Part shown: piece after piece, positions 1-64,000 of the stretch | Layout: every line of letters starts with the position of its first letter | Position numbering within the stretch: position 1 is the stretch's first letter | Assembly: GCA_041483195.1 (NCBI GenBank) | Contig: JBGPFC010000005.1 | Span: 32,001-96,000 of the forward strand | Length of the DNA stretch: 64,000 nt | Direction: 5' to 3' | DNA from: Candidatus Eiseniibacteriota bacterium | Lineage (GTDB): Bacteria > Eisenbacteria > RBG-16-71-46 | Notes under the pieces: generated by a model | What the model was told of the DNA's origin: nothing | What the model saw: only the letters and a program-made list of their open reading frames with translations | Database searches by the model: none | Position numbers and translations under genes: made by a program

Positions 1-1
1 G

Positions 2-385
2 CTCGCGAGACATTTCCTCGCCGAGCTCGGCCCCGACGCGGGCCCCGCGCCGCGAATCGCCGCGGCGACCCTCGACGTGCTGATGCGGTATCCATGGCCG
101 GGAAATTGCCGCGAGCTGCGCAACGCGCTGCGGAGCGCGGCGGTGCTCGCCGGAACGGCGACGATCCAGCCCGGCCATCTGCCGCGCGCGGTGATGCGCG
201 CCGCCTCGGAGGGCGCCGCGGTGGATGCGCCCTCGACGCTGGTCGCGGTCGAGCGCGAACACATCCGGCAGGCGCTCGAGCACGTCGGAGGAAATCGCAG
301 CCGCGCCGCGCGGCTGCTCGGCATCGATCGCGGCACGCTCGCGCGCAAGATCCGGAGCCTCGGCCTGGACCCGCCCGCGCGATGA
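2..385 (+). CDS. Sigma-54-dependent transcriptional activator, C-terminal part (5' truncated by window edge)
   Basis: Open from position 2; YPWPGNCRELRN AAA+ lid motif and Fis-type HTH (GNRSRAARLLGIDRGTLARK). Confidence 0.9.
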   Translation, partial: LARHFLAELGPDAGPAPRIAAATLDVLMRYPWPGNCRELRNALRSAAVLAGTATIQPGHLPRAVMRAASEGAAVDAPSTLVAVEREHIRQALEHVGGNRSRAARLLGIDRGTLARKIRSLGLDPPAR

Positions 386-951
386 GCCGACCCGGGCCCA
401 GGGCGCAGACCCCACCGCATTCCCACTCCCCGCCGAAGCCACGGTCCGCGCCCCGGTCCGCCAGCAGCCGCGCGGTCGCCTTCTTTCTCGCCCGCTTCGT
501 CGGCGGGTGGCTCGCGGTGCTGGTGCTGTTCGCGTTCGCGCCGGGGATCGAGCGCTGGATGGTGCGGCACACCATCGGCAGCCTGCTGTTCGTCACCCAT
601 CTGTTCCGAATGCACAGCCAGTCCTCCGGCACCGACCTCAGCATGGGCGGCGTCTCGCTCCAGATCGTTCCCGACTGCACGCCGCTGATGCCGACGGCCG
701 CCCTGTGGATCGCGATCGTCGCGTTCCCCGCCCCGTGGAGAGCGAGGCTGACCGGGCTCGGCGCCGGGGCGCTGCTGCTGTGGGCGTACAACCTGTTGCG
801 CATCCTCGCCCTGATCCCGGTGCTCGCGCACCGGCCGGAGCTGTTCGAGTTCATTCACGTGTACCTGTGGCAGACCATGACGCTGCTCGTGGTGTTCGCG
901 ATCTTCCTGCTCTGGTTGCGCTTTCAGGAGCCGAAATTGAGCGCGGCATGA
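382..951 (+). CDS. Exosortase/archaeosortase family protein (exosortase H-like)
   Basis: ATG overlaps the upstream stop (ATGA). Multi-TM protein with Cys (IVPDCT), Arg (NLLRI) and His (FIHVYLWQ) in exosortase catalytic-triad order. Confidence 0.8.
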   Translation: MSRPGPRAQTPPHSHSPPKPRSAPRSASSRAVAFFLARFVGGWLAVLVLFAFAPGIERWMVRHTIGSLLFVTHLFRMHSQSSGTDLSMGGVSLQIVPDCTPLMPTAALWIAIVAFPAPWRARLTGLGAGALLLWAYNLLRILALIPVLAHRPELFEFIHVYLWQTMTLLVVFAIFLLWLRFQEPKLSAA

Positions 952-1430
952 AGTGGCTGGGGCGGTTCATCCTGTGGTCCACGCTGCTGGCCATCCCGTG
1001 CTGGCTGATCTCACACGGATACCAGCGCGCGCTGGCGCGCGCGGCATCGCTGGTGTTCGCCGCCTGCGGACAGACCGTCGCGATCGACGACATCGAGGTG
1101 ATGGCGCCGTTCGATCTGGGCATCTTCGCGGCGATGTGCCTCGCGAGCCTGACGGCGCCGTGGCTCGCGCGACGCCGCGCGCTGTTGGTGGGGGTCCCGA
1201 TCCTCGTCGCGCTCGAGGTGCTCACCGTGGTGCTCGGGATCGCGGTCTACATGGTCTGGCCACAGAACTCGAAGCAGCTCGAGGCCAGCCTCCGGCTCAC
1301 CGGCTACCTGATCGAGAGCATTCCCTGGGTGAGCGCCACGGTGGTCTGGCTGCTGCTGCTCGGCGCGTGGGAGCTGCCGCTCGCGCCGCAGCCGCCGCGC
1401 GCGCGGCCCGCGCGCGGCGTGCGCGCCTAG
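948..1430 (+). CDS. Membrane protein, probable exosortase-associated partner
   Basis: ATGA-coupled to the exosortase; about 4 hydrophobic helices (MKWLGRFILWSTLLAIPCW...). Confidence 0.7.
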   Translation: MKWLGRFILWSTLLAIPCWLISHGYQRALARAASLVFAACGQTVAIDDIEVMAPFDLGIFAAMCLASLTAPWLARRRALLVGVPILVALEVLTVVLGIAVYMVWPQNSKQLEASLRLTGYLIESIPWVSATVVWLLLLGAWELPLAPQPPRARPARGVRA

Positions 1431-1550
1431 CCACGCGCGCGGCGGCGGTCGCGCGCGGGGTGAACGCCCGCGCGCTTTCCCCGGGCGGTCGCCCTTGCTA
1501 GAGTCGGCGCGTACGCGTTCGACCCCACGGCCGTCGCCCCGGAGAAGCCC

Positions 1551-2003
1551 ATGCGCAAGCCAACGCAAGCCGATGCCGAGCTGCTGCTCCACCTCTACGA
1601 AATGCGTCGCGACCCCGAGCTGCGCCGCGGGCGCCAGTGGTTCCTGAGCGAGTTCGAGCCCGGCGACTGGAGCGAGATCAAGCCCCGTTACCTGAAGTTC
1701 AGCGATGAAGACCGCTGGTTCCGCATGACGGTATCGTACTGGGAGATGGTGGGTGCGATCGTCAACCGCGGACTGCTGGACGCCGAGCTGTTCTTCGATC
1801 ACACCGGCGAGGCGGTGGTGACCTGGGAACGCTGCAAGCCATGGATCGCCGGGGCGCGAGCGGCGATTCGGCCGACGTACCTCCTTCAATTCGAGCGCAT
1901 GGTCGCCGCCCAGCTCGCGTACCGGGCGAAGCAGCTCGCCGCGTTCAAAGCTTCCGCGGCGCGCGCGGCCGCGCCGCGCGGCGGCGCGAAGCGCAAGCGC
2001 TGA
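1551..2003 (+). CDS. DUF4760-like helical protein
   Basis: ADAELLLHLYEMRRDPELRRGRQWF...SYWEMVGAIVNRGLLD pattern; GGAG SD; extended -10 TGcTAGAGT upstream at about 1496-1504. Confidence 0.65.
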   Translation: MRKPTQADAELLLHLYEMRRDPELRRGRQWFLSEFEPGDWSEIKPRYLKFSDEDRWFRMTVSYWEMVGAIVNRGLLDAELFFDHTGEAVVTWERCKPWIAGARAAIRPTYLLQFERMVAAQLAYRAKQLAAFKASAARAAAPRGGAKRKR

Positions 2004-2004
2004 C

Positions 2005-3066
2005 ATGTCCTCGTCATTCGGCACGCTGTTCGTCGTCACCACCTTCGGCGAATCCCACGGGCCGGCGGTCGGCGTGGTGGTGGACGGCATGCCGCCCGGC
2101 ATCCGCGTCGAGAGCGCGGAGGTTCAGCGCGAGCTCGATCGGCGCCGGCCCGGGCAGAGCGCGCTCACCACGCAGCGCAAGGAGAGCGACACGGTCGAGA
2201 TCCTCTCCGGGATCTTCGAGGGCCTGAGCATGGGCACGCCGATCGCCATGCTGGTGCGCAATACCGACGCGCGCTCGAAGGACTACGAAGCGCTCAGGGA
2301 CGTCTTCCGCCCCGGCCACGCCGACTACGCGTACTTCGAGAAGTACGGGGTGCGCGACCACCGCGGCGGCGGCCGCGCCTCGGGACGCGAGACCGTCGGC
2401 CGGGTCGCGGCCGGCGCGCTCGCGCGCGCCGCGCTCGCGACGGTCGGAGTCCGGATCGTGGGCGGCACGGTGCAGGTGGGAGCGGTGCGCGCCGAGGCCC
2501 GGCACTGGGACGAGGTCGAGAAGAATCCGGTGCGCTGCCCCGACGCGACCGCGGCCGTGACGATGGCGCGGGTGATCGAGGAGGCCCGCGACGCGAAGGA
2601 TTCGGTGGGGGGCGTGGTCGAGGTGAACGCGTTGGGCGTTCCGGCCGGGTGGGGCGATCCCACCATGGCGAAGCTCGACGCGGCGATCGGCGCCGCGATG
2701 CTCTCGATCCCCGCGACCAAGGGGGTCGAGATCGGCGGCGGCTTCGGCATGTGCGAACGCCACGGCTCGGAGACCAACGACGTGTTCGACGGCGAGCGCT
2801 TCCTCACCAACTTCGCGGGAGGCATCAACGGAGGGATCTCCAGCGGCGCCCCGATCGTCGCGCGCGTGGCGGTGCGCCCGGCGACCTCGATCGGGAAGCC
2901 CCAGACCGCGGCGATGCGCGGGGGCGGCACCACCACCATCGCGATCGAGGGTCGTCACGACCCCTGCATCTGCCCGCGCGTGGTGCCGGTCGCCGAGAGC
3001 ATGCTGGCGCTGGTGCTCGCCGATGCGTGGCTGCGCCAGCGAGCGCTGCGCGGGAGGGAAGCCTGA
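2005..3066 (+). CDS. aroC: Chorismate synthase
   Basis: TFGESHG, RPGHAD, GGGRASGRET and GRHDPCI motifs. Confidence 0.98.
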   Translation: MSSSFGTLFVVTTFGESHGPAVGVVVDGMPPGIRVESAEVQRELDRRRPGQSALTTQRKESDTVEILSGIFEGLSMGTPIAMLVRNTDARSKDYEALRDVFRPGHADYAYFEKYGVRDHRGGGRASGRETVGRVAAGALARAALATVGVRIVGGTVQVGAVRAEARHWDEVEKNPVRCPDATAAVTMARVIEEARDAKDSVGGVVEVNALGVPAGWGDPTMAKLDAAIGAAMLSIPATKGVEIGGGFGMCERHGSETNDVFDGERFLTNFAGGINGGISSGAPIVARVAVRPATSIGKPQTAAMRGGGTTTIAIEGRHDPCICPRVVPVAESMLALVLADAWLRQRALRGREA

Positions 3067-3080
3067 ACGACCGCCGTCGA

Positions 3081-3110
3081 TTGACCCGCCTCGAAAACGC
3101 GTGCTAGGCT
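3081..3110 (+). promoter_or_regulatory. Sigma-70 promoter for the aroF leader
   Basis: TTGACC, 18-nt spacer, TAGGCT with extended TGn. Confidence 0.65.
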
Positions 3111-3140
3111 CGATGCCTCGTTCGACGGAGGTTTGCGCGA

Positions 3141-3224
3141 ATGTTCGGCACCGGGAACTACGAGTGGATCTGGCGCGGGTACGGCTACGCGTGGCGTGGC
3201 CGGGAGACCGCGTCGCTCCGCTGA
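3141..3224 (+). CDS. Aromatic-amino-acid-rich leader peptide MFGTGNYEWIWRGYGYAWRGRETASLR (attenuator peptide for aroF)
   Basis: GGAGGT SD at 3127-3132; 27 codons with 3 Trp, 3 Tyr and 1 Phe among the first 18; followed by a terminator and then DAHP synthase. Confidence 0.8.
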   Translation: MFGTGNYEWIWRGYGYAWRGRETASLR

Positions 3225-3251
3225 TTTCCTCGAGCCTCGCGCGCACTCCCT

Positions 3252-3280
3252 GCCCATGCCTTCGCGGCGTGGGCGTTTTC
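3252..3280 (+). terminator. Attenuator terminator hairpin
   Basis: GCCCATGCC-TTCGC-GGCGTGGGC then GTTTTC; 5' arm can alternatively pair with 3193-3206 (antiterminator). Confidence 0.7.
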
Positions 3281-3304
3281 ATTGGCGGCTGACCGGAGTC
3301 CCAC

Positions 3305-4318
3305 ATGCTGGTGCTGCTCAAACGCGGCGTGAGTGAGCCCGCGATCAACGAGCTCACCTCCTGGCTGCGCATGGCCGGGCTGGGCGTGCATCGCGCCGAC
3401 CACGACGGCCACGTGCGGCTCGCCGCGCTGAGCGATACCGGACTGCTCGACTGGGAGCAGGTGAGGAAGCTCCCGGGCGTCGAATCGGTGACGAAGATCG
3501 CCGTGCCCTTCAAGCTGGTGAGCCGCGCGTTTCATCCGCACGACACGGTGATCACGGTGGGCCGCTGCGCGATCGGCAGCCAGCAGCTCGCGCTGATGGC
3601 GGGGCCCTGCTCGGTCGAGGGCGAAGCCCAGGCCTTCACCATCGCCGAGGCGGTGGCGAAGGCCGGCGCGACCATCATGCGCGGCGGAGCCTACAAGCCG
3701 CGCACCTCGCCATACTCGTTCCAGGGGCTGGGCGAGGAGGGCCTGAAGCTCCTGCGCCGCGCGGCGGACGCGAACGGCCTGGCGGTGGTGAGCGAGGTGA
3801 TGGACTCGCAGCAGGTAGCGCTGGTCGCGCGCTACGCCGACATCCTGCAGGTCGGCGCGCGCAACATGCAGAACTTCTCGCTGCTGAAGGAGGTCGGGCA
3901 GGCGGGCAAGCCGGTACTCCTCAAGCGCGGCCTCGCCTCGACCATCGAGGAATGGCTGATGAGCGCCGAACACATCCTCTCGCAGGGCAACGCGCAGGTG
4001 ATCCTCTGCGAGCGCGGCATCCGCACGTTCGAGACCTACACGCGGAACACGCTCGACCTCAACGCGATTCCGGTGGTGAAGGAGCTGAGCCACCTGCCGG
4101 TGATCGTCGACCCATCGCACGGCACCGGGATCCGCAACAAGGTGGCGCCGATGGCGCGCGCCGCGATCGCCGCCGGCGCCGACGGGCTCATCATCGAGGT
4201 GCATCACGACCCCGACCACGCGCTCTCGGACGGCGCGCAGTCGCTGTATCCCGCGCAGTACGTCGAGCTGGTGGAGCAGATCCGGACGATCGCGACGGTG
4301 CTGGGAAGAACGGTGTGA
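3305..4318 (+). CDS. aroF: DAHP synthase type I-beta with N-terminal regulatory domain
   Basis: AGPCSVE, RGGAYKPRTSPYSFQG, QVGARNMQNF, LLKRG, CERGIRT and DPSH motifs. Confidence 0.97.
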   Translation: MLVLLKRGVSEPAINELTSWLRMAGLGVHRADHDGHVRLAALSDTGLLDWEQVRKLPGVESVTKIAVPFKLVSRAFHPHDTVITVGRCAIGSQQLALMAGPCSVEGEAQAFTIAEAVAKAGATIMRGGAYKPRTSPYSFQGLGEEGLKLLRRAADANGLAVVSEVMDSQQVALVARYADILQVGARNMQNFSLLKEVGQAGKPVLLKRGLASTIEEWLMSAEHILSQGNAQVILCERGIRTFETYTRNTLDLNAIPVVKELSHLPVIVDPSHGTGIRNKVAPMARAAIAAGADGLIIEVHHDPDHALSDGAQSLYPAQYVELVEQIRTIATVLGRTV

Positions 4319-4345
4319 CGAGCGAGACTCGCGATTGCGCCGCGA

Positions 4346-4912
4346 CTACTCGCGCCGGGCCCACAGCCGCTTCCAGATCACGGTGCCCTGTCCGGGCGTG
4401 ACGTACTCGAGCAGCATCGATCCACCGATGTGCCCGTCATCGAAGGTCGCGAAGACAAAGGGCCGATCGAGCAGCGTGATGCCCTCGCGATCGTAGAACC
4501 CCATCCTGCCGCCCAGCACGCCGGGGAAGGGGATAAGCTCCGGGTGCGCGACCAGACTGTCCCTCAGCTGATTCGCCGGATCGACCAGCCCCGCTCTGCG
4601 CAGGTCCAGCTCATCCGAGGGCTCGAACATGGTGCGTTTGGCCAGCCACGTGTGCCGGATCGCCTGTTGCCAGCGCCTCGACTGGAGCTGCGCCACGGTC
4701 GCGGTCCAGACCCAGTACAGCGAGTCCCGGGTGCCAAGCTCGTCGGGAGGGCGTGGGAAGGTCACCGTGCTTCCCAGAGAATCGAGGACCACGGAGGTCC
4801 AGTGTCGGATAGAACGAACTCTCTGCTCTGCACGTTGCCACTGAATCCCGAAAAAGGCGCACAGCAGAAGGCTGATCGCCACGAGGACGCCGGGCGGACC
4901 CAATCTCTGCAT
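4346..4912 (-). CDS. Conserved hypothetical membrane-anchored protein
   Basis: ATG with AAGGA SD; N-terminal TM; C-terminal LIPFPGVLGGRMGF...FDDGHIGGSMLLEY block looks conserved; lower GC than flanks. Confidence 0.7.
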   Translation of the reverse strand: MQRLGPPGVLVAISLLLCAFFGIQWQRAEQRVRSIRHWTSVVLDSLGSTVTFPRPPDELGTRDSLYWVWTATVAQLQSRRWQQAIRHTWLAKRTMFEPSDELDLRRAGLVDPANQLRDSLVAHPELIPFPGVLGGRMGFYDREGITLLDRPFVFATFDDGHIGGSMLLEYVTPGQGTVIWKRLWARRE

Positions 4913-5022
4913 GCTGTGTGTCCTTGAATCCGAGTCCACGCGCCGACCCTCCGCTACGGGCTGAGCCACTCCGACCCGCATCGGGAATCGTTATCGGCAT
5001 CTGGAATGGAATTCGTGAGGGA

Positions 5023-5757
5023 TCACCGCGCGCGATAGATCGCCTTGAGGCCGCCCCAGCTGGCGCGACTCGCGGCGGTGGCCGGGTCGGCCGCGACGCA
5101 CAGCACGTGCGGATCGGGAGCGGCGAGCGCGACGAAGCTGGTGCCGAGCCCCTCGGTGGGAACCAGGTATTGCTGGCCGCCCGGAGCGAACGTGATGAGC
5201 GCGACCTCGAGCGCCTTCACGCACGCGCCCGGGGCGCCGCCGCGCTGAAAGCGGAGGCTGGCGGACACACTCGCGTGGGCGGGAAGCGCGTCGGTGTCCA
5301 GCCGCAGGACGTGCGCGGACATGCCGGCGTCGGTCACGATCGGGCCGAACGACGGCGGGAGGGCGAACGCGAGCGCCGGCGCGACCACGATCTGCCCAGA
5401 CGCCGGAACCGAAGCCGCGCTCCAGGTCGCACTCGTGAGCGTCCAGCCGTCTGGCCATTCGGCGACGATGCACTCGCCGCATCGGGTCACGATCGTGTAC
5501 ACCCCGTGGTGCGTGAACCCGCACAGCACCAGACCGGTCGCGAGGCACTCCGAGCCAAAGTCCACGCAGCCCCGATCGGTCGCGATCGTGACCTGAGAGT
5601 CCACCACGATCTGTTCGACGACGAACGTGAATTGAGCCGTACACGTCCCGTCACCCGGGCACAGCTGCGAGAAGCCCGGCGGCAGGCAGCCGCCCAGGAC
5701 CCATGGTGCGCAGAGCAGGGCGAGCGGAGCGAGATGGGCGAGCGAGGCGCGTCGCAT
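5023..5757 (-). CDS. Cys-rich putative lipoprotein with C-terminal SWGGLKAIYR motif
   Basis: Signal peptide with lipobox LGGC; multiple Cys; C-terminus ...RASWGGLKAIYRAR. Confidence 0.75.
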   Translation of the reverse strand: MRRASLAHLAPLALLCAPWVLGGCLPPGFSQLCPGDGTCTAQFTFVVEQIVVDSQVTIATDRGCVDFGSECLATGLVLCGFTHHGVYTIVTRCGECIVAEWPDGWTLTSATWSAASVPASGQIVVAPALAFALPPSFGPIVTDAGMSAHVLRLDTDALPAHASVSASLRFQRGGAPGACVKALEVALITFAPGGQQYLVPTEGLGTSFVALAAPDPHVLCVAADPATAASRASWGGLKAIYRAR

Positions 5758-5816
5758 GGCGATCATGTTCTCACAGACGCGGCCTCGCGCCGCCGAGCCG
5801 TGGCGCGGGCGCATTC

Positions 5817-5846
5817 TTGACATCGCATCGCGCCTCCGGCTTAATC
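5817..5846 (+). promoter_or_regulatory. Probable sigma-70 promoter for tRNA-Val-thrS
   Basis: Perfect TTGACA at 5817-5822; weaker -10 (CTTAAT) 17 nt downstream. Confidence 0.5.
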
Positions 5847-5857
5847 GTCCGCTCCGC

Positions 5858-5933
5858 GGGCGATTAGCTCAGTTGGTAGAGCACTTGCTCGACAAGCAAG
5901 GGGTCACTGGTTCAAGTCCAGTATCGCCCACCA
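5858..5933 (+). tRNA. tRNA-Val(GAC)
   Basis: 76-nt cloverleaf; anticodon arm CTTGC-TCGACAA-GCAAG; GGTTCAAGTCC T arm; encoded CCA. Confidence 0.97.
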
Positions 5934-5998
5934 TTGTTCACGCCGCGCGCCGGCCGCAGCCCGCGTCCCGCGGCCCGCTGAGGACTACCGCCGTGTCG

Positions 5999-7771
5999 AT
6001 GACCACCATCCCCGAGGATCGGCCCGAGGTCGCCCGCTATCCCGGGGGCGAGGCGCTCTACCGCCTGCGCCATTCGGCGGCGCACGTGCTCGCGACCGCG
6101 GTGGTCGAGCTGTTCCCCGACGTGAAGGTGGCGGGCGGGCCGCCCATCGAGAACGGGTTCTACTACGACTTCGCCCGCGAGCAGCCCTTCACCCCCGAGG
6201 ACCTCGAGAAGATCGAGGCGCGCATGCGCGAGATCGTGGCCGCGAACCAGCGCTTCGAATACAGCGAGACCGACAAGGCGGAAGCGCGGGCTCGCTTCGA
6301 GGCGGCGGGGGAGAAGTACAAGCTCCACTTCCTGTCCGTGATTCCCGATGGCGCGAAGGTCACCTACTACAGGAACGGCCCGTTCCTCGACCTCTGCCGC
6401 GGCCCGCACCTGGCGGGCACCGGCGAGCTGAAGGCGTTCAAGCTCACCCACGTCGCGGGCGCCTACTGGCTGGGGCAGGAACGCAACGAGATGCTCCAGC
6501 GCATCTACGGCACCGCCTTCCCATCGCAGGCCGACCTCGACGAGCACCTGAAGCGCGTCGAGGAATCGCTCAAGCGCGACCATCGCAAGCTGGGGCGCGA
6601 GCTCGACCTGTACTCGATCCACGAGGAAGTCGGCGGCGGCCTCATCTTCTGGCATCCGAAGCTGGGGATGGTGCGCCATCTGATGGAGAAGCTGTGGAAG
6701 GACGAGCACCTCCGGCGCGGCTATCAGCTGGTCTACACCCCGCACATCGCGAACGAGAAGCTGTTCGAGATCTCCGGGCACCTCCAGAACTACGCGGACC
6801 TCATGTATTCCGCGATGGATATCGACGGCCAGCCGTATCGCATGAAGCCGATGAACTGCCCCGGACACATCATGATCTACAACAGCCGCAAGCATTCCTA
6901 TCGCGATCTGCCGCTGCGCTTCGCGGAGCTCGGCACCGTTTACCGCTACGAGCGCTCTGGCGTGCTCCATGGCATGGAACGCGTGCGCGGCTTCACCCAG
7001 GACGACTCCCACATCTTCTGCACCCCGGATCAGCTGGCCGGCGAGGTCGAGGGCATCCTCGACCTGATGGACTACCTGCTGCGCACCTTCGGATACGAGT
7101 ACAGCTGCTACCTCGCGACCCGGCCGAAGGAGAAGACCATCGGCAGCGACGAGGAGTGGGCGTTCGCGACCGACGCGCTGCGCAACGCGCTCGAGCATCG
7201 CGGCCTGCCCTACGAGGTCGACGAAGGCGGCGGCGCGTTCTACGCGCCCAAGATCGACGTCAAGCTGCGCGACGCGCTGGGCCGCGAGTGGCAGTGCCCG
7301 ACCATCCAGGTGGATCTCACCCTGCCGAAGCGCTTCGGCGTCCATTACACCGGACCCGACGGACAGGACCACGAGGTCATCATGCTGCACCGCGCGCTCT
7401 ACGGCTCGCTCGAGCGCTTCGCCGGGATCTACATCGAGCACACCGGCGCAGAGTTTCCAGTGTGGATCGCGCCAGTGCAGGTGAAGGTCATCCCCGCGAA
7501 CCCGAAGGCGCTCGACTACGCCGTCGACACGGCGCGGCTGTTGAGGGAAGGCGGCGTGCGCGCCGAGGTGGACCTGCGCGACGAGAAGATGGGCGCCAAG
7601 ATCCGCGACGCCGAGCTCGAGAAGGTGCCATACATGCTGATCGTGGGACCGCGCGAGGCCGAGGCCGGCACCGTTTCGCCGCGCCGCAAGGGCGTGGGCC
7701 AGCTCGAGGCCGTCACCCGCCAGGCGTTCCTCGAGCGCGTGCAGCGGGAGTCGCGCGAGCGCAGCGGGTAG
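5999..7771 (+). CDS. thrS: Threonyl-tRNA synthetase (short form without N-terminal TGS domain)
   Basis: RHSAAHVLA, GFYYD, DLCRGPH, RDHRKLG, KPMNCPGH, YRYERSG, RVRGFTQDD motifs. Confidence 0.97.
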   Translation: MTTIPEDRPEVARYPGGEALYRLRHSAAHVLATAVVELFPDVKVAGGPPIENGFYYDFAREQPFTPEDLEKIEARMREIVAANQRFEYSETDKAEARARFEAAGEKYKLHFLSVIPDGAKVTYYRNGPFLDLCRGPHLAGTGELKAFKLTHVAGAYWLGQERNEMLQRIYGTAFPSQADLDEHLKRVEESLKRDHRKLGRELDLYSIHEEVGGGLIFWHPKLGMVRHLMEKLWKDEHLRRGYQLVYTPHIANEKLFEISGHLQNYADLMYSAMDIDGQPYRMKPMNCPGHIMIYNSRKHSYRDLPLRFAELGTVYRYERSGVLHGMERVRGFTQDDSHIFCTPDQLAGEVEGILDLMDYLLRTFGYEYSCYLATRPKEKTIGSDEEWAFATDALRNALEHRGLPYEVDEGGGAFYAPKIDVKLRDALGREWQCPTIQVDLTLPKRFGVHYTGPDGQDHEVIMLHRALYGSLERFAGIYIEHTGAEFPVWIAPVQVKVIPANPKALDYAVDTARLLREGGVRAEVDLRDEKMGAKIRDAELEKVPYMLIVGPREAEAGTVSPRRKGVGQLEAVTRQAFLERVQRESRERSG

Positions 7772-7860
7772 CGCCGGGGAAGCGGCACGGGCGCATCCGG
7801 CGGCGCGGAGCCGCGATCGCTTCGTGTCCAGACGCTCGCCCGCTCGAGCTCAGCGCGGCT

Positions 7861-8535
7861 TCACTTCCCTCCGAAATGAAACCCGAAGCCCCCCGCCGCC
7901 TCGAAGCTGCTCGGCCACCACGTCACCTTCGCTCCCTTGTCCTTCGCCGTCGCGTAGCCCCACACGTTTCCAACCTGTCCGGCCAGACTCACCGCCGGCG
8001 AGATCATGATGAAGCCGCCGATTCTAGCCGAAACCCCGAGCCGGGTGGTGGTCGGACCGGTCACGTTCGAACTGGGCGGCGTCGTCCCGAACACGTTCTC
8101 GTACTTCGCATGCCCCGCCCAGTACTCGACGCCCGGTCCCGCGAACACCACGAGACGCTCGCCCACCCGGCCCACCCGGTCGCCTCCGACTCTCAGCTTG
8201 AACCCGGTCGATGAGTACTTGTGGTCGGGGCTGTTCGCCGGCGGGTTGTTTCCCGCGACATCCTTCTCGCTGAAGAATCCGGCCGCCGCCGACAAGCTCA
8301 ACGCGTAGTCGTCCCGGAGCAGGTACCAGTACTGTCCCCCCAGCTCGATCTGGGAGCTGGGATCTCCGGTATCGACGGTCGAATAGTTCGCAGCACCGAC
8401 CACCGGATTCGCGAGGTCCGCCTGTCCCTGCCCGATCTGGATCGCGAATACGGATGAGCCGCGGCCCATGCCGAACGCGTCGAAGCCGCCCACGAGCATC
8501 GCGAGCACGGACACCACGATTGCTTTGCTCAGCAT
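7861..8535 (-). CDS. Outer-membrane beta-barrel protein
   Basis: Signal peptide; alternating amphipathic Gly/aromatic strands; C-terminal FGFHF; AGGAGG SD. Confidence 0.8.
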   Translation of the reverse strand: MLSKAIVVSVLAMLVGGFDAFGMGRGSSVFAIQIGQGQADLANPVVGAANYSTVDTGDPSSQIELGGQYWYLLRDDYALSLSAAAGFFSEKDVAGNNPPANSPDHKYSSTGFKLRVGGDRVGRVGERLVVFAGPGVEYWAGHAKYENVFGTTPPSSNVTGPTTTRLGVSARIGGFIMISPAVSLAGQVGNVWGYATAKDKGAKVTWWPSSFEAAGGFGFHFGGK

Positions 8536-8591
8536 GTCAGCCTCCTTAGGGAAAGAGGGTCAACCACGCCCGATGACGCGAGGACCGCGGC

Positions 8592-8620
8592 AGGCTATGA
8601 GTGGGGTGGGGGAGTGTCAA
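8592..8620 (-). promoter_or_regulatory. Sigma-70 promoter for the beta-barrel gene
   Basis: Minus strand TTGACA, 17-nt spacer, TAGCCT. Confidence 0.7.
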
Positions 8621-8665
8621 ACGCGTGGGAAGCTCCCGCCGCGACGCCCTGCACCCGATGCCGGC

Positions 8666-8694
8666 TTGCAATGCGGCGGCCCCGCCCGTAGACT
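8666..8694 (+). promoter_or_regulatory. Sigma-70 promoter of infC-rpmI-rplT
   Basis: TTGCAA, 17-nt spacer, TAGACT. Confidence 0.7.
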
Positions 8695-8704
8695 GCCCGT
8701 CTAT

Positions 8705-8860
8705 CGTCAAGCAGAAGCCCCGCGCTTCTCACCCGCTGCGGGCCCGTGCGGCCTCGCGTCAGGGTTCTCGGTTCCGGCTCGCGGCTGCATCACGAGTGGA
8801 GCGAATGGCGGCAACGCCGGGCGGGGTCTTTTGTTTGGAGACCCCGCCCGGCGTTTTTTC
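8705..8860 (+). promoter_or_regulatory. Ribosomal protein L20 leader (infC attenuator)
   Basis: AAGCAGAAGC-CCCGC-GCTTCTCACC resembles the L20_leader core; lies upstream of infC-rpmI-rplT and ends in a terminator. Confidence 0.75.
8813..8860 (+). terminator. Intrinsic terminator in the infC leader
   Basis: 17-bp stem AACGCCGGGCGGGGTCT/AGACCCCGCCCGGCGTT ending in a T6 tract. Confidence 0.85.
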
Positions 8861-8916
8861 GCGCGCGCGACGCGCGCGCCGGGTATGCCGAGACCATTCA
8901 CGCGGAGGTGACGACC

Positions 8917-9543
8917 ATTTCCCTGCCGAAGGTACCCGAAGTCCGTGTCAACGAGCGCATCCGTGTTCCCCAGGTCCGCGTCATTGGTGACGACGGCTCG
9001 CAGGTTGGCGTACTTCCGGTGCGCGAAGCGCTCACGCTCGCACAGTCCAGGGGCCTCGATCTGGTCGAGGTGTCGCCCACCGCGCGGCCGCCGGTATGCC
9101 GCATCATGGACTACGGAAAATTCAAGTACGAGCAGAACCGCCGGGCGCGCAAGGCCAAGAAGAAGCAGCACCACATGCAGCTCAAGGAAATCAAGATGCG
9201 GCCCAAGATCGAGGAGCACGACTACACATTCAAGATCCAGCACGCCCGCGAGTTCCTCGAGCAGCGCGACAAGGTCAAGGTCACGGTCACGTTTCGCGGG
9301 CGGGAGATCGCCCATCAGGACATCGGCCACCGTCTGATTCAGAAAGTCATCGCGGCGCTGCTCGACGTGGCATCGGTGGAATCTCCGCCGCGCTCCGAAG
9401 GCCGTACGCTGACCGCGGTGCTGATGCCGAAGCCGCCCAAGACCGGCGGCAAGAGCGAGAGCAAGGACCACGATGGGGCGGTCGCCATACGGCCCCGCAC
9501 CGAAAGCACCGGCCCGCGCGCGGAGACCGGCAGCAGGGAGTGA
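8917..9543 (+). CDS. infC: Translation initiation factor IF-3 (AUU start)
   Basis: GGAGGT SD at 8904-8909 and in-frame ATT at 8917; RVNERIR, LDLVEV, PPVCRIMDYGKFKY motifs. Confidence 0.95.
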   Translation: MSLPKVPEVRVNERIRVPQVRVIGDDGSQVGVLPVREALTLAQSRGLDLVEVSPTARPPVCRIMDYGKFKYEQNRRARKAKKKQHHMQLKEIKMRPKIEEHDYTFKIQHAREFLEQRDKVKVTVTFRGREIAHQDIGHRLIQKVIAALLDVASVESPPRSEGRTLTAVLMPKPPKTGGKSESKDHDGAVAIRPRTESTGPRAETGSRE

Positions 9544-9549
9544 CGATCG

Positions 9550-9747
9550 ATGCCCAAGATGAAAACCAATCGAGCCGCCGCGAAGCGATTCAAGCTGACC
9601 GGCACCGGCAAAGCGGTACGCGCCAAGGCCAACCTGCGGCACGGCATGATCGGCAAGCGCCGCTCACGCAAGCGTCGCCTGGGCGGCACGGAGGTCGTGG
9701 CGGGAGTGGATCAGGCCCGCGTGCAGCGCATGCTCGGCAGACGCTAG
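9550..9747 (+). CDS. rpmI: 50S ribosomal protein L35
   Basis: [21 protein letters not shown]; synteny. Confidence 0.97.
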
Positions 9748-9819
9748 GCCAACCCACTCGCATTTCATTTTCCGGCGGCGCTCGCATGCGCATCGCGCCG
9801 GTTGAGGAGGACTCGTAGC

Positions 9820-10176
9820 ATGCCACGCGCAAAAACCGTCGTTCCGGGCCGCGCCCGGCGGCGCAAGGTACTCAAGGCCGCGAAGGGCAATTACAGCGGC
9901 CGACGGAAGCTCTACAAGACCGCGCTCCAGACCGTGCAGCGTGCCGGGCAGTTCGCATTCGAGCACCGCCGCCTGCGCAAGCGCGATTTCCGCCGCCTGT
10001 GGATCACCCGCATCAACGCGGCGGCCCGCATCAACGGGCTCTCATACAGCACGCTCATCTCGGGCCTCAAGCGCGCCAACATCGACGTGAACCGGAAGCT
10101 GCTCGCCGATCTCGCGGTACGCGATGCCGCGGCGTTCGCGAAGCTCGCGGAGGCGGCGAAGTCGGCAGTCGTGTAA
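9820..10176 (+). CDS. rplT: 50S ribosomal protein L20
   Basis: MPRAK...[27 protein letters not shown]. Confidence 0.98.
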
Positions 10177-11324
10177 TGCCGGAATCCCGCGCCCGCCTCG
10201 ACGGGCCAGACCCCGCGTGGAGCAAGGGCGATCCGACGCCACTCGTTCCCGGGTGGCGCGGCGTGGTGGGCGAGATCGAAGCGCTCGACCCCGACGTCGC
10301 GCGGGCGACGTCCGAATACGCGGAGGCGCTGGCCGGCGCCTCGGGCGCCGAGGCGCTCACCGCCGCGCACACCGCGGCGCTGGGGCGCGAGCGCGGCGCA
10401 CTCACCGCTGCGCTCGGCGAGCTGCCGAAGCTCTCGATCGACCGCCGCAAGACCCGCGGCCGCGCGCTCAATCTCGCGAAGCGCCTGCTCACCGAGATCG
10501 AGGCCAACCGGCGCCTCGCGCTGGAGCGCGAGGCCGACGTCAGGGGCGCGATCGACATCACGCTTCCGGGGCGCAAGCCTTGGGTGGGCCGCCGCCACGT
10601 CCTCGCGCGCATCCGCGACGAGATGCTCGACCTGTTCCACGGGCTGGGCTATTCCGTCTACCAGAGCCCCGAGGTCGAGAGCGACGAATACAACTTCGCC
10701 AAGCTCAACTTCCCACCTGACCATCCGGCGCGCGATGCGCACGACACCTACTTCGTGAGCGACGAGGTGGTGCTCCGCACCCACACCTCGCCGGGCTGGG
10801 TGCGCGCGATGGAGGAACGCAAGCCTCCGCTCCGGCTCGTCTTTCCGGGGCGCGTGTATCGCGCCGAGCAGGTGGACGCGAGCCACATGGACCAGTTTCA
10901 CCAGGTGGATGGATTGTTCGTCGACCGCGACGTCTCGATGGCGGACCTCAAGGCCACGCTCAACACGTTCGCGCGCTCGATCTTCGGCAGCCAGGTCCGC
11001 ACCCGGCTGATCCCCATCTACTTTCCGTTCGTGGAGCCCGGCTGCCAGCTCGACGTCGCCTGCGCGATTTGCGACGGCACGGGTCGCATCCGCGAGGGCG
11101 GCGCGGAGCGCCGCTGCGCGGTGTGCAAGGGCTCGGGATGGATCGAGCTGCTGGGGGCGGGGATGGTGCACCCCAACGTGTTTCGCGCGGTGGGCTACGA
11201 CCCCGAGGAGGTCACGGGCTTCGCGTTCGGCATGGGGCTCGAGCGCATCGCGATGATGCGCTACGGGATTCCCGAGATCCGGCTGTTCCTCGAAAACGAC
11301 GTGAGGTTCCTCGAGCAGTTCTGA
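10176..11324 (+). CDS. pheS: Phenylalanyl-tRNA synthetase alpha subunit (start uncertain; alternative GTG near 10263)
   Basis: HPARDAHDTY, LRTHTSP, PGRVYR, FPFVEP, GFAFGMGLER motifs; CxxC...CxxC insertion. Confidence 0.96.
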   Translation: MPESRARLDGPDPAWSKGDPTPLVPGWRGVVGEIEALDPDVARATSEYAEALAGASGAEALTAAHTAALGRERGALTAALGELPKLSIDRRKTRGRALNLAKRLLTEIEANRRLALEREADVRGAIDITLPGRKPWVGRRHVLARIRDEMLDLFHGLGYSVYQSPEVESDEYNFAKLNFPPDHPARDAHDTYFVSDEVVLRTHTSPGWVRAMEERKPPLRLVFPGRVYRAEQVDASHMDQFHQVDGLFVDRDVSMADLKATLNTFARSIFGSQVRTRLIPIYFPFVEPGCQLDVACAICDGTGRIREGGAERRCAVCKGSGWIELLGAGMVHPNVFRAVGYDPEEVTGFAFGMGLERIAMMRYGIPEIRLFLENDVRFLEQF

Positions 11325-11391
11325 GGCCGCCTGGCGCGGCCGCCCCCGGCGTGACGCACGCCGCACCCCTCACCGCATTCCGGAGCCGCTC

Positions 11392-13221
11392 ATGAAGAAG
11401 CTGCTGCTGCGCACGCTCGCGGTGCTGGCGATCGCCGCCGCCGTGTTCGTCGTTCCCACCGTGTGGCTCAAGCCCTGGTCGATCGACCACTACTACGCGC
11501 GCGTGTTCATCCGCTATGCGCTCCGCCATCCGGAGCTGCTGTCGCAGCTCGGCATCCTGGACGGCACGCCGTTCGACGGGTACGCGAGCCGGCTCGACGA
11601 CCGGTCGCCAGACTTCGAGCGCCGCGAGTCGCGGCAGGTGGCGGACGAGCTGCGCACGCTTCACAGCTACGATCGCGCCGGCATGTCCGAGAGCGCGCGA
11701 CTCTCGGCCGACGTGCTCGAATGGTTCCTCGACGATCAGGTGCGCGAGAGCGCCTTCCAGTTCTACGACTACCCGGTGAACCAGCTGTTCGGCGTACAGA
11801 GCGGGCTGCCCGAGTTCATGATGTCGGTGCACGCGCTCAGGCGTCCGCGCGACGCTGAGCACTACGTCGCGCGCCTCTCGCGCTTCGGCGAAGCGATGGA
11901 CCAGACCATCCAGGGTCTCGAGCTGCGGCGGGGGATGGGCATCGTGCCGCCGCGCTTCGTGCTCGAGCGGGTGCTGAAGGAGATGCGCGACTTCGCGTCC
12001 GGGCCGGCGGCCGCGAACCCGCTGGTCGTCACGTTCGCGGCGCGCATCGACAGCATCCGCGGACTCGGAGCGGCCGAAAAGCAGGCGCTGATCTCCCGCG
12101 CCACGCACGAGGTGGAGGGCACGGTGTTCCCGGCGTACGCGCGGCTCATCGCGTGTTGCGCGAGCCTCGAGACGGTCTCAACCACCGACGACGGCGTGTG
12201 GAAATTTCCGCGGGGCGACCGCTACTACGACCAGTGCCTGCGTGCCCGCACCACGACCGATCTGCCCGCCGACACCATTCACGCGATGGGGCTGCGCGAG
12301 CTGGATCGCATCCAGTCGGAGATGCGCGGCATCCTGCGCGCGCACGGGATCCAGGCCGGCGATCTCGGGGCCGCGATGCAGAAGCTGGCGAAGGAGCCGC
12401 GCTTTCACTACCCGCCCGGCGATTCCGGACGGGCGCTGCTGCTCGCGGAATACCAGCGCATCATCGACGATGCGGATCACCGGGTCGGCGCGCTCTTCGA
12501 CCTGCGGCCCCACACCGGCGTCAAGGTCCAGCGCGTCCCAGCGTTCCGCGAGGCGACCGCGCCCGCCGCGTACTACAACTCGGCGAGCCTCAGCGGCTCG
12601 CGCCCCGGCATCTTCTTCGTGAACCTGCGCGACCCGGCCGCGACGCGCCGGATGGAGATGCGCACGCTCGCCTACCACGAGGCGATCCCCGGCCACCACT
12701 TCCAGCTCACGATCGCGCAGGAGCTGAAGGGGCTCCCGTTCTTCCGGAAGATCATCCCGTTCACGGCCTACGTCGAAGGCTGGGGGCTCTACGCCGAGCA
12801 TCTCGCCTACGAGAACGGCTTCCAGCGCGACGCCTACGATTCTCTCGGCGCGCTGCAGGCCGAGCTGTTCCGCGCCGTGCGGCTGGTGGTGGACACCGGC
12901 ATTCACAGGGAGCGCTGGAGCCGGCAGCAGGCGATCGACTTCATGGTGCGCAACACCGGCATGGACACCAGCGAGGTCGTGAGCGAGGTCGAGCGCTACA
13001 TCGTGAACCCGGGGCAGGCGTGCGCATACAAGGTCGGCGAGCTGGAGCTGCTCGAGCTCAGGCAGCGCGCTAAGGACGCGCTCGGATCGCGCTTCGACAT
13101 CCGCAAGTTCCACGACGTCGTGCTCGGCAACGGCGCGTTGCCGCTGTCGATCCTCTCGCGCCAGGTGGACGAGTGGATCGCGGCCGAGAAGCGATCGGCC
13201 GCGCAATCGAGCAAGGGCTAG
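11392..13221 (+). CDS. DUF885 family putative secreted metallopeptidase-like protein
   Basis: N-terminal anchor; LAYHEAIPGHHFQ, YVEGWGLYAE, RAVRLVVDTGIH, EVERY, PGQACAYKVG motifs. Confidence 0.9.
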   Translation: MKKLLLRTLAVLAIAAAVFVVPTVWLKPWSIDHYYARVFIRYALRHPELLSQLGILDGTPFDGYASRLDDRSPDFERRESRQVADELRTLHSYDRAGMSESARLSADVLEWFLDDQVRESAFQFYDYPVNQLFGVQSGLPEFMMSVHALRRPRDAEHYVARLSRFGEAMDQTIQGLELRRGMGIVPPRFVLERVLKEMRDFASGPAAANPLVVTFAARIDSIRGLGAAEKQALISRATHEVEGTVFPAYARLIACCASLETVSTTDDGVWKFPRGDRYYDQCLRARTTTDLPADTIHAMGLRELDRIQSEMRGILRAHGIQAGDLGAAMQKLAKEPRFHYPPGDSGRALLLAEYQRIIDDADHRVGALFDLRPHTGVKVQRVPAFREATAPAAYYNSASLSGSRPGIFFVNLRDPAATRRMEMRTLAYHEAIPGHHFQLTIAQELKGLPFFRKIIPFTAYVEGWGLYAEHLAYENGFQRDAYDSLGALQAELFRAVRLVVDTGIHRERWSRQQAIDFMVRNTGMDTSEVVSEVERYIVNPGQACAYKVGELELLELRQRAKDALGSRFDIRKFHDVVLGNGALPLSILSRQVDEWIAAEKRSAAQSSKG

Positions 13222-13375
13222 GCATGGCACCGCCCCGCGACCGCACGCCGGCGCGCGGAGGCGCCAGCCGCGCCGCGCCCGGCCTTCTGTTCCCGCCGCG
13301 CAGTTGCTACATTCCGAGATTCGCGTCGAACCCGCCGCGGGTTCCGGCGCCGAACCCGAGGCCCGAGGATTCCCC

Positions 13376-15802
13376 GTGAAGCTGCCGATCTCCTGGCTGC
13401 GCGAATGGATCGAGCTGGACGCGACGGCGGAAGCCGTGGCGGACGCGCTCACCCGCCGCGGCTTCTACGTCGAGGGCATCGAGACCCACGGCCATGCGTA
13501 CCCGGGCGTCGTGGTCGCGCGCGTGATCGAGGTGAGCCGCCATCCGAACGCCGACCGCCTGTCGCTGTGCCGCGTGGACGGAGGCGCCGGCGAGCTGCAG
13601 GTGGTGTGCGGCGCGCCGAACGTGACGGCCGGAATGCTCGCTCCGCTCGCCACGGTGGGCGCGCGGCTTCCGAACGGCGTCGTGATCGGCGCCAGCAAGA
13701 TCCGCGGCGTGGAGAGCCAGGGCATGCTGTGCTCCCCGCGCGAGCTCGAGATGTCGGACGAGCACCAGGGCATCCTCGATCTGGTGGCGCATCTCGGCAG
13801 CGGCGAGGGCCTGACCGCGGGGCGTCCGCTCGATCAGCTGCTGGGCCCGGCCGAACAGGTGCTCGAAGTCGAGGTGCCGTTCAATCGCCCCGACGCGCTC
13901 GGCATCGTCGGACTCGCCCGCGAGGTCCGCGCGGCGCTCGACGGGCGCTGGACCGCCGCCGCGAGCGCGCGGCTCGCGAACCGCTGGCAGGGCCGCGCCG
14001 ACTTCGACCTCGAGCTGGAGGACGCGGAGGGTTGTCCGCGTTACCTCGCGCAGGTCGTCGAGGAGATCGAGGTGGTCCCCTCGCCGGCGTGGCTCCGGCG
14101 CCGCCTGGAATCCATGGGCCAGCGCGCGATCAACCTGATCGTGGATCTCACGAACTTCGTGCTGTTCGAGTACGGGCAGCCGCTCCACGCGTTCGACCTC
14201 GCCTCGCTGCGCGGCCCGGCGATCCGCGTGCGCCGCGCGCGGGCCGGCGAGCGCATCGTCACGCTCGACGCGAAGGATCGCGCGCTCGATCCGGAAGTGC
14301 TGGTGATCGCCGATCGAGAGCGTCCGGTCGCGATCGCGGGCGTCATGGGGGGCGCCGAGACCGAGGTGACGAGCGCGACGCGAACGCTGCTGCTCGAATG
14401 CGCGTGGTTCCACCCGCGGCGCATCCGCCGCGGCGCACGCGCGCTCGGTCTCGCCACCGAGGCCTCGAAGCGCTACGAGCGCGGCGTGGACCCCGAGATC
14501 GGGCCGGCCGCAGCGGCGCGCTTTCTCGCGCTGCTCAAGGAAACGCTGCCCGGCGTCCGGCCCGCCGCAGCGCGCGAGCGCAATACGCTCGACGGCAAAC
14601 GGCGAACGCTCACGCTGCGCCCTTCGCGCTGTACGCGGCTGCTGGGCCTCGCCGTCACCGCGCCCGAGATGAGGCGACACCTCGAGAGCTTCGAGTTCGC
14701 GGTCGAGGCCGGCGATCCGCTGCGCGTCACGGTGCCCCCGTGGCGCTCCGACATCGCGTTCGAGGACGACCTGGTCGAGGAGGTGGCGCGGGCGAACGGC
14801 TACGATCGCATCCCGGAAGCGCCGCTCGAGACGCGCGGCCGCTACGCGACGCGTTCCGCGCTCGAGCGCACGCTCGAAGCGGCGCGGGTCGCGATGCTGG
14901 CGCGCGGCCTCACCGAAGCCTGGACGACCTCGCTGCTCGGCGAACGCGAGGCGCTCACGACCGCCGGGCTGCTCGGCGAGGAACCCCGGCTGGTGCGCCT
15001 GCGAAATCCGATGAGCCGCGAGGGCGAGTGCCTGCGCCCGAGCCCGGTGGCCGGCCTGTTGCGCGCCTGCGCGCACAACCTCCGGCAGGGTCGCGCCGCC
15101 GTGCGACTCTTCGAAGTGGGGACCGGGTTCCGCGATCTCGGCGGGAAGCTTCCGGAGGAGCGACCCATGCTCGCGGCGCTGGTGACCGGCGCACCGGACG
15201 CGCACGCCCACGATCCGGCCCGGCCGCCGGTGGACTTCGAGCAGGCGAAGGGGCTGTGGGAGGCGTGGCTCGACGAGATGCGCGTTGACACCCCCCAATG
15301 GCGGACCTATTCTGCGCCCGGCTGGAAACCCGGTGCCAGCGCGGAGGTTGCAAGCGGCACTTCGCGCATTGGTTGGACGGGGACGCTGAGCCAGTCGCTG
15401 CTCCGTGAGTGGGACATCGAGGTCCCCGCGCGCCACGACGTTCATCTTTTCGTGGCGCTTCTGGAACCGCTCTCCCGTTCCGAGGCGGCGCGCCCTCGGG
15501 TCCTGCTCCCCGGGCGCTTCCCGCCGGTTCGTCGCGATGTCGCCTTCTTCGTTCCCGAACACGTGACCCATCGCGAAGTCGAACAGGCGCTGGCCGGCGC
15601 GGCCGGGGAGCGGCTGGCCTCGATCGAGGTGTTCGATGTCTACGCGGGTCCCGGCACGCCGAAGGGCATGAAAAGTCTCGCGTACGCGCTTCAGTTCCAG
15701 CATTCTGAGCGCACGTTGACGGAAGCCGAAGTTCAAACCATCCAGGATCGCATGACGGCGGCCGTGACCGCAGCGTGCGGCGGCCAATTGAGAGAACGAT
15801 GA
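13376..15802 (+). CDS. pheT: Phenylalanyl-tRNA synthetase beta subunit
   Basis: GTG start (KLPISWLREWI); HPNADRL, VCGAPN, NRPD, GQPLHAFD motifs; C-terminal FDX-ACB domain. Confidence 0.96.
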   Translation: MKLPISWLREWIELDATAEAVADALTRRGFYVEGIETHGHAYPGVVVARVIEVSRHPNADRLSLCRVDGGAGELQVVCGAPNVTAGMLAPLATVGARLPNGVVIGASKIRGVESQGMLCSPRELEMSDEHQGILDLVAHLGSGEGLTAGRPLDQLLGPAEQVLEVEVPFNRPDALGIVGLAREVRAALDGRWTAAASARLANRWQGRADFDLELEDAEGCPRYLAQVVEEIEVVPSPAWLRRRLESMGQRAINLIVDLTNFVLFEYGQPLHAFDLASLRGPAIRVRRARAGERIVTLDAKDRALDPEVLVIADRERPVAIAGVMGGAETEVTSATRTLLLECAWFHPRRIRRGARALGLATEASKRYERGVDPEIGPAAAARFLALLKETLPGVRPAAARERNTLDGKRRTLTLRPSRCTRLLGLAVTAPEMRRHLESFEFAVEAGDPLRVTVPPWRSDIAFEDDLVEEVARANGYDRIPEAPLETRGRYATRSALERTLEAARVAMLARGLTEAWTTSLLGEREALTTAGLLGEEPRLVRLRNPMSREGECLRPSPVAGLLRACAHNLRQGRAAVRLFEVGTGFRDLGGKLPEERPMLAALVTGAPDAHAHDPARPPVDFEQAKGLWEAWLDEMRVDTPQWRTYSAPGWKPGASAEVASGTSRIGWTGTLSQSLLREWDIEVPARHDVHLFVALLEPLSRSEAARPRVLLPGRFPPVRRDVAFFVPEHVTHREVEQALAGAAGERLASIEVFDVYAGPGTPKGMKSLAYALQFQHSERTLTEAEVQTIQDRMTAAVTAACGGQLRER
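15285..15313 (+). promoter_or_regulatory. Internal sigma-70 promoter inside pheT
   Basis: TTGACA, 17-nt spacer, TATTCT; locally atypical AT-richer codons. Confidence 0.65.
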
Positions 15803-16098
15803 CCGAAACCCCTCAGCTGATGCAGAGCGATCTCGACCGGCTCGCCGAGCGCGTCGAGAAGGCGGCGGCGCTGGTGCAATCGCTCCGCGATGACCGCACG
15901 CGCCTCGAGCGCGAGCGCGACGAGGTCGCGCGTCGCATGCACGATCTCGAACAGAAGCTTCAGGGCCAGGACGCGTCGGCGCTCCTCCAGGAGCTGAGCG
16001 CGCTCAAGCGCGAGCAGCGGGAGTGGACGAGCGAGCGCCGCGACGTGGCCTCTCGAATCGAGTCGCTGGTCAAGAAGCTCGAGCGACTCGAGGGCTGA
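15799..16098 (+). CDS. ZapB-like coiled-coil protein
   Basis: 99-aa heptad coiled coil between pheT and zapA. Confidence 0.75.
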   Translation: MTETPQLMQSDLDRLAERVEKAAALVQSLRDDRTRLERERDEVARRMHDLEQKLQGQDASALLQELSALKREQREWTSERRDVASRIESLVKKLERLEG

Positions 16099-16215
16099 AC
16101 CCTGCCCGCTCCGCGGCGCTCCGTGGCGAATCGGCCGCGGAGGGCGGGCGGAACCGGACAGGCCGACCACAACGACATCATGGAACGCAGGGAAACGCGG
16201 TGAAGCGAGGGTCCC

Positions 16216-16518
16216 ATGGACGCCAAGAATCTGGTCCAGGTCCAGATCTTCGGTCATAGCTACAGCATTCGCGGCGAAGCGGATCAGGCCTACATCCTGG
16301 AAGTCGCCGCGTACGTCGACCGCAAGATGCGCGAGATCACCGAGAAGCTCCCGGTGGCCTCGCTGTCCAAGGTGGCGATTCTCGCCTCTCTCAACATCGC
16401 AGACGAGCTGTTCAAGGAGCGCGCGCGCCAGCAGACCCAGTCGCAGCAGCTGACCCATCAGGCGGCGCGTCTCAACGCGGTCCTGGATCATTTGCTCGAG
16501 GACGGCCCATCGCGATGA
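16216..16518 (+). CDS. zapA: Cell division protein ZapA
   Basis: VQIFGHSYSI, VAAYVDRKMREI, AILASLNIADEL motifs. Confidence 0.92.
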   Translation: MDAKNLVQVQIFGHSYSIRGEADQAYILEVAAYVDRKMREITEKLPVASLSKVAILASLNIADELFKERARQQTQSQQLTHQAARLNAVLDHLLEDGPSR

Positions 16519-16550
16519 TGGGAGGATCGTAGCCAGCAGCCTCACCGTGT

Positions 16551-16740
16551 AATCCCTGCCGTGCTCGTGATGCCACAACGTTCTTGAACCAACACTTTCG
16601 TTCAGGGTGATCCGGTGGCCGGCGACGTCGAGCCGCGGCTCCCGCGAGGGAACGCGGAGGACCGACCCGGTCGTAAGGAGCACCCACCTGGCTCGCCAGG
16701 TCTCAAGAACGAGCGGGCACACGGCAATTCGGCGGGGAGT
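16551..16740 (+). ncRNA. ssrS: 6S RNA
   Basis: About 190 nt between zapA and rny; terminal pairing TCCCTGCCG/CGGCGGGGA and inner pairing TTCTTGAACC/GGTCTCAAGAA; canonical synteny. Confidence 0.85.
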
Positions 16741-16796
16741 TGTTCCCTGCCTGCGGCCCCGGGGCGTTCGCGCTCCGGGGCGCGGGGGAGATCGGA

Positions 16797-18359
16797 ATGA
16801 ACAACCTCACCTGGATCGGCGGCATCGCCATCGGTGCCGTCTTGGCGTTTGCGGCGGGCTACCTGCTCCGCGCGCGGCTGGGACGTCTCAAGCTGGACAG
16901 CGCCGAGCGGCAGGCGCGCGGACTGCTCGAGCAGGCGGCGCGCGACGCCGAGGGCGTGAAGCGCAACGCGGTGCTCGAAGGCCGCGAGGAGGCGCTGCGG
17001 CACAAGCAGCAGGTCGAGCGCGAGACCCAGGCGGCGCGCGGCACCCAGCTCGCGGCCGAACGGGCGTTCCAGGAGAAGGAAGCGGCCTTCAATCGGCGCG
17101 TCGAGCTGATCGAGAAGAAGGACCGCGACCAGAAGCGCGTCGAGCAGGAGATCGCAGCGCGCGAGCAGGCGGTGTCCCGCCGCAACGGCGATCTCGACCG
17201 GCTGATCGGCGAGCAGACCACGCGCCTCGAGAAGATCGCGGGGCTCAGCGCGGACGAGGCGCGGGCGCAACTGCTCGCGAGCATCGAGAGCGAGGCGCGG
17301 GCGGAGGCCTCGCGGCTGGTCGCCGAGGTGCGCGACAGCGCGCAGCGCAACGCGGAGCGTGAGGCGCGAAAGATCATCACGCTCGCCATCCAGCGCTTCG
17401 CCGCCGATCACGCCTCCGAATCGTCGGTGTCCGTGGTCCATCTGCCGAGCGACGACATGAAGGGCCGCATCATCGGTCGCGAGGGCCGCAACATCCGCTC
17501 GTTCGAGATCATCACCGGGGTGGACGTCATCATCGACGACACGCCGGAGGCCGTGATCCTCTCGGGCTTCGACCCGGTGCGCCGCGAGATCGCGCGGCTG
17601 GCCCTCGAGCGGCTGGTCGCCGACGGCCGGATCCACCCCGCGCGCATCGAGGAGGTCGTGGCCAAGGTGCGGACCGAGGTCGAGAACAAGATCCGCGAGC
17701 TGGGCGAGATGGCCTGCCTCGAGGTCGGCGTTCACGGTATCCACGCGGAGCTGCAGAACACCCTGGGCCGGCTCCACTACCGCACGTCGTACGGGCAGAA
17801 CATCCTGCGCCACTCGATCGAGGTCGCGCACCTCGCGGGGATGATGGCGGCCGAGATCGGCATGGACCAGAAGATGGCGAAGCGCGGCGGGCTGATGCAC
17901 GACATCGGCAAGGCGATCGACCACGACCACGAGGGGACGCATCCGGCGCTCGGCATGGAGCTGGCCGCCCGTTTCGGCGAGCCCCAGCCGGTGCTCGAGG
18001 CGATCGGCTATCACCACGACGACTACTCGGGCGGCAGCCTGTGGCCGGTGCTGATCTCGGCGGCCGACGCGATCTCGGGCGCTCGCCCCGGCGCCCGGCG
18101 CGAGAGCCTCGAGATCTACATCAAGCGCCTCGAGGCGCTCGAGAAGATCGCGAACGGTTTCCCGGGCGTCGAAAAGTCGTACGCGATCCAGGCCGGGCGC
18201 GAAGTGCGCATCATGGTCGAGCACGGCCGGGTGGACGATGCGCGCGCCCAGGGGCTCGCGAGCGAGATCGCGCGCCGGATCGAGAAGGAGCTCCAGTATC
18301 CGGGCCAGATCCGCGTGACCGTGATCCGCGAAACGCGCGCCGTGGACTACGCGAAGTAG
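16797..18359 (+). CDS. rny: Ribonuclease Y
   Basis: N-terminal TM, coiled coil, KH domain ([13 protein letters not shown]), HD domain (HDIGKA), [12 protein letters not shown]. Confidence 0.97.
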
Positions 18360-18365
18360 GCGCGC

Positions 18366-20051
18366 GTGCTCAATCTCCTCTTCATCGCCGACGTCATCGG
18401 CTCGCCGGGCCGCGAGGTGGTCCGCGCGCTGCTGCCCGGGCTGCGCCGCAGGCACGACATCCACCTGGTGATCTGCAACGCCGAGAACTCGGCGGCCGGA
18501 TTCGGAGTCACCCGCGACGTGGCGCGCGAGCTGTTCGACTCCGGCATCGACGTGCTCACCGGCGGCAACCATCTGTGGGACAAGAAGGACTCGATGGACT
18601 ACCTCGCCGATGAGCCGCGACTGGTGAGGCCCGCGAATCTTCCTCCGGGCACGCCGGGCGAGGGCTATCGCGTGTTCAAGGCGGCCGACGGCACGCCGGT
18701 GGCGGTGGTGAATCTCCTGGGCCGCGTCTTCATGAAAGAGGCGGACTGTCCGTTCCGGGCGATGGACCGGGTGCTCGCCGCGCTCAAGGATCAGTGCAAG
18801 GTCGTCGTCGTCGACTTCCACGCCGAGACCACCGCCGAGAAGGCGGCGATGGGCTGGCACCTCGACGGCCGCGCGAGCGCCGTGCTCGGCACCCACACCC
18901 ACGTCCAGACCGCGGATGATCGCGTGCTGCCGAACGGCACGGCGTTCATCTGCGACGCGGGCATGACGGGCGGATTCGAATCGGTGATCGGGATGGACCG
19001 TCACGCCGCGCTGCGGCGGTTTCTGACGCTGCTGCCCGAGCGTCTCACGCCGGCGGGCGGCGATCCGCGCTTCAACGGCGTCGTGTTGCGGATCGATCCG
19101 GCGACCGGCCGCGCGCACTCGATCGAACGCCTCCAGATCCCGCACGCGCCCCCGCCGAAGGACGGCGCCCGCCGCCTGAGCGGAGAAGAACCGGCGATCG
19201 CGGTGCGGTACGCGGCGCGGCTCGAGGTCGAGCAGCTGATCACGGCCGGGGTCACGCCCGCGCTGGCGCTGATCTCGGTGGGCGAGGATCCCGCATCGAG
19301 GATCTACCTCAAGCGCAAGGCCGAGGCCTGCGCCGAGGTGGGGATCGCGGTCCGCCGCGTCTCGATCGAGGCCGGCGCCGACACCGCGGGCGTGATCGAG
19401 CGGGTGCGCGCGCTGGGCGCCAATCCGGACGTGCACGGCATCCTGATCCAGCTCCCGCTCGCTCCGCCCCTGGACCCGCGGGCAGTGCTCGAAGCCATCC
19501 CGCCCGGCAAGGACGTCGATGGATTCCATCCGGTCAACGCCGGCGCGCTCGCGCTCGGGCTGCCGGGATTCGTGCCGGCGACGCCGCGCGGCATCCTCGA
19601 GCTGCTGCGCTACCACCAGATCCCGCTCGCCGGAAAACACGCGGTGGTGCTGGGCCGCAGCAACATCGTGGGGCGGCCGCTCGCGACGCTGTTGTCGAGC
19701 CGCGGCGTCGACATGACGGTCACGCTCGGTCACAGCGCGAGCGGCCTCGCGCTCCCCGCGTTGGCGCGCGAGGCCGACGTGCTGGTGGCCGCGATCGGCC
19801 GGCCCGAGTTCGTCACCGCGGACTGGGTGAAACCCGGCGCGACCGTGGTGGACGTGGGCATGCATCGCGTGCCGTCGCCGGACGATCGCCGCGGCACTCG
19901 CCTCACCGGCGACGTCGACGCGGCTGCGGTCGCGCGGGTCGCGGGGGCGCTCACCCCGGTCCCGGGCGGAGTGGGGCCCATGACGGTCGCGATGGTGGTC
20001 GCGAACACCGTGCTGGCCGCACAGCGTCAGGCCGCCGCCGCGAAGGTGTGA
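18366..20051 (+). CDS. Fusion of YmdB-type metallophosphoesterase and FolD methylene-THF dehydrogenase/cyclohydrolase
   Basis: N half: NAEN, GGNHLWD, RPAN, DFHAETTAEK, GTHTHVQTAD, DAGMTG. C half: VGEDPASRIY, GILIQLP, KDVDGFHP, GRSNIVGRP, TPVPGGVGPMT. No stop between them. Confidence 0.9.
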   Translation: MLNLLFIADVIGSPGREVVRALLPGLRRRHDIHLVICNAENSAAGFGVTRDVARELFDSGIDVLTGGNHLWDKKDSMDYLADEPRLVRPANLPPGTPGEGYRVFKAADGTPVAVVNLLGRVFMKEADCPFRAMDRVLAALKDQCKVVVVDFHAETTAEKAAMGWHLDGRASAVLGTHTHVQTADDRVLPNGTAFICDAGMTGGFESVIGMDRHAALRRFLTLLPERLTPAGGDPRFNGVVLRIDPATGRAHSIERLQIPHAPPPKDGARRLSGEEPAIAVRYAARLEVEQLITAGVTPALALISVGEDPASRIYLKRKAEACAEVGIAVRRVSIEAGADTAGVIERVRALGANPDVHGILIQLPLAPPLDPRAVLEAIPPGKDVDGFHPVNAGALALGLPGFVPATPRGILELLRYHQIPLAGKHAVVLGRSNIVGRPLATLLSSRGVDMTVTLGHSASGLALPALAREADVLVAAIGRPEFVTADWVKPGATVVDVGMHRVPSPDDRRGTRLTGDVDAAAVARVAGALTPVPGGVGPMTVAMVVANTVLAAQRQAAAAKV

Positions 20052-20659
20052 GGGCTGCGCACGATTCGCAGGAGGTCGCCGTGGCGAAGCTGATCCGCCG
20101 CATACTCGACGCGCCGCCGCGCGCACGCTCGCGTGAGGCGGCGCGCTTCGTGTGGCAGCTCGACGACCAGAGCCGCCGCCTGCTGCTCGACGTGCGGGGC
20201 GCATCGCCCGAGGAGCTGGAGTGGCAGCCCGCGCCCGGCATGAACACGATCGGCATGCTGCTGCTCCACATCGCGCTCACCGAGATCGCGTGGGTGCGGA
20301 TCGGGTTGTGCGGCGCGACCGAATACCACGCGCACGGCGTGATCCGCGCGCCGTTCGACCAGAGCGGCGTTCCGCTTCCGCCGGATGGACGTCTGCCCGC
20401 GCAGCTCGCGGGGAAGAACCTCGGCTTCTTCCGGCGAAAGCTCGCCGTCGCCCGCGCGCACACCAGGCGCGTGGTCGCGCCGCTTCGCGACCGCGATCTC
20501 GGCGCGCGCTTCCGGGTGCCGGCGTTCTGGTCCCGCGAAACCCGCTTCGAGGGAAACGCGCGCTGGATGCTGTATCACGTGCTCGAGCACGAAGCCGGGC
20601 ACTACGGCCAGATCAACCTCCTGCGTCATCTGTACGCGGCGTCGCGTCGCGGACGCTGA
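20048..20659 (+). CDS. DinB/DUF664 superfamily protein (start may be 20081)
   Basis: NTIGMLLLHIALTE and LYHVLEHEAGHYGQI His-triad motifs. Confidence 0.85.
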   Translation: MRAAHDSQEVAVAKLIRRILDAPPRARSREAARFVWQLDDQSRRLLLDVRGASPEELEWQPAPGMNTIGMLLLHIALTEIAWVRIGLCGATEYHAHGVIRAPFDQSGVPLPPDGRLPAQLAGKNLGFFRRKLAVARAHTRRVVAPLRDRDLGARFRVPAFWSRETRFEGNARWMLYHVLEHEAGHYGQINLLRHLYAASRRGR

Positions 20660-20663
20660 ACCC

Positions 20664-22031
20664 ATGTCGCTCGCCCCGGCTCCGGAGACCATTCTCAGCG
20701 TCGCGGCGCTGACGCGCCTCATCAAGGACACGCTGGCCGGCGCGTTCCCCGCGGTATGGGTGAAGGGCGAGCTCTCGGGGTTCAAGCGTTCCGATCGCGG
20801 GCATCTCTACTTCGCGCTCAAGGACGGCAAGGACGCCGTGCTCGATTGCGTGATGTGGAGCCGGACCGCTGCGCGTCTCGGGTTCGAGCCGCGCGACGGC
20901 GACGCGATCGAGGCGTTCGGCGCCGTGACCGTCTACGAGCCGCGCGGACGCTACCAGCTGGTGGTCGACGAGATGCGCGCGAGCGGGCTGGGCGCGCTGC
21001 TGGTCGCGCTCGAGGAGCTCAAGCAGAAGCTCGCGGCCGAGGGGCTCTTCGAAGCCGCGCGCAAGAAGCCGCTGCCGCGTTACCCCGCCCGGATCGGGAT
21101 CGTCACCTCGCCGGTCGGAGCGGCGGTGCGCGACCTGGTGAAGGTCCTGCGCGCGCGCTGGCCATCGATCGCGATCGTGCTCGCCCCGGTGCGGGTGCAG
21201 GGGGAGGGCGCGGCGGAAGAGATCGCGGCGGCCATCGAGCGCTTCAACCGTTACGCGAGGGTGGACCTGCTGGTGGTGGGCCGCGGCGGCGGCTCCCTCG
21301 AGGATCTGTGGGCGTTCAACGAGGAGCGCGTGGTGCGCGCGGTCGCGGCCTCCGCGATCCCGGTGATCGCGGCGGTGGGGCACGAGGTGGACTGGACGCT
21401 CACCGATCTCGCCGCCGACCTCCGCGCCGCGACGCCATCGAACGCTGGCGAGATCGCCGTGCGCGATCGCGCCGACGTGATCCACCGGGTGGAGGCGCTC
21501 GCCGCGCGCTCCGGGCGCGCGATGCGCCAGGGCCTCGCCGATCGGCGCGCGCGCCTCAGGCGGCTCGTCGATCAGTACGGATTCCGCCGCCAGCGCGACG
21601 CGCTCGGGTTCCTGCAGCAGCGGATCGACCACGCGCTCGAGCGCATCGGCCCCGCGATCCGCGCACGGCTGCGCGCCGCCGCCGAGTGGCTCCGGCGCGT
21701 GAAGCAGAGCTACGGCCTGCGCGAGTGGCCCCGCACGCTCTCCGAGCGGCGGGCGCGCATCGGCGAGCGGCGCTCGGCGCTCACCGCGCGCCTGGTGGCC
21801 GCCATGCATGGGCGCCGCACCCTGCTCGCCGGGTACCGGGACCGGCTCCGCGCGCTCTCGCCCCGGCTGGTTCTCGAACGGGGCTTTTGCATCGCGCGGG
21901 CCGCGGACGGTACCCTGCTGCGCGCGGCCGAGGCGCTCGCGGTCGGCGAGCGCGTGTCGCTGGAGTTCGCGCGCGGGGAAGCGGACGCGCGCATCGAGGC
22001 GATCCGTCCGGGAGGAACACATGGCAGCTGA
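20664..22031 (+). CDS. xseA: Exodeoxyribonuclease VII large subunit
   Basis: VWVKGELS, GHLYFALKD, RGGGSLEDLWAFN, AVGHEVD, TPS motifs. Confidence 0.96.
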   Translation: MSLAPAPETILSVAALTRLIKDTLAGAFPAVWVKGELSGFKRSDRGHLYFALKDGKDAVLDCVMWSRTAARLGFEPRDGDAIEAFGAVTVYEPRGRYQLVVDEMRASGLGALLVALEELKQKLAAEGLFEAARKKPLPRYPARIGIVTSPVGAAVRDLVKVLRARWPSIAIVLAPVRVQGEGAAEEIAAAIERFNRYARVDLLVVGRGGGSLEDLWAFNEERVVRAVAASAIPVIAAVGHEVDWTLTDLAADLRAATPSNAGEIAVRDRADVIHRVEALAARSGRAMRQGLADRRARLRRLVDQYGFRRQRDALGFLQQRIDHALERIGPAIRARLRAAAEWLRRVKQSYGLREWPRTLSERRARIGERRSALTARLVAAMHGRRTLLAGYRDRLRALSPRLVLERGFCIARAADGTLLRAAEALAVGERVSLEFARGEADARIEAIRPGGTHGS

Positions 22032-22332
22032 GAACGAGGCCGCGCAGGCCGGCGAGGCGGGAAGCGTCGAGGGGCTCACCTTCGAGGAGGCGATGGACCG
22101 TCTCGAGAGCATCGTCGAGGAGCTGGAGGGCGGCGCGCTGACGCTCGAGCAATCGATCGCGCGATACGAGATGGGCGTCAAGCTCTCGCAGCGTCTCACC
22201 CAGACCCTGGATCAGGCGGAGAAGAAGATCGAGAAGCTGGTCGAGGGCGATGACGAAGCGCCGGCCACCCAACCGATGGAGCTCGAGCTCAAGCATCCGG
22301 AGCCCGGGTCCGAGGGCGAGCTTCCGTTTTGA
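22021..22332 (+). CDS. xseB: Exodeoxyribonuclease VII small subunit
   Basis: TFEEAMDRLESIVEELEGGALTLEQSIARYEMG; GGAGG SD. Confidence 0.95.
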   Translation: MAAENEAAQAGEAGSVEGLTFEEAMDRLESIVEELEGGALTLEQSIARYEMGVKLSQRLTQTLDQAEKKIEKLVEGDDEAPATQPMELELKHPEPGSEGELPF

Positions 22333-23306
22333 GACGCCCCGCCCGGAGCCGCGCGCTCCGCGCGGGTTCGCGGCGCGCGGCCCGCGCGGGCGCCAGCTCC
22401 CGGGGCGTGCCCCGCCCGCCCGCGACCCGCGATGCGCTCGACCGGCGGCGGCGCGCGTTCGAGCGCTACTTCGACCGGGCGATCCGCGCGCGCTGCGGCG
22501 CGCCCGGAACGCTCGGCCGCGCGATCCGCTACGCCGCGCTCTCGCCCGGAAAGCGCCTGCGCCCGCTGCTGGTGCTCGCGGCCTGCGAGGCGGTCGGGGG
22601 GAGATGGCGCAACGCGCTCCCGGCCGCGGCCGCCGTGGAATGCGTGCACGCGTTCTCGCTGGTCCACGACGACCTGCCCGCGATGGACGACGACGACTAC
22701 CGGCGCGGGCGCCTGACGACCCACCGCAAGTTCGGAGAGGCGATCGGGATTCTGGCCGGCGACGCGCTGGCCGCGTTCGCTTTCGAGGAGCTGACCCGCC
22801 TCGATCGTGGCGGCGTCTCCGCGTCCCGCGTGGTCGCAGCTTCGCGCCTGCTCGCGCACGCGAGCGGGGGAGCGCAGCTGATCGGGGGCCAGGCGCTCGA
22901 CATCGCCGGCGAGCGGCGGCCGGCGGGCCGGGCCGCGGTGCGCGCGATCCACGAGCGCAAGACCGGCGCGTTGTTCGGAGCCTCGCTGGCGCTGGGCGCG
23001 CTCGCCGGCGGCGCGCCGCCGCGCGAGGTGCGGGCGCTCGAGCGCGCCGGCCGCGCGCTCGGCCTCGCGTTCCAGATCCACGACGACCTGTTGAACGCGG
23101 GCTCGACGCTCGCGCGACTGGGGAAGCGGGCCGGCACCGACGCCGCCCGCGGCAAGGCGACCTATCCGCGGGCGGTCGGCGACGAGCGCGCGCGGCGCGA
23201 CATGGCCCGGCTGCTCGGCCGCGTGCGCTCGCAGGTCGCGCGGCGCGGGGCGCGTGCCGCGCAGCTCACGCGGCTGATCGAAGCAGTCGCGGCGCGCGAG
23301 CGCTGA
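22329..23306 (+). CDS. ispA: Farnesyl/geranylgeranyl diphosphate synthase (start uncertain)
   Basis: GKRLRP, HDDLPAMDDDDYRRG, KTGAL, FQIHDD, GKATYP motifs. Confidence 0.93.
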   Translation: MRRPARSRALRAGSRRAARAGASSRGVPRPPATRDALDRRRRAFERYFDRAIRARCGAPGTLGRAIRYAALSPGKRLRPLLVLAACEAVGGRWRNALPAAAAVECVHAFSLVHDDLPAMDDDDYRRGRLTTHRKFGEAIGILAGDALAAFAFEELTRLDRGGVSASRVVAASRLLAHASGGAQLIGGQALDIAGERRPAGRAAVRAIHERKTGALFGASLALGALAGGAPPREVRALERAGRALGLAFQIHDDLLNAGSTLARLGKRAGTDAARGKATYPRAVGDERARRDMARLLGRVRSQVARRGARAAQLTRLIEAVAARER

Positions 23307-23379
23307 ACGCGGAGCGCGCCGCACCCGCGGCGCGCCCCACCACGCACGCCGCGACCCGCGCCGCGGCGCGCGGCCATCG

Positions 23380-23886
23380 TCACCCGATCTGCAGCTCGGC
23401 CTCGATCGCCGTGCGCGCGGCGTCCGTCCCCGCCCGCGGGGCGGTGATCGCCTGGAGCGTGTCGAGCACATCCTTCGCGAGCAAGCCGCGCTGCGACCGC
23501 CCCGGCACATCGGAGGGGACCCGCACCAGGTCGTTGATCGAAAGCATGCCCTGGAGCGACCCGGCACGATCCACCACCGGCAGGCGCCGCACGCGCCGGG
23601 ACTTCATGATCTCCAGCGCCGCGTGCACGTCCTGCTGCGGATGCACCGTGTGGAGCGCCTCCGAGACGACGTCGCCCACCATGATCTCCTCCGCGCGACG
23701 ATGGCGCGTCGCCACCGCCATGCAGATGTCGCGGTCGGTGATCACCCCGACCACCTTGCCGCCCGCCGCTTCCGTCACCGGCACCGCCCCGCAGTCGTTT
23801 CGCCACATGATCATGGCGGCGGCCGCGAGATCGGTGTCGCGCGAGCAGGACTCTGCGCGTTTCCTCATGACCTCTTCGACCTTCAT
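23380..23886 (-). CDS. CBS-domain pair protein
   Basis: CGAVPV, VVGVITDRDI, VRRLPVVD, GMLSINDL; AGGAGG SD. Confidence 0.9.
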   Translation of the reverse strand: MKVEEVMRKRAESCSRDTDLAAAAMIMWRNDCGAVPVTEAAGGKVVGVITDRDICMAVATRHRRAEEIMVGDVVSEALHTVHPQQDVHAALEIMKSRRVRRLPVVDRAGSLQGMLSINDLVRVPSDVPGRSQRGLLAKDVLDTLQAITAPRAGTDAARTAIEAELQIG

Positions 23887-23926
23887 ACCCGTCCTCCTGA
23901 TTGTCGCGCGGTTCGCGCAATGGACC

Positions 23927-24886
23927 TCATGTCCATTGCGTTGCCCGCGCCACCGGCCGCGCGTACGCCCCGCCCGGGGCGTGCGCGCGGCCCCGAGGCA
24001 TCGCGAGCTGGCCGCGGTGCGCGAGCCACTGGTCCATGCGCTCCGGCGTGCCGAGATCGATCCAGCCGCAGGGGGGAAGCATCGCGAGCCGCAGGTGCGC
24101 CGTCACGCGCTCGAGCAGGTCGCGGCCGAACTCGACGCGCGGCAGACCGGGATAGGCCCGCCGCGCCGCGCGCGCCGGAAGCCGGCCCTCGTCGATCGCC
24201 GCCAGGTACGCGTGGAAAAGCTCGGGCACCGCGCGCTGGTACGCGTGCACCAGAGCCCATCCGTTCGCCGCGAGCACGAAGGTGTTCCACACGCCGCCGA
24301 TGCCCATGAGGCGCCGGGCTTCCGAGGCGTTCGGCTTCTCCACGAAGCTCGCGACCGGAACCGGCTCACCGCCGCGATCTCGCCCCGGCACGATCCAACC
24401 GTACTCGGTGTCGGCCGCCGCAGGCGGTGCGCCCAGCACCACGATGTGATCCGGCCACGCGTCCGTGGCATGGACCATCCCCGCCGCCGCATCCGCCAGC
24501 ACGCTCTCGTCGTCGGCTTCGTGATCGGAGGGAAACACGACGATCGTCGCCGCGGGGCAGTCCCGCAGAATGTGGATCACGGCATGCAGGAGCGCGACGG
24601 CGGTGCCGCGGTTCACGGGCTGGGACAGAACGTTCTCGGGAAGCAGCGCCGAGAGCTGCGGCTGCCACCACCGGCGCTGCGCGTCGACCACGACCGCGAC
24701 CACGTGGCTCGGGCGCGCGAGGCGCGACGCGCGCTCGAGGGCGGCGTCCAGCGGGGTTCGACGATCGTCGACGCGCCAGAACTGCTTCGGAACCGCCCGC
24801 CCGAGCGCGTCGAGCGTGAGATGCGCGATGCGCCGTCCCTCGCCGCCCGCGAGCACGACGGCCCACACGTTTCCACGCTGCGACAT
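23927..24886 (-). CDS. Mannose-1-phosphate guanylyltransferase-like sugar nucleotidyltransferase
   Basis: LAGGEGRR, PKQF, QPVNRGTA, FPSDH, EYGWI, FVEKP, GWIDLGT motifs; no cupin domain. Confidence 0.88.
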   Translation of the reverse strand: MSQRGNVWAVVLAGGEGRRIAHLTLDALGRAVPKQFWRVDDRRTPLDAALERASRLARPSHVVAVVVDAQRRWWQPQLSALLPENVLSQPVNRGTAVALLHAVIHILRDCPAATIVVFPSDHEADDESVLADAAAGMVHATDAWPDHIVVLGAPPAAADTEYGWIVPGRDRGGEPVPVASFVEKPNASEARRLMGIGGVWNTFVLAANGWALVHAYQRAVPELFHAYLAAIDEGRLPARAARRAYPGLPRVEFGRDLLERVTAHLRLAMLPPCGWIDLGTPERMDQWLAHRGQLAMPRGRAHAPGGAYARPVARATQWT

Positions 24887-24963
24887 CGATCACCTCGGCG
24901 ATCGGCCCGGCCCTGACCACACCGCTAGCACGTCGCGCATGAAACGGGAAGCACCGAATGGAA

Positions 24964-24979
24964 TGCATCGGGCATGCCT
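24964..24979 (-). promoter_or_regulatory. Putative sigma-54 promoter for the nucleotidyltransferase-CBS pair
   Basis: Minus strand AGGCATGCCCGATGCA (GG-N10-GC). Confidence 0.5.
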
Positions 24980-25116
24980 TGACGGTCTCCTGTCGCGGGA
25001 GGGACACCATGGTGCGGGCCGGTCGGAGCACCGGCGCCGCGACCGTTGGAGGAACCGTCCCGCCGCCAGTTGCCCAAAGCTCGCGAGATGCTTATCGTGT
25101 CGCCCCCAGCACGTCC

Positions 25117-25578
25117 ATGGGACGGACGAACCTCATTTCGGAGGCCGCGATCACGGAATCGTTCTGGCTCGCCCTCAGCGTCGGTTTCCTGGTCCAGGGC
25201 TACAAGGGATTTCGCGACTTCTTCGCGACCCGCCGCCTGAATCTGCGCCGCTTCGTGCAGACCGGCGGGATGCCCAGCTCGCACGCGGCCTCGGTGTCCG
25301 CGCTGACGACCATGGTCGGCCTGCGCGAGGGTTTCCGCTGCACGCTGTTCGGGGCGACGCTGTTTTTCAGCCTGATCGTCATGTATGATGCCGCCGGTTT
25401 GCGCCGCGCGGCGGGACGGCAGGCGGCCGTGCTGAACCGCCTGATCGACCAGCACTTCAAGCATTCGGAAGCCGAGACCCAGCGCCTGATGGAGTTGCTC
25501 GGCCACACTCCCTTCGAGGTCCTCGTCGGCGCGCTGCTCGGCGTGGCCAGCGCCCTGCTCTGGGACCGGGTCCACTGA
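25117..25578 (+). CDS. Divergent PAP2 family (DUF212) membrane protein
   Basis: TGGMPSSHAA, IVMYDAAGLRRAAGRQA, ELLGHTPFEV motifs. Confidence 0.92.
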   Translation: MGRTNLISEAAITESFWLALSVGFLVQGYKGFRDFFATRRLNLRRFVQTGGMPSSHAASVSALTTMVGLREGFRCTLFGATLFFSLIVMYDAAGLRRAAGRQAAVLNRLIDQHFKHSEAETQRLMELLGHTPFEVLVGALLGVASALLWDRVH

Positions 25579-27470
25579 TGAGTCTGCTCGAACGCATCCA
25601 TTCCCCGGCCGATCTCAAGACGCTCACGCGTCCCGAGCTCGACCAGCTCGCGACCGAGATCCGGCACACCATCATTCAGACCGTGGCGCGCCGCGCGGGG
25701 CATCTCGCGCCCAACCTGGGCGTGGTCGAGCTGTCGATCGCGCTCCATCGCGTGTTCGATTCGCCTCGCGACAAGATCATCTGGGACGTTGGGCACCAGT
25801 CCTATCCCCACAAGCTGCTGACCGGGCGTTTCGAACGGTTCGACTCGCTGCGCAGCCTCGGCGGCCTCGCCGGCTACCCGAGCCGGAGCGAGAGCGAACA
25901 CGATCCGTTCGGCACCTGCCACGGAAGCACTTCGCTCTCCGCGGCGCTCGGCTTCGCGGTCGCGCGCGATCTGCGCGGCGAGAAGAACCACGTGATCGCC
26001 GTGATCGGGGACGGCGCGCTCACCGGAGGCATGGCCTACGAGGGACTCAACAACATCGGAGAGCTCGGCAGGCGCGTGATCGTGATTCTCAACGACAACG
26101 AGTGGAGCATCTCGCCCAACGTCGGAGCGATCTCGCGCTACCTCACCAAGCTCACCACCAGCCGCGTGTACCGCGCGTTCGAGCGCGATGTCTACGAGCT
26201 GATCGGCAAGCTGCCGCGGCTCGGCAAGAAGGCGCAGGAGGCCGCGCGGCGCGTGAAGGAGGGGCTCCAGAACCTGGTGGTCCCGGGCGTGCTCTTCGAG
26301 GAGATGGGCCTCAAGTACTTCGGGCCGATCGACGGCCACAACCTCGACGTGCTGGAGGAGACGCTCTCCGATCTCCGGCGCTTCGAGGGGCCGGTGCTGC
26401 TGCACGTCGTGACCACCAAGGGCAAGGGCTACCAGCCGGCCGAGCGCGACGCCGGCACCTTCCACGGCGTGGGGGTGTTCGATCCCGAGACCGGCACAGC
26501 CTCGAAGAGCACCAGGAAGACCTACACCCACGTGTTCGGAGAGACCGCGCTCGAGATCGCGGAGAAGGTTCCGAACGTGGTCGCGGTCACCGCCGCCATG
26601 ACCGACAACACCGGGCTCAAGCCGTTCGCGAAGCAGTTCCCGGATCGCTTCTTCGACGCGGGCATGGCCGAGGAGCACGCGGTCACGTTCTCGGCCGGAC
26701 TCGCGGCGGGCGGGCTCATCCCGATCACGGCGATCTACTCGACCTTCCTCCAGCGCGGCTTCGACCAGATCATCCACGACGTCGCTGTGCAGAACCTGCA
26801 CGTGGTGCTGGCGGTGGATCGCGCGGGGCTGGTGGGCGAGGACGGCGCGCCGCAGCACGGGGCGTTCGACGTCGGATTCCTGCGGATGATCCCTGGCACC
26901 GTTGTCATGCAGCCGCGCAACGGGGAGGAGCTGCGCGACATGCTGTGGACCGCGGTCTCCCACCGCGGCGGACCGATCGCGGTGCGCTACCCGCGCGCGA
27001 ACATCCCGGAGGACGCGATGCCGAAACGCGAGCCGCGCGTGCTCGCGCTCGGGGTGAGCGAGCAGCTGCGCGCCGGGGGCGACGTGGCGATCCTCGCGCT
27101 CGGGACCATGGTGGCTCCTGCGCTGGCCGCGGCTGAAACGCTGGCGGCGGCCGGGGTGTCGGCCACCGTGGTCAACGCGCGCTTCGTGGCGCCGCTCGAC
27201 GAACGCGCCATCTCGGGCCTCGCGCGGTCGGTGGGGCGCATCATCACCGTCGAAGAGAACGTGCCGATGGGCGGATTCGGGAGCGCGGTGCACGAGTGCC
27301 TCGACCGTCACGGCCTCTCGGCGACGCCCATGCTGCGCATCGCGCTCCCCGAGACCTTCGTGACGCACGGCAAGCGCGACGAGCTGCTCGCGCGCGTCGG
27401 GCTCGACGCGGCCGGCATCGCGACGCGCGCGCTCGACTGGATCAAGGTCACCCAGCGCCAGTACACATGA
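25578..27470 (+). CDS. dxs: 1-deoxy-D-xylulose-5-phosphate synthase
   Basis: GHLAPNLGVVEL, WDVGHQ, GDGALTGG, LNDN, IYSTFLQR, DRAG motifs. Confidence 0.98.
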   Translation: MSLLERIHSPADLKTLTRPELDQLATEIRHTIIQTVARRAGHLAPNLGVVELSIALHRVFDSPRDKIIWDVGHQSYPHKLLTGRFERFDSLRSLGGLAGYPSRSESEHDPFGTCHGSTSLSAALGFAVARDLRGEKNHVIAVIGDGALTGGMAYEGLNNIGELGRRVIVILNDNEWSISPNVGAISRYLTKLTTSRVYRAFERDVYELIGKLPRLGKKAQEAARRVKEGLQNLVVPGVLFEEMGLKYFGPIDGHNLDVLEETLSDLRRFEGPVLLHVVTTKGKGYQPAERDAGTFHGVGVFDPETGTASKSTRKTYTHVFGETALEIAEKVPNVVAVTAAMTDNTGLKPFAKQFPDRFFDAGMAEEHAVTFSAGLAAGGLIPITAIYSTFLQRGFDQIIHDVAVQNLHVVLAVDRAGLVGEDGAPQHGAFDVGFLRMIPGTVVMQPRNGEELRDMLWTAVSHRGGPIAVRYPRANIPEDAMPKREPRVLALGVSEQLRAGGDVAILALGTMVAPALAAAETLAAAGVSATVVNARFVAPLDERAISGLARSVGRIITVEENVPMGGFGSAVHECLDRHGLSATPMLRIALPETFVTHGKRDELLARVGLDAAGIATRALDWIKVTQRQYT

Positions 27471-28345
27471 GTGGACGCCTGCGTCGCGTCGGGATCCTGG
27501 GCCACGCCGGCCGCCCCGGCGTGCGACGCGCGGCGGTTTCGCTGGTGCGGCGACTCGAGCGAAGGGGCCTCGTCGTGCGCCTCGACGCGCGACTCGCCGG
27601 CGAGACCGGGAAGGATGGCATGGCGCTCCGCCCGCTCGCCCGCTGGTGCCAGCTGCTCGTGACCCTGGGCGGAGACGGCACCGCGATCACCGGGGCGCGC
27701 GCGCTGGCGGGCAGCCCCGGGGTGCTGCTCCCGGTCAATCTCGGCGGGCTCGGTTTCCTGACGGTCGCCGAGAGCCGCGAGCTGGACATCGCGGTGCGTC
27801 ACGCGCTCGACGGATCGTGGCCGATCGTGCGGCGCCGCCTGCTGAGCGCGCTGGTGCGGCGCAACGGCCGCACCGTGAAACGCGGGATCGCGATGAACGA
27901 CGTGGTCGTCAAGGGCGCGGGCGGGTACTCCGCGATCCATCTGCGCATGGCGGCGATGGGCCACGACCTGGGTCATCTGGTCGCCGACGGACTGATCGCC
28001 GCGAGCGCGGCGGGCTCGACCGCCTACTCGCTCTCGGCCGGCGGCCCGGTGGTCGCGCCCGACGTGGAGGCGATGGTCGTGACCCCGGTGTGCGCGCATT
28101 CGCTCGGCAGCCGCTCGCTGGTGCTGGCTCCCGCCACCGAGCTCGCGCTGCGCGTGATTGGTTCGTTCGATCGCGTGCTGATGCTGCTCGACGGCCAGGA
28201 GAGCGTCGATCTCTCGCCCCGTGACGAGATCCGCGTGCGACTCGACCGCCTGGCGGTGCGGATGATCCAGAATCCCGACCGCCCCTTCACGCGCTCGCTG
28301 CAGGCCAAGCTGGGCTGGCAGGGGAGCGCGAAGCGCAGCATGTAG
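27467..28345 (+). CDS. nadK: NAD kinase
   Basis: LGGDGT, VNLGGLGFL, NDVVV, GSTAYSLSAGGP motifs. Confidence 0.92.
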   Translation: MSGRLRRVGILGHAGRPGVRRAAVSLVRRLERRGLVVRLDARLAGETGKDGMALRPLARWCQLLVTLGGDGTAITGARALAGSPGVLLPVNLGGLGFLTVAESRELDIAVRHALDGSWPIVRRRLLSALVRRNGRTVKRGIAMNDVVVKGAGGYSAIHLRMAAMGHDLGHLVADGLIAASAAGSTAYSLSAGGPVVAPDVEAMVVTPVCAHSLGSRSLVLAPATELALRVIGSFDRVLMLLDGQESVDLSPRDEIRVRLDRLAVRMIQNPDRPFTRSLQAKLGWQGSAKRSM

Positions 28346-28347
28346 CC

Positions 28348-30042
28348 GTGCTCGAACGCCTGCGCATCCGCGATCTCGCGCTGCTCGACGAGGCCGAGGT
28401 CGGCTTCGGCCCCGGACTCAACGTGGTCACGGGCGAGACCGGCGCTGGCAAGTCGCTGCTCGTCCAGGCGGTGAGCCTGCTGGTCGGCGGACGCGCGGAC
28501 GGAGAAGCGGTGCGCGATGGCGCGCCGGCGGCGGTGGTCGAAGGCGAGTTCCGGCTGTCAGGCGAACACGCGCGCCGCGCCGGCGCGCTGCTCGCGGAAT
28601 GGGGCCTCGAGTTCGACGGGGAATCGCTGATCGTGCGCCGCGAGGTGCAGCCGGGCGGCCGGAGCCGGGCGACGGTCAATCAGTCCGCGATCACGCAGAG
28701 CGCGCTCCGCCGTCTCGGCGAGATCCTGCTCGACATTCATGGACAGCACGAGCACCAGAGCCTGCTGCGCGAGGGCGCGGCGCTGATCACGCTCGATCGT
28801 CTAGCGTCGCTCGATCCGGAGCGGGCGCGATACGCGGAGGCGCTCGCGGCGTTCCGCGAGGCGCAGGGCGAGCACGATCGGCTGGTCTCCTCGCTCGCGA
28901 CCTACGCCGAGCGCCGCGACTATCTCTCCGCCGCTGCGCGCGAACTGGACGAGGCGCGGCTGCGGGAAGGGGAGGACGAGGAGCTGCGGCACGAGGCGGC
29001 CCGGCTCGCGCACGCGGACCGGCTGCGCGCGCTGGCGGCGCAGGCGCTCGAGCGCCTCTCCGAAGCCGACGGCGCGGCGGTGGAGTCGCTGGGGCAGGCG
29101 CAACGCGCGCTCGAGCAGGCGGCCGCGCTCGACTCCAGCCTCGAGCCGATGCTCGAGCCGTTGCGCGAGGCCGCGTTCGCGGCCGGCGAGACGGCACGCG
29201 CGCTGGCCGACTACGCCTCGCGGCTCGAAGCCGATCCGGCCGCGCTCGAATCGATCGAGGCGCGGCGCGATCTCTACGCGCGGCTCACGCGCAAGTACCG
29301 ACGCGCGATCGGCGAGCTCATCCACTGGCGCGAAGAGCTCGCGCTCGAGCTCGCGTATGGGGAAGACGCGGAGGGCGCGCTGGAGCGGGCGCGCCACAAA
29401 TGCGAAAGCGCCGAATCCGAGGCGCGCGCGCTCGCGAAGCTCCTCTCCGCCCGCCGCGAGCGGGCCGCCGCCGAATGGAGCGCGAGCCTCACGCGCGAGC
29501 TCAAGCCGCTCGGGTTCCAGCACGCGCGCATCGCCTTCGACGTGAAGCCGTCGGAGGACGGTGGCCTCACCGCGAACGGGCTCGACGAGGTGAGCCTGAG
29601 CTTCGGGGCGAACCCGGGCGAGCCGGCGCGAGCGCTCGAGCGCATCGTATCCGGGGGCGAGCTGTCGCGGGTCATGCTCGCCTTGAAGACAGCGCTGGAA
29701 ACCCAAGACCGCGTTGACCTTCTGCTCTTCGATGAAGTAGATTCCGGCATCGGCGGTGCGGTGGCCCAGGCGGTCGGAGAGCGCCTCCGGCGGCTGTCCC
29801 GGCACCGCCAGATCATTTGCGTGACCCACCTTCCCATGATCGCCGCCCTCGCCACCCATCATCTCGGAGTCACCAAGCGCGCCCTCGCGGGCCGCACCGT
29901 CGCGCGCATCGCCGCGCTCGACCGGGGCGCCCGGGTGGAAGAGCTGGCCCGCATGCTCGCCGGAGACCGCGTCACCGAGACCACCCGCCGCCAGGCGCGT
30001 GAGCTGCTCGACGAGACTCCGCAGCGGTCCGCCGCGCGATGA
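28348..30042 (+). CDS. recN: DNA repair protein RecN
   Basis: TGETGAGKS, IHGQHEHQ, coiled coil, SGGELSR, FDEVDSG, VTHLP motifs. Confidence 0.97.
   Translation: MLERLRIRDLALLDEAEVGFGPGLNVVTGETGAGKSLLVQAVSLLVGGRADGEAVRDGAPAAVVEGEFRLSGEHARRAGALLAEWGLEFDGESLIVRREVQPGGRSRATVNQSAITQSALRRLGEILLDIHGQHEHQSLLREGAALITLDRLASLDPERARYAEALAAFREAQGEHDRLVSSLATYAERRDYLSAAARELDEARLREGEDEELRHEAARLAHADRLRALAAQALERLSEADGAAVESLGQAQRALEQAAALDSSLEPMLEPLREAAFAAGETARALADYASRLEADPAALESIEARRDLYARLTRKYRRAIGELIHWREELALELAYGEDAEGALERARHKCESAESEARALAKLLSARRERAAAEWSASLTRELKPLGFQHARIAFDVKPSEDGGLTANGLDEVSLSFGANPGEPARALERIVSGGELSRVMLALKTALETQDRVDLLLFDEVDSGIGGAVAQAVGERLRRLSRHRQIICVTHLPMIAALATHHLGVTKRALAGRTVARIAALDRGARVEELARMLAGDRVTETTRRQARELLDETPQRSAAR
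29714..29743 (+). promoter_or_regulatory. Putative internal promoter in recN serving the trp genes
   Basis: TTGACC, 18-nt spacer, TAGATT, about 300 nt upstream of trpE. Confidence 0.45.
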
Positions 30043-31505
30043 TCGTTCCTTCGCTCGAGGATTTCCGCGCGCTCGCGAAGAGCGGCAAGCTGGTCCCGGT
30101 GTATCGCGAGGTCTTCGCCGATCACGACACCCCGGTCTCCGCGTTCCGCAAGATCGACGACGGGCCGTATTCGTTCCTGCTCGAGAGCGTCGAAGGCGGA
30201 GAGAAGTGGGGGCGGTACTCGCTGCTCGGCAGCCGGCCGTCGCTGGTGTTCACCGCCCGCGGCGAGCGCTGCGAGATTCGCGAGGGTGACGCCGTGCGCG
30301 CCGGCACCCGCCATCCGCTCGAGGAGCTGGGTGATCTGCTCCGCGCGCACCAGGCGGTCGCGTTGCCCGGCCTGCCCCGGTTCTGCGGCGGAGCGGTCGG
30401 GTACTTCGGATACGACGCGGTGCGCTGGTTCGAGCGCGTGCCCGCGAAGACGCGGGACGATCTCGGCATGCCCGACGCGGTTTTCATGTTCGGCGACGTG
30501 GTGAGCGTTTTCGACAACCTCACGCACACGCTGAAGGTCGTGACCCATGCGCGGGGTGGAAGCGACCCCGATCGGGCCTACCGCGAGGCGGTCCAGCGTC
30601 TCGAGGCCGAGGTGGCGAAGCTGTCGCGCGCGCTGCCGTGGAGCGCGATCGAGCCCGGGCCCGAGCCACCCGAGCCCGTTTCCTCTTCGAGCCGCGAGGC
30701 CTTCATGCGCGCGGTGGAGGTGGCGAAGGAACACATCCGGGCCGGCGACATCTTCCAGGTGGTGCTCAGCCACCGCATGAGCGCGCCGGTGTCGCGGCCG
30801 GCGTTCGAGGCGTATCGCGCGCTGCGCGTGACCAATCCCTCGCCCTACCTTTATTTCCTGCGGCTCGGCGACCTGTCACTGGTCGGCTCCTCGCCCGAGG
30901 TGCTGGTGCGCCGGACCGACGGCGTCGTCGAGGTGCGGCCGATCGCGGGCACGCGCCCGCGCGGGCGCGGGCCTGACGAAGACCTCGAGCTCGAGAAGGA
31001 GCTGCGTGCGAGCGAGAAGGAGCGCGCAGAGCACGTCATGCTGGTGGATCTCGGGCGGAACGACGTCGGCCGGGTCGCCGAGTTCGGAACGGTGGAGACC
31101 AACGAGTACATGCTGGTCGAGCGCTACTCCCAGGTCATGCACCTGGTCTCGAACGTGCGCGGCCGGCTGCGTTCCGGGCTCCAGCCGCTCGACATCGTTC
31201 GCGCGTGCTTCCCGGCGGGCACGGTCTCGGGGGCGCCCAAGGTGCGGGCGATGGAGATCATCGAAGAGCTGGAGCCCTTGCGCCGCGGCGTGTATGCGGG
31301 AGCGGTCGGCCATTTCGACTATCATGGCAACCTCGACCTGGCGATCACCATCCGCACCCTGGTGTACGCAGGAGGCGCGGCGCACTGGGGCGTCGGCGCC
31401 GGCATCGTCGCCGACTCGGAGCCCGAGGCCGAATGGCAGGAGACTCTCAACAAGGGACGCGCGTTGTGGCTGGCGGTGCAGCGCGCGGAGCGGGGCGGAG
31501 TGTGA
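30039..31505 (+). CDS. trpE: Anthranilate synthase component I
   Basis: [49 protein letters not shown] motifs. Confidence 0.96.
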
Positions 31506-31516
31506 CGGCGGGGAGC

Positions 31517-32107
31517 ATGATCGCGGTCATCGACAACTACGATTCGTTCACGTACAACCTCGTTCAGTATCTCGGCACGCTGGGCGCGACGCTCGAGGTG
31601 TACCGCAACGACGCGATCACGGTGGAGGCGCTTGCCATAAGGCCGCTCGATGGCCTGGTCGTGTCGCCCGGACCCGGAGTGCCCCGCGACGCCGGGATCA
31701 GCGAAGGCGCGATCGCCGCGCTCGCCGGCCGCGTGCCGGTGCTCGGCGTGTGTCTGGGGCACCAGGGTCTGGGTGAGGTATACGGGGGGCGCGTGGTGCG
31801 CGCCCAGCGGCTGATGCACGGCAAGACGAGTCCGATTCTCCACAAGGGCCGCGGGCTGTTCGCGGGGCTCGACAATCCGTTCGAGGCCACGCGGTATCAT
31901 TCGCTGATCGTCGAGCGCGAGACCCTCCCGGGCGTGCTCGAGATCATGGCCTGGACGCCGGAGGGGGAGATCATGGCGCTGCGGCACAAGGACCACGAGA
32001 CCTGGGGCGTTCAGTTCCATCCCGAATCGGTGCTCACCCGGCCCGGTCTCAAGCTGATCGAGAATTTTCTGACGCTATGCCGTCAACACAGGAGTGCTCA
32101 GCTTTGA
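31517..32107 (+). CDS. trpG: Anthranilate synthase component II (glutamine amidotransferase)
   Basis: [34 protein letters not shown] motifs. Confidence 0.96.
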
Positions 32108-33111
32108 TCCAGTCGGCGATCGGACGTGCCGTGATGCGGGACCACCTCACGCGCGACCTCGCGCGAGCTGCGATGGACCAGATCCTGGCGGGAGAGGCCA
32201 CGCCCGCGCAGATCGCGGCGCTCGCCGTGGCGCTGCGCATGAAGGGCGAGGTCCCGGACGAGATCGCCGGGATGGCCGACGCGATGCGCGGCCGGATCGC
32301 GCCGATCCGCACGCGGCGCAGCCCGCTGATCGACACCTGCGGCACCGGCGGCGACAACGCCGGCACCTTCAATATCTCGACCACGGTGGCGATCGTGACC
32401 GCTTCGTGCGACGTCGCCGTCGCGAAGCACGGCAATCGAGCGGTCTCCTCGCGCACCGGCAGCGCCGACGTGCTCGAGACGCTGGGCGTCCGGCTCGATC
32501 TCACGCCGACGAGCGCCGGCCGTTCACTCGACCTGCTCGGCATCACGTTCCTGTTCGCTCCCCACTATCACACCGCGCTGCGGTACGCGGCGGGACCGCG
32601 ACGCGAGATCGGCGTGCGCACGGTGTTCAACGTGCTGGGCCCGCTCACCAACCCCGCGGGGGCCACGCGCCAGCTGCTCGGGGTGTACGCCGATCCGCTG
32701 GTGCGGACCGTGGCCGACGTGCTGAAGGATCTGGGCAGCGAGCGGGCCTGGGTGGTGCACGGCCGCGACGGCCTCGACGAGCTCACGGTGTTCGCGAAGA
32801 CCCACGTCGCAGAGCTGAAGGACGGCGCGATCCAGGAGTTCGAGATCGATCCCGCCGCGCTGGGGCTGGCCCACACCGACCGCGCGGGCGTCGCGGGCGG
32901 CGACGCGGCGGCGAACGCCGCGAAGGTGCGCGCGGTGCTGGCTGGCGAAAAGGGCGCGGCGCGCGACATCGTGGTGCTCAACACGGCCGCCGCGCTGGTC
33001 ACCGCCGGCGTCGCACCCACCATCGAGGACGGCGTGACGCGCGCCGCCCGGGCGATCGACAGCGGCCGGGCCGGCGAGAAGCTCGCCGAGCTCGCCGCCT
33101 TCCGCGGCTGA
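32104..33111 (+). CDS. trpD: Anthranilate phosphoribosyltransferase
   Basis: [35 protein letters not shown] motifs; TTG start overlapping the trpG stop. Confidence 0.96.
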
Positions 33112-33145
33112 TCTCCGGCACGGCGTTCAGACCGACGAGGCGCAC

Positions 33146-33958
33146 ATGGCGAATCCGGGCACCGATGTCCTGAGCCGCATCGCCGGGGACCGACGCCGGG
33201 GCGTCGACGCCATGCAGCGCGCCGTGCCCGGACACGTGCTGCGCGCGCGCATCGGCAAGATCCAGCCCGCGGGACGGCTCGAGCGGGCGCTGCGGCGCGG
33301 CGCGCGCGAGGCGCCGCTGCGGCTGCTGTGCGAGATCAAGCGCGCCTCACCGTCGCGCGGCGTGCTGCGCGAGTCGATCGACCCGGCCGCGATCGCGAAG
33401 GCCTACGCCGATGGCGGGGCGGCCGCGATCTCGATCGTGACCGAGCCCGATCACTTCCGCGGCGATCTCGAATGGATCGGCGCGGCGCGCGCGGTCACCG
33501 CGCTGCCGCTGCTGCTCAAGGATTTCGTGCTCGACTCCTACCAGATCCTCGATGCGGCGGCGCGGGGCGCCGACGGCGTGCTGTTGATCGCGGCGCTGCT
33601 GTCCGGAGTCCAGCTCCAGCGCCTCATCACCGAGGCGCGCCTGCTGGGCCTCGATTGCCTGGTCGAGATCCACGACGCCATCGAACTGCGCGCGGCATTG
33701 GTGGCCGGCGCCACCCTGATCGGGATCAACAACCGGAACCTGCGCACCTTCGAGGTGGATCTCGGCACGTCGATCGCGCTGCTGCCCCAGGTGCCGCCGC
33801 TGGTCACGGCGGTCGCGGAAAGCGGAATCTCGACCGCGGCCGACCTCGGCCGGCTCCGCGCGACCCGCTGCGACGCGGTGCTGATGGGCGAGGTGTTCAT
33901 GACGAGCGCCGACCTGGCGGGCACCCTGGCCGGCCTGCGCGCCGCGGCGGGGGGCTGA
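33146..33958 (+). CDS. trpC: Indole-3-glycerol phosphate synthase
   Basis: EIKRASPSRG, KDF, GINNRNL, AESG motifs. Confidence 0.95.
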   Translation: MANPGTDVLSRIAGDRRRGVDAMQRAVPGHVLRARIGKIQPAGRLERALRRGAREAPLRLLCEIKRASPSRGVLRESIDPAAIAKAYADGGAAAISIVTEPDHFRGDLEWIGAARAVTALPLLLKDFVLDSYQILDAAARGADGVLLIAALLSGVQLQRLITEARLLGLDCLVEIHDAIELRAALVAGATLIGINNRNLRTFEVDLGTSIALLPQVPPLVTAVAESGISTAADLGRLRATRCDAVLMGEVFMTSADLAGTLAGLRAAAGG

Positions 33959-33959
33959 T

Positions 33960-34616
33960 GTGGCGGGCGTTCCGGGCCGCAGGCGAACCCTGGTCAAGGT
34001 GTGCGGCATCACGCGCCTCGATGACGCGCGGGCCGCGCTCGAGGCCGGCGCCGACTGGCTCGGGTTCGTCGTGCTGGGCGAGAGTCCGCGGCGGATCGCA
34101 CCCGAGCGCGTGGCGGCGATGATCGCGACGCTGGGCGAAGCGGTCGCCGTCGCGGTGATGGTGTCGCCGACGCCCGAGCAGGCGCTCGCGCTCGCGACCC
34201 GCGCCGGGGCCGGACGCGTGCAGGTGCATCGCGTCGATGCGTCCGGCTGGCCCGCGACCTTTCCGCTGCCCGCGTCGTTCGCGGTCCCGGTCGCGCGCGA
34301 CGGCTCGATCGCGGAGGCACTCCCGCCGATGCGTCATCTGGTGATGCTCGACAGCGCGCACCCGCAACTCGCGGGCGGGACCGGCGAGACGTTTCCATGG
34401 GAGACCGCGCGAATCGTCGCGGCGACGCGGCCGTTGCTGCTCGCGGGCGGGCTCGATGCCGACAACGTCGGGGCGGCGCTCGATCGGGTGCGGCCGTTCG
34501 GGGTGGACGCCTCGTCGGGCCTCGAGCGCGCGCCGGGCGTGAAGGACCACGACCGGGTGCGGCGCTTCGTCGCCGCCGTGAGGGAATGGGATGAGCGCAA
34601 CCCCGACCGCGGCTGA
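33960..34616 (+). CDS. trpF: Phosphoribosylanthranilate isomerase
   Basis: VKVCGIT, SPRRI, GGTG, LAGGL, GVDASSG motifs. Confidence 0.94.
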
Positions 34617-35790
34617 GGCTCGCGGTCACTTCGGGCCGTACGGCGGGCGCTTCGTTCCCGAGACGCTGATCTTCGCGCTCGATCAGCTCGAGGACGAGTA
34701 CGCGCGCGCGCGCGCGGACGCGGGCTTCGAGCGCGAGCTCGCAGAGACCCTGCGCGATTTCGCGGGACGCCCGACCCCGCTGTTCGAGGCCCGCCGCCTC
34801 GGCGAGGCCGCGGGCTGCCGGGTGTTTCTCAAGCGCGAGGACCTGTTGCACACCGGCGCGCACAAGATCAACAACACGGTGGGCCAGTGCCTGCTCGCGC
34901 GCCGCATGGGCAAGCCGCGCGTCATCGCCGAGACCGGCGCCGGGCAGCACGGCGTCGCGACCGCCGCCGCCGCCGCGCGCTTCGGGCTCGTGTGCACGGT
35001 GTACATGGGCAGCGAGGACGCGCGCCGCCAGCACCTGAACGTGGAGCGCATGAAGCTGCTGGGCGCCGAGGTCCGCGAGGTGGACGCCGGAAGCCGCACG
35101 CTCAAGGACGCGATCAACGAGGCGCTGCGCGACTGGGTCACGCGGGTGCGCGACACGCACTACGTGCTGGGATCGGTGCTCGGCCCGCACCCGTTCCCGA
35201 CCATCGTCCGCGATTTCCACAAGGTGATCGGGATCGAGGCGCGCGCGCAATTCGAGGCGCAGGCGGGAGGGCTGCCCGACGCGCTGGTCGCGTGCGTGGG
35301 GGGCGGCAGCAACGCGATCGGCCTGTTCCACGCGTTCCTCGGCGAAGCGTCGGTCCGCAAGGTGGGGGTGGAGGCGGGCGGACACGGACTCGCGAGCGGC
35401 AAGCATGCCGCCCGCGTCCCGGAGCACAGCGTGGGCGTGCTGCACGGCACCCGCACGCTGGTGCTGCAGGACGAGCACGGCATGATTCGCGAGACGCATT
35501 CGGTCTCGGCCGGTCTCGACTATCCGGCACTCGGCCCGGAGCACGCGTGGCTCGCGGATCAGGGCCTCGCGGAATACTCGAGCGCCCGGGACGACGAAGC
35601 CCTGGCGGCGTTCGAGACACTCGCGAAGCTCGAGGGCATCCTCCCAGCGCTCGAGACCGCGCACGCGCTGGCCTGGGTGCTGCGCGAGGGGAAGACCCTG
35701 GGCGCCGACGCGCGGGTGATCGTCAATCTCTCCGGGCGCGGCGACAAGGATGTGAGCGAGGTGCTGCGCGTGACGTGGCGCGCCGGATGA
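34591..35790 (+). CDS. trpB: Tryptophan synthase beta chain (TrpB1)
   Basis: [53 protein letters not shown] motifs. Confidence 0.97.
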
Positions 35791-36497
35791 GGCGCGGCCC
35801 GCGCGTGGGCGCGATGGCGGCGCTCGCGATCGGCTGCGCGAGCGCAGTCCTGTTCGCGGTCGCGATCGGGGGTTGCTCGAAGCGGCGGCCGCACAAGTCC
35901 GTGCCCACCCAGCCGGCGCCACCGGCGGTGCCGCTGGCGACCACTCCCGAGGAAGCGGTGCGGCTGATCGAGTGGAGCTGGAACAACCGGAGCGTCCCTG
36001 GACTTCGCACGGTGCTCAGCAACGATTTCGCGTTCGGCTGCGCGCCGGCGGACACGGCGGGGAACCACTATCCCGGCCACGCCCTCATGCGCGCGGACGA
36101 GCTCACGTCCGCGCAGCACCTGTTCGTGGACGGAACCGTGAGCGAGCTGCCCGCGAGCCATATCACGGTCACGTTCGATCCCAACCTGGTTCCGGTTCAG
36201 GATGGGCGGCCCGGCAAGCAGGACATGACCTACCATCTCGAGATCGTGACGTCGATCGTGGTGGCGATCGACACCGACATCGAGGCGTTCCGCCTCACCG
36301 GCAGCGCGCGCTTTCACGTGGTGCGCGGGGATTCCGCGATCATCCCGGCGGACCTCGCGGCCGCGGGGGTGATACCGGACGCGCATCGTTGGTACGTCGA
36401 TCTCTGGGAGGACGAGAGCGGGGGCCCGCGTCCCGGGCTGGCCGCGATGCCGGCCCGGAGTGCGACGCTGTGCCAGGTGATGGCGCTCTATCGATGA
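35787..36497 (+). CDS. Putative lipoprotein (possibly NTF2-like)
   Basis: ATGA-coupled to trpB; lipobox IGGC; Pro-rich linker; C-terminus [15 protein letters not shown]. Confidence 0.7.
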
Positions 36498-36604
36498 GGG
36501 CGCACCCCGCGCGAGGAAGCCGGCGCGGTTTCGCGCACCGGCGCGCGGCACGCCGCGCCGCGCGTGACGCGCCTCGCGACGGTGTGCTATAAACACTGGC
36601 CGCT

Positions 36605-36681
36605 GCGCCCGTAGCTCAATTGGATAGAGCGTTAGCCTCCGGAGCTAAAGGTTACAGGTTCGATTCCTGTCGGGCGCACCA
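36605..36681 (+). tRNA. tRNA-Arg(CCG)
   Basis: 77-nt cloverleaf; anticodon arm TTAGC-CTCCGGA-GCTAA; encoded CCA; TGcTATAAA -10 just upstream. Confidence 0.97.
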
Positions 36682-36714
36682 GTCCTTCCTTCCGCCGATC
36701 TCCGGCACGACCCC

Positions 36715-37758
36715 ATGACGAACCCACCGGGCACGCACGACCGCTTCGAGCCCCACGCCGCGAACGCGATGGCGTCGATGTTCGACGGCGTCTCACCGCG
36801 CTACGACCTGCTGAATCGCCTGATGACGCTGGGCCAGGATGGCGCGTGGCGGCGTGCGATGGCGGGCGCCGTTCCGGAGCGCGCGCGGATCGTGCTCGAT
36901 CTCTGCACCGGGAGCGGGGTGTCGCTCGCGGGACTCCGCCGTCCGGGCCGCACCGTGCTCGGCATCGACGTGAGCGTCGCGATGCTCGAGCGGGCGGACG
37001 CCGAGCAGGGCGGCGGGGGCTGGGCTCCGCGCCTCGCGTGCGCAGACGCATTCCGGCTTCCGCTGCGCGACGCCTCACTCGATGCGATCACGATCGCGTT
37101 CGGAATTCGCAACCTGCGACCTCGTGCAGCTGCGGCCCTCGAGATCGCCCGCGTGCTGCGGCCCGGCGGCACGCTCGCCGTGCTCGAAGCCGCCGCGCCC
37201 CGGCCCGGGCCGTTCGCGCCCTTCCATCGGTTCTGGATCCGGCACCTGATCCCGCTGCTGGGACGCCTCTCGCCCGATCCCAGCGCGTACCGCTATCTGA
37301 GCGAGTCCATCTTGGAATTCGGCCCCGGCACCGATCTCGAACAGGCCTTGCTCGGGGCCGGCCTCGTGGTCGCGGGCCGGCGATCCTTCCTGCTGGGGGC
37401 CACCCGTCTATGGATCGTTCGGCGCCCGGTGGCCCATGGTGAAAAAGCAGCCGTGCCGCCCGCGACCGTGCAGAATGCGATTCTCGACTCGGGGAGCGGG
37501 GGAGAGTTCCCGCAGACCGATCCCGGGGCCGGTGCCGAGTACCGGGCCTGGACGATCGCCCAGCTCGCGGTGGCGATCGCACTGCTCGGGGCGCTGGTCG
37601 CGGGGCTCGCGTTGTTCCTGAAGTCCAGCGCCCGCTTGCCGTTGGACTCGCGGGGCCGGGCCCTGGCGCTGGTCCTCCTCATCCTCGGCACCCTCTTCAG
37701 CGCGGCACGCGTGCTCGCCCTGTTGCGCCGGATGATCGCCCCGCCCTCGCGGCGCTAA
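36715..37758 (+). CDS. UbiE/MenG-family methyltransferase with C-terminal two-TM extension
   Basis: MFDGVSPRYDLLNRLMTLGQD, LDLCTGSG, FGIRN, RVLRPGG, AYRYLSESI; hydrophobic tail. Confidence 0.85.
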   Translation: MTNPPGTHDRFEPHAANAMASMFDGVSPRYDLLNRLMTLGQDGAWRRAMAGAVPERARIVLDLCTGSGVSLAGLRRPGRTVLGIDVSVAMLERADAEQGGGGWAPRLACADAFRLPLRDASLDAITIAFGIRNLRPRAAAALEIARVLRPGGTLAVLEAAAPRPGPFAPFHRFWIRHLIPLLGRLSPDPSAYRYLSESILEFGPGTDLEQALLGAGLVVAGRRSFLLGATRLWIVRRPVAHGEKAAVPPATVQNAILDSGSGGEFPQTDPGAGAEYRAWTIAQLAVAIALLGALVAGLALFLKSSARLPLDSRGRALALVLLILGTLFSAARVLALLRRMIAPPSRR

Positions 37759-37773
37759 GCCGTTCAAAGTTCC

Positions 37774-37789
37774 CGGCATAAGGGTTGCA
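37774..37789 (+). promoter_or_regulatory. Sigma-54 promoter upstream of the GAF-GGDEF gene
   Basis: CGGCATAAGGGTTGCA (GG at 37775, GC at 37787; GG-N10-GC). Confidence 0.65.
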
Positions 37790-37835
37790 CAATCGTTCGT
37801 GGACGAGTCCAACACTCTGACCATGAAGGCGGACG

Positions 37836-38846
37836 ATGCTCGCCAGGGAACGAATTCTCGAGACGCTGCTCGACCTCTCGAACCGGACCAGTGGACGGTC
37901 CCGTCCGGTGCTGCTCGAGAAGGTGCTGCGCAGCGGGCTCGCGCTCGCGGAATGCGACGGAGCGGTCGCGCTGACCGCTCACGCGCGCCGTCACGAGCGG
38001 CTGGTGCTCACCCGCAGCGCCCGCGAACCGCAGCTGGTCGAGGTGTCGCGTCAGGGCAGCGACTTCACCCGCAGCCTCCTGCGTAACGGCATGCCGGTCG
38101 TCAGCCCCGACCTCGCCGACGACGGCCGCATCGGCGAAGAGGACCATTGTCCCGGGATTCAGCCCGGCCCCGCCCTCTACGTGCCGCTCTGGCAGCGCGA
38201 GCAGGCGAGCGGCTACCTGGCCCTGTTCCGGCACCGTGGCCAGCAGCGATTCACGAACGAGGAGACGCGCATGGCGTTGTTCCTCGGCGCGTGGACCGGG
38301 ATGGCGATCGAGAACCTGCGGCTGGCGGAGAGCCTCGAGAAGCTCGCGGTCACCGACGATCTCACGCAGGTCTACAACTATCGATTCCTGAAGACCGCGC
38401 TCCGCCGCGAGATCAAGCGCGCCGGACGCTTCGGGCAGGAGCTGGCGCTGGTGATGATCGATGTGGACAACCTGAAGGCCTACAACGACCGATTCGGCCA
38501 CGTGCGGGGCAGCTTCCTCCTCAAGGAGGCGGCCCAGCTGGTCGCCGAGCAGGTGCGGTCGTTCGACCTGCTCGCCAAGTACGGCGGCGACGAGTTCACC
38601 ATCATCCTCCCGCAGACCGATCGCGAAGGCGCGATGGTCGTCGCAGAGCGTGTCCGGGCGGCGATCGCCGGGCACGGGTTCCCCAATGCGCCGGACGGGA
38701 CCATCACGATCAGCCTCGGGGTCGCGACGTTTCCCGAGGATGCCGACGACGCGAGCAGCCTGATTCAGGCGAGCGATCGCGCGCTGTACATCGCGAAGCA
38801 GCGCGGGCGCAATCGAGTCGAGTCGTTGTGGACGCAAACGGTTTGA
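37836..38846 (+). CDS. GAF-GGDEF dinucleotide cyclase, Hypr-GGDEF-like (candidate 3',3'-cGAMP synthase)
   Basis: GAF domain, then TDDLTQVYNYRF, DVDNLKAYNDRFGHVRGS, RSFD I-site and GGDEF. Confidence 0.88.
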   Translation: MLARERILETLLDLSNRTSGRSRPVLLEKVLRSGLALAECDGAVALTAHARRHERLVLTRSAREPQLVEVSRQGSDFTRSLLRNGMPVVSPDLADDGRIGEEDHCPGIQPGPALYVPLWQREQASGYLALFRHRGQQRFTNEETRMALFLGAWTGMAIENLRLAESLEKLAVTDDLTQVYNYRFLKTALRREIKRAGRFGQELALVMIDVDNLKAYNDRFGHVRGSFLLKEAAQLVAEQVRSFDLLAKYGGDEFTIILPQTDREGAMVVAERVRAAIAGHGFPNAPDGTITISLGVATFPEDADDASSLIQASDRALYIAKQRGRNRVESLWTQTV

Positions 38847-38874
38847 CCGCTCCGGCACGGATGCCGGCGCAGCT

Positions 38875-38904
38875 TTGACCCTCGCGGGCGGCCGCTGCTA
38901 GACT
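38875..38904 (+). promoter_or_regulatory. Sigma-70 promoter of the sugar-modification cluster
   Basis: TTGACC, 18-nt spacer, TAGACT with extended TGn. Confidence 0.6.
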
Positions 38905-38968
38905 CCGCGACCCCGGACGTGAAGGATGCGTCCGGTTCTTTGTCTCTGTGGGAAGGGAGGACCGAGGC

Positions 38969-40006
38969 GTGGCGGATCCGATCGGGATCGCGGTGGTGGG
39001 CACCGGCGACTGGGGCGCGAACCTGGTGCGCAACTTCGCACGCCTCCCGGGCGCGCGTCTCGCGGCGGTGTGCGACAGCGATCCGAAGCGGCTCGCCGCC
39101 ACCGCGGCCCAGTACCCCGGGGTGCGCGCGCTGAGCGCCATCGAAGAGGTCGCGGCCGACCCCGAGGTGCAGGGCGTCGTGGTGAGCGCCTCCGCGGTGA
39201 GCCACCATCCGCTCGCCCGCGTCCTGCTGGAGGCCGGCAAGGACGTGTACGTCGAGAAGCCGCTCACCCTCGAGGTCGCGCACGCCGAGGAACTGGTGCG
39301 GATCGCGCGCGAGCGCGGGCGAATCCTGATGGTCGGCCACCTGTTGCTCTACCATCCGGCGGTGCGCTACCTGAAGGGCATGATCGACCGGGGCGAACTG
39401 GGCGACCTCTACTACATCTACTCGCAGCGCGTGAACCTGGGCAAGGTGCGGCGCGACGAGAACGCGTTGTGGAGCTTCGCGCCCCACGACCTCTCGGTGA
39501 TCCTCCACCTGCTCGACATGGAGCCGATCGACGTGGTCGCGCGCGGCTCGGCGTTTCTCCAGGGACGCGTCGAGGACGTCGTGTTCGTCGATCTGCGCTT
39601 CCCGGGCGGCAAGCTCGCCCACGTCCACGTCTCGTGGCTCGATCCCCACAAGCTCCGCAAGTTTACGGTGGTCGGCAGCCAGAAGATGGTGGTCTTCGAC
39701 GACATGGAGGCGAGCGAGAAGGTGCGGATCTACGACAAGGGCGTGGACCGTGCTGGCGAGGTCGTGTCCTACGGCGATGCGCTCACCGTGCGCAGCGGCG
39801 ACATCCTGATCCCGAAGCTCTCGCTCCAGGAACCGCTGACGATCGAGTGCAAGCACTTCGTCGAGTGCGTTCGCGAGCGCCGGGTCCCGCTCACCGATGG
39901 CGAGGGCGGGCTGCGCGTGGTCAAGGTGCTGGCCGCCGCGCAGGCGTCGCTCGAGCAGGGCGGGGCGCCGGTGCCGCTCGCCCGCGCCGCCGCGGCGGTG
40001 CGATGA
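38969..40006 (+). CDS. Gfo/Idh/MocA oxidoreductase (WbpB/WlbA-like)
   Basis: GTGDWG Rossmann motif, VEKP, APHD; GGAGG SD before GTG. Confidence 0.88.
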   Translation: MADPIGIAVVGTGDWGANLVRNFARLPGARLAAVCDSDPKRLAATAAQYPGVRALSAIEEVAADPEVQGVVVSASAVSHHPLARVLLEAGKDVYVEKPLTLEVAHAEELVRIARERGRILMVGHLLLYHPAVRYLKGMIDRGELGDLYYIYSQRVNLGKVRRDENALWSFAPHDLSVILHLLDMEPIDVVARGSAFLQGRVEDVVFVDLRFPGGKLAHVHVSWLDPHKLRKFTVVGSQKMVVFDDMEASEKVRIYDKGVDRAGEVVSYGDALTVRSGDILIPKLSLQEPLTIECKHFVECVRERRVPLTDGEGGLRVVKVLAAAQASLEQGGAPVPLARAAAAVR

Positions 40007-40761
40007 GCGCCGCGATCGATCCCGGCGCGCGCGTCGGATCCGGCACCGTCCACGGCGAGGGCTGCGTGATCGCGGCCGGCGTGGTGATCGGATCGGGCTG
40101 CGTGCTCGGACATCACGTCGTCATCCACGCCGACACCGTGATCGGAAACGGGGTGCGGATCGACGACCACGCCACCCTCGGCAAGCGCCCGATGCGCGCC
40201 GCGAATTCCGCGACCACCCGCGAGCAGGAGCTGCCGGCGCTCACGATCGGAGACACCTGCATCGTCGGGACCGGCGTGGTGCTGTATCGCGGGGCGCGGA
40301 TCGACGCGCGGGTGTTGATGGCCGACCTGTGCACGGTGCGCGAGAACGTGACCATCGGGCGCGGGACGATCGTGGGGCGCGGCGTGACGGTCGAGAATTT
40401 CTGCACGGTGGGCCGCTATTGCAAGCTCGAGAGCGAGTGCTACATCACGGCTTACTCCGCGCTCGAGGATCGCGTGTTCGTTGCGCCGGGCGTCGTGACC
40501 TCGAACGACAACTACGTCGGGCGCACCGCGGAGCGATTCAAGCACTTCAAGGGCGTGACCGTGAAGCGGGGAGGACGGATCGGCGCCGGCGCCGTGCTGC
40601 TGCCGGGAATCACGATCGGAGAGGATGGCCTGGTCGCTGCCGGCTCGGTCGTGACCCGCGACGTGCCGGCGCGCACCATCGTGATGGGGTCTCCCGCGCG
40701 GGTGTGGCGCGAGGTGCCGGTCGAACAGTTGCTCGAGAACCAGGGCTGGGTGGACGCGTGA
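40003..40761 (+). CDS. Hexapeptide-repeat N-acetyltransferase (WbpD/WlbB-like)
   Basis: Left-handed beta-helix repeats; VAAGSVVTRDVP...GSPAR. Confidence 0.88.
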   Translation: MSAAIDPGARVGSGTVHGEGCVIAAGVVIGSGCVLGHHVVIHADTVIGNGVRIDDHATLGKRPMRAANSATTREQELPALTIGDTCIVGTGVVLYRGARIDARVLMADLCTVRENVTIGRGTIVGRGVTVENFCTVGRYCKLESECYITAYSALEDRVFVAPGVVTSNDNYVGRTAERFKHFKGVTVKRGGRIGAGAVLLPGITIGEDGLVAAGSVVTRDVPARTIVMGSPARVWREVPVEQLLENQGWVDA

Positions 40762-40786
40762 GCGTCGGAGAAGGGGGAACGTTGCG

Positions 40787-41917
40787 ATGACCGCCATGCC
40801 GACCAAATCCGCCATGAACGTGCCGCTGCTGGACCTCAAGGCGCAGTATGCGGACATCCGACACGACATCGACGAAGCCGTGCGGCGCGTCATGGAGAGC
40901 ACCCGCTTCATCGGCGGCCCCGAGGTGAGCGGCCTCGAGGAGGAGATCGCGCGCTACTCGCAGTGCGCCCACGCCGTGGCCTGCGCCTCTGGCACCGATG
41001 CGCTCCTGCTCGCGATCTGGGCGCTGGGGCTGGGACCGGGCGACGAGGTCGTCACCAGCGCGTACTCGTTCTTCGCGAGCGCCGGCACCATCGTGAACAA
41101 CGGCGCCACGCCGGTATTCGTCGACGTCGATCCGCGCACCTACAACCTGGACCCGCATCGCCTCGAGGCGGCGTTGACCCCGCGGACCAAGGCGGTCATG
41201 GCGGTCCACCTGTTCGGGCAGTGCTCCGACATGACGGCGATCAAGGCCATCTGCGACAAGCACAAGGTGTGGCTGATCGAGGACGCCGCGCAGGCGATCG
41301 GTTCGGAGTGGGAGGGAAGGCGGGCCGGCTCGATGGGCGACTACGGCTGCTTCTCGTTCTTCCCATCGAAGAACCTGGGCGCGATGGGGGACGGGGGCAT
41401 GATGGTGACCCAGAACGCCGACTACGCGGATCGCGTGCGACTGCTCCGCGAGCACGGCGCCCGGCCCAAGTACCACCACGGCATGGTCGGGACCAACTCG
41501 CGGCTCGATGCGCTCCAGGCCGCGATCCTGCGCGTCAAGCTCCGCCACCTCGATCGGTGGAGCGAGGGCCGCGCGAAGAACGCGGGGCTCTACGACCGCC
41601 TGTTCGAGGGCTCGCGGGTCGGCCGGCCGTATCGCGATCCGCGCGCGCGCCACATCTACAACCAGTACGTCATTCGCGTGCCCCGGCGCGACGAGCTCAA
41701 GACCTGGCTCGGCGAGCGCGGCATCGGCACCGAGGTCTACTATCCGATCCCGCTGCACCTGCAGAAGTGCTTCGCGTCGCTCGGACACAAGGCGGGCGAC
41801 ATGCCGCATTCGGAAGCCGCGGCGCGCGAGACGCTCGCGCTCCCGATCTACCCGGAGCTCACGGAGGACCAGATCCGTTACGTCGCGGCCAGCGTGCGCG
41901 ACTTCACGGACGCCTAG
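40787..41917 (+). CDS. DegT/DnrJ/EryC1/StrS aminotransferase (WbpE/WlbC-like)
   Basis: SGTDAL, EDAAQA, SFFPSKNLG, GDGG, NSRLDALQAAIL motifs. Confidence 0.93.
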   Translation: MTAMPTKSAMNVPLLDLKAQYADIRHDIDEAVRRVMESTRFIGGPEVSGLEEEIARYSQCAHAVACASGTDALLLAIWALGLGPGDEVVTSAYSFFASAGTIVNNGATPVFVDVDPRTYNLDPHRLEAALTPRTKAVMAVHLFGQCSDMTAIKAICDKHKVWLIEDAAQAIGSEWEGRRAGSMGDYGCFSFFPSKNLGAMGDGGMMVTQNADYADRVRLLREHGARPKYHHGMVGTNSRLDALQAAILRVKLRHLDRWSEGRAKNAGLYDRLFEGSRVGRPYRDPRARHIYNQYVIRVPRRDELKTWLGERGIGTEVYYPIPLHLQKCFASLGHKAGDMPHSEAAARETLALPIYPELTEDQIRYVAASVRDFTDA

Positions 41918-42030
41918 CACCACATCGCCACGCGGCGCGCCCTCACCTACCCGCCCTGAGGCGGCGCGCCGGCTCGAAACTCCGAGGCGCATCGACCGTG
42001 CCCCACTCGTCGATGCTCGAGTCGGTATCC

Positions 42031-43989
42031 ATGGATGGCTTGCGGCACGACGCGCTGCGCGAGTTGTTGCGGCGGGTGGACGAGGTGCGCGGACTCTCCG
42101 AGCGCTCCGACGTCCCGACCGCGCTCGTTCCCGGCGACACCGACGCGCTGATCCGCACCCTGAGCGAGCTGGTCGAGGAGCTCGAGCGGAGCCATCGCCG
42201 CCTGATCGAGACCAACGTCCAGCTGGTCTCGCTGCGCGAGGTCGCGAGCAGCATGGTGAGCGCGCTGGATGCGGGTGAGACCACCCGCACCGTCACGCGC
42301 TACCTGTGCCGCGCGTTCGGTTTCGAGGACGTGTTCCTGCTCCTGATCGATCGCGAGGCCGGCCGGCTGGAGGGTACCTGGACCCATCGCGCGGGGGAGC
42401 GCGAGCACAGCCATGCCCTCGACCTGCCGCTGCTCGGCGACCACGGCTCGCTGACCCGCGCGCTCTGGCTGAACCGCACCGTGGTACAGCACGCGCCGCG
42501 CTTCCACCTGCCCGCGCTGCTGCCCGACGGCCACCCGCTGCAGGACACGTTCGAGGGGCTGGGACAGGTGGTCAGCGTCCCGCTGCAGCGGAGCCATCTG
42601 GTGCTGCCCGCGACCGAGCCCCACGAGCTGTGCGGGGCGCGCTGCATCCTGGGCGACGCCACGCTGCTCGCCCCGCCCCCGGGCCCGTCCGCTGAGCACT
42701 GGGCGCTGGAGCGCGAGGAGCGCCAGCAGCACTGCCTGCAGTGCGACCTGCTCCCGGTGCTGGGGGTGATCGGCATCGCGCGCCGCGCGGCGACGCTCCC
42801 GGAGGACGGGGGGGACGCGACCCTGCTCGAGTCGATCGCGCTCTCGGTGGCCCCGGTCGTTGAGAACGCCCGGCTCTACCAGGAGCTGCGGCGGAGCGAG
42901 CGCTTCCGCGAGCACGTGCTCGACAGCATGTCGAGCGCGCTGGTCGCGGTCAACATGAAGGGCGAGATCCTGACGTTCAATCGTGCGGCCGAGGAACTAC
43001 TCGGGTACCCGGAGGCGGAAGTGCTGGGGCAGCCCTTCGGCGCGTTGTTCGGCGGCGAGGGCGAGGCCCTGCTGCGCTCGACCCTGGAGCACGGCCGCGA
43101 GACCCGGCGCGAGGAGACCGTGTTGCGCGCCCGCGACGGCGCGCCGGTCCCGGTGAGCCTCACGACCTCGCTGCTGCGCCAGGAGCGCCGCAACATCTAC
43201 GGCGCGATCGCCACCTTCGTGGACCTGACCCCCATCAAGCGCGCGGAGGAGCACGCGCGCCGCCTCGACCGGCTCGCGGCGCTCGGACGCTTCACGTCGA
43301 GTGTCGCGCACGAGATCCGCAATCCGCTCACCGGCATCGCGGCCGGCGTGCAGTATCTCACCCGCCGCCTCGGCGTCGACGACCCGCAGCGGGAGAATCT
43401 CGACTTCATCCAGAGCGAGATCAAGCGCCTCGACCGCATCCTCCAGGACCTGTTCGACATCACGCACCCGCGTGAATTGCGGCTCGAGGTCACGCCGGTC
43501 GAGGACGCCGCCCGGCGCGCGATCCACTGCGTCGAGGCGTTGAGCGCGGAACGCGGGGTGACGATCCGGCTCGAGGTCGCGCCGCGCACGCCGGCGGTCG
43601 CGCACGACGCCGAGCAGATCGAGCAGGTGCTCATCAACCTCATCAAGAACGGGATCGAGGCCTCGCCCACGGACGCGCCGCTCGACGTCGTGCTCGGCCC
43701 GTCCGCGGCGCCGGCGCGCGGCAGCACCGGTTCACCGCGCCCGCGCCCCTCGGCGCCCGGTATCGTGCTGCGCATCCAGGACCGGGGCTGCGGCATCCCC
43801 TCCGAGCACCTCCGCACGGTATTCGAGCCCTTCTTCACGACCAAGCCCGGCGGCAGCGGGCTCGGTCTGTACATCAGCCACGACATCGTGAAGCGACACG
43901 GCGGCAGCATGACCGTGCTCAGCGAGGCAGGACGCGGCACCACCTTCGTGGTCGAGCTGCCGCTGGAACACACCGGAGGGAACCCATGA
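42031..43989 (+). CDS. Cytoplasmic sensor histidine kinase (GAF-PAS-HisKA-HATPase); start may be 41998
   Basis: AHEIRNPL H box, NLIKNG N box, DRGCG, FEPFFTTK, GSGLGL; PAS FNRAAEELLGY. Confidence 0.92.
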   Translation: MDGLRHDALRELLRRVDEVRGLSERSDVPTALVPGDTDALIRTLSELVEELERSHRRLIETNVQLVSLREVASSMVSALDAGETTRTVTRYLCRAFGFEDVFLLLIDREAGRLEGTWTHRAGEREHSHALDLPLLGDHGSLTRALWLNRTVVQHAPRFHLPALLPDGHPLQDTFEGLGQVVSVPLQRSHLVLPATEPHELCGARCILGDATLLAPPPGPSAEHWALEREERQQHCLQCDLLPVLGVIGIARRAATLPEDGGDATLLESIALSVAPVVENARLYQELRRSERFREHVLDSMSSALVAVNMKGEILTFNRAAEELLGYPEAEVLGQPFGALFGGEGEALLRSTLEHGRETRREETVLRARDGAPVPVSLTTSLLRQERRNIYGAIATFVDLTPIKRAEEHARRLDRLAALGRFTSSVAHEIRNPLTGIAAGVQYLTRRLGVDDPQRENLDFIQSEIKRLDRILQDLFDITHPRELRLEVTPVEDAARRAIHCVEALSAERGVTIRLEVAPRTPAVAHDAEQIEQVLINLIKNGIEASPTDAPLDVVLGPSAAPARGSTGSPRPRPSAPGIVLRIQDRGCGIPSEHLRTVFEPFFTTKPGGSGLGLYISHDIVKRHGGSMTVLSEAGRGTTFVVELPLEHTGGNP

Positions 43990-45410
43990 GCAAGGCCAAG
44001 ATCCTGGTCGTGGACGACCAGGATTCGATCCGACACTTCGTGAGCAAGGCTTTCGAGGCCGAGGGCTACGACGTCCAGACCACGGGCTCCGTCCGCGAGA
44101 CGCGTGAGGCGCTCGAGGCCGGCATCCCCGATCTCGCCGTGCTCGATCTCAAGCTGCCGGACGGCTCCGGCCTCGATCTGCTGCGCGAGATCAAGCGACT
44201 GGACCCCGACGTGGGCGTGATCCTCATGACGGCGTTCGGCGAGCTCGAGACCGCGGTCGAGGCCATGCACGCCGGTGCGTACTGGTTCGTGAAGAAACCG
44301 TTCCAGAACGAGGAGCTCATGGCGCTCGCGGCCCGCGCCCTCGACTCGCAGAAGATGCGGCTGGTGCTGCGGCGGCTGCGTCATCAGGCGTTCGCCGACG
44401 AGGACTTCCTCCACTCGTCGTCGCCCGCCATGCAGGAGGCCTACGCGATCGCGGAGCAGGTGGCGCGCGGGGACACCACCAGCGTGCTGATCGAGGGGGA
44501 GAGCGGGACCGGCAAGGAGTACTTCGCCAATCTCATCCACCGCATGAGCGCCCGGCACGACCAGCCGTTCGTCGAGATCAACTGCGCCGCCATCCCCAGC
44601 GAGCTGCTCGAGAGCGAGCTGTTCGGCCACGAGAAGGGCGCGTTCACGGATGCCCGCGCCCAGAAACAGGGCCTCATGGAGCTGGCGAGCGGCGGGACGC
44701 TGTTCCTCGACGAGATCGGGGAGATGAACCCGATGCTGCAGGTCAAGCTGCTGCGCGTGCTCGAGCGCCGCATCTTCAAGCGGGTCGGCGGCACCAAGGA
44801 CATCAGCGTCAACCTGCGCGTCATCTCGGCGACCAACCAGAACCTCGAGAAGATGGCGCGCGAGGGCGGGTTCCGCGAGGACCTCTACTACCGGCTCAAG
44901 GTCGTGCCGCTCTACGTGCCGCCGCTGCGGGAGCGCAAGGAGGACATCATCCCGCTCTCGCGCCTCTTCATGGACCGCTTCTCGCGGCAGTTCCGAAAGC
45001 CGTTCCGCGACATCACCCCGGCCGCCGAGCGACTGCTGCTCGACTACCCGTGGCCTGGCAACATCCGCGAGCTGAAGAACCTGTTCGAGCGCACCGTGCT
45101 GCTGGAGGCGGCCGAGATGCTCGAGCCGCAGCACCTCAAGCTGGTGTCGCGCTCGCGTCCGGCGGCGGAGAGCACGCTCGGCCAGCGCATCGACGAATTC
45201 ATGAACGGCACGCTTCCGGCGGAGGGGGTTCCCTTCGAGGCGGTGGTCGAGGAGCTGGAGCGCGCCTTGATTCTGCGGGCCTCGTATGCTACCAAGTGGA
45301 ACCAGAGTCGCACCGCGGACCTGCTGAACCTGAAGCGCGACAAGCTGCGCTACCGCATGAAGCTCTACGACCTGCACCCGGAGAACGGTTCCGCCACGCT
45401 CTCCCCCTAG
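43986..45410 (+). CDS. NtrC-family sigma-54 response regulator
   Basis: Receiver domain (VVDD, LDLKLPD), [40 protein letters not shown]. Confidence 0.95.
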
Positions 45411-45419
45411 GCCCACCGC

Positions 45420-45932
45420 TTGCCGAACCGCCTGACGAGCATCGTCCTGATGGGTATCGCGCTCGTCGCCGGTTCGTGCGCGTACGGCACCAGCACCGCG
45501 CTGCTGCCGGCCCACCTCAAGTCGGTGGCGATCCCCGCCTTCGAGAACACCACGTCCGACTACACGCTCCAGCAGGAGCTGACCGACGCGGTCGTGACGC
45601 GATTCGTACAGGACAATCACCTGCGCATCGTGGACGAGCACACCGCGGACGCGGTGGTGCGCGGCAAGATCATCGGATACAAGAACTCGGTGTTCGGGTT
45701 CTCCACCGAAGCCCGCGCCCAGGAATACCGGGTGACGATCACGGTCTCCGTCGTCTTCAAGGACCAGGTGAAGAACCGCGAGATCTGGAGCGAACCCAAC
45801 CTGGTGAAGACCGCGAACTATTACGTGCAGGACGTCCCCGGCCAGACCGCGAAGACCGAGCTCGACGGGCGCAAGGAAGCCGTCCAGAAGATCGCCGATG
45901 AAATCCTCAGCCGGTCGGTCGAGAGCTGGTAG
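45420..45932 (+). CDS. lptE: LptE family lipoprotein
   Basis: Lipobox AGSC; LKSVAIPAFEN; adjacent to holA and leuS. Confidence 0.8.
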   Translation: MPNRLTSIVLMGIALVAGSCAYGTSTALLPAHLKSVAIPAFENTTSDYTLQQELTDAVVTRFVQDNHLRIVDEHTADAVVRGKIIGYKNSVFGFSTEARAQEYRVTITVSVVFKDQVKNREIWSEPNLVKTANYYVQDVPGQTAKTELDGRKEAVQKIADEILSRSVESW

Positions 45933-46956
45933 CGGCGCGGCCGCCGCGGCGCGCCCCTCCGCGGCCCCCGCCCGGAACCGCGCGGTTCCCGCGCTGCCCA
46001 CCGCCGAGCTGTTCGAGCGTTTCGATCGGGGCGCGTTCCCTTCCACGCTCTACGTCGAGGGGCCGAGCGAGCCGCTGAAGGCCGCCCTGCTCGCGGAGCT
46101 GCGCCACGCGTGGGCCGCCGCGACGCCGCAGTCGCCCGCTGCGCGCGTATTGCGCGCCGCCGAATCGAGCGCCGAGGAAATCCTCGCGATCTTCCAGGGC
46201 GCTTCGCTGTTCAGCCCGCGCGATCTGGTGATCGTCCTCGAGGTGGAAGACCTCGCACGCAGCGAGAAACGTGCGACCGCCCTCGCGCAGGGGCTCTCGC
46301 GCCCCGCCGGCGAATCGACGCTGGTGCTGGTCGAATCCGCATCCGACGCCGCGCGCAAGTCACTGGACGAGGTGCGGTCCGCATGCGCCGCACGGTGGAT
46401 CGCGTGGCCGGCGCCGCGCGCCGAGCTGCGCGCATGGGGCGCGCGCCGCCTCGCCCGCGAGCGGGTGGAAGCGGAGCGCGGAGCGCTCGAAGCGGTGGTC
46501 GAGGCGTGCGAGGGCGACGCGCTCGCATTCTTCAACGAGCTCGGCAAGCTGATCGCGCTGGCCGCGCCGGGCGGACGTCTCGGAGCGGACGACGTCGCGG
46601 CCGTGCTCCGGCCGGCACTCGGCGCCGAGCTTCCGGAATACCTCGCCGCGGTCGCGCTCGGCCAGCCGGCGATCGCCTCTCAGCGGCTGGGCCGCCTGCT
46701 GGCGGCGGGAGTGGGCGAGGGGGCGGTCCTCTTCTCGCTCTCGAACCTGGTGGGCGGCGCGCTCGGCGGCTGGGCGCGCAGCCCCGATCTGAGTGCCGCG
46801 CTGCGGCGCAGGCTCCCGCCGCGGGCGCTGAGCCGCGCGCTGGACGCGATGTATCGCGCCGAGGCGGCCTGGAAGGGCGGCCGCGCGGACGTGGTGGCGG
46901 TGCTGGAGCAGGCGACGCGCTCGGTGTGCGCCCCGGACCTTCCCGGAGATCGCTGA
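45898..46956 (+). CDS. holA: DNA polymerase III delta subunit, divergent (start uncertain)
   Basis: ASLFSPR and NELGKL motifs; position next to lptE/leuS. Confidence 0.7.
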   Translation: MKSSAGRSRAGSGAAAAARPSAAPARNRAVPALPTAELFERFDRGAFPSTLYVEGPSEPLKAALLAELRHAWAAATPQSPAARVLRAAESSAEEILAIFQGASLFSPRDLVIVLEVEDLARSEKRATALAQGLSRPAGESTLVLVESASDAARKSLDEVRSACAARWIAWPAPRAELRAWGARRLARERVEAERGALEAVVEACEGDALAFFNELGKLIALAAPGGRLGADDVAAVLRPALGAELPEYLAAVALGQPAIASQRLGRLLAAGVGEGAVLFSLSNLVGGALGGWARSPDLSAALRRRLPPRALSRALDAMYRAEAAWKGGRADVVAVLEQATRSVCAPDLPGDR

Positions 46957-47031
46957 TCCCTCCGCCGCCGGCGTGACGGCCGCCGCCGCTGCGGTTATTC
47001 TCCGAGTCTCACCCCTCTCACGGGATCGGTC

Positions 47032-49482
<2,451 letters not shown>

Positions 49483-49572
49483 CGGCCGGGCGCGGGAGGG
49501 ATTCGGGCTTCCCGCGCCCGCCGGCCCGGATCTCGAACGACTCGCGGGCGGCGGCTCTGTCGCACGGTCGTA

Positions 49573-49600
49573 GGTTTACATAATAACTCTTATGCGACAT
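49573..49600 (-). other. dif site (XerC/XerD chromosome dimer resolution site)
   Basis: Minus strand ATGTCGCATAA-GAGTTA-TTATGTAAACC: 11-6-11 layout resembling the dif consensus; AT-rich island in an intergenic gap. Confidence 0.85.
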
Positions 49601-49692
49601 GCACCCCGGAGCCCGGGCAGCGGCCTTCGCGGCCATTCGCCCCCGATCCGCGCCGCCACGGCCCTCGCCCTCCGATCCGCTATGCTGCCCTC

Positions 49693-51051
49693 ATGCGATC
49701 CATCAACCCCACGACCGGCCGGCTGATCGCCGAATATCCCGAGCATGGGGCCGCGGCGGTCGACGCACGGCTCGCGGCCGCGCGCACGGCGCAGTCGGCG
49801 TGGCGGGGATCCGAGCCCGCATTCCGCGCCGGCCGCCTCCTCGAGGCGGCGCGCCTCCTGCGGCAACGCCGGTCCGAACTCGCCGGGCTCATGACCATGG
49901 AAATGGGAAAGCCCATCGCCGCCGCCGAGGCCGAAGTCGAGAAATGCACATGGGTCTGCGAGCACTACGCTCAGCATGGAGCGCGCATGCTCGAACCCGA
50001 GACGATCGCGACCGACGCATCGCGCAGCCTGGTGCGATACGAGCCGCTGGGCCTGGTGCTCGCGGTCATGCCGTGGAATTTCCCGCTGTGGCAGGTATTC
50101 CGGTGCGCGGCGCCGGCGCTCGCCGCGGGTAACGGCGTCGTGTTGAAGCACGCCTCGAACGTGCCGGGCTGCGCGCTCGCGATCGAGTCGGTGTTCGAGG
50201 CGAGCGGCCTGCCACCCGGGTTGTTCACGACGCTCCTGGTGCCGTCGTCCGCCGTCCCATCCTTGATCGCGCATCCCGCGATCGCCGCGGTCTCCCTGAC
50301 CGGCAGCGAGGCCGCGGGCGCCGCGGTCGCGGCAGCTGCCGGGATGTCGATCAAGAAGACGGTGCTCGAGCTCGGCGGCTCGGATCCGTTCATCGTGCTC
50401 GCCGACGCCGATCCCGAGCGGGTCGCGGAGCATGCGGTCGTTGCGCGCACCCTCAACAACGGGCAGAGCTGCATCGCGGCCAAGCGCTTCATCGTCGAGG
50501 CGAAGGTCGCGGCCCGCTTCGAGCGCGCGATGATCCGGCGCATGTCGGATCTCGTGATGGGCGATCCCGCCGATCGCGCGGTGCAGATCGGGCCGCTCGC
50601 CCGCGGCGACTTGCGCGAAGAGCTCCATGCGCTGGTCTCGGACTCGATCGCAGGCGGCGCGGCGCTCCGCCTGGGCGGACGCATCCCAGAGGGTCCCGGC
50701 TTCTTCTACCCGCCGACTGTCCTCGCCGGCGTCGCGCCCGGGATGCCGGCGTTCGACGAGGAAACGTTCGGCCCGGTGGCGGCGCTCACGGCGGCGCGTG
50801 ACGCGGACGATGCCATCGCGCTGGCGAATCGCTCGCGATTCGGTCTCGGCGCGAGCGTGTGGACGGCGGACCCCGCGCGCGGCGAGGCCCTGGCCGCGGA
50901 GATCGAGGCCGGAGCGGTGTTCGTGAACGGCATCGTGAAGTCCGACCCGCGGCTCCCGTTCGGCGGCATCAAGCGATCGGGATTCGGGCGCGAGCTCGCC
51001 GTGCATGGCATCCGTGAGTTCGTGAACGCGAAGACGGTCTGGGTGCGCTGA
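49693..51051 (+). CDS. NAD(P)-dependent succinate-semialdehyde dehydrogenase (Sad/GabD1 type)
   Basis: MPWNFP, LKHA, TGS, LELGGSDP, GQSCIAAKR, EETFGP, PFGGIKRSG motifs. Confidence 0.92.
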   Translation: MRSINPTTGRLIAEYPEHGAAAVDARLAAARTAQSAWRGSEPAFRAGRLLEAARLLRQRRSELAGLMTMEMGKPIAAAEAEVEKCTWVCEHYAQHGARMLEPETIATDASRSLVRYEPLGLVLAVMPWNFPLWQVFRCAAPALAAGNGVVLKHASNVPGCALAIESVFEASGLPPGLFTTLLVPSSAVPSLIAHPAIAAVSLTGSEAAGAAVAAAAGMSIKKTVLELGGSDPFIVLADADPERVAEHAVVARTLNNGQSCIAAKRFIVEAKVAARFERAMIRRMSDLVMGDPADRAVQIGPLARGDLREELHALVSDSIAGGAALRLGGRIPEGPGFFYPPTVLAGVAPGMPAFDEETFGPVAALTAARDADDAIALANRSRFGLGASVWTADPARGEALAAEIEAGAVFVNGIVKSDPRLPFGGIKRSGFGRELAVHGIREFVNAKTVWVR

Positions 51052-51097
51052 GGCTCTCCGGCCCGCGCGGCCGGGGTCCCTCCCGCACCGCGCCCGC

Positions 51098-53170
51098 CTA
51101 GCGGCGTGGCGCGGCGGGCAACTGCGCGGCGGCCGGGAACTTCCTGCGGAGCGCGTCCACCCAGCCGTGTGCCTCCGCGTCGCGCGCACCCTCATCGCCG
51201 GAGATCGAGAAGTAGTGCTCGAACGATGCGACGGCCTCGAGATAACGCTCGTGCTGCAGCTGCACCATGCCCCAGCGGCGCCACGCCCCCGGCCACTCCG
51301 GCGCGAGCGCCCGCGCCGCGTACGCCTCGACCAGCGCGGGGGCTTCCGACGGAGCGGTGACGAGATAGAGATCCGAGAGCAGCGCGTGCGCCCCGGGGTC
51401 GAGCGCGTGGGCGGTGATGGCCAGCCGCGCCACCCCCAGCGCGCCAACGGTGTCGCGCGCGCGCAGGGCCGCGAGCGCGCGCGCGAGCTCGGGGGCCGGC
51501 CCCGGAGCCGGGGTGACTCCCGCGCGACGCAGCGCCTCGATCGCGGAAGCGCGATCGCCTCCATCGAGATCGATCCACGCCAGCCAGTACTGCGCCAGCG
51601 GATCTTCGGGAGTCTTTCCGATCTGGTAGAGGAGCGCCGCGCGCGCCGAGGCCGGCCGGTCACTCACCAGCGAGCCGGAGGCGAGCCGGTAGAACACATC
51701 GCCATCGGCTTCGCTCTCGCTCAACGAGTCGTCGCGGACTTCGAAGAAGAAGAGCGGCCCGCGCGTCGCCTTCTCGGCATCGAAGTCGGTCGCGAAGTAC
51801 GAGCGCAGGCTGGTGTCCCGATACGACCAGCGCACGACCGGCCCGTCGCCGGTTTGAAATCCCACGTTTCCCGCGAGCCCGGCGAAGAACAGCGTGCTGC
51901 GCGGCGGAACGACCGGGCGGGCCGCGCGGAGCTGCCTCAGGTAACGCTGCACCGTGCTCGAGGCGCGCGCGATGTAGAAGCGGTTGATGTGCGAACGGGC
52001 GCTCCACGCGTCGCGCACTGGCGCGAATTGGTCGAGCGCCGACGATCGCGCGGAGCCCGACGCGACGATCGCGACCACCGCCAACGCGAGGGCCGGGGGC
52101 CGCGGCGCGAGCCACGCGCCGAGCGCGAGCGCCACGCCACACAGCGCGAAGAGATAGTAGTAGGCGCTCCAGATCGCGGCGACCGGCGCGATCGGCAGCG
52201 TGCCCGCGAGCGCCCACACCAGCCCCACCGCGATCGCGCGCGCGGCGCGCGGCCCGCCCCGCGAAGCTCCGCGCGCGGGAGCGACCCAGGCCAGCGCGGC
52301 CAGCACGATCGCGAGCGGAACCACCGGCGGCCGCGCGCCCGCGAGCCGCGTGAATCCTCCGGTGCGCCATTCGAGCCCGACCGAGACCTGCGCGAGATGC
52401 GCGAGTGCGGCCAGCGCGCCGCCCGGGGTGATCGCCAGCGCATCGCCCGGGCCCCCGCGCGCCCGCGCTGCGACGAACGCCAGCAGCCCCCATGCGCCCA
52501 CCGCGATCCCGAGCGGCCACCCGCGTCGCGCCGCACGCGACCACGATTCACCGGGGCGCGCCTCCGCGATGACCGCGACCACCGGCGCGAGCAGCACGAC
52601 CTCCTTCGAGAGCGCGGCGAGCAGCAGCGCCGCGCCCGCCAGCGCTCGCCGCCCCGCGATGTGAAGCCGGATCGCGGCGAGCGCGCCTGCCACGGCGAGC
52701 AGGTCCTGGCTCCCGCTCGCCCAGCGCACCGGCACGTCCGCCGCGTAGTGCATGGCCAGCAACCCGGCGGCGATCAGCGCGGCGCGCGCGCCGGCGAGCC
52801 GGCGTGCCACGGAGTACGAAAGCGCGAGCACCGCCAGCCACAGGCCTAGATTGACGGCGTGAAAAACGGCGGGTGATTCGCCTCCCGCGCGCGCGACCAG
52901 CCAGAAGTAGAGCTGCCGTGAGACCGGCCGGTGGAAGTTTCCGATCGGATCGGGGGCGAGCAGGGCGGCCAGCCACGCGCGGCCGCGCACCGCATCGAGG
53001 AACAGGAAGTCGTCCGCGAAGAACGGGAGGCGGAGCGCCGGCCACCCGAGCCAGGCGGCGGCCGCCAGCAGCATGAGCAGCGCGAGCGGCGCACGCCACC
53101 CGCGATCGGCCCGCGTCGCGGGCGGCGCGGCGCTCGCTCTGCCGCCCGCGACCGCCGGCTCGCGGATCAC
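51098..53170 (-). CDS. Polytopic membrane protein, GT-C glycosyltransferase-like, with C-terminal TPR-like region
   Basis: GTGA overlap with the GH57 stop; FFADDF after TM1, HRPV, FHAVNL, ALLSKE; about 10 TM helices; helical C-terminus. Confidence 0.7.
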   Translation of the reverse strand: MIREPAVAGGRASAAPPATRADRGWRAPLALLMLLAAAAWLGWPALRLPFFADDFLFLDAVRGRAWLAALLAPDPIGNFHRPVSRQLYFWLVARAGGESPAVFHAVNLGLWLAVLALSYSVARRLAGARAALIAAGLLAMHYAADVPVRWASGSQDLLAVAGALAAIRLHIAGRRALAGAALLLAALSKEVVLLAPVVAVIAEARPGESWSRAARRGWPLGIAVGAWGLLAFVAARARGGPGDALAITPGGALAALAHLAQVSVGLEWRTGGFTRLAGARPPVVPLAIVLAALAWVAPARGASRGGPRAARAIAVGLVWALAGTLPIAPVAAIWSAYYYLFALCGVALALGAWLAPRPPALALAVVAIVASGSARSSALDQFAPVRDAWSARSHINRFYIARASSTVQRYLRQLRAARPVVPPRSTLFFAGLAGNVGFQTGDGPVVRWSYRDTSLRSYFATDFDAEKATRGPLFFFEVRDDSLSESEADGDVFYRLASGSLVSDRPASARAALLYQIGKTPEDPLAQYWLAWIDLDGGDRASAIEALRRAGVTPAPGPAPELARALAALRARDTVGALGVARLAITAHALDPGAHALLSDLYLVTAPSEAPALVEAYAARALAPEWPGAWRRWGMVQLQHERYLEAVASFEHYFSISGDEGARDAEAHGWVDALRRKFPAAAQLPAAPRR

Positions 53171-55311
53171 GCGCTCCACATCGACGCCCCGAAACTCTCG
53201 TCGGGAACGGAAAAGCGAATCAGATCCCCGCCCGGCAGGTGATCCACGGGCGCGCCGCCATCGAGCACCCGGACCATCAGCTCGACCGGTTCCCCGGCCG
53301 AGAGTCCGAGCGCTGCGAATGGCACCCCCAGCTCGAGCACATCCTCGATCACGCAACGCGCCCCCGGAACGGGCTGCGGCTCGCCGGCTCCCGCGTCGCG
53401 GGTGATGACCGTGGTCCCGCGCTCCAGGCGCCGCACCTCGAGCCGCACCGGGCGCGGCGTCAGGAATTCGAGCGCGAGGCCGAACGCGCCGTCGGGCGGC
53501 CCGTTCTCGACGAAATCGAGGCGCATGAAGAACTGCGCGGTGTCGAACCCGAAGTAGAGATCGCGCGCGATCCCGGCGCCGCGGTGCATCGAGCTTCCCC
53601 CCGCCCCCAGCCGGAACCGGCCCGCGGGATGCCACTCGTAGAATTGCGTGCGCCGCCCGTCCAGCACCGGATGCACGAGTCCGATCGGAGCCCGATACGA
53701 ATCCCGAGCCACCGCCGGCCGGGCGACGGGGACCTGCAGCCATGCCGGCGCCACGCGGCCCGCGCGCTCGTAGGTCGCCTGCAGGTGCTCTCGAAACAGG
53801 AGGTCGAACACCGGCTGGTCGGGGGTGTGATGATCGTCCCCGAACCACCAGAACCAGTCCGACCCCTCCGCCGCGTACAGACTCTCCCACGCCGCGGGAT
53901 GCGTCGCGTCGGAGGTCCGGCCCTCGACCAGCGCGCGCCGCGCGCGCGTCAGGAGTTCCCACGCGCGGTTCTTCTCCGGATGTCCGATCCAGACGTGGAG
54001 ATCGGCGTCGATCCAGGAGCCCGTGTGCAGCGCCGGCAACGGGTCCCGGGCCGCGGCCTCCGCGATCGTCTCGGACGGCGTGCGGGTGCGGATGTCGGGT
54101 GCGGTCGCGAGCGCCGCGTAGAGCGACTCTAGAAATGGGCCGCCGTCGTCCGCGTACTGCTCCCAGCAATTCTCCCCGTCCAGGATCACGACCACCAGCG
54201 GCGGGCGCTCGCCGCCGAACTCGCGCCCGACGCGGCGCACCCGCGAGATGAAATCGGCCGCCGCCTCGTCGGGCCGCCAGTGCGAGTACACGAAGCCGAT
54301 GCGATCGCTCAGCTCGTGATCGCGGAACAACAGCGTCACGTCGCCGGCGCGCGTCGCGAATCGCCACGGCCGGTAGAGCGCGGCGCGACGTCGTTCCGCA
54401 GGCGGCAGCGAGTGCCAGAGCACGCCCTCGTCGCTCGCGAGCCACCGGACGCCCTGGCGGGCCGCGAGCTCCGCGACCTCCGGACTCACGCTCCCCTCGG
54501 GCGGCCACATCCCCGCGGGCGGCGCGCCGAACACCTGAGCGTGGCGCGCGCGAGCGCGCGCGATCTGTCGGGCCGCATCCTCCGCACCGTCGAGACCCTC
54601 GGCGGGGACCGCGAGATCGGGACGCGCGCGGCGCGCCGATGCGAGATCGATCAGCAGCGGCAGGATGGGATGATAGTACGCGGACTCCGAGAGCTCGATC
54701 TGGCCGCGCTCCGCGAGCGCGCGATACGCCGGCAGAACCTCGGCCAGCAGCCGGCGATGGAGCGCGAGCAGATCATCGCGCGATTCCAGCGTGAAATCGC
54801 CGGGGCGCGCGAGCGCGCGCGCCGCCTCCGGTTCCGCGTGATAGAGCGGATCGAGCCACGCGAGCAGAAACCAGCATTCGAGCGCCAGCAGATCCTCGTC
54901 GTCGGGGAGCGTTCTCGGTGTCGCGCGGCGCCCGCGTTCGGACCGCCGCACCAGCGCCTCGAATCGCGGCCAGCGCTCGAGCGCATGGCGCGGCGCCACG
55001 GCGCAGCGCGCGGCGACTTCGGCGCGCTCTTCGTCCGCGAGCGCCGAGACCGGACGCGCGAGGAGATCGAACAGCGCATCTGGAGCCCCGGCGGCCGCGG
55101 CCTCCAGCTGATCGAGCAGCGATGGCACGAAGTTGAAGGCGGCACGCAGCCCGGGGTAGCGCTCCAGGCGGCGCGCCATGTCGAGGTAGTCCTTGGTGGC
55201 GTGAAGCCGCACCCACGGCAGCAGCGAGCGGCCCGATCGAGGGCTGCGGTAGTCCGGCTGATGGTGGTGCCAGAGGAAGATCAGATCGACCGGTGAGGCC
55301 GGCTCGCTCAC
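53167..55311 (-). CDS. Glycoside hydrolase family 57 (amylopullulanase-like)
   Basis: WHHHQP, YYHPILPL, WPPEGSV (nucleophile), ILDGENCWE (acid/base), AEGSDWFWWF; GAGGAG SD. Confidence 0.92.
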   Translation of the reverse strand: MSEPASPVDLIFLWHHHQPDYRSPRSGRSLLPWVRLHATKDYLDMARRLERYPGLRAAFNFVPSLLDQLEAAAAGAPDALFDLLARPVSALADEERAEVAARCAVAPRHALERWPRFEALVRRSERGRRATPRTLPDDEDLLALECWFLLAWLDPLYHAEPEAARALARPGDFTLESRDDLLALHRRLLAEVLPAYRALAERGQIELSESAYYHPILPLLIDLASARRARPDLAVPAEGLDGAEDAARQIARARARHAQVFGAPPAGMWPPEGSVSPEVAELAARQGVRWLASDEGVLWHSLPPAERRRAALYRPWRFATRAGDVTLLFRDHELSDRIGFVYSHWRPDEAAADFISRVRRVGREFGGERPPLVVVILDGENCWEQYADDGGPFLESLYAALATAPDIRTRTPSETIAEAAARDPLPALHTGSWIDADLHVWIGHPEKNRAWELLTRARRALVEGRTSDATHPAAWESLYAAEGSDWFWWFGDDHHTPDQPVFDLLFREHLQATYERAGRVAPAWLQVPVARPAVARDSYRAPIGLVHPVLDGRRTQFYEWHPAGRFRLGAGGSSMHRGAGIARDLYFGFDTAQFFMRLDFVENGPPDGAFGLALEFLTPRPVRLEVRRLERGTTVITRDAGAGEPQPVPGARCVIEDVLELGVPFAALGLSAGEPVELMVRVLDGGAPVDHLPGGDLIRFSVPDESFGASMWSA

Positions 55312-55339
55312 GCTCGTCTCCTCACCCGCCACCCGCGCG

Positions 55340-56008
55340 CTACGATGCTCCCGAGGTGAGCTCGCCCAGGTGAGTGCGCGCGCTGTTCGCGTACGAGGTC
55401 TCGCCAAACTCGTCGAGCAGGCGCCGCAGCAGGCGCTGCGCCTCGACGGGCTGATGGAGGGTCCGCTCGCAACGCGCCGCGGAGGCGAGGAATTCGGCGG
55501 AGGATTCGCGGTCGAACTTTCCGACCAGCGATTCGTAGAGGTCGGCCGCGGCCTTCGCCTGCCCCGTGCTCTCGAGCGCGTAGGCGTAACTGCGGCGCAC
55601 CGCGTCGCTCACCGCTCCGGTCTTCACCCGGTCCAGGAATCGGCGGTAGTAGTCGACGGATCCCTTGAAGTCGCCATTCCAGAAAGAATCGTCGCCCGCG
55701 AGACGCAGAGCGTCGGTGCCGCTGGGCGTCGAGCCGAACTGCTCGGCGACCTGTTTGGCCACCTGCAGCGAGCGGGTGTACTCGCCCTGCCAGAAGAGAA
55801 TGTTGCTCTCCGCGAGCTGTCCGGCCGCCTCCGCCTCCGCCGCCGCGCGCGCACGCAGGGTGAAAAAGGCGATGGCCGCGATCGCGGCGAGCGTTCCCAC
55901 CACCGCGAGCGCGATACGATTGTACTGGGTCCAGAACGCCGCGATCTGATCGAGGATCTGCGCTCCGGGATCCGCGATGTGCGCTCTGCGCTGCGAGGCT
56001 AATGACAA
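55340..56008 (-). CDS. Membrane-anchored TPR protein (YfgM-like)
   Basis: TTG start with GGAGG SD; single TM followed by TPR-like helices. Confidence 0.75.
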   Translation of the reverse strand: MSLASQRRAHIADPGAQILDQIAAFWTQYNRIALAVVGTLAAIAAIAFFTLRARAAAEAEAAGQLAESNILFWQGEYTRSLQVAKQVAEQFGSTPSGTDALRLAGDDSFWNGDFKGSVDYYRRFLDRVKTGAVSDAVRRSYAYALESTGQAKAAADLYESLVGKFDRESSAEFLASAARCERTLHQPVEAQRLLRRLLDEFGETSYANSARTHLGELTSGAS

Positions 56009-56101
56009 GCTGGGCCTCCACTTCGAATGCTCATTTCGCGCGATCCGTGAGAAGGTGCCGAAACCGGGAGGCAGGAACCCTAGCGGCTCGCGCCGGCACC
56101 G

Positions 56102-57232
56102 TCAAGCCGGACCGCACTGGACGCACACGACCGCGCCACGTGTCCGCACCAGCATCTCGGCCGGTTGCCCGCAGCTCGGGCATCCCGGCAGCGCGGGAGT
56201 CCCGCGCGCGACATCGACCCGGCTCACGAGGCGGACGCGCACCGCGCCCGCGCGCAATTCCTGTTCGAGATCGGCGACCGGCCATGACCACTCCGAGATG
56301 CCCCATACCCGCAGCTCGGTGCGGAGCGCCCAGCGCTGGCGCACCTCGGCGGCCCGGCGCTCCCATTCGAGCTTGAGCGAGGTCGCGTCGCCATGCTCGA
56401 TCTCGGACTCCTCCCCGTTGGTGCCGCTGCGCCGCCGCAGCCGTTCTTCCTCCTCCTCGATCCGCGCGGAGAAGAAGGCTCCGAGCCGGCCGAGCTCGTC
56501 GTCGCGCAGCTTCGACACCGCCCGTTCCCATTCCTGTTCGCGGCCGTCGAGGAGCCCGTCGAAATGGCGGCGCGCGTGCCGCATCCATTCTCCGCGCCCC
56601 GAGGCGTCCAGCGCGTCGCCGATCTGATAGAGGCCCTCGCGCGCGCGCACGCCGGGCAGATCGGAGTCCTTGTGGCTCTCGAGCAGTTCGCCGGCGGCGT
56701 CGAGCAACAGCACCCACGCCTCCTGCGATGGCAGCCCGCCCCAGCGCGTCACCACGCCGTGAAACGCGACCCGCCGCTCGTAGCGCACCGGACCGAGGCG
56801 CGCCGGGCCCCACACCAGACCGCGCACCTTGCACACCGACGCGAACCCGTCGTCGGGAGCGCCGGGCACGCGGGCGAGGGCGGTGCGACGCGTGCACAGC
56901 GGGATCTCGAGGGCCGCGTCGAGGATCCTGCGCCCCGCGCCGCTGCCGGGAGCTGTGAACCACGCGCCCCGCGGCAGCGTGGCGCGTTGCGGATCGAACA
57001 CCAGCCGCACGCGCTGGCGGCGCCAGCGGCGCCTGAGCGCTGGCGAGAGCTCGACCTCCCAGTCGCCGCGCGCGGCGGGGCTCACGCTGCATCCGGTCGA
57101 CGCGAGCCAGCGGCCGACGAATTCCCGCCACTCGGGCGGCAATGCCGTCGGGGCGACTCCGTGCGGCACGCGTGTGACGCTCGGCGCCGGCTTGCGCTTC
57201 CGGCGCGACGGGACCTGGGCGATGACGCTCAT
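56102..57232 (-). CDS. Hypothetical protein, YqhG-like partner of the SNF2 helicase, with C-terminal zinc ribbon
   Basis: ATGA-coupled to the helicase; charged coiled-coil segment; CPSC...CVQC. Confidence 0.7.
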   Translation of the reverse strand: MSVIAQVPSRRKRKPAPSVTRVPHGVAPTALPPEWREFVGRWLASTGCSVSPAARGDWEVELSPALRRRWRRQRVRLVFDPQRATLPRGAWFTAPGSGAGRRILDAALEIPLCTRRTALARVPGAPDDGFASVCKVRGLVWGPARLGPVRYERRVAFHGVVTRWGGLPSQEAWVLLLDAAGELLESHKDSDLPGVRAREGLYQIGDALDASGRGEWMRHARRHFDGLLDGREQEWERAVSKLRDDELGRLGAFFSARIEEEEERLRRRSGTNGEESEIEHGDATSLKLEWERRAAEVRQRWALRTELRVWGISEWSWPVADLEQELRAGAVRVRLVSRVDVARGTPALPGCPSCGQPAEMLVRTRGAVVCVQCGPA

Positions 57233-59166
57233 TTCTTTTCGTCCTCCAGGCCCGGGAACAACCAGCTCTGCCGGTCTTTCTGCTTCTGGTACAGCCGCCG
57301 CGCCACGACCAGGTGCTGCGCCAGCTCCGCGAAGCGGCGCTTGCGCACCCGCGGGTTGGTGGACTCGGTCCAGCGCTTGAACACCTCGTCCTCGAAGGAG
57401 CCGTGCGGCTGCCAGGTTCCGAGGATCTCCTCCATCTCCCCCACCACCAGCTCGAACATTCGGATCTTGCGATCGAGGATCTCGAGCACGTAGGCCTCGA
57501 TGGTCCCGCGCGCCGCGAGGTTGATGACGCGCACCGGATGCTCCTGGCCGAGCCGGTGCACGCGGCCGATGCGTTGTTCGACGCGCATCGGATTCCACGG
57601 CAGATCGAAGTTGATGACGATGCGGCAGAACTGGAGATTGCGCCCCTCGCCGCCGGCCTCGGTGCTCACCAGAATCGGAGCGGATCCCCGGAAGCGGTCG
57701 AGGGCCTCCTCCTTCTCGCGCCAGCCGAGCTCCCCATGGAACACGGCGGGCTCGATCCCCTGCGTGCGCAGCGCGCCGACGATGATCTCCTGGGTCGAGC
57801 GGAACTGCGTGAAGATGATGCTCTTCTCATCGCCGATCGCCCCCAGGCAGCGCAACAGCGATCGCACCTTGCTGGGAGTGCGGCTCGCTTCGGCGGCCCG
57901 CGCGGTCAGGAGTTTCAGCCTCCGCACGTCGAGGCCGTCGGGATTCTGGCTGAGCTTCTCGAGGGTCGAGGCCGCCGCCGCCCACGACGATCCCATTTCC
58001 TTCTGCAGCACCATGAGCGTAAAGTAATGCGGACGCCCGGGGCCGGCGTCGCCGTGCACAGCGTCGGCGACGAAGTCGCTGACCTGTCGGTAGAGCAGCC
58101 GCTCCGGCGGGGTCTGCGGAACCCACATCGTCTCGACCTTCCGCGGCGCGAATTCCAGGTCGGTGTCGGCGCGGCGGGTGCGAATCATCACCGACTCGAG
58201 CAGCGCCCGGAGTCGCGGCGTGTTGCGAGGCGTACGCTTGTCGTGACCCGTGAGGAAATCGCGGCGGAACTGCGAGAACGTTCCCACCGTCCCGGGCCGC
58301 ACCAGCGTCGCCAGGTTGTAGAGCTCGCGCATGTCGTTCTGCACCGGGGTCGCGGTCGCGAGCAACAGGTAGCGCGGGTTCAGGTCGTTGAGGAACTTCC
58401 AGCCGAGGGTCAGGTGGTTGCGAAGGCGGTGCGCCTCGTCGACGACCACCATGTCGTAGTTCGCGCCACGCACGCGCCGGCGATGGCGCTCGTGCCGGGC
58501 GGTCTCGAGCGACGAGATGACGAGAGGATGCCTGCCCCACTGTCCGGCCGGCCCACGCGACACCACGAAATCGAGCTCGAATTTCTCCCAGAGCTCCGCC
58601 CGCCATTGCTCGCACAGCGAGGCCGGCACCAGCACCAGCACGGTTCGCACCGCGCCGCGCAGCAGGTACTCCTTGAGCACGATCCCCGCCTCGATGGTCT
58701 TGCCGAGGCCCACTTCGTCGGCGAGGATCGCGCGCCCGTTCAGATCGCGCATGACCTTGAGACACGCCTTGATCTGGTGGGGAAAGCGCTCGACCCCGCG
58801 CAATGAATCGAGCGAGATGAGACGATCGCTTCCGACCCATCCCGCCCAGCGCTCGGCTTCGGCATGCAGCGTGAAATGCCCGGGCGGAACGCAGGCGTCC
58901 GCGATCCAGCTCTCGAGCAGCGCGTCCGCCTGGGGATGGAGCACGCGGGAGCGGTCCGTCGGCCGCGGGCTCTCGGGCGTCGATGGCACGTTGGTGTCCA
59001 CCATCTCCCACTCGCGCTGCGCGGAGAGCCGGCGCAATTCGCCGCCGAACACCACCTCGAGCACCTCCCGCCCGCGATCGGTGTGCACCTCGACGACCAG
59101 GCCCTCCCCGAACTGGGGGTGGCGCAGCCGCTGTCCGATCTGGTAACGGGTCGCCGTCAGCTCCAC
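57229..59166 (-). CDS. SNF2-family helicase (YqhH/RapA-like) with N-terminal Tudor-like domain
   Basis: LADEVGLGKT, DEAH, TATPVQN, STEAGGEGRNLQF, DLPWNPMRVEQRIGRVHRLGQ motifs. Confidence 0.92.
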   Translation of the reverse strand: MELTATRYQIGQRLRHPQFGEGLVVEVHTDRGREVLEVVFGGELRRLSAQREWEMVDTNVPSTPESPRPTDRSRVLHPQADALLESWIADACVPPGHFTLHAEAERWAGWVGSDRLISLDSLRGVERFPHQIKACLKVMRDLNGRAILADEVGLGKTIEAGIVLKEYLLRGAVRTVLVLVPASLCEQWRAELWEKFELDFVVSRGPAGQWGRHPLVISSLETARHERHRRRVRGANYDMVVVDEAHRLRNHLTLGWKFLNDLNPRYLLLATATPVQNDMRELYNLATLVRPGTVGTFSQFRRDFLTGHDKRTPRNTPRLRALLESVMIRTRRADTDLEFAPRKVETMWVPQTPPERLLYRQVSDFVADAVHGDAGPGRPHYFTLMVLQKEMGSSWAAAASTLEKLSQNPDGLDVRRLKLLTARAAEASRTPSKVRSLLRCLGAIGDEKSIIFTQFRSTQEIIVGALRTQGIEPAVFHGELGWREKEEALDRFRGSAPILVSTEAGGEGRNLQFCRIVINFDLPWNPMRVEQRIGRVHRLGQEHPVRVINLAARGTIEAYVLEILDRKIRMFELVVGEMEEILGTWQPHGSFEDEVFKRWTESTNPRVRKRRFAELAQHLVVARRLYQKQKDRQSWLFPGLEDEKK

Positions 59167-59177
59167 CTGGGCGCTCC

Positions 59178-59792
59178 CTAATAGCTCGCGTAGAACACGA
59201 GGCCGGCGGACAGCTGCACGTCGTGATTGACGACGCCATCGAGAAACACGGCGTGGTAGCGCGTGCTGAGATCGACCGCCCAGCTCTGCCAGAAGAAGTA
59301 CTCGATCTCGCCTCCCCCGCTCAGGAAGATGCCGTCGCCAACGCCCTTGCCCGACAGCTGGGTCTCGCCGTCGTTCAGCTTCTGGGTGATCTGCGCGAGC
59401 CCGATGCCGGCGCTCAGCATGCGAACGTTGCGGGTGCGCGTGCCGAACATCTGGTAGATCTCGGCGCCGGTCGCCAGGATCGCCGCGGACTTCGGCGCGA
59501 AGGTGCTGTCGGGCGGCTGCTGGACGCGAACGTCGAACCCATGCCGCTCGAACGTGAGACCCACCGCGCGCTCGTACCGCATCCGGTAGCGCATGCGAAC
59601 CGCGAAGCCGCCCCCCGAGCCGAAGTCGTCGCCGATGTCGCCCGACTTGAGCAGCGTCCCGAATTGACCCAGCATGCCGAAGCCCACCTGCCCCGGCCGC
59701 GGTAGCACGACGGTGGCCGCGTGCGATCCGCTTCCCACTGCGAGTCCAGCTGCGATCGCGAGCGCGATCATCGTTCGACGGTTTCCCGTCAT
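59178..59792 (-). CDS. Outer-membrane beta-barrel protein
   Basis: AAGGAG SD; signal peptide; amphipathic strands; C-terminal GLVFYASY. Confidence 0.75.
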   Translation of the reverse strand: MTGNRRTMIALAIAAGLAVGSGSHAATVVLPRPGQVGFGMLGQFGTLLKSGDIGDDFGSGGGFAVRMRYRMRYERAVGLTFERHGFDVRVQQPPDSTFAPKSAAILATGAEIYQMFGTRTRNVRMLSAGIGLAQITQKLNDGETQLSGKGVGDGIFLSGGGEIEYFFWQSWAVDLSTRYHAVFLDGVVNHDVQLSAGLVFYASY

Positions 59793-59820
59793 GCGACTCT
59801 CCTTCTGGGTGGACGTGCCC

Positions 59821-60741
59821 TCAGGGTCGAGGGTGGAAGGTGCGATGCACCTCCCGGAGATAGGCCCGGTCGAGATGGGTGTAGATCGCGGTGGTCTTGA
59901 CCGACGCGTGCCCGAGCAGCTCCTGGACGACGCGCAGATCGGCCCCGCCTTCGAGCAGATGGGTCGCGAACGAATGGCGGAGCGCGTGCGGATGCACGCG
60001 GGTCGCGATCCCCGCCGCTCGCGCGTGGCCATGCAGGATCTTCCAGAATCCCATCCGGCTCAGCCGCCCGCCGCGCGCGTTGGTGAACAGCGCGTCGTGG
60101 TGCGCGCGCGCGCAGAGCGTGGGGCGCGCGCGTTCGAGGTATTCGCGCAGCGCGGACTCCGCGGCGCGGCCGAACGGAACCTGCCGTTCCTTGTTGCCCT
60201 TGCCGGTCACCGTCACGCCGCGCGTCCGAAGCTCGAGGCTCCGCCGATCGAGCGCGCACAACTCGGAAACGCGCAGCCCGCTCGCATAGGCCAGCTCCAG
60301 CATGGCGCGGTCGCGCAGCGCGAGCGGAGACTCCCCATGCGGCTGGCCCAGCAGTCGCTCGATCGCCTCGAACGGGAGCGCGTGCGGAAGCCGCCGCTCC
60401 GGCCGGGCCGCGGGGAGCCGCGCGATCGGATCGTCGGGCCGTGCCCCGGTGCGCTCGAGGAACGCGTGATACCCGCGCAGCGAGGACCTGCGCCGCGCGA
60501 CGGTGCTGCCCGCGAGCCCGCGCTTCACGAGCGTCGCGAAGTAGCCGTCCACGAACGTCGCCGTCGCCTCCGTCCAATCGGCGAGCCGGTGCTGGCGCGC
60601 GAAGCCCAGGTAGTCGGAGAGATCGCGCGCGTAGCCGTCGAGCGTGTGGGCGCTCAGGCGGCGGCCGGTGCGCAGCTCATCGAGGTAGCGATCGACGAGG
60701 AGGTCGAGCCCGCTCCCGGGAGCCGGCGCGCGCATGCTCAT
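59821..60741 (-). CDS. xerD: Tyrosine recombinase XerD
   Basis: LAYASGLRVSE, GKGNKER, HPHALRHSFATHLL, VQELLGH, TTAIYTH: complete R-K-H-R-H-Y set. Confidence 0.88.
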   Translation of the reverse strand: MSMRAPAPGSGLDLLVDRYLDELRTGRRLSAHTLDGYARDLSDYLGFARQHRLADWTEATATFVDGYFATLVKRGLAGSTVARRRSSLRGYHAFLERTGARPDDPIARLPAARPERRLPHALPFEAIERLLGQPHGESPLALRDRAMLELAYASGLRVSELCALDRRSLELRTRGVTVTGKGNKERQVPFGRAAESALREYLERARPTLCARAHHDALFTNARGGRLSRMGFWKILHGHARAAGIATRVHPHALRHSFATHLLEGGADLRVVQELLGHASVKTTAIYTHLDRAYLREVHRTFHPRP

Positions 60742-62609
60742 GCCGGCCTCCGCACCCGATGGGGTTCCGGCCCCGGCGCGGAAAGCGCCGCGGGTTCCGC
60801 GGGATCCGCCAGCTGCACCGCGATGCGGGCCGCGAGCGCGAGCGGGACGCGCGCGCGCCGGGCGATGTCTTCCGGCGCGACCGCGCGCAGCCCGGCGATC
60901 GATCCGAACTCGCGCAGCAGCGCGGCGCGCCGGGCGGGGCCGACCCCCGGGACCCGGTCGAGCGCGCTCGTGGTGCGCGCCCCGCCGCGCAACAGCCGAT
61001 GGTAGCCGAGCCCGAACCGATGCGCTTCGTCGCGCAGGCGCTGGAGCGTGTGCAACGCCCTGCTGCGCCTCGGGAGCCGGAGCGCCGGCGCCGTCTCCCG
61101 CACCACCGTCTCCTCGCGCTTGGCGAGACCGATCAGCGCGACCGGGCGGGTGGTCACCCGATCGAGCGCCGCGCGGGCGGCGCCCAGCTGCCCCACCCCG
61201 CCATCCACCATGACCAGGTCCGGGCGCGGCAGCTCCCCCGACTCGACGCGGATCCAGTAGCGCTCGACCGCTTCGCCGATCATCGCGAAGTCGTCGGGGC
61301 CCGGATGGCGGATGCGCATGCGCCGGTAGAGCCCCTTGCGCGCGACGCCGTTCTCGCTCGCCACCACGGCGGCCACCGCACTCTCCGCTCCGAAGTTCGA
61401 TACGTCGAAGCACACCACGCGATGGGGCGGCGCCGCGAGATCGAGCGCCTTCTGCAGCTCGAGCACGTCGGGCGCGAAGCGCGCCCGTCGCCCGGCGCGT
61501 CGCGCCTCGAGATCCTCGAGCGCGTGCGCCGCGTTGCGCTCGGCGGCCGCGACCAGCTGGCGCTCCCGCCCGCGGCGCGGCACCACCACCTCGACCGCGT
61601 GCCCGGCGCGTCGCGCGAGCGCGGCGCCCAGCACCGCGGCGCCCGCCGGCAGGTCGCCGGCCGCGATGCGGCGCGGCAGCTCGAGACGCGGCAGGTAGTG
61701 CTGGCTCAGGAAGCTCTCGAGCAGCGCCGGACCGTCGAGCGCGTCCGCGCGGTCGATCATGCGGGACTCCTTGCCCACCACGCGCCCGCCGCGCAGCAGG
61801 AGCACCGCCGCGGCCGCGCGCCGCCCGTGCCGCGCGAGCCCGACGATGTCGGTGTCGCGGCCGGAGCGGGCGACCACCTTCTGCGGCACGCGCGCGCGTT
61901 CGAGCATCTGGATCTGGTCCCGGCGGCGCGCGGCGGTCTCGAATTCGCGCGCCGCCGACGCGGCGTCCATCTCGTCCCGCAGCCGGCCGAGGAGCTCGTC
62001 GTCGCGCCCGGTGAGGAACAGGAGCAGGCCATCGACCATCCGCCGGTAGCCGGCGGCATCGATGGCCGCGCGGCTGTAGCAGGGTCCGGCGCAGCGCCGG
62101 ATGTGATAGTAGAGACAGGGCCGGTCGGCACGCCGGTAGTCCTCGAAGTTGCGGCAGGTGCGGAGCGGAAAGATGCGCCGGATCTCGCGCAGCGTGCGCC
62201 GCAGTCGCTTGACGTCGACGTAGGGCCCGAGGTAACGCGCGCCGTCGTCGCGGACGTGGCGCGTGACGGCCACGCGCGGGAATTCCTCATGCACGCTGAT
62301 TCTTACGTATGGAAAACTCTTGTCGTCCTTCAACAGGATGTTGTAATGGGGCCGGTGCTGCCGGATCAGGGTCGATTCGAGGAGCAGCGCCTCGACCTCG
62401 GTGTCGGTCAGGATGCTGTCGACGTCTGCCGCCAGGGACATGAGCTCCTGCAGGCGGGAGTCGCCGAGGTCGCTCGCGAGGTAGCTGCGAACGCGCTGGG
62501 CCAGGCTCTTCGCCTTGCCGACGTAGAGCACCCGTCCGGCGGCGTCCTTGAAGAGGTAAACCCCCGGAGCCGCGGGGAGATTCAGCACTTTTTCGCTCAA
62601 AGCGCTCAC
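60738..62609 (-). CDS. uvrC: Excinuclease ABC subunit C
   Basis: PGVYLF, YVGKAKSL, YNILLKDDKSFPY, CFDVSN, DDFAM, VDGG, RDEAHRF, HhH motifs. Confidence 0.97.
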   Translation of the reverse strand: MSALSEKVLNLPAAPGVYLFKDAAGRVLYVGKAKSLAQRVRSYLASDLGDSRLQELMSLAADVDSILTDTEVEALLLESTLIRQHRPHYNILLKDDKSFPYVRISVHEEFPRVAVTRHVRDDGARYLGPYVDVKRLRRTLREIRRIFPLRTCRNFEDYRRADRPCLYYHIRRCAGPCYSRAAIDAAGYRRMVDGLLLFLTGRDDELLGRLRDEMDAASAAREFETAARRRDQIQMLERARVPQKVVARSGRDTDIVGLARHGRRAAAAVLLLRGGRVVGKESRMIDRADALDGPALLESFLSQHYLPRLELPRRIAAGDLPAGAAVLGAALARRAGHAVEVVVPRRGRERQLVAAAERNAAHALEDLEARRAGRRARFAPDVLELQKALDLAAPPHRVVCFDVSNFGAESAVAAVVASENGVARKGLYRRMRIRHPGPDDFAMIGEAVERYWIRVESGELPRPDLVMVDGGVGQLGAARAALDRVTTRPVALIGLAKREETVVRETAPALRLPRRSRALHTLQRLRDEAHRFGLGYHRLLRGGARTTSALDRVPGVGPARRAALLREFGSIAGLRAVAPEDIARRARVPLALAARIAVQLADPAEPAALSAPGPEPHRVRRPA

Positions 62610-62747
62610 GGGCGCCTCCGTACCACCAGTGGGGATACGCGAAGCAAGGACACTACACCCCTGGAGTGAACCCCGCAATCGCCTTCACGCATCCGCGACG
62701 GCGCGCGCCGCGGCCCGGCGTTCGCCGCGCGCGCAGACCCTGCGGCC

Positions 62748-62777
62748 TTGACACCACGCGCGCCCCGCTCGTATCGT
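62748..62777 (+). promoter_or_regulatory. Sigma-70 promoter of rpsT
   Basis: TTGACA, 18-nt spacer, TATCGT. Confidence 0.6.
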
Positions 62778-62819
62778 CGCCGGGCTTTTCAGCGATGACG
62801 ATCCCCAAGGAGGAACTGC

Positions 62820-63077
62820 ATGCCGCATCACAAATCCGCGGCCAAGCGGGTGCTGACGAACGAGAAGGCCCGGCAGCGCAATGTCGCGGCCCGGACTCGT
62901 CTCCGCTCCGCCCTCAGGCTGGTGCGGGCCGCGACGACGCGCGCCGAAGGCGACGCCGCGTATCGCGCGGCGGTCAAGATGCTCGACCGCACCGCATCGA
63001 AGGGCATTATCAAGAGGGAGACCGCCAGCCGGCAGAAATCGCGGCTGGCCAGCTTCACCCAAAAGCTTCCGGCCTGA
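62820..63077 (+). CDS. rpsT: 30S ribosomal protein S20
   Basis: MPHHKSAAKR...RN...DRTASKGII...RQKSRL; AGGAGG SD. Confidence 0.95.
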   Translation: MPHHKSAAKRVLTNEKARQRNVAARTRLRSALRLVRAATTRAEGDAAYRAAVKMLDRTASKGIIKRETASRQKSRLASFTQKLPA

Positions 63078-63084
63078 GGCCGAG

Positions 63085-63513
63085 ATGCGTTCGACCGTGG
63101 CCGCGCTGCTCGCGGCCAGCCTCACGCTCACGCTCGTTTCGCCGGCCGCCTGCGCTCCCGCGCTGGCGGCCGATCCATTTACGGAAGTCCCGCTCCCTCC
63201 CCCGACCCGGCACGCTTACGGCTGGGCGATCCTCACCTTCGTCGCGGGCGCCGGTCTGATCGGCACGTCATTCGGACTCTCGGACCACGCCAATCAGGAA
63301 TATGCCGAATACCGGCGGGCCACCGATCCGGGGCGCATCTCCAGCCTCTACGACGCGGCTGTGCACGACGACCGGCTCTCGACGGCCTCCTTGCTCGCCG
63401 GCGAGGTCATGATCGGGGCGAGCCTCTACATCGGATTCCTGCGCAGGACCGACGCGCCGCGACTCTCCATCGCATTGGGGCCGGAACGATGCGCCCTGGC
63501 GCTGCGCTTCTAG
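63085..63513 (+). CDS. Hypothetical membrane protein
   Basis: Signal peptide, two hydrophobic helices, C-terminal LALRF. Confidence 0.65.
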   Translation: MRSTVAALLAASLTLTLVSPAACAPALAADPFTEVPLPPPTRHAYGWAILTFVAGAGLIGTSFGLSDHANQEYAEYRRATDPGRISSLYDAAVHDDRLSTASLLAGEVMIGASLYIGFLRRTDAPRLSIALGPERCALALRF

Positions 63514-64000
63514 TCCTCGCGCTGCTCGCGGGGTGCAGCAGCCGCGAGCATTCCAATCCATTCGACCCATTGAATCCCGTCACGCGCGGCCGCCCGGCCG
63601 GCTTCGCGGCCATCGCGGGCTCCGGTCTCGTGCAATTGCGCTGGACGCCGCCGCCGATCGAGGGGGATTTCGGATACCAGGCCTACCGTCGCGCGCAGAA
63701 CGACAGCGTGTTCCGGCCGGTGGGCATGCTGCTGCCGGGCAGTCAATCGTCGCTGCTCGACTTCGGGCTCACGAATGGGCTGCGCTACGACTACCGCCTC
63801 TACTTCGTGTTTTCGGGCGTGCTCGGGGGTCTGCCGGCGGAGGATCACTCGACGCCGGGATTCCTGCGGCCGTGGCTCGCCGATCTCGCGCGTCACTCGC
63901 TGATCGAGCTCACGCCGGACGGGCGGCAGATCGCCTTCGAATCGAGCGGCTTCTACGGACCGACCGGCGTGGCCGCGGACCCGCGCACCGGCTGGGTGTG
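63489..64000 (+). CDS. Lipoprotein with FN3-like domain and start of an NHL/beta-propeller region (3' truncated)
   Basis: Translated by hand: MRPGAALLVLALLAGCSSREHSNPFDP...VQLRW...GYQAYR...LTNGLRYDYRL...GPTGVAADP; lipobox LAGC. Confidence 0.75.
   Translation, partial: MRPGAALLVLALLAGCSSREHSNPFDPLNPVTRGRPAGFAAIAGSGLVQLRWTPPPIEGDFGYQAYRRAQNDSVFRPVGMLLPGSQSSLLDFGLTNGLRYDYRLYFVFSGVLGGLPAEDHSTPGFLRPWLADLARHSLIELTPDGRQIAFESSGFYGPTGVAADPRTGWV

Follow-up and report, generated by a model that had tools for sequence, protein, structure and literature searches.

In this Candidatus Eisenbacteria assembly, a trpL-type, ribosome-mediated transcription attenuator very probably controls the one DAHP synthase gene that we found. 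The element lies immediately upstream of the gene on the forward strand of the window, by which we mean the whole 64,000-nucleotide stretch analyzed; all features and coordinates below refer to that strand. A promoter, a Shine-Dalgarno (SD) sequence, a 27-codon leader open reading frame (uORF), an antiterminator, and a terminator were each found where the original prediction had placed them. The sequence elements, their geometry, their conservation, and their covariation are direct observations. The source is a 4.17-Mb, 96.8% complete assembly of an uncultured sediment bacterium. Its locus occurs in 24 DNA sequencing runs labelled as sediment or soil metagenomes, and our run search for the locus listed no RNA sequencing runs. 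The host DNA is approximately 68% G+C, a composition at which short open frames are common. To our knowledge, nothing is known about gene regulation in the candidate phylum Eisenbacteria, for which this leader provides a concrete and testable regulatory element.

The regulated gene (3305 to 4318) encodes a type I-beta DAHP synthase with an N-terminal ferredoxin-like domain. The assignment is based on the PF00793 barrel combined with PF18152, a score above the DAHP synthase cutoff (NCBIfam NF006421, 483 bits versus 335), and a score below the cutoffs of the KDO8P synthase models (132 bits, versus 242 to 314). The protein also matches PDB structures 1rzm and 3pg9 over its full length. Two further PF00793 matches in the assembly are KDO8P synthases and were rejected as DAHP synthases, and no type II enzyme (PF01474) was found in the 96.8% complete assembly. 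The gene has its own SD sequence, GGAG, at 3295 to 3298. Upstream lies aroC, encoding chorismate synthase (2005 to 3066; PF01264, E value of 6.9e-131; TIGR00033), and a terminator scan found no terminator between the aroC stop codon and the leader promoter.

The uORF spans 3141 to 3224, with 27 codons followed by TGA, and encodes MFGTGNYEWIWRGYGYAWRGRETASLR. It is preceded by the SD sequence GGAGG (3127 to 3131), 9 nt 5' of the ATG, and it is called when the minimum length for listing open reading frames is set to 20 amino acids. Translation bore out the predicted seven aromatic codons of all three types among the 27: one Phe (3144), three Tyr (3159, 3180, and 3186), and three Trp (3165, 3171, and 3192). 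We scanned both strands of the whole 4.17-Mb assembly for SD-preceded open reading frames of 10 to 45 codons and obtained 6,856, of which 27 have at least four aromatic codons within eight codons. Just one of those 27, the leader at 3141 to 3224, is followed by a terminator-like hairpin.

To follow the element in relatives, we built a covariance model (R1) from 15 relatives' sequences and searched 151 genomes of the phylum, 60 of them from the source organism's family (f1). Each of 42 of the 60 family genomes contains one strong match (51.9 to 130.5 bits); the highest score below these is 33.1 bits. The source assembly has exactly one match, the leader in the window, and a second such element was found there by neither approach, the covariance model or the open reading frame scan of the genome. 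All 44 strong matches examined as loci end 10 to 70 nt before a DAHP synthase ortholog. The original prediction had proposed looking for aromatic-rich uORFs upstream of these orthologs, and an in-frame one is present in all 44, with a canonical start (ATG, GTG, or TTG) missing from the expected place in two (L136 and L140). Thus, 42 of the 60 family genomes keep, ahead of DAHP synthase, the promoter, the uORF with its frame and stop, the competing pairings described below, and the terminator, and this comparative evidence supports the attenuation of trpL/pheL type that had been proposed.

The element was not found by the R1 search in the other 18 family genomes, in several of which aroC and the DAHP synthase gene lie right next to each other, so it is dispensable. 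Weak R1 matches of 22 to 33 bits (L152 to L160) were set aside as chance or terminator-only matches; no DAHP synthase lies in the 285 to 1,300 nt of downstream sequence covered, and no aromatic uORF was seen. Among 20 upstream regions sampled from other families of the phylum, one of which (L171) is cut by a contig end, aromatic leaders occur in f10 only (L165 and L167), with none in f7, f8, f9, f11, or f13 to f18. In a class-level relative, L168, the promoter and hairpin are kept and the uORF was not seen.

The promoter consists of a -35 element, TTGACC (3081 to 3086), and a -10 element, TAGGCT (3105 to 3110), separated by an 18-nt spacer that ends in TGC, with TG at 3102 and 3103. It was recognized by conservation alone, as a simple sigma-70 scan of 2500 to 4500 called no promoter-like sites. 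Among 43 distinct orthologous elements, TTGACN-N16-19-TAnnnT is found upstream of 33 and the extended -10 motif TGnTAnnnT upstream of 34. This conserved motif (TTGACC, 18 nt ending in TGC, TAGGCT) is a further gain for the phylum. A GGAG-like motif also precedes the uORF start in the relatives listed.

The coding content of the uORF is conserved as codon class. Within the 13 codons before the loop of the leader hairpin helix P1, the 43 distinct sequences have a mean of 4.12 aromatic codons in the uORF frame, as opposed to 0.28 and 0.33 in the remaining frames. An in-frame stop follows the conserved GAG codon by 18 to 27 nt in all 43. At uORF positions -10, -8, -4, and -2, Trp, Tyr, and Phe swap between genera, and this variation in residue identity argues for selection on the aromatic class. 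Across the family, the regulatory stretch is 17% Trp, 10% Tyr, and 4.7% Phe. The empty promoter scan and the abundance of short frames at this G+C content would suit an explanation in which the open reading frame is a chance occurrence, the hairpin merely ends aroC transcription, and a separate promoter drives DAHP synthase. The in-frame aromatic excess, the uniqueness of the uORF-terminator combination in the genome, and the position of the terminator downstream, not upstream, of the conserved promoter all speak against it, and we regard its probability as almost negligible. Genome annotation should mark the 27-codon open reading frame and a leader RNA of approximately 165 nt, and it would be wrong to take the terminator that precedes DAHP synthase for the end of aroC.

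The leader RNA contains four segments that can form three alternative hairpins. Segment 1 (3163 to 3190) covers the codons W-I-W-R-G-Y-G-Y and supplies the 5' strand of the leader hairpin, with an outer helix strand at 3163 to 3178 and the 5' arm of the inner helix P1 at 3182 to 3190. Segment 2 (3193 to 3222) pairs with segment 1 through the P1 3' arm (3194 to 3202) and the outer helix (3208 to 3222), or with segment 3 through 3193 to 3206 and 3210 to 3214. Segment 3 (3238 to 3260) offers CGCGC (3238 to 3242) and CTCCC (3246 to 3250) for pairing with segment 2, and its remaining part, GCCCATGCC (3252 to 3260), pairs either with segment 2 in the antiterminator or with segment 4 in the terminator. 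The intrinsic terminator (3251 to 3283) has a stem from 3251 to 3275 of 10 pairs, 7 of them G-C, with a loop at 3261 to 3265 and segment 4 at 3266 to 3275. Its T tract occupies 3276 to 3279 (TTTTC after the stem), with more T at 3282 and 3283. It is the sole terminator-like site in 2500 to 4500 and lies 25 nt before the DAHP synthase start.

Folding for alternative structures, a check that the original prediction had suggested, recovered all three hairpins. The 1:2 hairpin (3163 to 3222) has a free energy of -37.7 kcal/mol and a z score of -3.80, with none of 200 shuffles as good; the full 2:3 hairpin (3193 to 3260) has -33.8 kcal/mol and a z score of -3.34; and the terminator stem has -18.8 kcal/mol and a z score of -3.79. 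Relative to shuffles, the entire 190-nt region folds only modestly better (z score of -1.92). The predicted near-complementarity of 3193 to 3206 with 3246 to 3260 holds as a duplex of 13 pairs (-21.0 kcal/mol) that competes with the terminator. The leader stop codon is 16 nt past the switching part of segment 2, within the antiterminator apical loop.

Alternative terminator and antiterminator hairpins also end riboswitches, T-boxes, and TRAP-like elements, so a ligand- or protein-binding RNA switch to which the uORF is irrelevant would share this architecture. An Rfam search of 2900 to 3500 with E values up to 10 returned three chance-level matches to unrelated families (E values of 1.8 to 4.3). 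None of the leader families (Trp_leader, Phe_leader, and others) nor the T-box matched the leader region. At the gathering score, eight related loci gave only a tRNA, the Desulfobacterota-type leaders discussed below being unmatched too. Between the promoter and segment 1, we saw no further conserved structure that could serve as an aptamer. Moreover, the bases change while the uORF keeps its SD sequence, start, reading frame, stop, and class of aromatic codons, and we give such a switch a very slim chance.

We then counted base pairs across the 43 distinct sequences, using as controls the same helices with the pairing register slid. Because the model used to fit the alignment (A4) already included the terminator, helix 4, P1, and part of GGGAG:CUCCC, counts for these are biased towards pairing. 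With that bias, P1 and the terminator together are paired in 92.7% of cells, versus 33 to 51% when slid, with seven pairs changed on both sides; P1 by itself is paired in 86.7% of cells with five covarying pairs, and the terminator in 97.9%. The switching antiterminator helix plus GGGAG:CUCCC is paired in 89.2% of cells versus 40 to 49% slid, the GGGAG:CUCCC part again carrying the alignment bias. The full antiterminator of 18 pairs is paired in 83.9% versus 35 to 52%, with nine pairs changed on both sides. At alignment columns 44 and 119, the 2:3 pair is broken in none of 42 sequences. Within the switching helix, the two pairs at its center are lost in 22 and 15 of the 43 sequences. The outer helix (3163 to 3178 with 3208 to 3222) was rejected as a conserved feature, being 69% paired with weak covariation; we keep it as part of 1:2 for the source genome. 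The relatives thus conserve three mutually exclusive pairings, 1:2, 2:3, and 3:4, as a trpL-type attenuator has.

These counts bear on an explanation in which the uORF acts with no antiterminator switch, through protection from Rho or through downstream translation, and 3251 to 3275 is a constitutive partial terminator. Several observations are compatible with it: the terminator wins at equilibrium for every modeled ribosome position (see below), 10 of 43 terminators are followed by weak T tracts (no more than four T among the 9 nt that follow the stem, versus at least five in the other 33), the central antiterminator helix is weakened in some orthologs, and L168 has a promoter and hairpin with no uORF seen. 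If 2:3 were unused, however, its retention in 84 to 89% of cells versus 35 to 52% slid, with compensatory changes, would be hard to explain. The same applies to one lineage (L013/L120) in which segments 2, 3, and 4 changed jointly (A/U/A) such that both 2:3 and 3:4 were kept. The DAHP synthase SD sequence lies 20 nt beyond the terminator stem and not within it. We therefore consider this explanation improbable and retain trpL-type attenuation.

To relate ribosome position to the choice of structure, we used a masking model. In equilibrium folds of the full transcript, the terminator forms with P of 0.93 at every ribosome position, so this model is uninformative, and antitermination must, we assume, be kinetic. 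We therefore adopted a model in which the transcript ends before segment 4 and is folded at equilibrium with the ribosome footprint masked; its results are sensitive to the assumed footprint. With a mask from -15 to +12 relative to the A site, 2:3 forms (P of 0.85) only when the A site is at 3174 to 3182. Extending the mask to +14 moves this range to 3171 to 3177, and extending it to +16 moves it to 3168 to 3177. The 2:3 pairing is close to 0 from an A site of 3189 onward and also with no ribosome, and in the 43 sequences it drops to 0 after the A site passes the W-Y-G codons. In the model, depending on the footprint, 2:3 forms with the A site at 3171 to 3182 and not beyond, so that a ribosome stalled at the regulatory codons would mask segment 1 and leave segment 2 free. 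The first Trp codon (3165) is outside the range in all three footprint settings. In the source genome, only W3171 and Y3180 fall within the narrow range, as the family's consensus third Trp is Gly here.

We infer from these features that the uORF is translated, that the ribosome stalls, that the antiterminator kinetically pre-empts the terminator, and that the system responds to aromatic amino acids. Transcription would start at the promoter (3081 to 3110), probably with additional read-through from aroC, and the 27-codon uORF would be translated as the RNA polymerase advances. With ample charged Trp- and Tyr-tRNA, the ribosome would pass the aromatic codons and reach the stop at 3222, leaving segments 1 and 2 paired (3163 to 3222) or segment 2 under the ribosome. 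Segment 3 would then be free, and the terminator (3251 to 3275 plus T tract) would form and stop transcription before DAHP synthase. Under Trp or Tyr shortage, the ribosome would stall with its A site at approximately 3171 to 3182 (W-R-G-Y here, W-R-W-Y in the family consensus), covering segment 1 and leaving segment 2 exposed. Segment 2 (3193 to 3214) could then pair with segment 3 (3238 to 3260) before segment 4 is synthesized, which would block the terminator and allow DAHP synthase to be transcribed.

The original prediction held that one leader senses Trp, Tyr, and Phe. The Trp and Tyr parts of this claim agree with the codon placement, by which the sensor would be Trp- and Tyr-dominated. 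The Phe part does not, as the sole Phe is codon 2, approximately 36 nt before the switch and apparently out of regulatory range; a stall there would leave 1:2 intact, so Phe sensing is unlikely. A stall at W3192 should likewise not relieve termination, as this codon is in the 1:2 loop and the ribosome would cover segment 2.

Stalling could instead occur near the stop codon. In the TnaC type, a conserved peptide motif in the exit tunnel stalls the ribosome at the stop codon, and Rho-dependent termination follows downstream. By analogy, the tail A-W-R-G-R-E-x-A-x-x-R could sense a free amino acid in the tunnel; its W-R-G-R-E portion is strongly conserved as peptide and includes Trp. Yet the tail is encoded by exactly the bases of segment 2, so the RNA pairings explain its conservation, and the residues after it vary. 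In the masking model, a ribosome at the stop codon leaves segment 3 free of segment 2. The region also has an intrinsic terminator and a competing hairpin, with no long Rho-loading spacer. An arrest peptide is accordingly very improbable, and stalling at the aromatic codons remains our preferred mechanism.

The trp genes of this genome had been described as having no leader, and this holds: trpE (from 30039) overlaps the preceding gene by 4 nt, so there is no room for one. In the Thermotoga maritima DAHP synthase, which matches the enzyme here end to end, the ferredoxin-like domain senses Tyr and Phe allosterically. A wider reading, which we offer tentatively and consider on balance doubtful, is that the domain does so here too while the Trp-dominated leader adds Trp, and that DAHP synthase leaders form a very widespread, undescribed, independently evolved class of RNA switches in many phyla, with the family described here as one member. 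If so, with a trp operon that has no leader, aromatic biosynthesis would have this attenuator as its sole transcriptional control responsive to Trp.

Attenuators of this kind are known, from aroR-aroF of Corynebacterium glutamicum; we found no report for Eisenbacteria, and no Rfam family covers the element. Our literature search, at the level of titles for Eisenbacteria leader attenuators, also returned no Trp-rich leader before a DAHP synthase; subscription papers outside its scope (Neshat et al. 2014, Vitreschak et al. 2004) may bear on novelty.

A close mechanistic parallel is the E. coli trpL leader of trpEDCBA. Each is built of four segments that can pair as 1:2, 2:3, or 3:4; in each, segment 1 contains Trp codons and an intrinsic terminator is present. 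As in the Yanofsky model of trpL, the terminator here outweighs the antiterminator in stability, so the choice would be kinetic. The trpL leader controls the trp operon and has two adjacent Trp codons, whereas the Eisenbacteria leader controls the entry enzyme of the common pathway, in a genome whose trp operon has no leader, and has mixed Trp and Tyr codons over approximately eight codons. Unlike in trpL, the stop codon here is inside the antiterminator apical loop. The E. coli thr and ilvGMEDA leaders are multivalent, with one leader containing codons for several amino acids. They share a mechanism with the Eisenbacteria leader and differ in amino acids and pathways.

In Desulfobacterota-like metagenome-assembled genomes, we found DAHP synthase orthologs preceded by F/W-rich leaders with the ending ...F-R-S-V-H-P-G. 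Like the leader here, they target DAHP synthase (the enzymes are 53 to 62% identical), follow the same logic, and have a leader hairpin, a second hairpin, and a strong terminator. However, they are Phe-dominated, and their leader sequence and RNA are unrelated to those of Eisenbacteria. Together, the two types suggest that leader-peptide attenuators have arisen independently, and repeatedly, to control DAHP synthase.

The C. glutamicum aroR-aroF system belongs to another phylum and is likened to the Eisenbacteria leader by function only. Its aroF enzyme is presumably of another subtype than the type I-beta enzyme with a ferredoxin-like domain found here. In the accessible parts of the sources, a leader peptide containing Phe-Tyr-Phe is described before aroF (Mentz et al. 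2013, PMC4046766), and Phe limitation alone had an effect (Neshat et al. 2014, as cited in a review, PMC11802643, that also mentions the E. coli trpL attenuator). As far as these accounts go, the Phe-Tyr-Phe codons of aroR contrast with the Trp-dominated stretch here. Mixed Trp/Tyr leader-peptide control of the committed step of aromatic amino acid synthesis would appear, from sequence comparison, to exist outside Corynebacterium. By the same accounts, a short open reading frame with aromatic codons and an attenuator structure immediately precede the DAHP synthase gene in both systems, and ribosomes stalling at those codons are taken to increase transcription of this first shikimate pathway gene.

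The leader lies in the intergenic region (3060-3310) separating the chorismate synthase gene aroC (2005-3066, Pfam E 6.9e-131) from the DAHP synthase gene (3305-4318, 337 residues), whose start signals are GGAG at 3295-3298 and ATG at 3305. It opens with a promoter (TTGACC at 3081-3086 as -35 and TAGGCT at 3105-3110 as -10, separated by 18 nt of which the last three are TGC), followed by a Shine-Dalgarno (SD) motif GGAGG (3127-3131) and a 27-codon leader ORF (uORF) that runs from ATG at 3141 to TGA at 3222-3224 and encodes MFGTGNYEWIWRGYGYAWRGRETASLR. An intrinsic terminator follows, a G+C-rich hairpin of 10 pairs (3251-3275) and TTTTC, the sole terminator-like site in a terminator scan of 2500-4500. 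The promoter, SD motif, ORF, competing pairing and terminator of the original prediction are each at the position given there. As the scan found no terminator between the aroC stop and the leader promoter, read-through from aroC would encounter the same switch.

We scanned both strands of the whole genome assembly containing the window (G000) for short ORFs, here start-stop pairs of 10-45 codons. An SD-like motif precedes 6,856 of the 65,676 pairs, and 27 of these 6,856 carry at least 4 aromatic codons inside a stretch of 8. Only one of the 27, the leader ORF at 3141-3224, has a terminator-like hairpin within about 110 nt downstream. Alternative structures had been expected of this leader, and folding gave three competing hairpins, each far beyond dinucleotide shuffles: the leader hairpin at 3163-3222 (-37.7 kcal/mol, z -3.80), the antiterminator hairpin at 3193-3260 (-33.8 kcal/mol, z -3.34), and the terminator hairpin (-18.8 kcal/mol, z -3.79). 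The entire 190-nt leader stretch is less striking (z -1.92).

These hairpins follow a trpL-type scheme of four segments. Segments 1 (3163-3190) and 2 (3193-3222) form the leader hairpin, with the inner helix P1 having its first arm at 3182-3190, and segments 3 (3238-3260) and 4 (3266-3275) form the terminator. The antiterminator, 2:3, consists of three helices: 3193-3200 with 3252-3260, GGGAG at 3202-3206 with CTCCC at 3246-3250, and 3210-3213 with 3239-3242.

To follow the element through relatives, we began with 40 related genomes, which yielded 30 DAHP synthase orthologue loci. A simple screen found a Trp/Tyr-rich uORF of 25-41 codons, ending 72-128 nt upstream of DAHP synthase, at 19 of the 30; 15 are from the same family as G000 (f1) and four from other families of the order (among them L026, from genome G026), where the leaders are Trp/Tyr-rich but different, with terminators. 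At nine of the other 11 loci (L017, L018, L019, L021, L022, L025, L027, L028, and L029), aroC ends about 0-100 nt from the DAHP synthase start and no leader is present; several genera therefore either lost the attenuator or never acquired it. We then built a covariance model (R1) on an alignment of the 15 family sequences and searched 151 genomes of the phylum. R1 gave one match each, at 51.9-130.5 bits, in 42 genomes, all within f1 (42 of 60, including G000, where the single match is the window element); the next best score was 33.1 bits. Adding genome G023 and the named MAG L033 (identical to G023 in the matched stretch) gave 44 strong loci with 43 distinct sequences, and in all 44 an aromatic-rich uORF is present in frame and a DAHP synthase orthologue begins 10-70 nt past the match, which bears out the expectation of aromatic uORFs upstream of orthologues. 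Of nine weak matches inspected elsewhere, none had DAHP synthase within the 285-1300 nt of downstream sequence available. A TTGACN-N16-19-TAnnnT promoter is present in 33 of the 43 distinct sequences and an extended -10, TGnTAnnnT, in 34. The family motif reads TTGACC, then 18 nt of which the last four are (A/G)TGC, then TAGGCT or TACGCT, and may aid the search for further promoters in the phylum.

Base pairing was counted over the 43 distinct sequences, with slid pairings as the control. The alignment had been fitted to a model that did not include the switching helix but did include P1, the innermost helix, the terminator and part of GGGAG:CUCCC, which favors these four in the counts. P1 plus terminator are paired in 92.7% of cells versus 33-51% when slid (7 pairs changed on both sides), the switching helix plus GGGAG:CUCCC in 89.2% versus 40-49% (4 pairs), and the full 18-pair antiterminator in 83.9% versus 35-52% (9 pairs). 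In the lineage of locus L013 (the same place as L120), a joint A, U, A change in segments 2, 3 and 4 leaves pairs 2:3 and 3:4 intact. The 2:3 pair at alignment columns 44/119 is G-U, G-C or A-U and is broken in 0 of 42 sequences. Other pairs are less well kept: of the 43 sequences, 22 break one of the two central pairs of the switching helix and 15 break the other, and pairing in the outer part of hairpin 1:2 reaches only 69%.

The uORF behaves as a coding frame across these sequences. The 13 codons before the P1 loop include on average 4.12 aromatic ones when read in the uORF frame, versus 0.28 and 0.33 in the other frames (n = 43), and an in-frame stop lies 18-27 nt past a conserved GAG codon in 43/43. 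A Shine-Dalgarno motif and start codon lie upstream of the frame in relatives; the start is not ATG, GTG or TTG in L136 and L140, and was chosen by eye in three other sequences. Trp makes up 17% of the 13-codon stretch, Tyr 10% and Phe 4.7%, most frequently at positions -9, -7 and -5 for Trp, -10, -8, -4 and -2 for Tyr, and -12 and -2 for Phe. Placement varies by genus (W-I-W-R-W-Y-G-Y, W-Y-E-R-W-H-G-F, F-W-Y-W-S-Y-R-G-F-G-F), as would be expected if codon class, rather than peptide or RNA, is selected at these positions.

We modeled the ribosome as a mask moved codon by codon along a transcript cut just before segment 4. Without a ribosome, 2:3 has probability 0.00, leaving segment 3 free so that the terminator can form. 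With a mask from -15 to +12 of the A site, 2:3 reaches probability 0.85 only for A sites 3174-3182; 3' edges of +14 and +16 move the window to 3171-3177 and 3168-3177. From A site 3189 onward 2:3 is about zero, and in family sequences it likewise drops to zero just past the W-Y-G codons. Judged by these windows, the predicted competent stall sites would be W-R-G-Y in G000 and W-R-W-Y in the family consensus. On the complete transcript at equilibrium the terminator wins (P 0.93) at every ribosome position, so the antiterminator must form first to act. We assume that it would do so ahead of the terminator, as in the accepted model of the E. coli trp attenuator. Leader-peptide attenuation is very probably the mechanism at this gene. 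The original prediction of a combined Trp, Tyr and Phe attenuator holds as to the attenuator, which the comparative data support. Phe sensing is unlikely in G000: the Phe codon (3144) falls outside the modeled window, as do the first Trp (3165) and the P1-loop Trp (3192).

The regulated enzyme combines a PF00793 barrel with an N-terminal PF18152 ferredoxin-like domain, scores 483 bits against NCBIfam NF006421, and aligns over its full length with the solved enzyme 1rzm/3pg9. Its nearest named relatives are from three MAGs labeled Candidatus Eisenbacteria bacterium (78-79% identity). It is the sole DAHP synthase found in G000 (4.17 Mb, 93 contigs, 96.8% complete), where no type II enzyme was found. 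Two other PF00793 matches (G000:C2:215237-216061 and G000:C41:1281-2102) were rejected as DAHP synthases; both are KDO8P synthase paralogues exceeding NCBIfam equivalog cut-offs. The trp genes, predicted to have no leader, indeed leave no space for one. In the trp region (28348-36700), trpE (30039-31505) overlaps the stop of a recN-like gene (28348-30042) by 4 nt, without a spacer, and is followed by trpD (32077-33111), trpC (33146-33958), trpF (33960-34616) and trpB (34591-35790). Neither R1 nor the whole-assembly ORF scan found a second leader element in G000.

Elsewhere on the forward strand of the window (11392-15802), pheT (13304-15802) follows a DUF885 gene (11392-13221) instead of pheS, with thrS (5756-7771) and infC (8746-9543) upstream. 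Directly downstream of RNase Y (16740-18359), a 561-codon forward frame (18366-20051) joins a YmdB-like domain (residues 5-256) to both FolD domains (272-555), and could represent a fusion, or else a pair of genes joined by the ORF call.

A close DAHP synthase orthologue occurs in 126 of the 151 phylum genomes, and we sampled 20 upstream regions from further families. In two loci of family f10, which belongs to the same class, DAHP synthase is preceded by a similar promoter, a leader of about 23 codons with Phe, Tyr and Trp, and a terminator (L165 and L167). A third f10 locus, L168, keeps the promoter and a terminator-like hairpin but shows no leader ORF, so it may represent a copy that has decayed or that works differently. 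No aromatic leader was seen in the remaining sampled regions, including those from f7, f8, f9, f11 and f13-f18; one region, L171, is truncated by a contig end. Outside the phylum, at 13 of 77 loci (L045, L046, L050, L053, L057, L066, L067, L075, L077, L080, L093, L102, and L106), most of whose MAGs are labeled Desulfobacterales, Syntrophobacterales or delta proteobacterium, the start of a DAHP synthase orthologue is preceded, at about 125-270 nt, by a uORF that is rich in Phe and Trp and ends in F-R-S-V-H-P-G. In these leaders the aromatic codons sit within one hairpin; a further long hairpin follows, and then a strong terminator. Rfam holds no family for the window element or the related-locus leaders searched, and gave no match in four F-R-S-V-H-P-G loci searched.

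In kind, the window element is a classical leader-peptide attenuator, and finding one here will not surprise specialists. We found no description of it in the literature searched, although work in subscription journals may bear on its novelty. Its value lies in being the first regulatory element, with a promoter motif, for the candidate phylum Eisenbacteria, and in adding one case to an uncatalogued class of aromatic leaders that recurs at DAHP synthase genes. A table of PMC2659441 cites an old proposal that E. coli aroF has an attenuator sensing Tyr-tRNA. The nearest specific precedent comes from C. glutamicum, where the leader upstream of aroF carries Phe-Tyr-Phe (PMC4046766); later named aroR, it is reported to respond to Phe, not Tyr, limitation (PMC11802643). 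Compared with aroR, the window leader is Trp-dominated and belongs to another phylum. Unlike the precedents, it precedes a type I-beta DAHP synthase with a ferredoxin-like domain, and its stop codon sits within the apical loop of the antiterminator.
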